Source: Eledone cirrhosa (lineage: Eukaryota). Taken from it: a DNA stretch of 64,000 nucleotides. The position numbers and the translations under genes were made by a program. Positions 1 to 64,000 of this stretch are shown here, one piece after another. The stretch covers positions 157,914,001 to 157,978,000 of the forward strand of contig OZ024743.1 of the NCBI GenBank assembly GCA_964016885.1, in the 5' to 3' direction. The notes beneath the pieces were generated by a model, which saw nothing but the letters and a program-made list of their open reading frames with translations, ran no database searches and was not told where the DNA came from. Within the stretch, counting starts at the first letter, position 1; every line of letters starts with the position of its first letter.

Positions 1-649
1 AAGCAGTTAAAATGAGCAAATGCATATTTTTCCCAAACACATTCATATTGACGTGGATTATACATGAGCCCCCAAACAGGGAGGAACTCCAAATACAACA
101 CAGAATTTGTATTACAGTGCCAAATATGCTCACGCTCCCTGAAAGGGATATGGACTGAAAACAAATGTTCCTCATAACAATAAATATTTTAATAAAAAAC
201 GAAAAAGGATTGATGATTTGTGAAAGGTTTTCAAGGAGCAGCTGTCTATTGTAAAGACTGGGATGTCTGTCTTTCCTCTTTTCCTACTAATATAACCATA
301 TTATGAGTAGGAAGTATAAATGCACATGGCCATGGATCATATTTGAAGCAAAGTCGCTTGCTTTATGACCTGAGATCATTAGATATAATGTGGTTGCCAT
401 CAGCAAGATCAGAATTTCCTAGCCACAAGCATTCATACACATCTTCGAGTGCTACAATTTCCTCGCTTCGTCTTTGATCTCGAAGAACGTCCATTTCATC
501 TGGCCTCAGGAAGTAAGTCGGTGGTCATAGATATAGCAACGGCAAAGACATTGCCTTCGTACTAGTAACCGTCTATTGCCATTATTCAGATTAGTGGTCG
601 AACATTGTGTGTCGGTTTGTCAAGTAGCTGCAAAATGTTCCTGGAGATA

Positions 650-1391
650 AAATAATGTCTTCAAGTGCTCACAGCCCTCTGCCAATCGGGCAGTACGGTG
701 GTTGGAAACTCCGCCTTTGCGTTCTATAGAGGGTCAGTGAAGGGTAAAAGCGACGGCGTTCTTGGGAATATTCTGTGCGTCGACGGAAATAAATTAGCTA
801 CGCTTTTCGGGAGGACTAATCTGGCTACCAACTGAGGCCATCATGAAGATCGTGCAGCCGTCCTCCTTCAGCTGGGAAGAACAAGCAGTTTTATCTGCCT
901 GTTTGGCCATGGTAAAAGAGGTCGTATGATGGACTCATTTGAAAGCCTTGAAAGCAAGCACCTTCCTCTTCAGTGAAGCCCTAATTAAATTTGTCAGGTT
1001 TCACTTGAAAATGAAAATCAGAGTGAAGAGAAACCTGCAACCTTCCAACCTGTTTATCGGAACATAGGCGAGAGTGGCAAGCATGGCCCGAAGGAATGGG
1101 TCTGCTCTAAGTTTATAGCTATAGACATGAGAAGAAGATCTGGCCAATCGGTCAGGGTGACGATGGCTTTTTGTGAGCTTTCTCCACAATTGACCTATGG
1201 AGATCTCCCCCAAGTGGGGCTTTTGTTTTGTTTGATTTTTTAAATGTTTATTTTTTCAAAATTATTTATATTTTTAGTTTTGTTATAACATGTTTACACA
1301 CAAAAAAAAACATATTGTGTCCTTTCCCTTCTTTATTGTTTTCTTTATGTGAGCCCTGTGTGGATAATAAAGAAGCCATTATTATTATTAT
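650..1391 (+). mobile_element. Tx1/L1-type LINE, decayed 3' fragment (ORF2 C-terminus + 3' UTR + (ATT)n tail)
   Basis: Colinear with the 3' ends of the copies at 6600-7355 and 35160-36110 (e.g. GCGTTCTATAGAGG, TGGCCATGGTAAAAGAGGTCGTATG). Ends CCCTGTGTGGATAATAAAGAAGCC(ATT)n. Confidence 0.8.
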
Positions 1392-2591
1392 TTTTCATTC
1401 ATCTTGCTTTATGTTCATACGAGTTATCACCAAGTCATAACCAATGACCTCAAGAGAGAAAAAGGTCCGCATGTTCAAGAAAGGACACATACACCAACAA
1501 ATGTATCTTTAGGTGTTGAGACTTGTGATATACTTATATTGACAGAATCTTCCTTAGTATATGGGCAGTTCCCATTAGTGCTATCTTTTGTATTTCTTCT
1601 ATACGCGGGTTTCCTGGGATTTGGGATAAGTAATCATTAGACCCCTTAGGTATCATTCCTAGAGCACCTACAACCACTGGTATTGTTTTTGTTCTCAACT
1701 TCCACATTTTTCCAATCCCTATCTCCAGATCCTTATACTTGCTCAATTTTTCAAATGTTTTTAGAGATACATTCTTGTCTATAGGAACGGACATGTCAAT
1801 TAGCAGGCATACCCTCTTTTAAAGTCCTTCAGTATTATATCAGATCTATTTGCATCTATTTTTCAGTCTGTTTGGATGCTAAAGTTCCACAAAATTGAGA
1901 TGTGATCTTTTTCAAGTATGGGAGGTGGTTGATGCTCCCACCAATTCTTTTGATGGAGCAGGTCAAAATGTTTACACAATACCCAATGTATGTATTGTGC
2001 AGCTCTGTTGTGCCTGGTTAGGTATTCGGTTGGAGCTATAGGACTGCATATTGAAATTATATGATCAATGGTCTCTGGTTGTTTTTTACATACACGGCAT
2101 AATGGGTTGCATCCATTTTTTATGATATTGGCTTGATAATTTTTTGTTGGCAAGCACTGATCGTGCTGATATAACAGTCCTTCAGTCTCCGATTTCAGTT
2201 CAGAGGATGCCAACCACTGATGGGTTAAAGTTTTGTCAACATCAGGATTGTTAGCTCTTTCTCGGTATTTTCCATACAGAGGCTTTTCTTGCCATTTCTT
2301 AGGCAGTTTCTTTGCAGTTACTTTTACCTGCTTTGCTTTTGCTGTGTTTCTCATTTCAGCAGTAAAGGGAACTTCTGAAATTTGTAGTTCATTAATGTAT
2401 CTTTGTGCATATTTTGTAATGGAGTATGATCTATTGATGCTTTTATGTTTCAAAACGAGTTTGATCATCCAATCATGTGCCTCCCTTGATGTAGATAATC
2501 CAATTGTTGCAGTTTTCAAAGAAATATCTAACTCGATTAATCTACATCCTCCTTATTTCTTAGGAAGATATACTCTATCTGTATCTGTATT
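1392..2591 (-). mobile_element. R4/Dong-clade non-LTR retrotransposon, 5'-truncated and frameshifted (subfamily distinct from the 42-52 kb copies)
   Basis: ORFs 1863-2519 and 1534-1794 encode a CCHC knuckle (CRVC...ETIDHIISIC), RHN, WNFSIQTD and the RLE motifs K..KY.DL and IPVVVGALG. The 3' UTR ends in the AAT tract shared with the Tx1 tail. Confidence 0.85.
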
Positions 2592-2789
2592 GGTGGATTG
2601 GCAGTATCGGTAGAGGGTCGAACACCATGCTTTGACGCATAGAGTTACGGCCCTTGCCATTCTAAGTTCAAATCCCGCCGAGGTTAACTTTGTCTTTCAT
2701 CCTTACGGGGTCGATAAAATAAAGTACCAGTAATGCACTGAGTGATTGCTGGCCTTGTGCCAAAAATTAGAAACATTGTTATTATTATT
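2592..2789 (+). mobile_element. tRNA-derived SINE, family A (~190 bp)
   Basis: A-box TGGCAGTATCGG, B-box GTTCAAATCC, central TTTCATCCTTACGGGGTCGATAAAATAAAGTACCAG, tail CCTTGTGCCAAAAATTAGAAAC then ATT repeats. About 13 copies in the window. Confidence 0.9.
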
Positions 2790-5700
2790 GGTCGTTAAAG
2801 TGAATGGACGTACTATCGTGACCTCGAGTACGTTTGTTATTTCTACGGTTTTAAACACGTTTGTTATTGATATATTTTTGTTTCAAATGGGCATAAGACT
2901 TTAGTCTTTGCCCTCAAGAAAGGACTCCCCACAATATTTGGGCCGTTTGGCCGAAATATTTAAACTTTGTGTGTTTAAAAGAAAATATTTATCGAAAAAA
3001 AAACATGGTGGAGCCACGCTGCCCAACTTTCAGCGAAGGCGAGTCAAACATTAAGGCTAATACGCTGCCCCTTCCGCAACAATTTTAAAATGTAACAACA
3101 CATCAGGCAATATCATCAACACAAGCACCAACAACAACAACAACACCAGCAACAGTGAGAACACTAATATAGGAAACACTGACAACACCAACAACAGCAG
3201 CAAGAGCGACATTACAAAAAACAGTAAAAGCACAGTCGTGAACAAGAAGGACAACAGCACCAGCAATAACGACAGCAACACCAATAACAACTGTAATAAT
3301 GACAACAACAGCAAGAACGACAACAACAACAACGATAACAGCAACAAAAACAGCAGTAACGACGAAACCACACAACAGGTAGGAGCCGCCCAAGCTACAT
3401 CATTCGCGAAAGCTGCCAAAAATGTTGAACGTGTACGCGTCAGTGACACGGAGATGAGACAGGCCAAGGTATTTGTAAAAAAAAAAAACGGACACCGGGT
3501 AAACCTCAACCAACCACCCGACGTCATGAAAAACTGGCGTTTGTGTACGGTCTCCTACCGTATACTTGGACTGAAATCGCACCGGGTGGAACGGGCGACA
3601 AGTCGCAGGTCCAAAGGGCTATGGGTGACGTCTGGGCTCAGAAAACCTACATAGCCCGAGGATTGAAGTATGCCACAGTGGATGTTCTTTTCGCTAGACT
3701 CGAAGAAGCCAGATGACACTCCACATACTGTGGCCAAAGAGTCGCGAGGATCCGAGTGACCCAGGTTCCACCATCAGTGGAGATCACTTGGCTGATGGCG
3801 GCCATCCTCGCTGACGTCGAGAAATCAACAACAATCCTAGACGTCATGCTTATAAGACAGGAAAACTGGTCAGGCTCGAGGGTGGAGCTAAATATCCAAT
3901 CAAACCATGAAAGCATAGAGGCCATCCCCGACGTGATCGGCCTGGACGACGGCAGCCATCTACTCGTGACTGTCGAAGGTAGGCGCCCAAGGTGTCACTG
4001 GTTCGGAGACAAAACGCACCTTAAGGCCTTCTGCCCCAAACTCACAAGGCGGGCAGGTGCTAAATCGGACAGGGAGTGTGATGACGCTGAAGGGTGGAAA
4101 ACCATCGCTGCAAAAAGAAAAAGAAAGAACTCCCTATCTTCACCCTCCAAAAAGATAAGAGGAGGAACAAACAAAAAAATGAAGAAGTCAACGACCCCAC
4201 AACCACCTACACTATCACCACCACCACCATTATAATCATCTACCCCATCATCACCTCCAGGAACACCACGCCAAACAATGAAAGCAACAACATCCCAAAA
4301 GCAAACACCATACACAGCTATAGGCACAGACAATTCAAAGCTTTTAAATTACATTCAACACCACTCCAACATCAGAGAAACAAATTACATACAAATCAGC
4401 AAAATTGCACCTCCCCAACACATAAAAATAATTGAAATCTCCCAAAACAATTACACAATATTAAAAAAGCCTGGGGTCGTCTTGGAAGCAGGATCACCTG
4501 CTCAACGATCTCAGGTCGCTAAACATAGATGTGGTAGCCATCAGCGACACCATAATCTCTGAGGCACGGACATTCGAACCCATTTTCGGCTTTAGGACAG
4601 CCTGAATTCTTCCGGAGACTGGAATTCTTCCGGCGACTGAATTCTTCCGGCGACTGGAGACCTTTCTTGGAACTTCCCCCTCTTTAGTGTTAGTGAGCGA
4701 CTGGAACGGCATCTTGGATGCACGCTGAGACTGTGTGGGATTAGCGGATATGGAAGGAGGGTTTAAAAGCCTCGCAAACCAGCTTTGTCGTTTCCAACTC
4801 TCTGGCAAGTACCGACTGGATGTGCCAATGTGTACATAGACAAACCGCATCGGGTCATCCAGATCGTATCTAGATAGACTATTTTGCAGGGAAATAGATA
4901 GTAAATACATAGGAAATGTAGTCGACTACACGGACAACAAATTCGTGATCTGTGTGGTCAGCTTAGATAGGCTTCATAGACAGGGACCCGGCTACTGAAA
5001 GCTAAACGCGTTGTTGACAGCGCGCAAAGCCTACAGAAACCGGATTAGCAAACTAGTAAAGCGCGCGTTGACGGGGGTAGTCGTCAACAACAAAATGGTG
5101 TTTCGCCCTGAAAGGGGCGATTATAATAGAGTCCATTAGATTTAGTAAGGCGTTAGCAATAGAGAAAAATAGAGCAAAGGGAGAAGTAGTTAGAAAATTA
5201 GACGAGGCGCTTAGTAAAGGCATCGCGACTAACGTGCTTGCAGCGAGATTTGCCCTCGACCAATTCTTCAACGCAAAGCACGAAGCTACGTTGTCAGAGT
5301 TAGGGTGCGTGCTCTCAGACACGAGGAGTTGAAAGTCATTCGATGGGTCCGAGTGGCGGAGGCGCGTCGTGGCAACAAAGACATGATCCGGTCCACGACG
5401 GGCACATGTTACTCGAACCTGAGCAAATGTGTGCGGCTTTTCAGCGGCACTTCGCTCAGCTGTTCGGAGGCAGCGGCGGACTGGAAGGCAGGATGGACTT
5501 TAGTGCCTACCTCGACGGACTGCCGCGTCTCTCGGCCACTAAGACGGAGTGTTGCGAAAAGCCGATAACAACCGTTGAAGTACGGTATGGCAATGACTGA
5601 CTGCATGATGGGTAAATTGCCTGGTTTGGATGGTCTGCCCCACGAGCTTTACGTACATATGCCAGCCTTGTTCGGCGATTTCTTGGCGGACGTCTACTGC

Positions 5701-7357
5701 AACTGGCAGCAGAAAGGGAGAATTCGCAACTCTGTGAGCCGAGGAGCGGGGACAAGGATCCGAAAAGGGGGACAACTTAAATAATTTCAGGCCCATAACT
5801 CTGCTCAACGCAGAGTTCAAGATTTTGGCTAAGGTGCTAGCCAAGAAGTTGGCGCTTGTGGTATGTGGTCTGGTGGGAGAGGCGCAGAAATGCACCATTC
5901 CGGACAGATTCATCTACGACAACCTCCACTTCATGTGTTACATCGTGGAGGGTAGCTAGGGCACGCGAGGGGCCTTGATCAATTTAGATCTGTCGAAAGC
6001 TTTCAATAGGGTCGACCATCGTTATCTGGCGGCGGTCAACATCATGCGCTTGGTCCGCCAAGGATAGCCCCTCTCGTGTCTGTTGTACGTATTGAGTCTC
6101 GAGCAATTACTGCACAAACTGGAGACGTTGAGGGGTGTCCCGCGCGACTGGGATATGGGAGAACCGTGTCTGCATATATCGACGACGTCACCGTAGTGGT
6201 GCCGAGCACCAAACACATTGAGGTGATCTACACTACTCTAAAAGAATACGAGGCGGTGATAGGAGCAATGATTAACCAGGAAAAGTTGGTGGGCCTGCTG
6301 CTCGGCACCTGTAGTGTAAGGTCCATGCCGTCCAACAGCATTGTCGGGCGCTGAACGGAATGACCAGTTAAATTGCTAGGGGTCTGGCCCCTCTGCTGTC
6401 AACACCCGCTAAATGGAGGGCTGGGCATGCCATGGCTGATTATGCGCAGACATGCATGCAGGCTACGACATCTACACCTCTTTCTCGACGGTGAACTGTG
6501 GTCGCCGTTTGCTAGACGCGTTTTCCCCAGCTCGTCTCTCCTTGATGGACCTGCACTCTTGGATCAGGCGAAGACTGAGAGGAAGCGCTTGGAGACTGGA
6601 ATGTCTTCAGGCGCTCACAGCCCTCAACCAATCGTAGGATGCGATCGGTGGAAACTCTACCTTGGCGTTCTATAGAGGGTTAGTGCAAAGCGTGACGACG
6701 TCCTTGGAGAGACTCTAGGCCTCGACGAAAATCAACTAGCCAATCTCTTCAGTAGAACTTTTCGGGCCGGGGGAAGTTGTCCCTGGGCAGTGCTACTTTG
6801 AGATAAAAGTTTGAGATAAACTTTACAGGCATGGAAGTGCCGTCAACCGGGCCTGTCCATGATGCGCGTCGGACGACGATACCTTCCTGCATGCTCTCGT
6901 CCAGTGTCCGAGCATCGCTGACTTGTGAGTTTATCTTGAACATCCACTGTCGCGTGTAGGATGGATCCGGCTATCAGCTGAGTCAATCATGAAGATTTGC
7001 CCACCGCCCTCCTCTAACCAGTGGAGTGGTGCATGCAGTTTTTATCTGACTGGTGGCCATGGTAAAAGAGGTCGTATGGTGGTTGTGCTTGCTCAAGCGG
7101 TCAGCGGGACCATAGCTTTTTTGTGGGTTTTCTCCACGAGTGACCCTCGGAAGTCCCCCCCCCCCCTCCCCATTGGGGAATTTTTCCTTATTTCATTTTT
7201 TATTTTGTTACATCCTTTCTTTTAGTTTTATATACATATATTTTTGTTTTTGTTTTTTTACACGCAGAAATGCCCATTTGTACCGTCCTGTACTGTCCTG
7301 TGCAGTCCTTTAATGTTATACTTTATGTCAACCCTTGTGGTTAATAAAGAAAGCATT
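2790..7357 (+). mobile_element. Tx1/L1-type LINE, near full length but heavily degenerate
   Basis: ORF1 remnants (Asn-rich tract, VEGRRPRCHW..KTHLKAFC knuckle) align to 38851-40951. ORF2 remnants carry APE and RT motifs (FRPITLLN, AYIDDV). The 3' end is CCCTTGTGGTTAATAAAGAAAGCATT. Confidence 0.85.
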
Positions 7358-7366
7358 AGTATCATT

Positions 7367-7441
7367 GTTATCGGTAGAGAGTCAGACGCCATGTTTGCAG
7401 CATAGAGTTACGGCCCTTTACGATCTGAATTCAAATCTCCA
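7367..7441 (+). mobile_element. SINE family A, 5' fragment
   Basis: TATCGGTAGAG..CAGACGCCATG...GAATTCAAATC matches the SINE head. Confidence 0.7.
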
Positions 7442-7582
7442 TTTTGGAGCGTGTTTTTATTTTATTTTATTTCTACTTTGTCGCTTTTCAGCTACTTTTC
7501 TCATACTCGATTCTGTAAAAGTTCCGTCTTGTAACGTCTCTTCATCGCTCTTTTGGTAATAATAGAAAAACGGTTATTGCTC

Positions 7583-7597
7583 TTATTATTATTATTG

Positions 7598-7645
<48 letters not shown>

Positions 7646-7670
7646 ATACTACTAATACTACTAATACTAA

Positions 7671-7710
<40 letters not shown>
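7583..7710. repeat. (ATT)/(CTA)n compound microsatellite
   Basis: Direct reading. Confidence 0.95.
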
Positions 7711-7711
<1 letters not shown>

Positions 7712-9019
7712 TTGTTGCTGTTGCTTTTTCCTACCTCCTCCTCTTCTTCGTTTCCTTCGGGCACTTAACATTTATAAAACCTATTTTTTCAAAGAGACAA
7801 CAATAATTATAGTTTGGCAGCAAGGTGCCACCGCAGAATCAAAATAATAATAAAAGTAAAGTAAAGACAAATAAAAATAAAATAACAACCAAATCAAGAA
7901 ATCATATAAATAACCAAATAGACAAATAGACATACAAATATGCAAATCTAATGAAAGAAAACGAAGGCCCCGGTTGTTAAAGTTTTGTCAGATTCTTTGA
8001 CATTCAGAAGACAACAATGGAATTGGTCAGAGACAAATAAGCTACAAAATTAGCTGCCATAACCACGTCAGAAATCGTCGCCTGGAAGTCTAAAACCTCA
8101 CCACTGTCAATTTGGTTTAAACTAATAAGGGTTGACTGGTGGCTTTTATTTATAATTTTCTTCAGAGATTACTGAAGTTTTCAGATTAGACTTTTGATTT
8201 AAACACCGATTCACTTTCCACTTCTTAAGATTATTGGCAAAACGCTCATATTTCCGAGACAACTCTCATCTCTACGTCTTTCTTTGTTTAACTATTTTTA
8301 AATCCTCTCCATCCCCTGTACGCATAACCCACATATACACACGCTTACACATATATTCAGGGAGAGTCATTCACATATGAATATCAATTCAGATATGCAT
8401 AAAAACTTCAAGTCCGCACATGCATATTTTCCATAAATATAGGTATATACATAGATGATGACGATCTACCCACCTACCAATCTACCCCACCTACACATAC
8501 ACACTCTTGCACCGTGATGTTGCTGCCACCATTTTCTCCGAAAGTAAAACGCCCGCGTATGTGTGTGTTGGAAACTCTTTCTCTACATATATACAGCCCT
8601 GAGCCGGCCTGTTCGAGGTTAGAAAGATTTTATTTTTTAAAAAGAACTTGTAACTTGTATCTGAGGTTTAAATATCTAAATGTGTCTTGTTGAAGCTTCC
8701 AGTAGATTGTCGATGGACGCTGCAATATGTTTGTATATTTTTGTACACCTATTTTAATTTAAAGATAAAAGCTTACATAAAGATAAGATGATTACGTTCT
8801 TATATGCATTTGTTTCACTGAAGCTTAGTTTGGTGTAGATATATTTCTGTTGAATTATATGGCCTTGTACATGTGATTGTACTTATGGTGTACATATGAC
8901 TTTGCTTCTGTCTTTGGGGAAAGAAAGTAATATATTATTAATATTTAAAATAATCTTCCCTTATTCTCTTTTTCATTATTCGCTTTCATGTAAACATCCT
9001 ATCAATTGAGTGAACTAGT

Positions 9020-9215
9020 GAGCCTCCACATCGTTGCTAGACTTGCTAGAAATAACAAGCGAATCTACCCCCCCCCCCCCCTCACCGTCTTAAGCAGGAC
9101 AGGATATAATGGGTAAAGTAGACTTAGATATACAGGGTCTGTAAAACAAATAGGGTGGTCACGGCTGGGGAACCATTGAGTATGTCTGCCCATTAGGACA
9201 GACTTGGAACTAAAA
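9020..9215 (+). mobile_element. Old SINE-like interspersed repeat, family B
   Basis: Motif TGCTAGAAATA.C..C.AATCT...CGTCTTAA...GGATGGTCA(C/T)GGCTG recurs, diverged, at 12500-12690 (-), 15510-15690 (+) and 15983-16170 (+). Confidence 0.55.
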
Positions 9216-9379
9216 AAGTCAAGGACATAAGGAATATTATCACAAGGTTTTGTTGCTTTCCTTATACCCTTTCTGCAATTTTATTATTTCCCGTCCTTTA
9301 ATTATTTTACTGTTGCATAAGAAAATATTTCCTAACTATCCATTAACTGTTTTCCCAGACTTTGTATTATAAAGGACTA

Positions 9380-9565
9380 TTTGGCAGTATCAGTAGAGGG
9401 TTGGACGCCATGCTTTCTAGCATAGTTACGTCCCTTTACGGTTTGAGTTCAAATCCCGTCGAGGTTAACTTTGCCTTTCATCCTTACGGGGTCGATAAAA
9501 TAAAGTGCCAGTAATGTACTGGGTAATTGCTGGCCTTGTGCCAAAAGCAGAAACAATTATTATTT
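9380..9565 (+). mobile_element. SINE family A
   Basis: Full-length match to the family; ATT tail. Confidence 0.9.
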
Positions 9566-11165
9566 TACTAATTGCTTCTCTTGTGCGTAATATTACATTT
9601 GCAACGTCTTACCACTTCTATTGATAGTACAGTTTATATTTAAATCTGACTAATACTACACGAGTTTGTTTACATCTATTGTTGTGTGTTCCGCAGTAAC
9701 ATCCACCCTCCATCGTGATTGTAACACGTTCCTCATGATACTGTGTTAGATATTAAAGTCAATAAAATAGAAAGTTTTTTTTTCTTAAAATTGTGCTGTA
9801 TACTGTTGTATAATGCATTAGAAATATTTGCTTTATGTCCACCATAGACAGACTTTCTTGTCGATAATCGCACAACTCATTAGAAAGGGAAAAAAGTGTC
9901 TGCCTACAACAATAAAAACAACAACAAAATAATGATAGGAGTCAGTTTGTTTATGTGCCAATATTTCTGGAGTTATTTCCTTGTTTGTCTGTTCATCAAG
10001 TAATGTTTAAATGATAATAATAGAAGCATACACAGAAAGCGTGTCTAAGATAATAAGTACTTTTATTTGCATGTCTAATCACTGGGGTTGCTCTCATCCT
10101 GTCTTTTTTCTTTCAGATTATTAAAACGAAGTACAAACAAAAAAAGAATCATTGCGCGAGAAAAGCCAGGCTAATTTGTTTGGACAAGAATATTAATTGT
10201 TAAGAACGTTTACATTTAGTGACACTTTATTTATGCAAATATACATTGTCCAGTGTTCAAACATTTACGAATTAAAATTTTCCGTTTTTATTTCAGAGAA
10301 ACTTGCCAAGCTCAACATGGCCGCGAAAATATATTATACAAATGAAAATAACAAGTATGCACATAAACAAACTCATTAACACACTCACTCCTATCTTTCA
10401 ATCTCATACTCACGTTCTCATTCACTCCATTCTTTCTCTGCAATCTATAGATTTAAAAAATCTAAATGTCTTTGAATATTGCTAGGAAACGAAAATGTAT
10501 TAAAATGACTGTCAAATATTCAATTTGGAAGGAAACGCTGTTGTCATTTTTTTGTTTCAAGTATTATACCACGCATAACGTCCACTCTTAACAAACACAT
10601 TTAGTAGATAAATCAATAAATACTCATATACATATACATACGCATATATATGTATGTGTGTGCATACATATGAATACTACGTATTCATTTATGAGCTGAG
10701 ATACTATATGTGTGTGTATGTGTATTCATTTACGAAGTATGAAGAATATATATAGATATATTTGATGAATGGATACTGAACTCTATAAGCTCTTGATAAA
10801 TATGTATTGGTCTCTCAGTTTCCGTTGTTTTTAACAATTTATTTCGCTATTTCCTTTTAGATAAATAGAAAAAATAATATTAAAGACATCACGTTAGGCA
10901 CACATTAGCGATAATGAAATATTGAGATGCATATCCTCAGAATTAATAGAAATAACCGGCTGAATGCTCTATAGTATTTATTTCTGTAACATTTATTTCT
11001 GAGTTCGATCTATGCAAATGCCAACCAAGTTTGTACACTGCTAATAGCATATAGTTTTTTAACAATGCAAATTATTGTTTTCTGCAAATAACACAGGGTT
11101 CCAATTAGGTAATGTCGAGTTATACGCAAATAATAGAAATTTCTCATCATCCATGGAGACGGAAT

Positions 11166-11181
11166 TTTTGTGGAAATCTGT

Positions 11182-11240
<59 letters not shown>

Positions 11241-11313
11241 GGAAATCTGTCGGATATATATATATATACATTTGTGGAAATCTGTCGGATATATATATTT
11301 GTGGAAATCTGTC

Positions 11314-11356
<43 letters not shown>
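11166..11356. repeat. Minisatellite: four TTTGTGGAAATCTGTCG(G) units separated by variable (TA)n
   Basis: Units start near 11167, 11236, 11271 and 11298. Confidence 0.85.
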
Positions 11357-11357
<1 letters not shown>

Positions 11358-11859
11358 TCGTTAAACACAACAGAAGGCAGGACTGGAAACACTCTTTAAA
11401 GTTTTAATTTTGTGGAAACACTATACGTATTTCGATGGCCCAGTTTCATCATCTGATCATGATGCAAGGCTTAAGCAATTTCATCCGGTCTTCATTACAA
11501 AATTAGTTATATAATATAACAGATTCGGAAATGGCTTGCCGTTGCAATAACACCGAATTGGCGGGCCAACCCCAAACCAAATTTATCCTCTATTCTCTTT
11601 TTGTGTTCGCCGTAACCCTGTTATCTTACATAACTCACTTTAAATGAAACAGTTCTAGTCCCGTAGAAGCCATTTCTATATTAAATTTGATTATATATGT
11701 ATGTGTATATATATATATATATATATTATAATAATATTATTTATACTTATTTATACACTATATATAATTATAAACAGGAAAGATCAGTAATTCATTACCA
11801 CCTTATTACCAGTAAGAAAAATAGCTCAATGTAAATACATCAGATGTTTTACAGAGCCG

Positions 11860-11895
<36 letters not shown>

Positions 11896-12279
11896 TTCTG
11901 TTTAGTGGTTCCCCACTGGAAAAAACTGGTCTTTCCGGTTAGTTAACCATGATGTAATAGTAGGAAAATCACTCAATGTTACGCAACGCATCCATCGTTT
12001 ATATTGACTCCTGTGGCTGGTGCAGGAACAGAGTTAAATATTAGTTGGATTAAAATAATAGGAAGCCAGACTAGTGATGTCCCTTTAAAGTTTTATTGTT
12101 GCAAAAACACTGTATATATTTCAATGGACTGGTTACGTAAGATCCTGGTGACATCATCAGATGCAGATTGCATAATTAGTTAATCGATAAAGGAATTACG
12201 GCAAACAGAGAAAATATAGAAAAAAAATTTGGATTCTGTATTTTCTCTGTTTGTGTTTGCTGTAATTGCTTTATTGCCG

Positions 12280-12334
<55 letters not shown>

Positions 12335-12337
<3 letters not shown>

Positions 12338-13500
12338 GTTAAAATCATTCTTTTCATTCCAGGTAGTATTCCAAAATTATTTAAGATCCTCTTTGGAAGG
12401 GACAACGTTTACAAATATGTCGTTTCCTTTTACCCACCGTTATATCACTTCTGAATTAAAGGCAAACCTGTGATTGATGATGGTTCTTGATTCTTTCATA
12501 TAGTTGTTAATATTTAGCTCCAGATTAGGCCTGATTAGATAGATGTATAATCAAAGGCTTTTAAACCATGACCATCCCTTTCAGGCAGGGGACCTCTTTG
12601 ACTGCACTATTTAACATGCTATTCTCTTTTTAAAGTTTGAGGAATATTTGACTTCTATATCTAGCGACTGCTAAGAAAATCCTTTTACTCATTGATGTTA
12701 TTGTTTTCAATAAGGAATTTTTAACTTGGTGTCTTAAGTTCATGCTTTAAAGATCCTTGAAGAGCTTTCTGTGTAGAAGTGCCGTAGATTTAAATCATAT
12801 TTTTCATATGTAGTTGATGTTCGCTGAGGTTACACCATATTATAATGTCTAAATATCCGATTCTGCGGCGCCGGTTGTTGATATTTTTCTACAGCTTTGT
12901 TATCCTATCTGGGTTGCTTATCTCGTATAATTTCATTACCACGTGTACTGCAGGTATCTTCTGTCTTTTCTAGAATGATAGCAGCAGCATACCGTAAAAT
13001 ATTGATAATCTTACACGTATTCTCACATGTTTTCATTTTGTCTCTAGTAATATCGCCTATAACTTTTAACATGAAACTGGCTGCCTATTTTTTCATTAAA
13101 ACCTTTTTTGTTATCTGAAGATAGTTTAAAGAAATTAGAAAACTTATTCTCAAAATATGATTCGAAAATGCAATGCAGAAGTATATGAGCGCTAAGTTAT
13201 GGTGATGACGTCCGTGGTTTGTTTACATTTTTATTACTCTTTTCTTTGGTAGCATTTGGCTGATTTGGGTTGTTTTCAGATAATCAACCACCATTACAAG
13301 AGTTGGAATAACAATGGTTATATCGGACATCCATTTTTTATGCAATGAAAACAGATGCCGTTTGACAAAGCTACGTAACAGTGAAGTCGAAGGGATTTCA
13401 TTCCAATAAATATTTAACTGCCTCGTATACACGGTAAACGGATTTTCACGGCCTTTCAGATAGTATCAGAACAAATCCTGTTATAAATGTAAAGGCCTAG
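12335..13500 (-). pseudogene. Ancient R4-clade LINE N-terminal ORF remnant, interrupted by a family-B repeat
   Basis: Manual translation gives NHRFAFNSEVI*RWVKG..PSKEDLK*FWNTTWNEKNDFNH, INILRYAAAII, RRRIGYL and RQLNIYWNEI. These resemble the N-terminal blocks of the R4 ORFs at 24.9-26.5 kb and 44.7-45.8 kb. Confidence 0.5.
12500..12690 (-). mobile_element. Old repeat, family B
   Basis: Reverse-complement similarity to 9020-9215. Confidence 0.45.
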
Positions 13501-14399
13501 TGGAATTAATAGAATACTTACGTCAATAGTTCGCAGTAGTAGAACATTAAACAAAATTCCTTGTGCTATGTGGTTACGCCGTTTTATGTTCTGGTTGCAT
13601 CCCTTACGTCTAGATCGACCTTATCTTTCCGTCTCCCTAGATGATTAAATAAGTATCGAACAAAGCTCTTCAATGTTGTTCCACAATATGGCTACTGAGC
13701 AATGGTTGGAAACAGGAAATGACTTTAAAAAATAATAAAACAATGCATTGGCGTCTCCGATTTACCCAGATCATATGCGATATCATGAAGCTAATATTCT
13801 ATTTATTTGTTTATTCGTTCATTTACTCCTCAAAACGAGACGTTTGGCGCATCAAGGATTGAAACCACCTCACGATAATCAAATAATGCACTAAAAGTTA
13901 TTGAAGCAAAACTTGTCAACAAAGTGTTAATTCTGTTTATTCCCTTTCCTTTCTTTATTTTTTTATTTTTAAAAATAGCTCAAACTAACCAACAAACTAA
14001 CAAAATAACAAAACACAATCTTACACACACAAATGTAAAAGAAAAAGAAAAATCGAACCAATCAAATCACCCCACCCCACCCCCCACCCCCCACACAAAA
14101 ACTAAGTCGTGTAAAGATAAAAGAAAATCGTTGATGGATGAAAAGAGAACAAAAAAAAAACACAAGAATTTTAAATGTCTCACAATATAAAATAGAAAAA
14201 AAAACCAAAACAACCAAAATAACAAAAATCTAATAGCGGTTTATTGACTCATTAAATTGCTTTTAATGTTCACTATTGAATGAGATCGAGTGGAACGGTC
14301 GATGACTGCTGACTAAAGTACGTCCAATTTAAAGTTTAAAAAAAACAACATAGAGGTGAGTTGCTTTCAATTTTGGGGGTAGAAGATAAACAACTAACG

Positions 14400-14818
14400 A
14401 TGGTTCTTACTGTCTTCTATCTTGCTATCCTTCTTCCTTTCTTACTTTTATTCATTCGATTCATTGTTTTTCTTTCTATTTTGTTTGCGATCATTCTCTG
14501 TCTGTTCCTTCATTCTTTCCTGTTTTTATTGCTTTCAGTTATTTATTCTTTCTTTCGTTTATTCATTCTTTCTTTCTATTTTGTTTATTTTTGCTCTTTA
14601 TTCGTTCCTTCCTCCGTTATTTTCTTCTTGTCCTTCTTTTGCTCTATTTTTTCGTTTTCTTCTGCTGGTTTTCATTCTTTGTCCATTTCCCCGTTCCCTC
14701 ATACTTTTCTTTATTTTATTCACTCTTTCTATTTTCCTTCCTTTTTCCTTCATTGTTTATCCCTTATTTCTTTTGTTTGTTTCTTTCTTTCTTCTTATTT
14801 TACATTTTTCGTTCTCTC

Positions 14819-14900
<82 letters not shown>

Positions 14901-15110
14901 CGTTCACTCCTTCATTCTTTCCTCCTTTTCTTTCTTTTTTACGTTCTTTCCTTCGCTTTCTTCCTCCTTTCTCTCTCTCTCTCTCTCTCTTCGTCTCCTT
15001 CTCTCCTTCCCTCTCTCCTTCTCTCTCTCATTCTCTCTCTCCTAACTTCTTTCATATTCTCCTCTCCTCCCACACTCACTCATCAACTTTCCTTCGTTTC
15101 TTCATCTCCA
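14400..15110. repeat. Polypyrimidine low-complexity tract with a (CT)n core at 14813-14896
   Basis: Direct reading; explains the spurious F/L/S-rich ORFs. Confidence 0.9.
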
Positions 15111-15186
15111 CAACAACATCTTTAGTGATTTAACATTGGTGTTTACGTGAGACAGAGAGATAAATAGATCGTAATCATCACTATTA

Positions 15187-15350
15187 CAATAATTGTTTCT
15201 ACTTTAGGCACAAGGCCAGCAAATTACCCAGTACATTACTGGTACTTTATTTTATCGACCCCGTAAGGATGAAAGGCAAAGTTAACCTCGGCGGGATTTG
15301 AACTCAGACTGTAAAGGGACGTAACTATGCTAGAAAGCATGGCGTCCAAA
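15187..15350 (-). mobile_element. SINE family A, slightly 5'-truncated
   Basis: Reverse-complement match to the family. Confidence 0.9.
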
Positions 15351-15509
15351 ATCGCAACTAATACCACAAACATTTTTATAATCCTGCTTCTTTTTCTCTA
15401 CTTCCTCTTCCATTTCTTTCTCATTATCATAAACGACATAATGACGACCACTGTCACCACCATCATCATCACCATCACCATCATCATCATCATCAATTGA
15501 ACCAATGAC

Positions 15510-15690
15510 CGAGCTTCGAAAGGATCGTTTAACCTGCTAGAAATAGCGGAAGAATCTTCTTCAAAAGACACATTTAACGTCTTGAAAAAAGTGGGGCTAC
15601 TTTGTATAATCTAAGTTTTACACACCTTTAAAGAGATAAGATGGTTATGGCTTGAATTAATCTTTTTTATCATAGGTATTGTTGAACCAA
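15510..15690 (+). mobile_element. Old repeat, family B
   Basis: CCTGCTAGAAATAGC...GATGGTTATGGCT; similar to 9020-9215. Confidence 0.5.
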
Positions 15691-15698
15691 GCAATAAT

Positions 15699-15846
15699 TG
15701 TTTCTACTTTTGGCACAAGGCCAGCAATTACCCAGTGTATTACTGGTACTTTATTTTATCGACCCGGTAAGGATGAAAGGCAAAGTTAACCTTGGCGGGA
15801 TTTGAACTCAGAATGGCAAGGGCCGTAACTCTATGCGTCAAAGCAT
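15699..15846 (-). mobile_element. SINE family A, 5'-truncated, with an 18-bp TSD
   Basis: TSD GTTGAACCAAGCAATAAT at 15681-15698 and 15865-15882. Confidence 0.9.
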
Positions 15847-15982
15847 AGAACCAAGTTGAACCAAGTTGAACCAAGCAATAATAATAGCAACTACTACTAC
15901 TACTGCAACAGCGACAGCGATAAGAATGACGTTTAAAGCAACAATTCGGTAGGGAAAACCAAAAGAAATGGTCACAGCAACG

Positions 15983-16170
15983 AGAGGGCCTCTACGTAGT
16001 CACTTGAGTTGCAAAAAATAGCAACTAAATCTCCTTCAAATCGTATTATTCAGTCTTAGAAGAGGACACAGGTTAGATTATATTCATTTTAGACTCCCCG
16101 CGCATATAAAAAGATAGATAGTCATGACTGTACCTGTTTCCCAATAGCACTATATAATGACCTGACTTTC
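15983..16170 (+). mobile_element. Old repeat, family B
   Basis: GGCCTCTACGTAGTCACTTGA..TGC.AAAATAGC..CTAAATCTCC; similar to the other family-B copies. Confidence 0.5.
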
Positions 16171-16329
16171 ATTAGAAATTGCCTAAATACAAAGAACTTT
16201 AAAAAAATAGAATAGGCTGAGTTTTTTTGTTAGAAATGTGGTATATGCAAATCCAAAGAGAAATACAATAGATTTAACGAAGAAAATTACATATCAACCA
16301 ACTTTAGAACACACTATATTCCTAGAAAA

Positions 16330-16700
16330 ATAACACATAATCCACATTACAGGTACAATATGTCCGAACACGGTAGAGCCGAACTCCCGCTGTCATCGCC
16401 TCCATCTCTCTCGCCCTCCCCATCTCTCTGTATTGTGAGCAAATGGGGTTCCACGTGCTGGCCGCCCCACAGCCCCAGCAGACAGAATGGAGAAGGCGAT
16501 TCCCCGGAGGATGGTAAGGGAGATGAGCTGGAAGAACCATTCCATCTCGCGAGGCTCATACCTGCGACAGGTTAGCTCAGTGCCTGTGGTGGTGAGTAGG
16601 GAGGTAGCCATAGGGCCAAGGACTCCAGAAGTCCCCACTGCCAAGGGCATCACCGTAAACCTGTCGGAGAGCGTCTGTTCAATTGGGGATAACTTGGAGC
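16330..16700 (-). mobile_element. CRE-like (RLE-bearing) non-LTR retrotransposon, 3' fragment
   Basis: ORF 16393-16722 reads FTVMPLAVGTSGVLGP...EPREMEWFFQLISLTILRGIAFSIL. This resembles the recalled CRE-clade C-terminus F.P.AVETLG.WGP...DPRE..FL.QRLS.A.QRGNA.SIL. Confidence 0.6.
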
Positions 16701-16911
16701 TAAGCAATAACACTAACAGCAACTACTACTACAACAATGTCAACAGCTGAACACACTTACTCTGTTACTAAATAGCTAACGTGAACATATATAGCAGTGT
16801 TTTTCAACTGTTAAAGTCATTATTTTTATTTTTTAATATTTTGAATCAAGACTTTTGCTCGACAGAAACCCTTCTTCTACACCTCGCCATCATCCTCACC
16901 GTCATTATCAT

Positions 16912-17098
16912 CGGTGGATTGGCAGTATCGGTAGAGGGTCGGACGCCATGCTTTCAAGCATAGTTACGTCCCTTTACGATCTGAGTTCAAATCCCGCCGA
17001 GGTTGACTTTGCCTTTCATCCTTACGGGGTCGATAAAATAAAGTACCAGTAATGCACTGGGTAATTGCTGGCCTTGTGCCTAAAGTAGAAACAATTAT
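16912..17098 (+). mobile_element. SINE family A
   Basis: Full-length match, followed by an (ATC)-rich tract. Confidence 0.9.
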
Positions 17099-18969
17099 CA
17101 TCATCATCCCTATCATCAGCTTCATTATCGTCCATATAATCGTCATCATTATCATCATCTTAAGTATCATCATGATCATCTTCATCAGTATCACCATTTT
17201 CAAATCCGTGATCTTCAATAAAAGCAGCTACAAGAAGTGATATAGCCGAAATCAATAAAGCCAAAGCAATGACAACCGCTGACGAATGCTTCACTGACCA
17301 TCAACTTATCGTATCACATCTATATTATGAGATTCAGACGTAAACCAAGAAGTCATAAAGAAAACAACAATAATAGCAGCAGCACTTACCCAGCTTGACC
17401 TTGACCCTATTTCCAGTATTTCAACGGAAAAGTGAATCCTTTATTCCTTTCCTCAACTCGCACACTTAGGAGATATAAGTAAACATATCCACATACACAA
17501 ATATAATTACATCAATCATACACACACTCTCTCTCTCGCGCACACACACATACATACACACACATACACACATACACACACACACACGCACACTCGCAAG
17601 CACAATACGCACACAATTACACGTTAACGCAAATATAGGAATAATATTGGTGTGCATGCGTGCGCCTGGTCGAATCCTTGTCTTCGTTGATTCTATCTAC
17701 AGGAAAATCAGCTTTTGAATGTAGGGTGTTCTATTTGATATAGAATTTATCTGACACCATGTGGCCTATGTACTGATTATTCAAATGTGATGACGTCATT
17801 GGATTACGTGACGGTATGATTGCTAAAACGAGCTCATTCGATGACATAACTGTTAACCAATCACCACACTATATCGTAGAGTACAAAACTACCTGATTAA
17901 TGTTGTTTTCAACACCTCATTGGCTAGTTTTCGATCAGTCACAGACTATAGGAATTTTTGGTGTCACATTTAAGAAATTAATGTGTTGTAGATTTTACAT
18001 AATAATAAATAAGATGCTATATATATATATATTTCTTTTTATTTACACAGCACGTGGTTTGAAAGCACATTTAACAAAATTACAAAAACTCAGTACATCA
18101 AGTTTACATCTTAATTTATGATAAACATCTAATGGTGTTGTTTATAAAATGTTGTTATGAAAATGTTTAAGCATAGTTTTTATTAAAGTAGATTATTGGC
18201 GAAGAGTAATACCACATGTTTCATGTAATTTTAAAATGTGTGTGATAAAAACAAGGAAATAACGAATAGTAAAAAAGAGAAGTGGGTCCGAATGAATACT
18301 CAGTAGCCTCTGACAACTGGCGGATTTACTGACGGTACTATCGAGATAGTTGGGTATTAGCGGTTTGGGATAAGCTCTACAACGATAAAAGTGATATTAG
18401 TTGCACCTGTCTGAGATTCTTGGGACCATTCTCCCCGAATACGTTCATTGTCCGAAATTGTTAACCGGTGACGCTATGTTAAACGGCTATTACTATATGT
18501 AAGACGTCCCCTCAATAAATCACAATACCACCATTTTTATACAAGCAGCGTCAGACAGTATCCTCTCACTAGTGGACAAAAGAGGTTATATGTTTGAAGT
18601 GCTTAAAAGGACTGAGAACAGGACTCTATCTCTCTATCCAAGCTATCATTAACTTTCCCAGGTTCTACTTGTGGCAGAGTTTGAGAGAAGATATTAAGGT
18701 TCTATTGCCAATCAAATTCGAGAGAAGATGGTTCAAGAAATAAAATTGGTATGTATAAAATAGGCAGTCATAAGATTTTGCTTGAGAGTTGTATTAGAGA
18801 GAGGGCAACTGTGTGAAACACAAGGTTATTGTCGGAATTTGTGGCTGCTCTGATTTCCACTAGGCGGTGATTCACACCCTTTTTTGAACGACTTTTCTGT
18901 TATTTACAGCTATGATTTGTTTAAGACTTTATGTTACATTAGGTTTTCAAATCCCTCTTTATTATTATG

Positions 18970-19175
18970 TAGATTGGCAGTATCAGTAGAGGGTCGGACG
19001 CCATGCTTTGCAGCAGAGAGTTACGGCACTTTACGGTTTGACTTCAAATCTTGCTGAGGTTAACTTTGCTTTTCATCCTTACGGGGTCGATAAAATAAAG
19101 TACCAGTCATGCACTGGGGTCGATTTAATCGACTGTTCCCTCCCCCGATAGTGCTGAGAAATCATTATTATTATT
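18970..19175 (+). mobile_element. SINE family A, long variant with an extra GGGGTCGATTTAATCGACT...CCC segment
   Basis: Same head and core as the family but a different 3' third; its ATT tail abuts an R4 tail. Confidence 0.85.
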
Positions 19176-19799
19176 GTTCTTTGAGTCTCAGTCATTGATG
19201 TTATTTAACTGGAAAGTTTGTTGAAATGAATACCAAGCCGCTACCTGCAGCCTCAAATATTCAGGACGTATCGGAGGGTTCTTGCTGTTCCCAGCAAGCA
19301 TGCCTTTTGAACTGTTCCCAAAAAGCGGGGCTGGACTAATCTTCTTTAACCATCCTTGGAAACTCTTTGAGATAGTACCTAGTGCGCCTATGACAATCAG
19401 GACGACCTTGATTTCATGGCAGTCCCAAATCCTTTTTACCTCCCACTTTAAACCCTGGTATCGGTTAATTTTCTCCCTCTCCTTTTCTTGCACTCTCGTG
19501 TCAAATGGGCAGGCTACATCTACAATCAAGCACCATCTTCTTTCCTTGTCCAAAACCACCAGGTCAGGCCTATTGTGTTCTAATTTCTTGTCCGTCTGTA
19601 TCCTAAAATCTCATTTGCACCTTCACCTGATTGTTTTCTATAACGGACTCTGGCTTATGCTCATACCACTTCTCAGAATGTGGTAAATTGTTTACTTTGC
19701 ATAGATCCCAGTGGATCACCCTCCCTATCACATCATGTCTCCAGCCTTTATAGTGGGTCTGGGCTAGGTGTTTACACTTGGATACAATGTGAGCCACAG

Positions 19800-19840
<41 letters not shown>

Positions 19841-20075
19841 CAGATCCTACACAGTGAGCTAGCCTCCTCCTTATCAATATGGTGTTTCACCCACTTCGTT
19901 CTGAGGGCTTGCTCTTGCGCAGCCATTAGCATTCCTTCTGTAGCTTTTTTAAGGACTCCTCTTTTTAACCAGTTACATGTCTGTGGATCTCTAAATTCCG
20001 TTTTCTTAAAGAAGGTACTATGAAGGGATTTTTCATGAAGGTTGCTCTTCCTTCTTGGACATCCCCTGGGCTATT
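19176..20075 (-). mobile_element. R4/Dong LINE 3' fragment (same family as the 42-52 kb copies)
   Basis: Motifs AAQEQAL, CRICG..ETVAHIVSKC, RHD and IVDVACPFD..KI.RY. A (GA)n expansion sits inside the knuckle (19800-19837). Confidence 0.9.
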
Positions 20076-20079
20076 GTCT

Positions 20080-20454
20080 TGTAGTGACCTACATTCCGCG
20101 GGCTCACATACATTCTCTGTGCATGATTTGGCTCAGTTCAGCCAATCAGCGCCAGTAGAAGAGGATGTATCCCTACGCGCCCTGAGGGAGAAATTACCTG
20201 AAAAGATTTGAAGAATCTCTCTCGCACCAGGAACTTCGAACTAGCAACACGTACAATGTGACGGTGAGATTTTTCACCCTAGCCTGCCGGCTTTCCGGCG
20301 CAATGGCACATTCCCTTTTGTAACCTCATTTTTATGTGTAACTTCAACCATGCAAGTTAATCAACATTATTTGTGCTACAACAAAAATAAACATACATTT
20401 CATCTCTAATTTCTGCTGTTGAAATCATTATTATGTTGTTCGTGTCTCAATGAC
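20080..20454 (+). mobile_element. Possible solo LTR
   Basis: TGTAGTGAC...CAATGACA termini and AATAAA near 20385; abuts the truncated R4 end. No TSD seen. Confidence 0.3.
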
Positions 20455-20722
20455 ATATATAATCCATGCTGCTAGAATTGATGACCTGACGTGAGGAATA
20501 TTGTAAATACAAAGATGGTAAATAGGCGAGGGACATTCCCTCACGTCTATGTCGATAAGCAATCCAAATAGGATACTTCATTTTACCACACTGGCGACCA
20601 CGACTTCATTTTACCACACTGGTGACCGACATAAGAATTTTACGCAGCCTTTTTATTCAGTGCAATTTACGAAAATAAAAAATATTCCTTTTAAAATTTT
20701 AAAAAAATTAGCAGTATTTCAA

Positions 20723-20922
20723 NNNNNNNNNNNNNNNNNNNNNNNNNNNNNNNNNNNNNNNNNNNNNNNNNNNNNNNNNNNNNNNNNNNNNNNNNNNNNN
20801 NNNNNNNNNNNNNNNNNNNNNNNNNNNNNNNNNNNNNNNNNNNNNNNNNNNNNNNNNNNNNNNNNNNNNNNNNNNNNNNNNNNNNNNNNNNNNNNNNNNN
20901 NNNNNNNNNNNNNNNNNNNNNN
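20723..20922. other. Assembly gap (200 N)
   Basis: Run of N. Confidence 1.
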
Positions 20923-20972
20923 CAACATAACATGGCGTCTGATTCTCTACCGATACTGCCAATCCACCGCCG
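20923..20972 (-). mobile_element. SINE family A head, cut by the gap
   Basis: Reverse complement reads GGCGGTGGATTGGCAGTATCGGTAGAG. Confidence 0.8.
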
Positions 20973-21741
20973 TTTACTGCTAATGAACTTTCTGGTTGAA
21001 ATAGACATTTCAAGTATCTTCAACATATGTCTCATGCTATATGTAGGAAAAGTAACTTTTAAAGCGTAGTTTAGTATTCAATAAAAATATTGTGCTTAAA
21101 TATTCATGATCCTTTGTTTAAGATTGCGTACCTTTATAATGGATGCTATATGCCCTACTGTAACTTAATTCCACACCAAAATCAGCACTGTTTCGTCAAA
21201 ATAAATTGATATCTACTCCATAAGCTTCCTCTGCATTCATCATTTCTCTCTGCATTGCAAATTACATCGGTTTAATCGAAAAACAAAATTCATGACTGAA
21301 AGCAGTTAGTAGCGAAAAGAAAGATATTTACGTCATCGGCAATTATATTTGCATAAACACAAAAGACAATGGGAGTCTGTCTCTTATTAACGTATTTGTT
21401 GTAATCATCCTCATACTCATTATTAGTGTTATTGTTTTTGTTATTATTGTTAATGTTGCTATTGTTATTGCTGTTGTTGCTCTTGTCCTTGTTGGTAATA
21501 CTGGTAGTGGTGGTGATGTTGTTGTAGGTGGCGCTTTAGATTGACGTTTAATTGTGTTCTATTCAAATATGTAATTACATTGGTATTGCTATTGAACAAA
21601 ACATGTTAATCGCAACACAAATTTCCCGCAACAATAATTGCCAAACTATTTAAAATGAGGAAATTCTATTTATTTCTTCACATCACTGTACATTATTATT
21701 ATCATTTTCATCATCATCGTCGTCATCATTATCAACATTCT

Positions 21742-21893
21742 GAAGAAGAAGAAGAAGAAGAAGAAGAAGAAGAAGAAGAGAAGAAGAAGAAGAGAAGAAG
21801 AAGAAGAAGAAGAAGAAGAAGAAGAGAAGAAGAAGAAGAAGAAGAAGAAAGAAGAAGAAGAAGAAGAAGAAGAAGAAGAAGAAGAGAAGAAGA
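21742..21893. repeat. (GAA)n microsatellite
   Basis: Direct reading. Confidence 0.95.
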
Positions 21894-22057
21894 ATTGATG
21901 ATTTATTTTATTTTATAAATTCAAACACTTAAGAAAATAAGAACAAGACAGAAATATTTGTTACAGACATTGTGATCGTGATAGAATGGAATATGAAAAA
22001 CAAACATAAATTACATGGACAGACAATACAATTAAATCACCGCTCAAATATTCGTAC

Positions 22058-22090
22058 GTGTGTGTATGGAGTGTGACAGTGTGCGTGTGT

Positions 22091-22183
<93 letters not shown>
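22058..22183. repeat. (GT)n microsatellite
   Basis: Direct reading. Confidence 0.95.
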
Positions 22184-22185
<2 letters not shown>

Positions 22186-24246
22186 AGCGATGGAGCTACA
22201 GGTATTCTGATGTCTATACATATAGTTTGTTTTCATGATCTACATGTATGTATGGTCTTCTGGTTTTTATAATTTCACAAGTCTTTACCAATAGAGAGAG
22301 AGTCGGTTTCTAACATAGACACAAGACTCTCTCATTGGAATTTACACAACATAAATCAGGTAGATATGTATGTATGCATGTGTAGATATGGATGTTATTG
22401 TATGTGTGTATGTGTATGTTTTGAGTTGTATGTGTGCATGTGTATATGCTTTGTATCTGTACATGTATATCTGCAGTTATTACATATTTTTACTGTTCCA
22501 TTAATGGATTGTACTTGTAGTTTCCTAACTAGTTGTGTTCTTTCTGTTCCTGTGAAGCCCAGCTTCTCATGATTTGTATTGAGGTAGTTACTAACATACC
22601 CCAGTGCCCCAATAATCACAGGCATAAATCTGAAGGTATAATCAGGGTGGAGTATCTGCAGATTTCTCATCAGTTCTGCATAAATATTCTCCTTTTTGCT
22701 AATCTTTGATATTATATTGGCATCTGCTGGACAGCTAACCTCCACTGCTGTGCATGCCTTCTTTTCCCTGTCCCTTATCATAATATCTGGTCTGTTCTGC
22801 CTGCATTTTATTGGGGATTTTACTGGAACATTCCATCAGTACTCTTTCATATTATGTATATGTATGTCTTCTACATTGCTGTAGCTTTTAATGTGTTTAT
22901 TGTCGGGGCTATCGTTTCTACGGATTGCAATGTACAGTGTTTTGGCCACTACATCATGCCTCATAGGTAGATAGTACCGCGATGACATCTTTGGACAGCT
23001 GCTTATGACATGGGTGACATCTTCGATGTTAATTCTGCAGAGTCTGCACTTGTTATCACATCTAGGTATTTTGCCTGCATCCCTATCTCTTTAGTGAATC
23101 AGGTATTTTGTGTTGATTTCCTGTTCTTGGATTGCAAAAGCATATCCTTCAAAGTGGGAGCCGATATAGCGGTTGTTGGTCCAAGATAGACTACTTTCCT
23201 TATCTATATTACGCTCCCTTTGGAGCTTCCTGGCAACATATCCAATCATGATTTTTTGCTGATAAGCATGCAGTTTTTCATCTATGGAGTCACTGCGATA
23301 CTGCTGAGCGACTTCCCTGGGTGTGAGTTTTTGATTATCACACAGGGAATATCTCCCGAGGAGTTACTTCCCAACTCTCATGATCTTATCTGTTTCATGC
23401 AGGTAGACTTGCTCGAGAGACGGGTTCGTACGCTTCGAGGTTCGTAGATGTTGTCGGGGGGATATGATGCGACATTCAAATGCTGTCTCGACTGATGTTA
23501 CGTTTCAAGTAAAGGCGGTCTATGTCACTGTTGATGTGGAGGTTTCCGGTGTTGTTTAGTATTTTTCGAGTTCCAACATCAACTGCTCGGATTTCGTCTA
23601 TCGTCCAATTGAGTATTCCAAACGTTGGTGTTAGGACAACCACAGCAAATACATTGTGAGCCACTGTTTTGTTTTGTGCAGAAGTTCCGATGACCATATC
23701 TTTCTTAATCCGGTGTAGTATTCCCTGGTTACACGTTCCTTATTACAGTTACTATTGTAGGATGTCATCATCTATCCCCAGGTATCTGTAGCAGTCCTCA
23801 TCAGATATCGGTGAAACAATTAGGCCATTGATGACAATGTTGCTAGATTGGGTTGTTGTTTTCCCCCGCTTTACAGTCATGTATGAGCATTTATCTTGGC
23901 CAAACTCCATTCCTATATCCTTTGAGAATGTTGTAAACGGGTCAAGATTTTTCTTCATCCCATCCATGTTCTTGGCATAGAGTTTCAGATCATCCACAAA
24001 GAGATTATGGGTTAGGTTCGTATTTCTGTCATCCTGTGAGCCAATGATGTATCCTTCACATTTCTTGAGCAGAAAGGACAAGGGGTTTAATGACAGGATG
24101 AATAATATCACAGAGAGACTGTCTCCCTGAAATATACCCCTGCGATATTTTATATTATCAGTGAAAATAGAGTCCTCCTTCTCTGTCTTTAACTTTTGGA
24201 TAGTAACCCAAGAAGAAGACAGCTTCTCTATGGCTCTGATAATAAT

Positions 24247-24429
24247 TGTTTCTACTTTTGACACAAGGCCAGCAATTACCCAGTGCATTACGGGTACTTT
24301 ATTTTATCGACTCCGTAAGGATGAAAGGCAAAGTTAACCTCGGCGGCATTTGAACTCAGAATGGCAAGGGACGTAACTCTATGCTTCAAAGCATGGTGTC
24401 CGACTATCTACCGATACTGCCAATCCACC
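24247..24429 (-). mobile_element. SINE family A inside the R4 RT region, with a 14-bp TSD
   Basis: TSD GCTCTGATAATAAT at 24233-24246 and 24430-24443. Confidence 0.92.
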
Positions 24430-25664
24430 GCTCTGATAATAATGAGTGGGAAACAGAATCGAAAGCTTTCCTGTAGTCCAGCCAGACTGTAGCCATATTC
24501 CTCCTAAGTTGTCGCACCTCCGACATCGCAGTTTTGTTAAATAGGAGTTGTTCAGCACATCCCTAAACCCCTTTCTTTCCAGCTGCTTGTTCATCTGTGA
24601 TGATGTTATTATTTTCACAGTGATCTTGGAGGAATAGGTTCAGGCAGGCTGTATACATCTTATACATCAGATTCTGGCATGCAATGGGTCGGTAGTTTTT
24701 TGCCAAGTGGGTGTTTTTGTTCTTGGGGACCAGTAATGTTTGTGCTAATGTCAACCATTCTGGTATAAGTGTATAAGTCCTTTAAGAACTTGTTGGTAGA
24801 GGTCAGTAAGATACCTCCGATAGAATATTAGTTTTTTGTACCAGTAGCCAACAATCATGTCTCTACCTGGTGTTTTCTTATCTTGGAGTTTTCCTATCAC
24901 CGTCTCAATTATTTCGTATGTTTTTGTTGTAGTGTAGGAGCAATAGTTCTTTTGGATTTCTTTTAGCCATACTGCATCGTGGTTGAAATTCTTCTTTTCA
25001 CCCCATATTTTTCTCCAAAAGGAATCTGTCTTTCAGGGATGGGGCCTCAGTGGCACTTATTATTTTGCCCTTCATAGACTGATGTTTGGTTTCGTCTGAA
25101 TCTTTTATTAAGCACTTTTCTTTCATCTACCTTCTTCAGATATCGGCGTTTTTCGCTCACAGCTCTCAATTCTTGTTTGAGGCTGATCAGCTTATATTGA
25201 AGAGTTCCGGTTCTACTGCTTTCAAACATCGTTTCTATTTTATTTTTCACCCTTTGTTGGTGAGAAGTTTTTTTTGTGTTTGTTTGCATGTAAGGAGCAT
25301 TGTTACATATCCTATGGGTTTTCGTGGGTCAGCAATCCTTTTTTCTATTTTAGTTATATATGATGGTATTTTTGGTAGTGTTTTATTCTTGCTAATATCT
25401 CTGCTATCACCAAGATAATGCTTCACTATCGTTGCTAAGGCATATAAACAGGCGTTGAATTTGCCAAAATGTTGGGATTTTTATCCGTCGTAAATATTCA
25501 TCCCCTATTTCGTCAATAATACGTAATATTTCATTATTTGGTTTTTTATTAAATATTGTTGTTTTAATACGTTCAGCAAGAGAAATGTTTATACATGAAT
25601 TAATTTCTCTCTGGAAGATTTCGTTGAGGGAAATTTTCAATTGTTTATATTTTTTATTATTATC

Positions 25665-26110
25665 ATTATCGATAGTATTTTCCACAATAGTCGAGGTAGA
25701 CTCGGATGGTACACGTGGTGTCAAATTTTTTCGATTATTATTATTATCGATAGTGTTTTCCCCAGCATTCGAGGTAGACTTAGATGGTACACGTGATGTT
25801 AAATTTCTTAGATTATTATTATTATTTCTTCGATTAGGGCGGTGGATTGGCAGTATCGGTAGAGGGTCTGACGCCATGCTTTGCAGCAAAGAGTTACGGC
25901 CCTTTGTAGTCTGAGTTCAAATCCCGCCGAGGTTAACTTTGCCTTTCATCCTTACGGGGTCGATAAAATAAAGTACCAGTAATGTATTGGGTAATTGCTG
26001 GCTTTGTGCCAAAAGTAGAAACAATTATTATTTCTTCTATTATTATTTTTATCGATAGTATTTTCCACAACAGTCGAGGTAGACTTAGATGGTACACATA
26101 GTGTCAAATT
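25665..26110. repeat. 78-bp coding tandem repeat (3 units) in the R4 ORF, split by a SINE
   Basis: TATCGATAGT..TTTCC...CGAGGTAGACT..GATGGTACAC at about 25665, 25743 and 26048. Confidence 0.8.
25837..26023 (+). mobile_element. SINE family A with a 19-bp TSD (1 mismatch)
   Basis: TSD ATTATTATTTCTTC(G/T)ATTA at 25818-25836 and 26024-26042. Confidence 0.92.
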
Positions 26111-26810
26111 TATTACAGGCATAGTTGTTTCAAGGCGCTGTTCGAGCTGGCTGCTAGGAAGTCTAGTAGCATGGCGACCTGTAGCGCGTGTTGTTGATGC
26201 CATGTTTGTTCTGGGGGGTTTACAATTAATAATATTTATTGTATTTTTACGTTCAACAAACGTCGCTTGTTGGTGTAATTGTTTCGTTGTGAAGTGATTT
26301 AGCTCTTGGTATATTTTGTCCTAGTGTAGCTTCATTCTGTTCATATAGCCAATGGAGGCATTGATTTTTGCCATTTTATAACAATTAAATAAATCATCAT
26401 TAAGTTCGCAATTCCAAGAGAAATGCGATTTATAATTTCGGTTTCTTCTGTAGCTACAACTGAATAAATTTTGTTTACCTTTCTCGTTTTTCTTCGGTAC
26501 TCCACTGATGTTGTTGTTGATGTTGTGTTCAGCCATGCTGTTTGTAGTAAATCCCTGTGAAATGAATTATGTATTTAGTCGGATATCTCTACGAATTCGA
26601 ATAAAAGGTGTCTTCAGTAGATATAGTTAGAAGAATATCCAGTTATTCAATATGACTGGTAGTTGTGGCATATTGTCGGAGATAGTATTCATCTTAAATT
26701 TAATGAATAGTCTCCCACACCAAAATATGCGACTGATCGCGTTGACTGACTATTGTATGTATGTATGTATGTTATGTATGTATGCATGTATGCATGTATG
26801 TATGTATGTT

Positions 26811-26843
<33 letters not shown>

Positions 26844-27095
26844 GAGAGAGAGAGAGGGGGTAGGTAGATATATTTATATGTATCTATATATTTACATGTA
26901 TTCATATACAAATACATATAAATGTATAGATGAATTATATATTTGTTTATATGTTAACTTATATATATTATATCATATATATTATATATACAATATTGTA
27001 TATGTACATGTTACATATATATCAGGTATATACCACAAACTGGTGAATCAATAGCATCTAAACGTTAGACACCAATACATTATATCGTTAAGCTA

Positions 27096-27195
27096 ACAGA
27101 ATTCTGATGAGCTTTTGATTCCAGAGTCGGGCCTGGTCGCTAGAGATCGAACCTTTTGCTGATCAATCGCGAAACGCGCGTCGCACCTGAATAAA
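27096..27195 (+). ncRNA. Type I hammerhead ribozyme-like motif (Penelope/retrozyme style)
   Basis: CTGATGA at 27104-27110; stem II GC..TTGATT / GATCAA..GC; GAAA at 27171; palindromic CGCGCG; cleavage triplet GTC; AATAAA downstream. Stem I is imperfect. Confidence 0.5.
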
Positions 27196-27221
27196 CTGGA
27201 TGAAAATTTGACGCTTCGTCT

Positions 27222-27405
27222 ATTAGCAGTATCGGTAGAGGGTCGGATGCCATGCTTTACAGCATAGAGACATGGCCCTTTATGATCTGAGTTCAAATCC
27301 CACCGAGGTTAACTTTGCCTTTCATCCTTACGGGGTCGATAAAATAAAGTACCAGTAATAGCTGGAGTAATAGCTGGCCTTGTGCCAAAAGTAGGAACAA
27401 TTATT
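27222..27405 (+). mobile_element. SINE family A
   Basis: Full-length match to the family. Confidence 0.88.
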
Positions 27406-27536
27406 AATATTACACTCTGCTTAGTACAGCCCCTAAGTACATACTGGGGAGTACGCATCGATTGCTCACTTTGGCGAACTAACAGTAACTAGACGTTACA
27501 ATCCCTAAAACATATATATATATGTGTGTGTGTGTA

Positions 27537-27770
27537 GTGAAGGCGCATGGCTTAGTGGTTAGAGCATTCAGCTTGCAGTTGGGGGTTGTGAGTTCGATTC
27601 TCGGACAGGGTGATGCGTTGTGTCCTTGAGCAAGACGTTATATTTCACATTGCTCAAGTTTACTCAGCTGTAGAAATGAGTTGCGACTTCACTCGTGGAT
27701 AGTGGGGGCTGGTATGCATGGGTGACTGCTGGTCTTCAACAGACTTGTGCCTCGGAGGGAAACTTTCTAT
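27537..27770 (+). mobile_element. tRNA-derived CORE-type SINE, family C
   Basis: A-box TGGCTTAGTGG, B-box GAGTTCGATTC, and CORE-like TGTGTCCTTGAGCAAGAC...CTCAGCTGTAGAAATGAG. Confidence 0.75.
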
Positions 27771-27907
27771 AGAATACATGACAATCTGGAGAATACCTTC
27801 CTAGTTTCTCGAAGATTTCCGAAGCAGGTTGGTTTTACTTTGTTCGCCAGCGATCGGAATGTCAGTTAGGAAGGTTTATGACAGATTGCCATATATTTTA
27901 TATAATA

Positions 27908-28468
27908 CTAGCAGAATGGCCCGGCGTTGCTCGGGATTCTAAACATAGATTGGCATGTTTATCCCTCCTTTCTGAAACAGTTTCGTCGTATAATCCCCAA
28001 TTGATGCAGAAGTCCTAATAAAAAGTGAAGTCGCTTTGGGTGAATAGGCAAATAATTTTCCATTAAGATTTTTCAAAAGCATGTAATTGCGTTCCCTCTC
28101 TTTTTTATTGTTGTTTTTGCTGTTGTTGGTGTGATAGCGGCTGTTGGTCGTACTACTAACACAGTTTCGTCCTTCTTCAGCCAATGGTGTATATCCCCTT
28201 CTGCCTCGTCATCAATGAGAACAACATTTGCTCTACGGTTCTTATATATTTGATATATATTTATCGAGCCTCGTGAAATAAATACGTTTGTTTATATTTT
28301 GTTATTGTGTATGCAAAAATATCTGTACACAAATATATAATTATATATATATTAAAATAACAGATTAAAGTTTAAGCGAAGAATCGGTGCTTTCACTCTT
28401 AACGGGATCTTCTGAAGCTAAAAAAATCAATCTGTGAACGCAGAAGTAAATATTCGAAAAACGTTACA

Positions 28469-28535
<67 letters not shown>

Positions 28536-28784
28536 GAGATAGTTTCATATGTTGTAATGCAAACATACAGCCAGTCATACAGACAGATATTATAAGGGCA
28601 CGACGTTATAGCTATCTAATGCGGTCCCTAGGGCATTGAAAATTCGAAATATATTTTGCTCAAAGCACTCACACTACCATAAGTATTACATGTATAAAGT
28701 TTGAAAAAAAATCGGTTGGGAGATTCTCGAGTTTTAGGGAGTCAGACAGAGAGACAGCCATTCTCTGTTTTAGATATATATAGA
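27908..28784 (-). mobile_element. Non-autonomous Helitron
   Basis: Minus strand starts A|TCTATATATATC and ends with the hairpin CCCGAGCAACGCCGGG followed by CTAG|T. Inserted between A and T with no TSD. Confidence 0.8.
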
Positions 28785-29337
28785 TAGTATATTTACCGCT
28801 ATTACATATCACTTTCTTTAGTGATTACAACCACACGTTTAGACAACAATATATATATATATGTGCGGGGATGAAGGTGCGCGTTTGTTTATGTGCGTGT
28901 ATATATATAGTCTGATTTTACCTCTTTGGACCAGTTTCCTCAATTGATTCAACTTACTAATTCCATTAATCTTGCACTCATACTTCTCTACCCCTTACCC
29001 CTGTCACCTTTACTCCATCCGGTATCACGCGCGCACGCGTAAATTCACCCCCTAGGTTCCTATGGCTCTGTTATGGTCAGAAATATGCACCCTTACAGCT
29101 CATACAGACCAACAAAAAAGGCACAAACACCTCTATATTTACCTCCAAAGCTCTGTACACACACATACACACCCTTATATATACACACATTCGCTCACAG
29201 CTTCGCATTAACAAACACACACACATCACACACACGTACAGCTTTATATACAAAACGACTTTTTCACCTTTCAGAGAGACGCGTTCGATCACCACGTTTT
29301 CAAAAAAGTATATTATACCTCAACAGTTTTCCAAAAG

Positions 29338-29450
29338 ATGGCAACGTGAATGGCCCTGTTATTTTTCTCTAATTTTTTTTTTTTTTTTCGATTCCATCCA
29401 AAACATGGCAACGTGAATGGATCTGTTATTTTTCTCTAATTTTTTTTTTT
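29338..29450. repeat. Two-copy tandem duplication of about 68 bp
   Basis: ATGGCAACGTGAATGG...TGTTATTTTTCTCTAATTTTTTTT occurs twice. Confidence 0.8.
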
Positions 29451-29510
29451 CTGAATCCGTTCTGCCCGTCTCTTCAATCTTTCTATGTTTTTTAATTTAA
29501 TTTCTCATTC

Positions 29511-29551
29511 TATCTTCTGATGAAGGACTAGCGTCCGAATCGTTATGACTC
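29511..29551 (+). ncRNA. Degenerate minimal hammerhead (Penelope pLTR style)
   Basis: CTGATGA-A-GGAC-tagc-GTCC-GAAT-CGTTA; one core change (GAAA to GAAT). Confidence 0.5.
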
Positions 29552-29637
29552 TTTTTCCTACAATATCAAGCGTAAAACTAATAATATATTTCTTCATTGC
29601 ACTGTGTCGTTTGCTTTGTTATTTCTCTTTGCTTTTT

Positions 29638-29757
<120 letters not shown>

Positions 29758-30463
29758 CTATACATCTGACAATAATGTGCGTGTATGTGCAACGGCTATT
29801 AATACGATTACAAATAAGACTTTTAAAATTAAAACTAGTTTATCTAATAAAACTTCTTGTCTTTTGGCGCTTTTAATTTTAGTTTGTTTTTGTTATTTTT
29901 TTAACTACTAAGTACACTCGGAAAAACTAAAATCAAAATATATTTTTCCGCTAATCGCATGGATAAGAATTAACAAATGAATAAGACTCCGCTAATTTAA
30001 ATGTTTTTATTTATAACATGATTTACTTCTGTGCAAAGTAGAATATTTACTAACCTGTGTTAGTATTGATCTCAGCTGGTGCCGAATCCAGTAGAGCTGG
30101 CTAGCGAGTGTGTGTGTCTGTGTGTGTGAGTGTTACATTGCTAAGCAGATCAAATAAACTGTATGTTGCAAAGTCGAAACCAGACTATATTTTTCGGAAT
30201 CGAAAAACAGAATGTTTCTGGTCGAAATCTCTTTTATATTTAAGATTTAGGTCGTCCAGACACATTTAACAGATGATCTTTTCAACTGTCATCTTTTGGG
30301 ACACTCTGGTGCCGTGAGCTCCCTAGATGAGAATATTATCTAGGTTTTGGGCTTTGAGGTCACAGGTGCTTGTTTGTGACAGGCTAAGAAAACCATTGTG
30401 GGGAAAATATGTTGAGATTTCACTACACATACACACACACGTATGCACACACCCATACATATA

Positions 30464-30846
30464 TACACCTGAAAAATGCGCAAGCTCAAAAGATCCACAG
30501 AATGTTATAATAAACCTTCAAAAGTGTGGGACTAGGGTTGTTGCTCAAAAATATTGTAATCATTATCTATCGTACACTCTGTGGCATCCTTTTATAAAAA
30601 AGAGACTCATAACGAACTCGAGACGACACGATAATTATTTAAGCTAATGTTCAATATCTCATATTAGATGTTTAGTAATGATTAATACGAAATGCACTTA
30701 AACCGAATTCTATATTATAAATTCACTTAAATAATTATCGTGTCGTCTTAAGTTCGTTATGAGTCTCTTTTTGAGCAACAACTCTAGTCCCACACTTTAT
30801 TATAATATTCTGTGGCTCTTTTGAGCTGGCGCATTTTTCAGGTCTA
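30464..30846. mobile_element. MITE/foldback element with long terminal inverted repeats, flanked by TA
   Basis: CCTGAAAAATGCGC.AGCTCAAAAGA.CCACAGAAT... (30464-30642) is the reverse complement of 30726-30846, with indels in the left arm. Confidence 0.75.
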
Positions 30847-31589
30847 GTTTAATATTTTTAAGGTAACGCTTGTAATAACTCTAGTTAAACATGATATATA
30901 TTAATAATAAATTATCGTTGTAATGTAATTAGATTATATAATTGTTATTTTATAAATGATCTTATAAATATTATTGTAAGATGTATAAAAATATTTTCAG
31001 ACTTTTAATATAAACAACTACAAAAAACAATCAATATTAAATAAATATATTTTACATAATAATTGTTATAGTTGAATTAATAAAAATTAAATATTACATA
31101 CAAATAGTCTAACATAATAATAAAAAAAATAATCTAACATAATAATAATAAAATAATCTAACATAAAACGATCAATAATATAGACAAATATACAAGTAAA
31201 TATGATACAACCAATATTATAAGCATGTTATAAAGAACTGAAAGAAAAATAGTTAATATAAATTTTAAAAATCATATATAAATTAACAATATAACTTACC
31301 AAAACGAGAAAATATTTTGATGATAAACGACAAAATAGAGGAGGAAGATTCGAAAGCGAAACGATAAATAAACGTGCAAACAAAATGGCGGATGCTTTTG
31401 AGCAACAATTACTCTCGTTGGTTGATTAGCCAATAAGACGATACATTACAAAACATGTTTGGCAGCGATCATCAACACAGCCAGCGACACCCCTTGAATT
31501 TTTTATTCACAAGCTACGCATATATGTCAGACACGCAGACTTAAAACATTCTGTTGTTAGTCACTGCGAGTCTAGCAGATATACATATA

Positions 31590-32167
31590 TGTAGCGAAAT
31601 CTATCCACACATTGACCCCCCCCCCCCCCCTCAAGTGACATCCGACGGTCATTTTCTAGGTTATCTCATTTTGGCGTCAGTTGTAGCAGATCATTTTAAG
31701 GTGAAGGGAGATAGGTTCAATTTTAGTTAGTTGAATGGGAACTTTCCGTAAACACGGCAGTCTGCTCTGATCTCCGACGAGAGACGCATGTGGTCTGCCC
31801 ATCAAGCCACTAACAAGATGTAACCCTTGGCTAAAATATCTCTCTGGCCTGCCTGCAGACAGGGTCACAAGAAATAACAGCCAGACACATCTATAAGGCA
31901 TGTTACCTTGTATCGCTGCACACATGCATTCATCAGACCCAAACATATCTCACGCACTTTCTTCGCGTACACAATTTTCTCCTCGTTGTTTGTTGTTCAT
32001 ATCTTTTGGCTATACCAAAATGTTAACTCAAGTGTTTCCGTCGTGAAATACTCATTAATAAATTATATATAAATGTAGCGGGAGTTTTCGTTCTTCTTCC
32101 ATAGCCCTAGCGGTGTGATCGGCGAAAACCACTTTCCCCATGATATAAAACATATTCGCTTTCCACA
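31590..32167 (+). mobile_element. Possible solo LTR
   Basis: TGTAGCGAA...TTCGCTTTCCACA termini and AATAAA near 32057. Shares its start and CATTAATAAA.TTAT...GTAGCGG with 32911-33500. Confidence 0.4.
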
Positions 32168-32283
32168 GATGTACACATTGGTTAAATATCACAATTATCT
32201 ACAGCCAATATCCATCATCATTCATTCTCCTACCAGGGTAAGAACTTCAACACACAATCACACACACAAACACACGCATATAT

Positions 32284-32462
<179 letters not shown>

Positions 32463-32537
32463 TACCCACTCTACTACCCTAAGTATTAATTACTTTGGTG
32501 CGTTATGGTTCACCTGGTTCCTTACCACATTTTTCCG

Positions 32538-32606
<69 letters not shown>

Positions 32607-32910
32607 TAACTATTGCACAAGAAAAATATAAACGTCAGCGTGAAGGAGATTAGGAATTTATTTGCTTTAACATATGTTTATGTGTCTATTATAATCGTCT
32701 ACATATGCTGACTACACTATATATTGTTCACTCATATGCAATACTTAATTATTTATCCCACTTCATCAGAAAACCTATAATAGTGGAAGTGACTATTCAC
32801 CACGTGGTAGAATTCAGCAATATATATATATATAAAATTATTATATATAGTATATATACAGTATTGTATATATACATATTACATATGTGGGGGGGGGGGC
32901 GTGTGTAATA

Positions 32911-33500
32911 TGTAGCGAATTTAAGAGATTTGAAGGTTTGTTTCTCGGTTGGTTAAATAAACCATTTCGACCACACACGCTGACCTTTTGTCCTCATAGA
33001 TAAACGATTTCTCAACGAAGTTGACTTCCTTTCTTTTGGGACTTGTGTCACATTATTGTCTAGACCTAGACGAATAGTTTTCTTGGGGCCACCTGCTTAT
33101 CGTCAAGGATAACAGTCTGTCCTCCGCTGTCCAGGCCAGTCGCTTCAGTTCACGAAAGACATCAGAATGATACAGCAGTCAAGAAACTCTCTCCGACTCA
33201 CTGTGCTTCAGTCACTTTCGACCAGGGAGTTAAGACAGCCATTTAATACCAACAAACGTTAATTGCATACAACTTTTAAGACTACTACTACAAGCATCTC
33301 CACCAAACCATCACACAAACATAATACACAATTTTACAGCGACTCTTTTTGTTTTCCTATGTTATTACAATAACTTCGAAGCAAGTTATTCATTAATAAA
33401 ATTATTAAAGTAGCGGCTTTTGTTTATTGTTGATTCACTACTGGCTATGGCAACCAACTATCTCGACTCACTGAGACACACACATATCTCCCCCCAGACA
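32911..33500 (+). mobile_element. Possible solo LTR, related to 31590-32167
   Basis: Starts TGTAGCGAA, has the shared polyA-signal context, and ends ...CA. Confidence 0.35.
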
Positions 33501-33704
33501 ATGAACAACTGACCGATTTAACAAATTACATATTGTATTCATATTTTACTCACAACATTGTTAGAACTCAATGTGTCCTTGGAAAGATGGTTGCAGCGAG
33601 ATTAGCTGGTGTGACCAGTAGTTTTTGTAGTAGGTGACCACCGCTTAAGGTTTCCTCAAAGAAAATACGCCCTGGTTACTGATTCGGTTATATATATATG
33701 TGTG

Positions 33705-33960
33705 TGTTTGTGTATAGAACAATGAAAATAAGACAGAAGTCAGAGGTAGGTGGTTAATTAGTTCATTGTTTTACAATCGTTTCAGACGGTCGATTGATTG
33801 TGGAAGATGGATATATTGACTTGCATGGTAGTGGTTAGTTTACTATCTATTTCTAGTCTCGAAATTCCTGTTCGACCCTTTGAAACGATCGTAAAAAAAT
33901 GAACTAATTAACTACTTACCCCTAACTTCCGTCTTGTTTTCATTGGTCTATACACAAACA
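33705..33960. mobile_element. Inverted-repeat element (arms about 88 bp), related to 58139-58510
   Basis: 33705-33793 pairs with 33872-33960. Shares TTCATTGTTTTACRATCGTTTCRGA.GG with 58202-58229. Confidence 0.75.
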
Positions 33961-33969
33961 TGCGCACGT

Positions 33970-34090
<121 letters not shown>

Positions 34091-34486
34091 TAGATAGATA
34101 GATATAACCATGTGTGCTAAATGCAAATATATATATATATATATACATACATATAGTTATATTGTGTTCGTTCAGCATGACCAGTTTCCCGCCTTATGAG
34201 AAACGACTGGTAGTTACTTGGATGCGAAGATTATGTATATGATTGAGAAAGCTAAGAACAATCTGTGATAAGTGCTAGCGAGATTAGGTAACGATGTGAA
34301 AGAATGAAGTGGAGAAAAATAGAGAATGAGAGAGAATGGCGTGGAAATGACAGGAAAAAACAGGTGGAGGGGAAAGAAAAAAAAATGATGGAAGAGGACT
34401 TGTGGGTCGGTACGAGAAATAATATTGTTCGTAGAATAATAGTGGGTGGAAATAACAACAACAATAATAATAATAATAATAATAAT

Positions 34487-34563
34487 TGTTTCTACTTTAG
34501 GCACAAGGCCAGCAATAACCCAGTGCATTACTGGTACTTTATTTTATTGACCCCGTAAGGATG
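34487..34563 (-). mobile_element. SINE family A, 3' part
   Basis: Reverse-complement match, embedded in (AAT)n. Confidence 0.85.
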
Positions 34564-34599
34564 TCGGGGTCGATATAATAATAATAATAATAATAATAA

Positions 34600-35123
34600 T
34601 GTGCAAAGTAAACAATTTACCACATTCTGAGAAATGGTATGAGCATAAGCCAGAGTCCGTGATAGAAAACGATCAGGTGAAGGTGCTGTGGGATTTTAGG
34701 ATACAGACGGACAAGAAACTGGAACACAATAGACCTGACCTGGTGGTTCTGGACAAAGAAAAAAGAGCGTGTCTGATTGTGGATGTGGCCTGCCCGTTCG
34801 ACACGAGAGTGCAAGAGGAGGAGAGGGAGAAAATTAACCGATACCAGGACTTAAAGTGGGAGGTAAAAAGGATTTGGAAATGCCATGAAGTCAAAGTGAT
34901 CCCGATTGTCATAGGCGCACTGGGGACTATCTCCAAAAGTTTCCAGGGATGGTTAAAGAAAATCGGCCCCTTCACGCTTTTTGGGACGCTTCAAAAGGCA
35001 TGCTTGCTGGGAACAGCAAGAACCCTCCGATACGTCCTGAATATCTGAGGCTGCAGGTAGTGGCTTGATATTCATTCCAACGGACTTTCCAGTTAACTAA
35101 CATCAATGACTGAGATTCAAGGA

Positions 35124-35125
<2 letters not shown>
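34600..35125 (+). mobile_element. R4/Dong LINE 3' fragment (RLE domain + 3' UTR) with (AAT)n on both sides
   Basis: ORF 34599-35048 reads WDFRIQTD..RPDLV..IVDVACP..KI.RY.DL and is near-identical to the end of 42467-45058. Confidence 0.92.
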
Positions 35126-35160
<35 letters not shown>

Positions 35161-35407
35161 TTTCTTTATTAACCACAAGGGTTTACATAAAGTAGACATT
35201 AAGGACAGTACAGGACAATACAGGACGATACAAATGGGCATTTCTGCGTGTAAAAACTAAAACAGAGGATGTAACAAAAAATAACAATGAAAAATTCCCC
35301 AATAGGGGGGAGACTTCGGAGGGACATTTGTGGAGAAAGCCCAGTAAAAGGCCACAGTGACCCTGACCACCAAGGCAAGTGCCCTCTCCCAGTTTTCCAC
35401 CTTTAAT

Positions 35408-38400
35408 TTACAGATATATACTCAGAGTAGGCCCATTCACTCGGGCCATTCTTGCTTCTCTCACCCATCTTTCAACAAAATGCTGGGAAGAGAGCACTTC
35501 CCTCTCTACTCTGATTTTCCTTTTCAAATGAAATTTGAAAAAGTCAATCAGAGCATCACCGAAGAGGTAAATGCTCGTCTTCAGCCCTTTCAAACGTGTC
35601 CACCATACTATCTCTTTCGCCATGGCCACCAGACAGATAAAAACTGCCTGCCCTTCCCGGCTAAAGGAGGAGGGCGGGGCAATCCTCACGATGGACTCGG
35701 ATGATAGCCGGATCCGTCCTATACGCGACAGCAGGTGTTCGACATAAACCCACAAGTCAGCAATGCTCGGACACTGGACGAGTGCGTGCAGGACGGTTTC
35801 GTCGCCCTGCTCGCATCTCGGACATGCCCAGCTGACGGCACCTCCATGCCTGTAGAGTTTATCCCGAACTGGCAAAGCTGCTCGGTAGCACTGCCAGGCC
35901 AGAGATTTCTGGAAGTTGTCCATAGGCCCTGGCCCGAAAGTTCTTCCGAAGAGATTGGCTAGTTGATTTTCGTCGACGCCTAGAGTTTCCCCAAGTACGT
36001 CGTCGCTCTTCCCCTCCACTAATCCTCTATAGAACGCCGAGGTGGAGTTTCCACCGATCACATTGCCCGATTGGTCGAGGGCTGTGAGCCCCTGAAGATA
36101 TTCCAGTCTCCAGGCGCTCGCTCTCGGTCTTCGCTTGACCCAGGACTGCAGCTCCGTCAAGGAAACGAGCTGGGGAAATACGTGTCTAGCAAACGGCGAC
36201 CACACCTGATCACCTTCGAGGAAGAGGTGGAGATGTCGTAGCCTGAGCGCGTGCCTGCGCATCATCAGCCACGGCATGCCCAGCTGTATTGACAACAGAT
36301 GGACCGCCTGACCATCGGAGCGCGTCCCTTCCACAAAAAGCGAAAGAGCAAACGCTCCAGCGCAGTCAGGCGAGGCTTAGGACAAGGTACGACGGTCAGG
36401 CGGTAGCAGATGACAGACGCGATGTACGCGTTAGCCACCTCCGCTCGACCTTTCAGGGATAGCTTCCTCTCCGCCCATTTCTGGGTTAGAGAAGCCACCC
36501 TGCTCGTCACCTCGTCCCAGTTTCTGTCCGTCTGGAGGTCCGGACTGAACCAGACCCCTAGCAATTTAACCGGTCCGTCCGTCCAGCGTCCGACGACGCT
36601 GTTGGACGGCATGGACCTGCCTCTCCAGGTGCCGAGCTGCAGGCCCACTGACTTTTCCTGGTTGATCATTGCTCCTGTCATCGCTTCGTATTCTCTTAGT
36701 GTAGTGCCGATCGCCTCGATGTGTTTGGCGTTCGACACCACTACGGTGACATCGTCCGCATATGCTGACACGGATTATCCGCATCCTAGTTCGCGCGGGA
36801 CGCCCCTCAACGTCTCCAGTTTGTGCAGTAATGGCTCGAGAGTCAATACGTACAAGAGGGACGAGAGGGGACATCCTTGGCGGACCGAGCGCATGATGTT
36901 GAACGGTTCCGACAGGTGACCGTTCACTCTCACCACAGAGCAGATGTCGCTGTGCATGGCAGCGATCCAGCCTCTGAAGACGGGCCCAAAGCCAGCCGCC
37001 CTCAGGACTGCCGCTAGGTAACGATGGTCTAGCCTATCGAAAGCTTTCGACTGATCTAAATTGATCAAGGACCCACCCGTGCCAGGTTCCCTAGCTACCC
37101 TCTCTACGATGTATCGCATGAGGTGGAGGTTGTCGTGGATGGATCTGTTGGGAATGGCGCATGTCTGCGCCTCTCCCACCAGACCACCAACGACAAGCGC
37201 CAACCTCTTTGCTAGTACCTTGGCCAAAATCTTGAACTCTGTGTTTAGCAGAGTTATGGGTCGGAAATTATCTATGTTATCCCCCTTGTTCGGATCCTTT
37301 CTCAGCAGCGCCACCGCTCCTCGGCTCACAGAACTGGGAATTCTCCCGTTCTGTTGCCAGTTGCAGTAGACGTCCGCCAAGAGGCCTCCGAACAAGTCTG
37401 GCATCTGTACGTAAAGTTCATAGGGCAGACCATCCAAACCAGGCTATTTACCCCTTGTGCAGCCAGTCATTGCCTCCCTTACTTCAGCGGCTGTTATCGG
37501 CTTTTCGCAACACTTCGCCTCAGTGGCCGAGAGCCGCGGCAGTCCGTCGAGGTAGACACTAAAGTCCATCCCTCGAGCCGGCCCACCGCTGCCTCCGAAC
37601 AGCTGAGCGAAGTGTCGCTGAAAAGCTTCACACATTTGCCCGGGATCGAGTAGCATGCGCCCGTCGTGGTCCACCAAAGGCCGGATCGTGGCTTTGTTGC
37701 CACGACGCGCCTCCGCCACTCGGGCCCATTGAACGGCTTTCGTCCCCTCGTGTCTGAGAGCACGCACCCTTGCTCTGACAACGCAGCCTTCGTGCTTTGC
37801 ATTGAAGAATTGGTCAAGGGCCAATTTCGCCGCAAGCACGTCGGTCGCAATGCCTTTGCTAAGCGCCTCGTCTAATTTTCTAACTAGTTCTCCCTCTGCT
37901 CTATTTTTCTCTATTGCTAAAGCCTTACTAAACCTAATCGATTCTATTCTAATCGCTCTTTTCAGAGCAAACCACCACTTGTTGTTGACGATGGCCCCCG
38001 TCAACGCCCGCTTAACTAGTTCGCTAATCCGGTCTCTGTAGGCCTTGCGCGCTGGTAAGGACGCGTTTAGCTTCCAGTAGCCGGGTCCTCGTCTATGAAG
38101 CCTATCTAAGTCAAGCACACAGATCACGAATTTGTAGTCCGTGTAGCTGACTACCTTGAATTGTGGACAGCCTATGCTAGACCTATCTATTTCCCTACAA
38201 AATACTCTATCTAGATATGATCTGGATGACCCTATGCGATTTATCCAAGTCCACATTGGCACATTCGGGAAATCCAATCGGTACCTGTCAGACAGTTCAA
38301 AACGCCTGAGCAGGTTGGTGAGGCTCTTGCACCCTCCACCCCTATCCGCTAATCCCACACAGTCCCAGCGTGCATCTAAGATCCCGTTCCAGTCGCCCAC

Positions 38401-38815
38401 TAACACTAAAGAGCGGGACATTCCAAGAAAGGTCTCCAGACGCCGGAAGAAATCAGGCCGCCCTGCTCCTGTCGGGGCATAGACGGCCACTAGCCTGAAA
38501 GCTTGCCCGTCTCCGCTGGTCACGTCCAGCACCACCAACTTACCCTCTGGGTCCAGGAAGATGGCCCGTATGGCGAGATCCAAACCTCTCCGAAAAAGCA
38601 CAGCAACTCCTCACCCCGATCCAGGACGGCTGGGAGATGCGTACACATCGTAGCCGCCGAAGATCGGTGCGAAGGCTCGTGCTTCGGAGATTCTGATCTC
38701 GCTGATGGCCACTACATCTATGTTTAGTGACCTGAGGTCGTTGAGCAGGTGACCCTGCTTCCATATACGACCCCAAGCCACGCGCATTTATGCTGCCTAT
38801 TCTGAGTGAGGTCAT
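35408..38815 (-). pseudogene. Tx1 ORF2 (APE endonuclease + RT + C-terminal zinc knuckle), disrupted
   Basis: Motifs SINARGL, VYAP, GDWN, YLDRVF; NFRPITLLN, LDQSKAFDR, RQGCPLS, AYADDV; CPRC...ETVLHALVQC. Frameshift near 38765, stops at 37444 and 36775, and a deletion near 36290. Confidence 0.9.
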
Positions 38816-38850
38816 GTTTAAAATAGAGTGGAAAAGATGGGAAAGACCAC

Positions 38851-40951
38851 TTACCGTACTTTTCGTAGAGGAGGGATGGTTTTTCCATCCCTTTTCCCTT
38901 GATTGTCTGGTGAAGGGACCGTTGAATCGTCCCTTCGGCTGGTCGTCGGCTCTTCTATGAGTATGTACGAATATACTCTTCGGTTGATAGTTCCTCCTAG
39001 GTCTCTGAAATCACCAACTGCGTTGGGGAATTCCGTTTTAATGTTTGTGTATTGTTTCTGTGCTATTTTTAGTAGTCTTATGTTAGTTGGCGTTTTGATT
39101 GGTGCTGGTATTATGTAGTCGTGTTGTGAAATGTCTGTGTGTTCAATTATGTAAGTCATTAGTTTCTTGTTGTGTGTATTTATTGCCGTGCATTTGTTTT
39201 TCTGGGTGTGGGGTGTGGTTCTGCTATTTTCTTGTCGTTGTTGCTGGGTGTGTGTGTTTTGTTGTTGTGTTTGCGATGTTGGTGCTTGTGGTGGTGGTGT
39301 TGAAGGTGTTGTTGGCGGTGGGGTTGTCGCCGGTGGTGATGGTGGTGCTAGTGTAGGTGGTGATGGTGTTAGTGGTGTTGTTGCTGTGAGCCTCTTTGCA
39401 GTAGACTTTACCCTTTTTTCATTTCTTTCCTCTTTTTTCAAAGGCGATGATGCGCTGCTTCTGCGTTTGTGCCTTCTTACGACCTTTTGCCATCCCTCTC
39501 CCACCTCACACTCCATGTCTGATTCTGTGAGGTCGGGGTGGGGTATCAGCTCCACTCTTTCACTTGTTGTTGGTGGTGATGTTTGCACTGGAGTCTCTGT
39601 TGCAGCTGCATTTGGTATTGCTGTTGTTGTTAAGACTTCCACTGTTGCTGCTGTTTTTGATTTCCATGGCGTGGGTATGGGTGCCACGGACCTATCGTTC
39701 CTGGTTGCCGCTTGTCCTGTTGCTGGTAGCCGTGGAGCCGGTTTCGGAAGGAGGGGGGTTTTCTCCTTTCTCTGGGTCTTCTCGTTGCAGAAGGCCCTGA
39801 GGTGAGTCTTCGATCCACAGCGAAAGCATTTCGGGCGTTTGCCCTCAACACTTCTGGGCAGTTGAGTGCCGTTATCGAAGTCTATCACATCCGGGATAGC
39901 TTCGATGCACTCCTGGTTGGTTTGGATTAACATCTCAATGGAGGTGCCGACCCAATCTTCTCTTACGTTTTTCTGTACTTGCAGTACAGTTGTTTTGTCC
40001 TCGATTCCGACGAGGACAGACGCGGCCAGCCAAGAAGGGGCCATCCCGGGGGGGGGGGACGTGGGTCAGTTTGACCCTCACAATTTTTTGCCCGCAGTAG
40101 GAGGGCACCAACACCATTTCCTCGCTCCTTAGGGTCACTACGGATTGAGCCTTTGTTTCCTGGGGTGTGGCAAAAAGCACGTCTACGGTGGCATATTTCT
40201 TGCCTCAGGTGATGTGCGTTTTCCGCTGCCACACAGACCACAAGGCTTTTTGTATTTGAGCCTCTGTGGCTCTTTCAACCCTACGGGATTTTGTACTTAC
40301 TGTACGGTACGTGACCGTACAGTGCTGTTGGGTTTCGAAACATTTTTCGGCTGCCTTGCAGATTGCTCGGTGTCCAGTTTTTGTCACCATCTCCTTCGCT
40401 TCCTCTAATTCCTCATTTGTTATGAGGATTGTTTCCAGGTTCTTCGCGATACCTGCAAACGAGATTGGTTTTTCTTTGCTGCTGTTGTTGTTGTTGTTGT
40501 CGTCAGAGCTGCTGTTACTTTTGTTGTTGCTGCAGGTACTACGACTACTGCCGCCGCCGCTGTTGCTGTGGTTGTTGTTGTTGTTGCTGCTGCTAATGCT
40601 GTTGTTGTTTATGCTACTGCTGATGCTGTTGCGGCTGCTACTGTTGTTTTCATTGTCACTGTTGCTGTTGTTATTACGGCTGCTACTGCTATTATTCCTG
40701 ACGTCAGACGAATGAAATGGGCTTTCGTATTTCCCGCACACCTGTTTCGTCGTTGTCGTCGTGGAGAAATCTTGCACGCTTTGCACGAGACTTTTCTTTT
40801 CTGTCGTCGCTTGCGAAAGAGAAGGGAGGGAGAGAGACACATTTAAAGAGGGGAGGGAGAGAGACAATCTTCTCTCTGCTGTAGTGGCGATTGAGGAAGA
40901 AGTAGACGGAATGAGTGGGAGTGACCTATGAAAATTCTTTTTCGTAGCCAT
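38851..40951 (-). pseudogene. Tx1 ORF1 (gag-like, CCHC knuckle), disrupted
   Basis: CFRCGSKTHLRAFC knuckle, with Asn/Ser and Pro/Thr tracts. Stop at 40205 (CGA in the 3.6-kb copy) and a frameshift in the G-run near 40050. Confidence 0.85.
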
Positions 40952-41186
40952 GTTGTTTTTTGTTGTTTAAAATAAATATTGGGCACAAAACCCCAATAAG
41001 CAGTTATTTAACCCCGAAGGGCCAAATAACGGGCAGAAAGACCCCTCTCACGAGGAGGGTGTTTTTGTCTACAAGTTGGTTAAAGTTTTAAACAATTTAC
41101 GATTGTTATAGCGTTCAAAATTTACAATACCTTACAGAGCCGAGCCTCCGTCAACCATAGCATTCAATAATAATAATAATAATAAT

Positions 41187-42318
41187 GTTTTCTTTATTAA
41201 CCACAAGGGTTTACATAAAGTAGACATTAAGGACAGTACAGGACAATACAGGACGGTACAAATGGGCATTTCTGCGTGTAAAAAAAAACAGAGGATGTAA
41301 TAAAATAACAAAGAAAAATTCCCCAATAGGGGGGAGACTTCCGTGGGACATTTGTGGAGAAAGCCCATTAAAAGACCACAGTGACCCTGACCACCAGGGC
41401 AAGTGCCCTCTCCCAGTTTTCCACCTTTAATTTACAGACATATACTCAGATTAGGCCCATTCACTCGGGCCATACTCGCTTCTCTCACCCATCTTTCAAC
41501 AAAATGCTGGGAAGAGAGCACTTCCCTCTCTACCCTGATTTTCCTTTTCAAATGAAATTTGAAAAAGTTAATCAGGGCTTCACCGAAGAGGTAAATGCTC
41601 GTCTTCAGCCCTTTCAAACGCGTCCACCATACTATCTCTTTCGCCATGGCCACCAGACAGATAAAAACTGCCTGCCCTTCCCGGCTAAAGGAAGAGGGCG
41701 AGGCAGTCCTCACGATGGACTCAGCTGATAGCTGGATCCGTCCTACACGTGACAGCAGGTGTTCGACATAAACCCACAAGTCAGCAATGCTCGGACACTG
41801 GACGAGTGCGTGCAGGACGGTTTCGTCGCCCTGCGCGCATCTCGGACATGCCCGGCTGACGGCACCTCCATGCCTGTAGAGTTTATCCCGAACTGGCAAA
41901 GCTCCCCGGTAGCACTGCCAGGCCAGGGATTTCTGGAAGTTGTCCATAGGCCCTGGCCCGAAAGTCCTTCCGAAGAGATTGGCTAGTTGATTTTCGTCGA
42001 CGCCTAGAGTTTCCCCAAGTACGTCGTCGCTCTTCCCCTCCTCTAATCCTCTATAGAACGCCAAGGTGGAGTTTCCACCGATCACATTGCCCGATTGGTC
42101 GAGCGCCTGAAGACATTCCAGTCTCCAAGCGCTCCCTCTCGGTCTTCGCTTGACCCAAGACTGCAGCTCCGTTAAGGAGACGAGCTGGGAAAAGACGTGT
42201 CTAGCAAACGGCGACCACACCTGATCACCGTCGAGGAAGAGGTGGAGATGTCGTAGCCTGAGCGCGTGTCTGTGCATCATCAGCCAAGGCATGCCCAGCC
42301 CATCGGAGCGCGTCTCTT
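41187..42318 (-). mobile_element. Tx1 LINE, 5'-truncated copy
   Basis: Near-identical to 35159-36330; ORF 41432-42318 is the ORF2 C-terminus. Confidence 0.92.
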
Positions 42319-42341
42319 CAACAACAATAATAATAATAATA

Positions 42342-42343
<2 letters not shown>

Positions 42344-42383
<40 letters not shown>

Positions 42384-45300
42384 GTTGTTATTCCTTGAAT
42401 CTCAGTCATTGATGTTGGTTAACTGGAAAGTCCGTTGGATTGAATATCAAGCCACTACCTGCAGCCTCAGATATTCAGGACGTATCGGAGGGTTCTTGCT
42501 GTTCCAAGCAAGCATGCCTTTTGAAGCGTTCCAAAAAGCGTGAAGGGGCCGATTTTCTTTAACCATCCCTGGAAACCTTTGGAGATAGTCCCCAGTGCGC
42601 CTATGACAATCGGGATCACTTTGACTTCATGGCAGTTCCAGATCCTTTTCACCTCCCACTTTAGGTCCTGGTATCGGTTAATTTTCTCCCTCTCCTTCTC
42701 TTGCACTCTCGTGTCGAACGGGCAGGCCACATCCACAATCAGACACGATCTTTTTTCTTTGTCCACAACCACCAGGTCAGGTCTATTGTGTTCCAGTTTT
42801 TTGTCCGTCTGTATCCTAAAATCCCACAGCAGCTTCACCTGATTGTCCTCCATCACCGCCTCTGGCCTATGCTCATACCATTTCTCAGAATGTGGTAAAT
42901 TGTTTACTTTGCACAGGTGCCAGTGGATCACCCTGCCCATCACATCGTGTCTCCAGCCCTTATAGTGGGTCTGGGCTAGGTGTTTACACTCGGACACAAT
43001 GTGAGCCACAGTCTCCTCTCTCTCTCCACAGATCCTGCACAGTGGGCTAGCCTCCTCCTTGTAGATATGGTGCTTCAACCACTTCGTTTTGAGGGCCTGC
43101 TCCTGCGCAGCCATTAGCATTCCTTCTGTAGCCTTTTTGAGGTCTCCTCTTCTCAACCAGTTCCATGTCTGTGGATCTCTAAATTCAGTTTTCTCAAAGA
43201 AGGTACTATGAAGGGATTTTCCCTTAAGGCTGCTCTTCCTCCTTGATGTTATTTCCTCCTTGGACATCCCCTGGCCTACTGTCCCCTCCTTCAGTACAGT
43301 TCTGAGCATTGGCTCCTTACTATAGGTCACGTATTTGTATAGGTTGTTTTTCTCCATCTGAACACAGTCCTCTATGCTGATAAGACCCCTTCCACCCTCA
43401 GATCTCCTTAAGTAGAGTCTATCGACATCACTCCTCTTGTGGAACATGTTGTAGATAGTCAATAGCTTCCTAGTCTTCCTATCCATTTCTTTTTGTTCAG
43501 CAACATTCCATCTCAGAATTCCCGCACTGTACCTAATAATAGACACAGCTCGGGAATTTACTGCGCTTATGGCATTTCTGCTGTTCAGATGTGACTTCAA
43601 TACGCTCCTTACTCTCCGAATGTATTCAGTTCTTAACAATTCCTTCATTTTTTTGTTCTTTATGCCATCAGCCTCCAGAACGCCCAAATACTTGTATCCT
43701 TCCTCAGAGTCAATTTCCTTTATCATCTCACCTGTTGGTATCTGGATCCCGTTACTTCTGCTCAACCTACCCCTCTTCATCACAATGACTCCACATTTAC
43801 CAATACCAAACTGCATACATATATCACTGCTGAAAATACGGACAGTGTCAACAAGCACATCCAACTCCTTCTCACTTTTCCCGAAGAGCTTAAGATCATC
43901 CATGAAGAGGAGGTGATTGATGGTAAGCTCTCCCCTTCCCAACTTGTATCCTGCTCTCACTTTTCGCAGCATAATGGTCAAGGGCATCAGGGCAAGGACA
44001 AACAACAGAGGGGACAGGCTATCTCCCTGGAAGATACCTCTCTTGATCTTCACGCTTCCCAAGGATACTCCAGTTGATGTCAACTCTGTCTCCCAGGACC
44101 CCATACTCCTGCCTAGCAACTGTCTGATGTTATCTGCCACCTTGAAGATCTCCAGGCTTTTGGTGATCCAGGAATGGGGCACCATGTCAAATGCCTTTCT
44201 GTAGTCTATCCATCCCATGGCAAGATCAGTGTGTCTCCTCCTGCAATTCCCCATTACCATCTTATCAATAAGCAACTGGTCCTTTGTACCACGTGACTTC
44301 TTTCGGCATCCTTTCTGTTCGTCCGGTAACAAGTTGTTTGTGTGGAGGTGATGGTAGATTTCCTCAGACACAATGCTCGTCAACAGTTTCCACATTACGG
44401 ACAGACATGTGATAGGTCTATAGTTGGTAACATCATTACCCTTGATTCGGGCTTTCATTATCAGAACTGTGGTACCTTTTGTCAACCACTCTGGCACCTC
44501 ACCCGACACCAAGCAGTCATTGAACATGGCCGTCAGCTTCGGGTGGAGGGATGTTAAATGTTTAATCCAATACCCCTGCACACCATCTGGGCCTGGTGAT
44601 TTCCAGTTGGTTAGTTTTTTGGCCTGCCCCTTAAGAGTTTCAACTGTGATACTCAACTCAGTTTGTTGTTGTGCCTGCTCACCGATCTCCCTCTGTACTG
44701 TCTCAATCCACCCTGCCTGGGCATTGTGTCTAACATCCTGCTCCCATATTCCTCTCCAGAATGTTTTAGTTTGCTCCGCCCCAGGGATCAAGTCGTTGCC
44801 TCTTTCTTTCCCCTCAAGCTGTCCAAACAGCATCTTCTGGTTGTTGTCGAACATGCGGTTCTGTTTATACTGACTGACTCTGTTCTCGTATCGCCTGATT
44901 TTTGCACTCTTTGCTACAATGCGTTGCTTCAGTTCCTCTATGATAATATTTAGCTTTTTACTCCTAGTTTTGTTTTTTATTTCCAGTCTATTTTTAGTGC
45001 CTATGTTTTTTAGTGTCCCATTCAGTAGTGACTCAAGCTTTCCTATGTCATTTCTCATTTCCCCGATTTGCCCACTCAGTCGCTTCTTCCACTACGGCTC
45101 TGCTCTTTCTTGTCTGTTGTTTCCTCTCGCTTTTATACCAAGTAGTTTCCTCACCGTATTTGCTGTTGCTTTGAGGATATTGTTGCACTGGTGAAGGCTC
45201 CTCGCCTCAAGGTATGGGATGACTTTGTTTACCTTAGCTGTTGTTTCTTTTAACTTTTTCCTGTCTACAAATCTTAGGTTCATAGGTCTCCCACTATCAT

Positions 45301-46930
45301 TGTTCAATTCATCTACCACTAAATTTAGGATGTCAACCGAATCTTGTCCTAGCCCGTCAGCATTCATCTCCTCAGTGGCCGTATCTCTGTTCCAGGTATT
45401 ATTTATCTCAGTATTCAGATCATTGTCTGCTTCGGGTGGTTCCTCCGTTCTCAGGACCTCTTCACCTTCATTTCCCACTGGCTCGCTTGTCTGGCATACT
45501 ACACCCGCCATCTCCAAGCCATTCTCTCTGCTCAGTTCCTCCAGTTCCAGCTCGCTTATCCATCCATTAGTTCTTATTACGCGAGCCTGCCCGGCCAATT
45601 TTTGTTCATCTAATTTAAATAACCCAATCTCGTTCCAGATGTTATGCATCCGTCTCCTGTAGCCCCTCTCCTTGGGGTTACTTTTCAGGTAACATTGCAT
45701 AACAGTTCTATTCAATTCTTTCGTCCAGTTGGTTCTGGCCCCTTTCCTTCTTCTCCTTCCTCCAACATCAGCAGTATTTGGTTGACAGTCAGGTTCCTGC
45801 TGCTGAGCCAGGGGGCACCTGTTGGGTGAGAGTCTGTCACATGACGTTCTAGACTCCATTTCACCGTTATTCGAACTGTTTATGTTCGATATTTAAACAC
45901 TCTTATCGAGGATTGGCGAATGTATGGTTACATATCCATCTGTGGATCCGCCATTCCACTTGGCCCTTGTGTGGCATTATCACCACGCTGTATACGAACA
46001 CACATAAACAAACAAACACACGGGCAGAAAGGGCCCCAAAAATGAATAAGCATAAGTTTCATTGTAATGTAGTGTTCGAATGTCTGACTTAGTTTTTGTT
46101 TTTTAAGTTTTAGTTTTTCCCCCCTCTTCTCTGTCCGTCCGCCTGATTCTCTCTTCATTCTTATTTTCTTTACGTTTTTGGGGTTTCTTTTTTTGTTTTT
46201 GTTTTTCTCTGTTTGTTTTTCTCGTTTTTGCTGTTGTTGCTGTGCTGCTTTGGTTTTGTTGTTTGTTTTTTCTTTTTTCTTTTGAGTCTATCTATATATT
46301 TTGATGCCTTCCTCTTATTAATAGTAGGAATTCTATAATGTGGAAGTAGCAGCCAGCAGGGAGAAGTGGGAGACTGGCGGCGGTAGCGATACTGAGACAG
46401 TGGTGGTGGTGATGTCGATACCGAGGCAGTGGTGGCGGTGATGTGACCGTATTACTGTAGTGATGGTGCTGTAGCGGTGGCAGCAGTGAAGGAGTGAAGG
46501 GGTGGTGGCGGCGGTGATGGGATAATGGTGGTAATGATGGCCGTAGTGAGCGGTTGAAAATGCCGTTATCTGGCTGTTGTGTTTAGTGTACACAGATGAT
46601 GGGGTGGGTGGTGTATCTAGTTTCTGGTGTTGGTGAGTTTGGCTGTCCTATATAGTGTAGACAGAGGAGAGGAGGGGGGGGGGTCTTCTTCCATTTATAG
46701 CCATTTTTTTTTTTGGATATACAGTGTACAATACAAAGTTGAATATTTGAATATTTGAGCCTTATAACAATATATTTTGGGTCTGAATTTTTGGGGGGCT
46801 CAAGCCGGGTGCGTTACGTAGCATTTGTACTAAGAGTTGTTATTTCACAAATGATTTAAATATGTTAAAAATTCAAAACTTACGGGAGCGATTTCATGAC
46901 CTCCGTCACCTCGTGCGTCTTCTTCCCTTA
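42344..46930 (-). mobile_element. Full-length R4/Dong LINE between ATT tracts
   Basis: Single long ORF, a short 3' UTR and about 1 kb of 5' region; (ATT)n at 42343-42383 and 46940-46977. Confidence 0.93.
42467..45859 (-). CDS. R4/Dong polyprotein (RT + CCHC + restriction-like endonuclease), 1130 codons with one in-frame TAG at 45092-45094
   Basis: Motifs KSPGPDG, NYRPITCL, WIDYRKAFD, GIFQGDSLSP, LFMDDLK, YKYLG, CRICG..ETVAHIVSEC, RHD, RPDL, DVACP and KI.RY. ORFs 45092-45859 and 42467-45058 are in frame, and the sister copy has TGG at the stop. Confidence 0.92.
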
Positions 46931-46938
46931 TATTTATA

Positions 46939-46977
<39 letters not shown>

Positions 46978-47378
46978 GTTGAGATTGGTTGTGGTGGTGG
47001 TGAAATTGCCGTTATCTGGCTGTTGTGTTTAGTGTACACAGAGGGGTGATGGGGTAGGTGGTGTATCTAGTTTCTGGTGTTGGTGAAATTGCTGTTGTTT
47101 GGCTGTTCTATATAGTGTAGACAGAGGAGGGGGGGTCTTCTTCTTCCATTTATAGCCATTTTCTTTTTTGAATATACAATGTACAATACAAAGTTGAATA
47201 TTTGAGCCTTATAACAATATATTTTGGGTCCGAATTTTTTTCGGGCTCAAGCCGGATGCTTTACGTAACATTTGTACTAAGAATTGTTATTTCACAAATG
47301 ATTTAAATATGTTAAAAAATCAAAATTTACGGAGGCGATTTCTCGACCTTCTACCCACCATGTGTGTCTTCTTCCCCC
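46555..47378 (-). repeat. Direct repeat of a ~375-bp R4 5'-terminal module (46555-46927 and 47001-47377) separated by (ATT)n
   Basis: Both copies run TGCCGTTATCTGGCTGTTGTGTTTAGTGTACACAG...GTCTTCTTCCC. Confidence 0.88.
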
Positions 47379-47411
47379 ATAATAATGATAATAATAATTA
47401 CTATTATTATT

Positions 47412-50400
47412 GTCCCAAGTTTTAACAAAATGTTTAATTCCAACATTAAGGGAATTTATGTCAACACATGTACGGGACTAGCGCCATAGATTCACCGCAC
47501 GGACATCAGTAACGACAACGCCATCACTACAGTCACCGCCGCCGCCGCCCATCCATCATTACTACCACTATCCCATCACCGCCGCCACCACTCCTTCATT
47601 GCTACCACCGCTACCCCACTACCTTCTGTTAACTTACGAAAGGGGAGCATGGCGATATCACTAGACAATATTGATAAACAAGATTAATATTTAATTTTGG
47701 ATCAGGAATGTTGGAGTCGAAAATGGCAAAATGACTAAACGACTACAGATTATTATTTCACCACCAATACTACCACCACTGCCACGATGAAAACTCTGGT
47801 CGAATCGACTCAAACTTATACCCCAACTACAACACCATCACTACAGTAATACGACCACATCACCACCACTACTAAACGACTACAGATTATTATTATTTCA
47901 CCACCAATAACACCACCACTACCACGATGAAAACTCTGGTCAAATCGACTCAAATTTATACCCCAACTACAACACCATCACTACAGTAATACGATCACAT
48001 CACCACCACCACTGCCTCAGTATCGCTACCACCGCTATTCTCTCCCATTACCTCCTGCTGCTAGCACACCAACGCCACCACATTGTAGAATTCCTACTAA
48101 AAAAGAGGAAGGCATCAAAATATATAGATAGACTCAAAAGGAAAAACAAAAATCAAAATCAAAGCAGCACAGCAACAACAACAACAACAACAAAAAAAGC
48201 AGACAAAAAAGCAAAAACAAAAAAACGTAAAGAAAATAAGAATGAAGAGAGAAACAAACGGACGGACAGAGAAGGGAAGGGAAAAACTAAGTCAGACATT
48301 CGAACACTACATTACAATGAAACTTATGCTTATTCATTTTGGGGTTTTTTCTGCCTGTTTGTTTGTTTGTTTATTTGTGTTCGTCTACAGCGTGATAATG
48401 CCACACAAGAGCCACGTGGAGCGACGCAACCACCGGAGACGGTGAATCCACAGGTGGTTATGTAACCATACATTCGCCAATCCTCGATAAGAGTGTTTAA
48501 ATGTCGAACCTAAACAGTTCGAATAACGGTGAAATGGAGACTAGAACGTCATGTGACAGACTCTCACCCAACAGGTGCTCCCTGGCTCAGCAGCAGGGGC
48601 CTGGCTGTCAACCAAATACTGCTGGTGTCGGAGGAAGAAGAAGAAGGAAAGGGACCAGAACCAATTAGACGAAATGATTGAATAGAACTGTTATGCAATG
48701 TTACCTGAAAAGTAACCCCAAGGAGAGGGGCTATAGGAGACGGATGCATAACATCTGGAACGAGATTGGTCTATTTAAATTAGATGAACAAAAATTGGCC
48801 GGGCAGGCTCGGGTAATAAGAACTAATGGGTGGATAAGCGAGCTGGAACTGGAGGAACTGAGCAGAAAGATTAGCTTGGAGATGGAGGGTGGAGAATGCC
48901 AGGCAAACGAGCCAGTGGGAAATGAAGGTGAAGAGGTCGAGAGAACGGAGGAACCACCCGAAGCAGACAATGATCTGAATGCTGAAATAAATAATACCTG
49001 GAACAAAAATACGGCCATTGAGGAGATGAATGCTGACGGGCTAGGACAAGATTTGGTTGATATCCTAAACTTAGTGGTAGATGAAATGAACAATGATAGT
49101 GGGAAACATAATAACCTAAGGTTTGTAGACAGGAAAAAGTTAAAAGAAACAACAGCTAAGGTAAACAAAGTCATCCCATACCTTGAGGCGAGGAGCCTTC
49201 ACCAGTGCAACAATATCCTCAAAGCAACAGCAAATGCGGTGAGGAAATTACTTGGCATAAAAGCGAGAGAAAACAACAAACAAGAAAGATCAGAACCTTG
49301 GTGGAAGAAACGACTGAGTGGGCAAATCAGGGAAATGAGAAATGACATTGGAAAGCTTGTGTCCCTACTGAATGGGACACTAAAAAACATAGACACTAAA
49401 AATAGACTGGAAATAAAGTAAAAAACTAGGAGGAAAAGGCTAAATATTATCATAGAGGAACTAAAGCAACGTATTGTAGCCAAGAGTGCAAAAATTAGGC
49501 GATACGAGAGCAGAATCAGTCAGTATAGACAGAACCGCATGTTTGACAACAACCAGAAGATGTTGTTTGGACAGCTTGAAGGGAAAGAAAGAGGCAACGA
49601 ATTGATCCCTGAGGCGGAACAAACTAAGACATTCTGGAGAGGAATATGGGAGCAGGATGTTAGACACAATGCCCAGGCAGTGTGGATTGAGACAGTACAA
49701 AAGGAGTTTAGTGAACAGGCACACCAACAAACTGATTTGAGTATCACAGTTGAAACTCTTAAGGGGCAGGCCAAAAAACTAACCAACTGGAAATCACCAG
49801 GCCCAGATGGTGTGCAGGGGTATTGGATTAAAAATATAACATCCCTCCACCCGAAACTGACAACCATGTTCAATGACTGCTTGATGTCAGGTGAGGTACC
49901 AGAGTGGTTGACAAAAGGTACCACAGTTCTGATAATGAAAGACCGAATCAAGGGTAATGATGTTACCAACTATAGACCTATCACATGTCTGTATGTAATG
50001 TGGAAACTGTTGACGAGCATTGTGTCTGAGGAAATCTACCATCACCTCCACACAAACAACTTGTTACCGGACGAACAGAAAGGATGCCGAAAGAAGTCAC
50101 GTGGTACAAAGGACCAGTTGCTTATTGATAAGATGGTAATGGGGAATTGCAGGAGGAGACACACTGATCTTGCCATGGGATGGATAGACTACAGAAAGGC
50201 ATTTGACATGGTGCCTCATTCTTGGATCACCAAAAGCCTGGAGATCTTCAAGGTGGCAGATAACATCAGACAGTTGTTGGGCAAAAGTATGAGGTCCTGG
50301 GAAACAGAGCTGACATCAACTGGAGAATCCTTGGGAAGCGTGAAGATCAAGAGAGGTATCTTCCAGGGAGATAGCCTGTCCCCTCTGCTGTTTGTCCTTG

Positions 50401-52022
50401 CCCTGATGCCCCTGACCAGTGTACTGCGAAAAGTGAGAGCAGGATACGGGTTGGGAAAGGGAGGGCTTACCATCAATCACCTCCTCTTCATGGACGATCT
50501 TAAGCTCTTCGGGAAGAGTGAGAAGGAGTTGCATGTGCTTGTTGACACTGTCCGTATTTTCAGCAGTGATATATGTATGCAGTTTGGTATTAGTAAATGT
50601 GGAGTCATTGTGATGAGGAAGGGTAGGTTGAGCAGAAGTAACGGAATCCAGATACCAACAGGTGAGATGATAAAGGAAATTGACTCTGAGGAAGGATACA
50701 AGTATTTGGGCGTTCTGGAGGCTGATGGCATAAAGAACAAAAAAATGAAGGGATTGTTAAGAACTGAATACATTCGGAGAGTAAGGAGCGTATTGAAGTC
50801 ACATCTGAACAGCAGAATGCCATAAGCGCAGTAAATTCCCGAGCTGTGTCTATTATTAGGTACAGTGCGGGAATCCTGAGATGGAATGTTGCTGAACAAA
50901 AAGAAATGGATAGGAAGACTAGGAAGCTATTGACTATCTACAACATGTTCCACAAGAGGAGTGATGTCGATAGACTCTACTTAAGGAGATCTGAGGGTGG
51001 AAGAGGTCTTATCAGCATAGAGGACTGTGTTCAGATGGAGAAAAACAACCTACACAAATACGTTACTGATAGTAAGGAGCCAATGCTCAGAACTGTACTG
51101 AAGGAGGGGACAATAGGCCAGGGGATGTCCAAGGAGGAAATAACAACAAGGAGAAAGAGAAACCTTCATGAAAAATCCCTTCATAGTGCCTTCTTTAAGA
51201 AAACTGAATTTAGAGATTCACAGACATGGAACTGGTTGAAAAGAGGAGACCTTAAAAAGGCTACAGAAGGAATGCTAATGGCTGCGCAAGAGCAGGCCTT
51301 CAAAACGAAGTGGCTGAAACACCATATTTGCAAGGCGGAGGCTAGCCCACTGTATAGGATCTGTGGAGAAAGAGAGGAGACTGTGGCTCACATTGTATCC
51401 GAGTGTAAACACCTAGCCCAGACTCACTATAAGGGCTGGAGACATGATGTGATGGGCAGGGTGATCCACTGGCACCTATGCAAAGTAAACAATTTACCAC
51501 ATTCTGAGAAGTGGTATGAGCATAAGCCAGAGTCCGTGATAGAAAACGATCAGGTGAAGGTGCTATGGGATTTTAAGATACAGACGGACAAGAAACTGGA
51601 ACACAATAGACCTGACCTGGTGGTTTTGGACAATGGAAAAAGATCGTGCCTGATTGTGGATGTAGCCTGCCCATTCGACACGAGAGTGCAAGAGAAGGAG
51701 CGGAAGAAAATTAACCGATACCTGGACTTAAAGTGGGAGGTAAAAAGGATTTGGAACTGCCATGAGGTCAAAGTGGTCCCGGTTGTCATAGGCGCACTAG
51801 GTACTATCTCAAAGAGTTTCCAGTTTAAAGAAAATTGGTCCCGCCCCGCTTTTTGGAACACTTCAAAAGGCATGCTTGCTGGGAACAGCAAGAACCCTCC
51901 GATACGTCCTGAATATCTGAGGCTGCAGGTAGTGGCTTGATATTCATTTCAACAAACTTTCCAGTTAAATAACATCAATGACTGAGACTCAAAGAACAAT
52001 AATAATAATAATAATAATAATA
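47412..52022 (+). mobile_element. Full-length R4/Dong LINE, second copy, several lesions
   Basis: ATG at 48534; stops near 48667, 48675 and 49419; frameshifts near 50818 and 51822. Ends GAGACTCAAAGAAC(AAT)n, then (AGT)n. Confidence 0.92.
47734..48012 (+). repeat. 137-bp tandem duplication in the R4 5' region
   Basis: ACTAAACGACTACAGATTATT... starts at 47734 and again at 47871. Confidence 0.85.
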
Positions 52023-52029
52023 GTAGTAC

Positions 52030-52100
<71 letters not shown>

Positions 52101-52190
52101 CGCTAAACATTGTGGGCAATGCAGTTTTTTCCTCGCTCACCATATTCCGATAGCGAGACTCTTCTATACACACACGCACACGCACACACG

Positions 52191-52298
<108 letters not shown>

Positions 52299-52699
52299 CA
52301 AATTAAAATGAAGAATTAGAAATAGGACTATCCATCATCAGTGATCTACTAGCCATCATAGATATTTCTTCGCATTAAAGATCAGATACCCCAGGCTAGC
52401 GCGAACAATAACTAAAATAAGTTATTGGGATAAAAAGAATTGGGTGGAGAAAGAGAGACAGGTAAACAAACATGAATGATGAGGCAACGAAAGAGAGGAA
52501 AAAATGAGAAAATCAAGTCAATGATTCATATAACATGTGTAATGAAAGCAACTCGCTTTCAACAAATTATCCAGAGGAATAACATATATGTTCTCCTAAC
52601 CTGACTAAATGTTTCTTCGTAGCGCCTCAACAATACAGCCATCACAATATGGACAGTACACCAAGTTTTAGACGGGTACCTTACGTCAATAGTTTTTGT

Positions 52700-55080
52700 C
52701 GTGTATGACTGATTTTTCCACTGCGTATGACTTTCAGGTGCAAGTGGATTAGTGTTCATGGATCATTGTTTTGTTGAAGCTTTTCTGCATGTGGCAACTT
52801 ATTGGCCCGCTTGCTTGTGCAGCATTTTTACCAAATGCAAAGAAGGCTTCATTAGACTCATCAACATTACTGTCTGGTAAATCTATCTTACTGAGTAAAG
52901 TTGTGAAGGTACTTTCTGTTTCGCCAGTTGGTCTTCTGATCGTCATTCACTATATAAATTGTTTTACAGACACATTTGGTCATTTCTACGAGTAATCATG
53001 GCCATTGGTAGTAATTCACACTGTTTCCTGACTTTTTAGTTGGGAGAGATCTTTGACTGAATTCCCATGATAAATTTAACTTTTGCTATCTCTGATAAGA
53101 TTGTTGAAACTCGAATATACCCGTTTTCAGTTGGAGATAGAGAAGTGTTGGTTATTACCGAACGATAGAAGGTATATGCTCTGGCGATGACGTATTCTCA
53201 ACGCCGAACAAGTCCTGATATTGATCAACCACTTCACTGGCGGTGACATCAAATTCTATATGCTCTCTCCCTCTCTATATATATATCCCCCTCTCCCTCG
53301 CTTTCAGGCATGCCATTTGATATAAGGAACTGGAAGTTCTTTTCTAAAATTGCCAGGTGTTAGAGAATTATTTGAACAACTACCTTTGAAATTGTGTCCC
53401 ATCACCTGTCACTGAAATATATGCTGTGAACATTGAGATTTACAATGAGTTATTTTATGCCTAGCAGTTTAATATAATCAATAAATCCACAAGAATTTTA
53501 AACTGACAGTTTTTATTCTGAAATAATCTTCTCCGTCAGTTAACCATGGCAACTTCAACATTGAAACTGATTAAAAGTGTCTTCTTGCTGCATTTGTCAA
53601 CCGGTTCAATTGTCAGTTGACATTTCATCGCAATAAAATAATTCTCTTGCTATTTTTGGATAGTAAACAACGAAAATATGACTTGTGTACATAATTAAAC
53701 ATTTGTTGCCTCATTTTCTGTGGAACAAATTTGTAGACTTTCAATAATACGTTCTGTGGGTATGTACTTCATCTTCGCGGTCCAAGAAACGCCCAATGGT
53801 ACTGGATAGCATTTTTCAGCCTTGTTCTAGAACGTTTGGTAATTAAGCCAGTTGACTATCATTATCAGCTACAACTAAAATTCAACAATATTTACATCAT
53901 GTCTCAGTTCGACAATATTTATGTCGTTCATCTGAGTGATTTGACTATCTGTATCACAAGTGAGAGATTTTCAATTCTTTTTTGCATAATTTAGAGTACA
54001 ATCATAATTTAACCATCTATATATAATTTTCTGCAGTCTCAGAGAAACATTGTAAAGTTTACTAGTAATGGCATATTATATAGAAAGTTGTGTAAGCGTT
54101 CAGCACCACTAATTACCGCTTTTAACTCTTTCTCCATTTGACCTTTATCGGAGCCATTGATAAGGAAACGTATTCAATTGGATGGATGTTTTGCTTGTTG
54201 TAGACCAGATCCAATTGTGGGTGTGCCCACATTTACTAATACTTATACAGGCTTTGTTCAGTCAATGTATCTCAGGGCCCTAACAGTAAGTCAGATACTG
54301 TCAAATACCTTATGTTCAACTGTAGTCAATTAGTGTATTTGAACACACTGTAAGCCTTCTCGTTTTTTTTCTTATCTCTGACAAACAAGAAATAAACTGT
54401 TTTCGCAATTCCGTCAAATACCCATTAATATTTCTAAAATGTTGATTGATAGCTAGACATCTCTCTCTAGTATTAAGGAGATTTATTAGGTGCGCAGAAA
54501 TTACCAAAGTTTCCTATGGTATCCGTATATACATTTATACTATTGTCTTCCTTTATATAGTTAATATAAATGTTTACCGCATTTGCCAATACTGTATAGT
54601 AGCAATGCAATATTGTTTCCAACAGCTGACTTATCCTTCTCAATACCCCTCAGACACTGTGTAAATTCCTCCTTGAACAAGTGCCAATTGCCAGGTAGTT
54701 TATCGTCAGATATAAGTTTAGAAGCTAGAAACTGATATTCAGCTATTTAGTAATTTTCGTTGGACAGCAAAGTCTGTTATTGACTCACTTATCAGCCATA
54801 TTACTAACAAATGGGAATAGCAAAGTACCACCAAAATATGTAATATGCATCAATAAAGTTAATTCAATTCAACCGATACTTCTGATACTGATATATATAT
54901 AACAAAATGAGATATGTAACAAAAGTATGGGGTAATTTTCACCATTATGTTCCCCCATTTGATACAAGAAAAACACCTCAGAGGATCAGAGGATCGTGTT
55001 GTATGAAATATGTATATGTAGTATAATAAAGTGAGTGTAAGCTTTTCAATCAAATTTTCCTCAAGATTAGGAAACAAAAA
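52700..55080 (-). pseudogene. Highly decayed Ty3/Gypsy pol (RT-RNase H-integrase)
   Basis: Manual translation gives RNase H-like IGSGLQQAKHP.IEYVS..QMEKELKAVISGAERLHNFLY (about 54070-54220), integrase-like FVPQKMRQQMFNYVHKS..AREY, and DGTQFQ..F..FSNTWQF..RTSS. Order is RNase H then integrase. Confidence 0.55.
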
Positions 55081-55315
55081 TACCTTTTAGGGAAAGTTCA
55101 AAACAAAAAGCAACTAACAAAGGAAAGAACACCTACAATATGAGCTGATCCACTCGCGATATAACGCATGTGAAACCCTTATAAATATATATATATATCA
55201 TCATCATCATCATCATCATCATTATCATCATCGTTTAACGTCCGTGTTCCACGCTTGCATGGGTTTGGACGGGGGTTTTCCCACTTGAGGCAAGAGTGAT
55301 TATCTTGCTCGCATA

Positions 55316-55545
55316 GGACTGTCTGGCGGGTTTTCTACAGCTGGATGCCCTTCCTAACACCAACCACATTTACAGTGTGGGGCTGGGAGGTTTTTACCGT
55401 GTTGCCTACACGGCCACATTACAGTGTGGACTGTCTGGCGTGTTTTCTACAGCTGGATGCCCTTCCTAACACCAACCACATTTACAGTGTGGGGCTGGGA
55501 GGTTTTTACCGTGTTGCCTACACGGCCACATTACAGTGTGGACTG
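55316..55545. repeat. 112-bp tandem duplication in the RTE 3' UTR
   Basis: GGACTGT at 55316, 55428 and 55540; only one unit in the copy at 60.2-60.4 kb. Confidence 0.88.
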
Positions 55546-55710
55546 TGTTTTTTGACGTGACACCTACACGATCTCATTTGTTTCGGCCTGGATGTTGAGG
55601 CACCAACATAACTTTACATTGAAAGGGGCGGTGTGGATGGGGTGGGTTGGTGGGACGGGATTGTATTTTGTTAGAGATGCCTACTGACTGTAGTAGGTTT
55701 TACTTTGTAT

Positions 55711-58043
55711 TTAGGTAAGGCGGGTCTTCTCTATTACTGAGTACCGCCAAAGGTCTCGGTCCAGTGACATTGTCTTGGTGAGGTGTAAGTGTGTGAGGTC
55801 GGAATTTATCAGCTCGCCCCAGGTTTTTCTGGGTCTGCCTATTCCGTGGCTACCGTCTATCTTTATTGCCCTGCACTTTGTTATACAGCTATCGTCCTTC
55901 ATGCGCATCACGTGACCATACCAACGTAGCCTTCTCTCGAGTAAACAACATCTGATCCCTCTTATTTCTAATTTTTCCCTTAGTTCGTTTATGCTTTGCC
56001 GTTCACGTATATTACTATTACACATCCAGCGGAGCATGCAAGCTTCGTTTCTCTCTAGTCTGCGTATATCCTCTGCACACACTGCCCAGGTCTCACTGCC
56101 ATGCAACATTGCTGTTCGTATGCAGGCATCGTACAACCTGCCTTTCATTTTTAGGGAGAACCCTTTAGCGGCTAATAGTGGTATAAGCTCTCTGAACTTT
56201 TTCCATCCAGTTCTGACTCTAGCTACTGTACTTTCAGAGCACCCTCCCCCACTGCTGATTTTGTCACCCAGGTAACGGAAGCTGTCCACTGTTTCTATAG
56301 AACCCTCTGCGCAGTTGAAAGAGCTAGTATTTTGTGGGCACTTGCTGCTACTTATTGCACCAGAGCACCGGCCACATGTAAAATCTATGTTCTTAGTTAG
56401 CTTACCTGTGATCCCACTACATCTTTTATGCACCCATACTTTGCATTTGGGACACAAAATGGAGTTTCTGCCTACGCCTCTCCTACACACTGAGCATGGC
56501 CACTTCCCGGAAGGGACCGCCGCCTTATTTTCTTTCTTACAAACTAGAACTTTAGTCTTAGCCAGGTTAATTTTAAGGTCTTTTGATTCTAGGCCGTGCT
56601 TCCATGTTTGGAATTTCTTCTCTAGCTCGGCCATTGATTCAGCTATGAGTGTTAGGTCATCTGCGTATAGGAGTTCCCATGGGCAACGGGTCTTGAACTC
56701 CTCTGTTACAGCCTGAAGGGCAATACTAAATAGTAGGGGGCTGAGAACAGAGCCCTGATGGACGCCAATTTTTACGCTAAACTCTTCACTATATTCGTTG
56801 TTAATTCTAACCTTGCTGACTGTTTCTTTATACATGGCTTGTATAGCTCTCACAAGCCATTCGTCAACACCTAGTTTTCTAAGAGCCCACCAGATAATGG
56901 AACGGGGGACTCTGTCGAAGGCTTTCTCCAAGTCGACAAAAGCTAAGTATAGGGGTTTACTTTTAGCTAGGTACTTCTCCTGTAGTTGTCGTACAATGAA
57001 AAGAGCGTCTGTGGTACTTTTGCCTGACACAAACCCGAACTGCATTTCATCTAGATCAATTCTCTCTCTGATTAGTTGCGCTATTACTTTTTCCGTGACC
57101 TTCATGACCTGGTCGATTAATTTAATGCCTCTATAGTTACTCCTATCTAGGGCATCTCCTTTACCCTTATAACAGTTAACGATGATGCTGCTACGCCAGT
57201 CCTTCGGAACAACCCCATTCTGTACGACTTGGTTGACTATCCGGGTGACCATGGTGTGTCCCACCGTACCAGATGCCTTCAGCATCTCGGCAACTATTTC
57301 CGAAGGCCCAGCCGCCTTACCCGTCTTCATATCTTTGATTGCCTTACTTATTATACTACCCTCGACTAACACTGCTGGTCCCTCTATTGGGTCGATGTGG
57401 GGGAGACTATCTTTCTCCCATTTATTCTCCTCATTTAGTAGCCTTTCATAGTCACACTTCCAAGCTACCTTCTTATCAGCATCGGTGATGGCAAGTACGC
57501 CGTCATCATTAAGTACACACTTCTCCCCGACAATATCACGGTTTTCCTTGACATATTGCCTAGCAATCCTGAACACCTCACGTTTTTGGTCCTCGCGTTG
57601 TAGAACATGCTTGAACTTTCTTTCCTCTGCTTCCCTTCTCGCGAAGTACACTTGTCTCCTAGCTTCCCTCCTGGCCACTTGATAGTCTTCTCTGCTTCCC
57701 CCATCGCGCCATACTTTCCAAGCCTGCTTTTTGACCTTAATTGACCCCTCCACCTTACTGTTCCAGCACCATGTTACTCTCCTCCTGCCTACAGGCCTGC
57801 TCCAGCCACAGACTTCGTCTGCCGCCATCAGCAGGTTTGCTTTCAGGAATTCCCACTGCTCCTCTATATTGTACGACTCTAATTGCTCTTCATTACTGTC
57901 GAAAACATCAAGTAGTATACTTTTGAATTTATTTCTGGCTGTGGGGTCCTTTAGCTTCCATATTTTTCTCCTGAGGATAGTCCTCTTCTGTTGTCTAGTA
58001 CATCTCGTCCTGACTATTAGGTCGCTAATTATCAGTCTATGTT

Positions 58044-58045
<2 letters not shown>
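55711..58045 (-). CDS. RTE reverse transcriptase ORF (uninterrupted, 5'-truncated) with an internal PHD-type zinc finger
   Basis: Motifs NYRGIKL, QFGF, FVDLEKAFDRV, GVHQGSVLSP, LLYADDL, FRYLG, RLRWYGHV.R and GRPRKTW. C4HC3 finger at 56365-56502. Confidence 0.9.
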
Positions 58046-58126
<81 letters not shown>

Positions 58127-58138
58127 ATGGATGTATAT

Positions 58139-58510
58139 ATATATTAGATATTAGTTTAACAATAATAATAATAACGAAGGAAAGTTATTTTACATATTCA
58201 TTTCATTGTTTTACGATCGTTTCGGAGGGTTGATCATATAGATATATTGACTGATCTATAGTAGTTAGAGAACTGTATACTATCAGACATAATATATAGG
58301 TTCGATCATACCATCTTCTTCGGAAACAAGAAGAGTCTTTCCGAAGAAGACGGTATGAATGAACCTATATATTACGTCTGACAGTTCTCTAACTGCTATA
58401 GTCAATATATCAATATCATCAACCCTCTGAAACAATTGCAAAACAATTAAATGAATATGTAAAATAACTTGCCTTCGTTATTATCATTGTTAAACTAATA
58501 TCGAATATAT
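58139..58510. mobile_element. 370-bp imperfect palindrome: head-to-head pair of hammerhead-bearing, Penelope-pLTR-like units
   Basis: Arms 58139-58326 and 58338-58510 with an 11-nt spacer. Confidence 0.8.
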
Positions 58511-58657
58511 CAGACTCTGTATCTGAAGGATTGACTCGGGGAAACACGGAATCTGTCTCTGGATCTCACTGAATTACTTGCTAACAGATTACATTGAGTT
58601 CTAACTACGGTATAGACACTACCACAAAAGGTAGACCACATTGAGTATATATAATAT

Positions 58658-58766
58658 AATTGTTTCTACTTTAGGCACAAGGCCAGCAATTACCCAGTGC
58701 ATTACTGGTACTTTATGTTATCGACCCCGTAAGGATGAAAGGCAAAGTCAACCTCGGCGGGATTTG
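58658..58766 (-). mobile_element. SINE family A, 5'-truncated
   Basis: Reverse-complement match to the family. Confidence 0.88.
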
Positions 58767-59482
58767 TAATATATATATATACGCCCTCTAAGTTCAAACC
58801 CAGTACTGGGGGGGGGGGGTCGATTCTTCTTCTCTATCTCTTTTTCACACATCCTCCCTCTCTCTCTCACGCTCTCTAAAAATTATTTCAATTGTTTATT
58901 TCCTTTATCAATGGGAGGTCAGCGGATTAACCCGGGTTGGCATGATGGACGTCAGTGGTGGGATGTGGACGCATGCTTCCACTTAAATACTGGTGATATC
59001 ATGGCTATTGGCGATCACTAAATTCCAGTAGAATTCCAGTTAAATAGAACCCTGTAGTTGTCATATAAAAGGCGAAATATCTTACCAACTTTGAAGAGTG
59101 AAGGAATATGACTAGGAAGCTTGTCATAAAAACTATTATCAAGCTGTAAACTAAATACAGAGAGTTAGTGATGAGTATTATATAAACCTCCTCCAATTCC
59201 ACGCCTGTGAACAAGTTTGAATCCATATGGGACTCTCATAAAACCAACATCAAATTTGTCCGTCCTCTTGTCGATAGCCTGTATTACATTAAAAATGTTA
59301 ACATAACATTTTATTACTTAGGGTATTGTCTAAGGAAGTCATGTTGGTGGTTGACAGCATTACATAATTATTAACGCCACAGAAATATGTATTACGGCAG
59401 ATTATGAATAAAATGAATTATGAATATCTACAACTGGCCTTTGTAATTATTAGTGTACGTTTATACCATCATGGACTGCTAA

Positions 59483-59580
59483 ACCGGGTGATGTGTTGTG
59501 TCCTTTATTTCACGCTGATCCAGTTCACTCAGTTGTAGAAATTAGTTGTGATGCCACTGGTGCCAAATTGGATCGGCTTA
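59483..59580 (+). mobile_element. SINE family C fragment
   Basis: GGGTGATGTGTTGTGTCC...CTCAGTTGTAGAAAT; similar to 27608-27690. Confidence 0.6.
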
Positions 59581-59797
59581 TATATATATACACCTACATG
59601 ATTGTATGTACTAACAGGAGAAAAACTAAATGTATATAGTAGGGTATACTTATTTATTTGCAGTGAATAATTTTCTCAGTAACTACTTCTAAGTTTCTCA
59701 TATCTATGCTTTCATCCAGGTGACAAAAAGAGCATGGAACTTCTCAGTAGCAACGGAGAGAATAATCAGTTTCGGATGAATCATACATATATATATA

Positions 59798-59960
59798 TCA
59801 TCATCATCTTCGTTTAACGTCCATCTTCCACGCTAGCATGGGTTAGACTGTCACTGTCCAGTCGGCTGACCTTGTCCTGTCCATAGCTTGATTTCTACAG
59901 CTAGATGCCCTTCCTAACACCAACCTCATTTACAGTGAGCGCTGGGTGCTTTTTTTTTTG
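59798..59960 (-). mobile_element. Short element with an RTE-type 3' tail
   Basis: CGTTTAACGTCC...GCATGGGTT...CTACAGCT.GATGCCCTTCCTAACACCAACC is shared with the RTE 3' UTR; may be the tail of a family-C SINE. Confidence 0.6.
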
Positions 59961-60016
59961 CCGTGGCATCACCACGACCACTTTTCAGTGGAATGATAAG
60001 AACCCCACTCCTATCA

Positions 60017-60153
60017 TCTCATTTCTACAGCTGAGTAAACTGGAGCAATGTGAAATAAAGTGTCTTGCTCAAGGAAACAACACATCTGAGAATTGAACTC
60101 ACAACCTTTCGATTGCAAGGCCAATACTCTAACCACTAAGCCATGCGCCTTCA
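60017..60153 (-). mobile_element. SINE family C (head + CORE-like part)
   Basis: Reverse complement of 27538-27680. Confidence 0.78.
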
Positions 60154-60160
60154 TATATAT

Positions 60161-61376
60161 CATCATCATCATCATCATCATCATCAACGTTTAACGTCCG
60201 TGTTCCACGCTTGCATGGGTTTGGACGGGGGTAGTCCCACTTGAGGCAAGAGTGATTGTCTTCCTCGCATAGGACTGTCTGGTAGGTTTTCTACAGTTGG
60301 ATGCCCTTCCTAACACCAACCACATTTACAGTGTGGGTCTGGGAGGTTTTTACCGTGTTGCCTACACGGCCACATTACAGCGTGGACTGTGTGTTTTTTT
60401 GTCGTGACACCTACACGATCTCATTTGTTTCGGCCTGGATGGCGCGGCACCAACATAACTTTACATAGAACGGGGTGGTGTGGATGGGGTGGGGGTGGTG
60501 GCGGGACAGGGGTGTATTTTGTTAGAGATGCCTACTGGCAAGGCGGGTTTTCTCTGTTACTGAGTACCGCCAAAGGTCTCGGTCCAGTGACATTGTCTTG
60601 GAGAGGTGTAAGTGTGTGATGTCGGAGTTTATCAGCTCATCCCAGGTTTTTCTAGGTCTACCTATTCCATGACTACCGTCTATCTTTATTGCCCTGCACT
60701 TTGTTATACAGCTATCGACTTTCATGCGCATCACGTGTCCATACCAACGTAGCCTTCTCTCGAGTAAACATCTGATCCCTCTTATCTCTAATTTTTTTCT
60801 TAGTTCGTTTATGCTTTGCCGTTCACGTATATTACTGTTACACATCCAGCGGAGCATGCAAGCTTCGTTCCTCTCTAGTCTGCGTATATCCTCTGCACAC
60901 AATGCCCAGGTCTCACTGCCATGCAGCATTGCTGTTCGTATGCAGGCATCGTACAACCTGCCTTTCATTTTTAGGGAGAACCCTTTAGCAGCTAATAGTG
61001 GTATAAGCTCTCTGAACTTTTTCCAACCAGTTCTGACTCTAGCTACAGTACTTTCAGAGCACCCTCCCCCACTGCTGATTTTATCGCCCAGGTAACGGAA
61101 GCTGTCCACTATTTCTATAGAACCCTCTGCGCAATTGAAAGAGCTAGTATTTTGTGGGCACTTGCTGCTACTTATTGCACCAGAACACCGGCCACATGTA
61201 AAATCTATGTTCTTAGTTAGCTTACCTGTGATCCCACTACATCTTTTATGCACCCATACTTTGCATTTAGGACATAAAATGGAGTTTCTACCTACGCCTT
61301 TCCTACACACCGAGCACGACCATTTCCCAGAAGGGACCGCCGCCTTGTTTTCTTTCCTACAAACTAGAACTTTGGT

Positions 61377-61378
<2 letters not shown>
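60161..61378 (-). mobile_element. RTE LINE, second 5'-truncated copy, in (TA)n
   Basis: Near-identical to 55199-56560 and includes the PHD finger; (GAT)n tail. Confidence 0.92.
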
Positions 61379-61452
<74 letters not shown>

Positions 61453-62334
61453 TACATACTTGTGCATGTGAATAAAATAGATGTATATAAAGTTTGCGTG
61501 TACACGCACACGTACAGACAATATATACATACACATTTTAATGGGAAATGGTGATAAACGTTAAATGATACACAGGTCTTATCAGGACATATCTGTGTGG
61601 GTTCTAGTACTAGTTCAGTAGTTCTTGCTATGATACTGAATGGGAAGGAAGGTGGGAAGAGAAATAAAAACAAAACGAAATACAATGAAAAAAATGTAGT
61701 TTTTAATAGCAAGTTTTCTTGTTCATTTATTTTATTTTTCTATTTTATTTTATTTTTCCTCAGGTTTTATTTTATTACTCTCATTATTTCCTGTCGTTTG
61801 CTGTAACATTGCTTTTATTGCCCGTTAGAGAAAATATTAACAGAATCAGTTTAAGTGGTTGCAGATACAACGTCATCGTCATCATCATCATCATCATCAT
61901 CATCGTATTATGATCATCAACATTATGCACAGTAACAAGGCTCAGAGTTGCAGAGTTGTCTTTAAATTATTCAGTGTGAGGCTTATCACTGGCATCATTG
62001 AAAACAAAACTTAGAGGTTTAATATGGCAGAGCTGAGTTTACACAACAGTACAGTATATACATAAATATCCATTCACGTACACATGAGGAAATATGTGTG
62101 TGCATAGTGAGAAATATCAACACTCACAAACTATAACCAGCATCATAATAAAGCAAATGATATGTGTACATATATAAATGATTAACATGTGTATAAGCAC
62201 ATGATAAACCAGTACATTATATATATATATATATATATATTTACACACACACAGTGAAAACCAAATCAAATAAAAAGGAATTTTTTATATATATAATTTA
62301 ATATTTTACCTTAAAGCATTATATGTATATCTAC

Positions 62335-62374
<40 letters not shown>

Positions 62375-62404
62375 GCAATTCTAAACATACATACATACAT
62401 ACAT

Positions 62405-62453
<49 letters not shown>

Positions 62454-64000
62454 GTGATGCATTTAGTTTCAAACATGCATAACTGCTCAAGTATCAGTAT
62501 GTATTGGAACTTTTAAAGAAATTATAAACTGAAAGATAATAATAATAATCAAATTATCTTGAAAATAAAGCAAGAACTTCACAACTTTCCTCCTATTCAA
62601 GAAATGTATGGTTGTGTTTATATAGATCATTAAATAACAATATTTCTGTAGGCCAGCTTCCTCTGATTTATAGACAAAGAAAAAAGAAATATTGGAACAG
62701 AAAGAAATTCTGGACTTGATTCAGTCAGAACTTGCTGTCTAACAAAATATTATTATTTCTTTTTAATCCTTTAAGTCATGAGGTGAATTTCTGTAAGAAA
62801 GTAGGTGCATAGTAACTAAATCAACACCGGGATTGTTATTTATTTCGGATTTGTTTTATTCATATTTATATTATTGATCCTGCAGAGATGAAAAATCAAA
62901 GTGAATACTAACAGGATACGAACTTAAAATGTAATAAGATTTTTTTTTTTTTCCCAGCATTTTACAGTTATTTCACTGCCCTAATTTAACATTCTAATTT
63001 TCAATAAATAGTTAATCACTGCAAATTGAGCAATGGTGGGATCTTGGACAATCTGTGAAATAATTTGTAAGTAAGCACTTGACCAACATCACCAATAAAG
63101 AAAATATATTGGCATTATTTTGTACCACTTATTTATTCAGATCTGAAAACTGTGCTCTGTTTATTTTGTTTTGTTTTGTTTTTTGTTTTGTTTTTCCAAT
63201 ATCAGCATAGAGAGGAAGAGAGAAATAAATTCTTTGAACCAAAGAGAGGAAGGGTGAGAGAGACTTGACTACACAGCCAAGACCATGACTCTTTAGTTCT
63301 TCAATTAGAATTGAAAGTCATACATTTCCTCTACTCATCATCATCATTATCATTATTCTAGTTTGAAATGCTAATTTGGAAAACAGACCAAAATAAATGG
63401 CAAAAATATATATATTTATTTTACCATATTCCATTTGGTAAAAATATATATACATTTAAATAAGCAAGTCTCAGTCTAGTAAGAATAAAACCTGCCAAAT
63501 ATAATAACCAACAATAACATGAACAGTAGCAGCAATAGTAAACAGCAAATCTGTCAGAAAAGTCACTCGCCTGTGAATGAGTTTGTTTGATTTGATTTGA
63601 TTTGATTTTTTTTTTTTTGTGTGTTTGTGTTTTGTTTGTTTTCTTCTCTCTCTCTAGTCAATTGGTATCACAATTTAAAATTTGTCCGGAAATAGAAGTT
63701 TTTCAGAACTCTCCTGAGCTGATTGTAAAACAGAAAAAAATGCGCAATTTGAAATATGTTTTCCAATCAGTAGACTGTGGCATCGAGGTTTGCTTGTTTT
63801 TCATTTGCTTTATTTGTTTAACTCCTGTAAATAGTTGGAGCTTGGGGACAACAATTTCACGCTTTTCTCACTCAAGAATCCGGTTTACTGGTAATAGTTT
63901 TTGCATTCTGTTTTTCTCTGTAAACAGACACATTATATATATATATGATCTACACGTCATTTTCAATAGATCATCAGCCCCCACAAAAATACATTTTTAG

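Follow-up and report, generated by a model that had tools for sequence, protein, structure and literature searches.

Tx1-like and Dong/R4 retrotransposons of the octopod Eledone cirrhosa share (AAT)n microsatellites in opposite orientations

Both the insertion of Dong elements into (TAA)n and the existence of microsatellite-specific Tx1 elements are already known. Dong (R4 clade) targets (TAA)n in insects, molluscs and cnidarians (PMC7998251, PMC3812793), and Dong-R4 elements are abundant and have been recently active in Octopus (PMC13282606, PMC9115989). In the available descriptions, the Dong of Bombyx, DongAg, DongBg and Darwinula Dong1 and Dong2 have a single ORF with a Myb-like N-terminus, RT, CCHC and RLE and sit in (TAA)n, as do the elements studied here, whose Myb-like N-terminus is putative. 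Nothing essential differs, although here there are at least two families, and a form with a long 5' UTR carries an internal AAT site that is itself a target. Among the Tx1 elements, Kibi on (TC)n, Koshi on (TTC)n and the crocodilian elements on (TTCC)n/(TTTC)n consist of ORF1 and an ORF2 with APE, RT and CCHC, and the microsatellite-specific ones have the repeat on both sides and a fixed polarity. The same is found here (2 of 30 copies end in TTC), but the target is (ATT)n, with sister families on (ATCT)n and on a satellite, the host is an invertebrate, a 3' hairpin is shared and subfamilies have exchanged their 5' halves. ATT is absent from the Tx1 targets listed in the available text of PMC3812793 and in the main text of PMC4494074. 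An (ATT)n-specific Tx1 was not found in the literature searched (Repbase lay outside that search), nor was a Dong sharing its target with a Tx1-like family in the available portions of the Dong papers.

There are also precedents for SINEs that follow such elements. In the crocodilian Tx1-Mar/SINEU system, as far as the available text of PMC4494074 goes, the SINE shares target and orientation with Tx1, with a weaker preference in some SINE families; the link there is the shared target and the heads are of U1/U2 type, whereas the SINE found here has a putative tRNA-like head and a shared 3' hairpin. The stringent pairs of plant L1 (monocot 1a) and UnaL2 have a short 3' stem, a conserved loop and compensatory changes common to SINE and LINE (PMC3747384, available part), as here, but our loop is different and the partner is Tx1-like. 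The stringent L1-clade pairs named in the same text are from maize/sorghum and Chlamydomonas, with none for Tx1. What is new here is the covarying 3' hairpin common to the SINE and the Tx1-like elements, together with the sister families on (ATCT)n and satellite.

We have analyzed a stretch of 64,000 nt of Eledone cirrhosa (hereafter the window; GCA_964016885.1, OZ024743.1, positions 157,914,001-157,978,000, forward strand). It contains an array that is made of six insertions; a segment of this array probably underwent a later inversion, with an AAT tract at either breakpoint:

34451..34486, +: (AAC)3(AAT)8 tract, left end of the array
34485..34576, -: SINE, 5'-truncated, last 79 nt (to 34563), with 13 nt of partly fold-back sequence at the 5' junction and sense-strand ATT on both sides
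34577..34600, +: (AAT)8 tract separating SINE and R4
34601..35128, +: Dong/R4 copy, 5'-truncated (RLE end and 3' UTR), AAT on both sides
35129..35158, +: (AAT)10 tract in which R4 and Tx1-like meet tail to tail
35159..41165, -: Tx1-like LINE, full-length, 6.0 kb
41166..41186, +: (AAT)7 tract dividing two head-to-tail Tx1-like copies
41187..42325, -: Tx1-like copy, 5'-truncated, 94.8% identical to the full-length copy
42326..42383, unstranded: (AAT)6 then (ATT)14, a polarity flip, probable left inversion breakpoint
42384..46939, -: Dong/R4 copy X, full-length, 4.55 kb, inserted within the 5' UTR of copy Y
46940..46975, -: 5' tract of X, (AAT)12 when read on the sense strand of that copy
46976..47378, -: beginning (400 nt) of the long-form R4 copy Y, in the opposite orientation to its own body
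47379..51997, +: body of R4 copy Y, beginning at an internal imperfect AAT site, probable right breakpoint
51998..52021, +: (AAT)8, then (TAG)n, right end of the array

Of the full-length Tx1-like copy, ORF1 (about 38851-40966) and ORF2 are both broken; ORF2 has APE (PF03372), RT (PF00078) and zf-RVT/CCHC, and the 3' hairpin lies about 20 nt short of the element end. The R4 copy X has a single ORF interrupted by one stop, with a Myb-like N-terminus (by inspection), RT, a CCHC knuckle and the RPD..D..K motif of the RLE, and the body of Y is 91.6% identical to it over 4.1 kb. The names Tx1-like and Dong/R4 are putative clade assignments that rest on domain layout; no named reference of either clade turned up among the homologues, of which at least 120 were listed for Dong/R4. 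The predicted single-ORF Dong/R4 protein (P0001) carries RVT_1, a CCHC at 685, RPD at 770 and K-x3-Y at 803; its best solved relatives are R2 proteins and no APE family was matched among the Pfam families. By inspection one stretch of its N-terminus shows the Trp spacing of a Myb-like domain, zinc fingers are absent, and Pfam gave no match there. Besides, in this genome the element has (TAA)n on both sides, with AAT on the sense strand. The Tx1-like layout is that of an ORF1 plus an ORF2 with PF03372, PF00078 and PF13966. It matches human L1 ORF2p weakly, and homologues that are still intact, about 1,150 aa long, contain the same three families.

Three other loci of the window were relevant:

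654..2560, unstranded: older Tx1-like 3' piece (+, to 1377), (ATT)5 at 1378-1392 and a second Dong family (-, from 1393), tail-to-tail
4469..7354, +: Tx1-like copy, older and truncated, 80-86% identity, degenerate ATT-like flank
18969..20078, unstranded: SINE variant (+), (ATT)4 at 19164-19175 and a truncated R4 (-), tail-to-tail

The protein of the second Dong family (end at 1392) is 40% identical to that of the main family. A third RLE-type LINE, at about 22488-25600 (-), has 27-38% identity to the main R4 protein and lacks an AAT tail. A first-pass annotation of the window had read sense-strand AAT at the R4-type 3' ends at 1392, 19176, 35125, 42390 and 52000, and the sequence confirms all five. 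It had also read ATT at the Tx1 3' ends, which holds at 1380, 35159 and 41187; at 7355 there is only a degenerate ATT-like sequence, and 2780 had to be rejected as a Tx1 end, being the end of a SINE. The tail-to-tail junctions that it placed at about 1385, 19170 and 35140 are all real, but the partner of R4 at 19170 is the SINE variant and not a Tx1.

The broader proposal, that an APE-type and an RLE-type LINE use one microsatellite in fixed opposite polarity, is borne out by flanks, truncated copies, a grid sample and genome-wide counts. The Tx1-like 3' end had 9,671 exact matches in the genome, 7,395 of them (76%) followed by (ATT)3 and 19, at 15 places, by (AAT)3, a polarity of about 490:1 that excludes random orientation. 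The other 24% are without three perfect ATT units. Among the best 30 matches to each element end, each set including the window copy, the Tx1-like 5' flank was ATT in 30/30 and the 3' flank ATT in 27, TTC in 2 and neither in 1, while R4 had AAT on the 3' flank in 30/30 and on the 5' flank in 29/30. The two Tx1-like copies with ATT on the 5' side and TTC on the 3' side are unexplained by a simple target duplication. In truncated copies with distinct break points, the 5' junction read ATT in 17/23 Tx1-like copies (AAT in 0/23) and AAT in 47/60 Dong/R4 copies (ATT in 1/60), over a background of 0.26-0.27% of random 30-nt windows with at least 3 units. Both 76% of the exact ends and 17/23 of the truncated junctions lie above the limit of over 20% of flanks of one type that has been used for sequence-specific insertion (PMC4494074, available part). 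Several of the junctions without a tract (6/23 Tx1-like, 13/60 R4) look like internal deletions or subfamily switches. In the grid sample (99 x 10 kb, 990 kb), 19/42 AAT tracts touched these LINEs versus 1/112 AAC, AAG, ACT and ATC tracts (Fisher P = 8e-12), and the polarity was 14:1 for R4 and 10:1 for Tx1-like, both exceptions being one flipped tract. Multicopy LINE ends thus adjoin almost half of the longer AAT microsatellites of this genome, a trap for marker design and assembly.

We consider it probable that the APE-type Tx1-like and the RLE-type Dong/R4 LINEs share (AAT)n in opposite fixed orientations, that arrays form by reuse of the tracts and that the SINE borrows the Tx1-like proteins. 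The opposite orientation likely arises because the two enzymes cut opposite strands: from target-primed reverse transcription it follows that the priming nick would fall on the AAT-reading strand for the Tx1-like enzyme and on the ATT-reading strand for the Dong enzyme. Each insertion would leave a tract on both sides by target duplication and slippage, so that tracts would multiply and lengthen and arrays would grow.

Alternatively, both endonucleases might be loose or nick both strands, the orientation being chosen later by pairing of the RNA 3' end (AAU in Dong, AUU in Tx1) with the nicked strand. The R4 3' ends do look element-encoded, and stuttered Tx1-like junctions hint at an RNA that ends in AUU units. 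However, the sister Tx1-like families on (ATCT)n and on the satellite have a 3' end nearly identical to that of the ATT family and yet occupy different repeats; Tx1-like and SINE ends run straight into the duplicated target, which points to the protein, and the endonuclease is named the main determinant in the literature (PMC4494074, available part). We find this explanation unlikely, although annealing between target and RNA end could contribute to the polarity. In a midpoint-rooted Tx1-like tree of 20 C-terminal pieces, taken from 69 with no more than three for each end motif, the order of ATT before ATCT and satellite is only suggestive. These families provide a natural series for target change of an APE: within one genome, close relatives have made thousands of dated insertions into three repeats, and on one of these an unrelated RLE enzyme would use the complementary strand. 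More tentatively, the 3' RNA handle of a single octopod Tx1 lineage might have stayed the same through switches of its endonuclease among (ATT)n, (ATCT)n and satellite. This lineage might drive several hundred thousand SINE copies, and where it meets Dong in one tract, nicking of complementary strands might give double-strand breaks and inversions like that of the window; we offer this as a speculative possibility.

At least 2.2% of the sampled DNA consists of the SINE. Its head may be tRNA-like, with A/B-box-like motifs by inspection and no ARAGORN or Rfam tRNA match. The 3' ends of the window SINEs had been described as ATT-type; their polarity is indeed that of the Tx1-like elements, but by our reading a genuine ATT tract surrounds only the SINE at 34485. 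In the others, 1-3 ATT units begin a duplication of ordinary target DNA. The SINE as an (ATT)n specialist was thus abandoned: among 121 grid-sample matches at least 3 ATT units followed the 3' end in only 13 (AAT in 0/121), 6 had them on both sides, and 0/30 of the closest copies had an ATT tract on the 5' side. It inserts instead at short ATTAT/AGTAT sites, with duplications of 8-20 bp; ATTAT follows 67/83 SINE ends, and in the 30 closest copies the duplication mostly begins with AGTAT. A Tx1 family aimed at AGTAT was also considered and rejected, as the only 31 matches of Tx1-like ends followed by AGTATT scatter over several families. SINE and Tx1-like 3' ends have in common the loop, a paired stem, an A-rich spacer and the distance to the end. 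In an alignment of this covarying hairpin 92% of cells were paired, 3/4 pairs had changed on both sides, 0/500 shuffles scored as high and slid controls were lower, figures that overstate the support because there are only 4 pairs and the 12 rows are related and were preselected for at least 3 pairs. From these ends the Tx1-like family is likely a candidate driver of the SINE, which would borrow its proteins through the hairpin, and the common polarity is likely due to that borrowing.

We regard as doubtful that another LINE (RTE, CR1 or L2 type) moves the SINE, which would then resemble the Tx1-like end by chance. In favour of it, the motif common to both ends spans no more than about 25 nt, the AGTAT preferred by the closest SINE copies is rare at these Tx1-like ends, and many LINE clades are active in octopods (PMC13282606, available part). 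Against it stand the common features of both ends and the polarity, and also an old Tx1-like family that sits at short AT-rich sites, as does the SINE; the one other LINE end of the window that was examined ends in (GAT)n, without the motif. A candidate driver for this SINE bears on the expansion of SINEs in octopods.

It is still less probable that the elements make the tracts themselves, by RNA-encoded tails and stuttering at both junctions, at short AT-rich sites with no real microsatellite targeting. R4 ends have element-like imperfect AAC/AGC/AGT units ahead of AAT, some Tx1-like junctions are stuttered, and LINE-adjacent AAT tracts are longer than free ones (median 9 vs 6 units, P = 0.016). 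But tracts at the 5' junctions of many truncation points cannot derive from the 5' end of the RNA, the SINE, although its end is of this kind too, produces no tract in most cases, and paralogous empty sites already contain one; truncated junctions and empty sites together exclude tails that are only element-encoded. The internal site of R4 Y, filled by X in the window, is a short imperfect AAT tract in L107, L184, L336 and L347, with 2-6 imperfect units when empty versus 12 and 14 perfect units when filled, which also fits element-made tracts. In the same way, positions 25649-25825 of the window show, still empty, a 78-bp repeat unit with (ATT)4 that in L316 is filled by a Tx1-like element (by inspection). 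An automated search for empty flanks at 87 sites found mainly element-to-element junctions, which show reuse and not order. Tract length did not differ significantly between 5' and 3' sides (Tx1-like P = 0.21, n=32; R4 P = 0.065, n=48). Lengthening on insertion probably adds to targeting and does not replace it.

The earlier idea of self-feeding arrays stands in a weak sense, that tracts beside insertions are reused and same-strand chains are formed. Among the first 100 listed Tx1-like ends, 38 had a neighbour within 15 kb versus 3.3 expected, 34 of them on the same strand, and six doubly flanked tracts were seen in the grid sample versus 3-7 from a simple urn model that treats new and old tracts as equally good targets and assumes the insertion numbers. 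Random insertion with survival in microsatellites, or chains that are tandem duplications of one insertion, would suit the regular spacing of a few ends (395 bp on C1) and a clustering of Tx1-like ends that may be partly regional, but is highly improbable given the polarity, the near absence from four other trinucleotide classes and chain neighbours that differ in family and truncation point.

Copy X (42384-46939, -) adjoins plus-strand AAT tracts, and its own sense strand reads AAT at both ends. It was rejected as a true exception to the polarity because it is nested in Y and was probably flipped by the later inversion. AAT-to-ATT flips as a signature of breakage showed no clear excess (7 rows among 149 tracts versus 4-5 AAT/AAC compound rows, each flip being scored on both strands and some being internal to R4 Y). 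The junction at 47379 is neither bridged nor contradicted by the listed contigs, and the inversion (42344-47378) may therefore be a mis-assembly; the loose contig ends at this point are normal, uninverted Y sequence of other copies. In L184, L336 and L347 the first 400 nt of the long form are colinear with the body, unlike in the Y of the window.

The AAT-tract array of the window comprises the following:

34451-52021, six insertions with AAT tracts between them
minus strand, SINE, truncated
plus strand, R4 (Dong/R4-type LINE), truncated
minus strand, Tx1-like LINE, full
minus strand, Tx1-like LINE, truncated
fifth and sixth insertions, two R4 copies: X (42384-46939, minus strand) and Y (body 47379-51997, plus strand; first 400 nt at 46976-47378, minus strand)

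In Pfam, the Tx1-like ORF2 matched APE, RT and zf-RVT and the R4 ORF matched RT. Besides a CCHC knuckle, the R4 protein carries an RPD..D..K motif; its closest solved structures are R2 proteins. Among named sequences, the APE-type RT is most similar to one from Argonauta hians (75% identity), which makes an octopod cephalopod the probable host. No copy in the array is both intact and untruncated, each being either broken or truncated. Where the truncated SINE has its 5' junction there is a short, partly fold-back piece (34564-34576), and elsewhere an assembly gap of 200 N (20723-20922) adjoins a SINE 5' end.

The first-pass annotation had proposed that R4 and Tx1 elements keep a fixed, opposite orientation relative to AAT repeats, and this was borne out genome-wide. 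A whole-genome pattern count found 9,671 exact Tx1 3' ends, followed by (ATT)3 in 7,395 cases, versus (AAT)3 at 15 places. We have also examined the 30 best genomic matches of each end (40 scored among 58 to 1,816 candidates), sets that are biased to near relatives of the queries. Among these, Tx1 copies were flanked by ATT at the 5' end in 30/30 and at the 3' end in 27/30 (TTC in two, none in one), and R4 copies by AAT in 30/30 at the 3' end and 29/30 at the 5' end. Since a 3' tail might be encoded by the element itself, the decisive test is provided by the 5' junctions of truncated copies. For Tx1 these had ATT in 17 of 23 and AAT in none, a count that leaves out the rows of a subfamily with a different 5' half; for R4 they had AAT in 47 of 60 and ATT in one, over a background of 0.26% of random windows. 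Besides, the site of Y is empty in paralogous R4 copies and already holds a short AAT tract there, and a 78-bp repeat unit (25649-25825, compared with locus L316) has its (ATT) tract while empty. The tract is thus more than an element tail. Finally, in a grid sample of 99 stretches of 10 kb (one of the 100 grid points does not exist), 19 of the 42 AAT tracts of at least 5 units touched a Tx1 or R4 end, versus 1 of 112 AAC, AAG, ACT and ATC tracts (P = 8e-12). Both polarity exceptions in this sample were a single flipped tract counted twice. The pattern is real, genome-wide and composed of known kinds of elements.

Two Tx1-like copies at other loci (L045/L315, L058/L316) have (ATT)10-12 on the 5' side and ATT(CTT)9-22 on the 3' side. 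The 78-bp tandem repeat, with internal (ATT)4-5, extends over 25649-26114 and is occupied in the window by a SINE and in L316 by a Tx1-like copy. Comparison of L315-L332 with window 35159-41165 revealed two Tx1-like subfamilies with common ORF2 and 3' end and unlike 5' halves; the switch is just upstream of ORF2, and ATT is found at both 5' ends.

Copy X is preceded by an (AAT)6(ATT)14 flip. Comparison against colinear long-form R4 copies (L184, L336, L347) reveals that X integrated at an imperfect AAT site within the 5' UTR of Y, and we infer that 42344-47378 was inverted after this insertion, with AAT tracts at both breakpoints. With the inversion undone, the sense strand reads AAT for all R4 and ATT for all Tx1-like copies, and the proposed polarity holds across the whole array. 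We found no clear excess of tract flips; that both enzymes jointly break the tract and generate inversions would be speculation.

Among the first 100 Tx1 ends listed on contig C1, 38 neighbours were at most 15 kb apart versus 3.3 expected, and the strand was the same in 34/38 of these close neighbours versus 31/53 distant ones. In the grid sample, six tracts were doubly flanked by LINEs. If all tracts are taken as equally usable, an urn model predicts 3.2 to 6.6 under several assumed insertion numbers, and therefore tract reuse suffices. Tracts beside LINEs had a median of 9 units versus 6 for others, and the Y site, when filled, is bordered by 12 and 14 units versus 2 to 6 imperfect units in empty copies, so that insertion probably lengthens tracts.

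The last 25 nt of the SINE resemble the Tx1-like ends. In this common end, 3-4 base pairs close a CTTGT-type loop, and an A-rich spacer leads from the stem to the target. The stem sequence varies by family with pairing kept (92% paired; 0/500 shuffles as high, over 4 pairs only and with preselected, related rows). These sequence similarities make it likely that the SINE is mobilised in trans by Tx1-like machinery. This end is also found in Tx1-like families with other targets, two of them at the following loci:

L250-L274, (ATCT)n family (query L186:4700-4915), fixed polarity, 1,438 first-look candidates
L275-L294, satellite family (query L238:6088-6300), Tx1-like, copies nearly identical to each other (99-100% over 213 nt)

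In the (ATCT)n family ATCT was present on the 3' side in 18/25 and on the truncated 5' side in 8/18, with some junctions mis-called, and AGAT in none, over a background of 0.5%. By inspection, 19/20 copies of the satellite family lie in a satellite of ~60-72 bp, in which the family occupies one position; several of the copies are on small contigs or close to the end of a contig. An old Tx1-like family with the same 3' end is located at short AT-rich sites. When 20 of 69 C-terminal pieces were placed in a midpoint-rooted tree, the ATCT and satellite families grouped together (100/100), and the ATT family of the window adjoined them (95/94). The Tx1-like family also appears in sequencing-run contigs from three other organisms.

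In target-primed reverse transcription, the strand that primes synthesis is complementary to the sense flank of the element. Because of this, priming would have to use the AAT-reading strand for Tx1-like elements and the ATT-reading one for Dong. We favour the protein (endonuclease), rather than RNA pairing, as what picks the strand, because the sister families differ in target despite a common RNA end.

The grid sample gave 121 SINE matches with an intact 3' end in 990 kb (a few copies being counted twice); scaled to the 3.0-Gb genome, this corresponds to a few hundred thousand copies. At least 3 ATT units followed the 3' side in only 13/121 (AAT in none) and flanked both sides in 6/121; duplications of at least 8 bp were present in 49/121. 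ATTAT came next in 67/83 SINE ends. Of the 30 copies most similar to the query, one had a 3' tract and 23 had duplications of 8-20 bp, most starting with AGTAT. The few tracts and the 8-20 bp duplications indicate that the SINE has the Tx1 polarity and first site letters without a tract requirement. Hence, of its proposed role as ATT-repeat partner of Tx1, the polarity stands but the need for a tract does not. In 100%-identical copies (L061-L090) the duplication is mostly AGTAT-initial and in older ones ATTAT, which suggests a change of site preference over time. Many full copies start with GGG.

Known targets include TC for Kibi, TTC for Koshi and TAA for Dong (PMC3812793), the latter in insects, molluscs and cnidarians and with a Myb-like N-terminus (PMC7998251). 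Dong on TAA is therefore already known. Dong-R4 is reported as abundant and recently active in Octopus (PMC13282606, PMC9115989), and Dong-R4 and L1-Tx1 as abundant in cephalopods, the searchable portions mentioning no target (PMC8967140, PMC10294476). Further literature comprises PMC4640811, PMC3747384, PMC3472496, PMC4758252 and PMC5786205. In the searchable text we found no (ATT)n-specific Tx1 and no Tx1-SINE tail pair; Repbase was outside the scope, and figure 3 and the supplements of PMC4494074, which list Tx1 targets, may name ATT. In this searchable literature, targeting of ATT and of ATCT appears undescribed, as do opposite polarity on a single repeat and the link to the SINE through the hairpin.

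Other LINEs are found in the window. A third RLE-type LINE, degraded and without AAT tail (22488-25600, minus strand), has 27-38% identity to the main R4 protein and a relative at locus L138. Two copies of another LINE (55197-58143 and 60159-61739, minus strand) show an RT followed by a PHD-finger match, a (GAT)n end and, within the 3' UTR, a tandem duplication of 112 bp.
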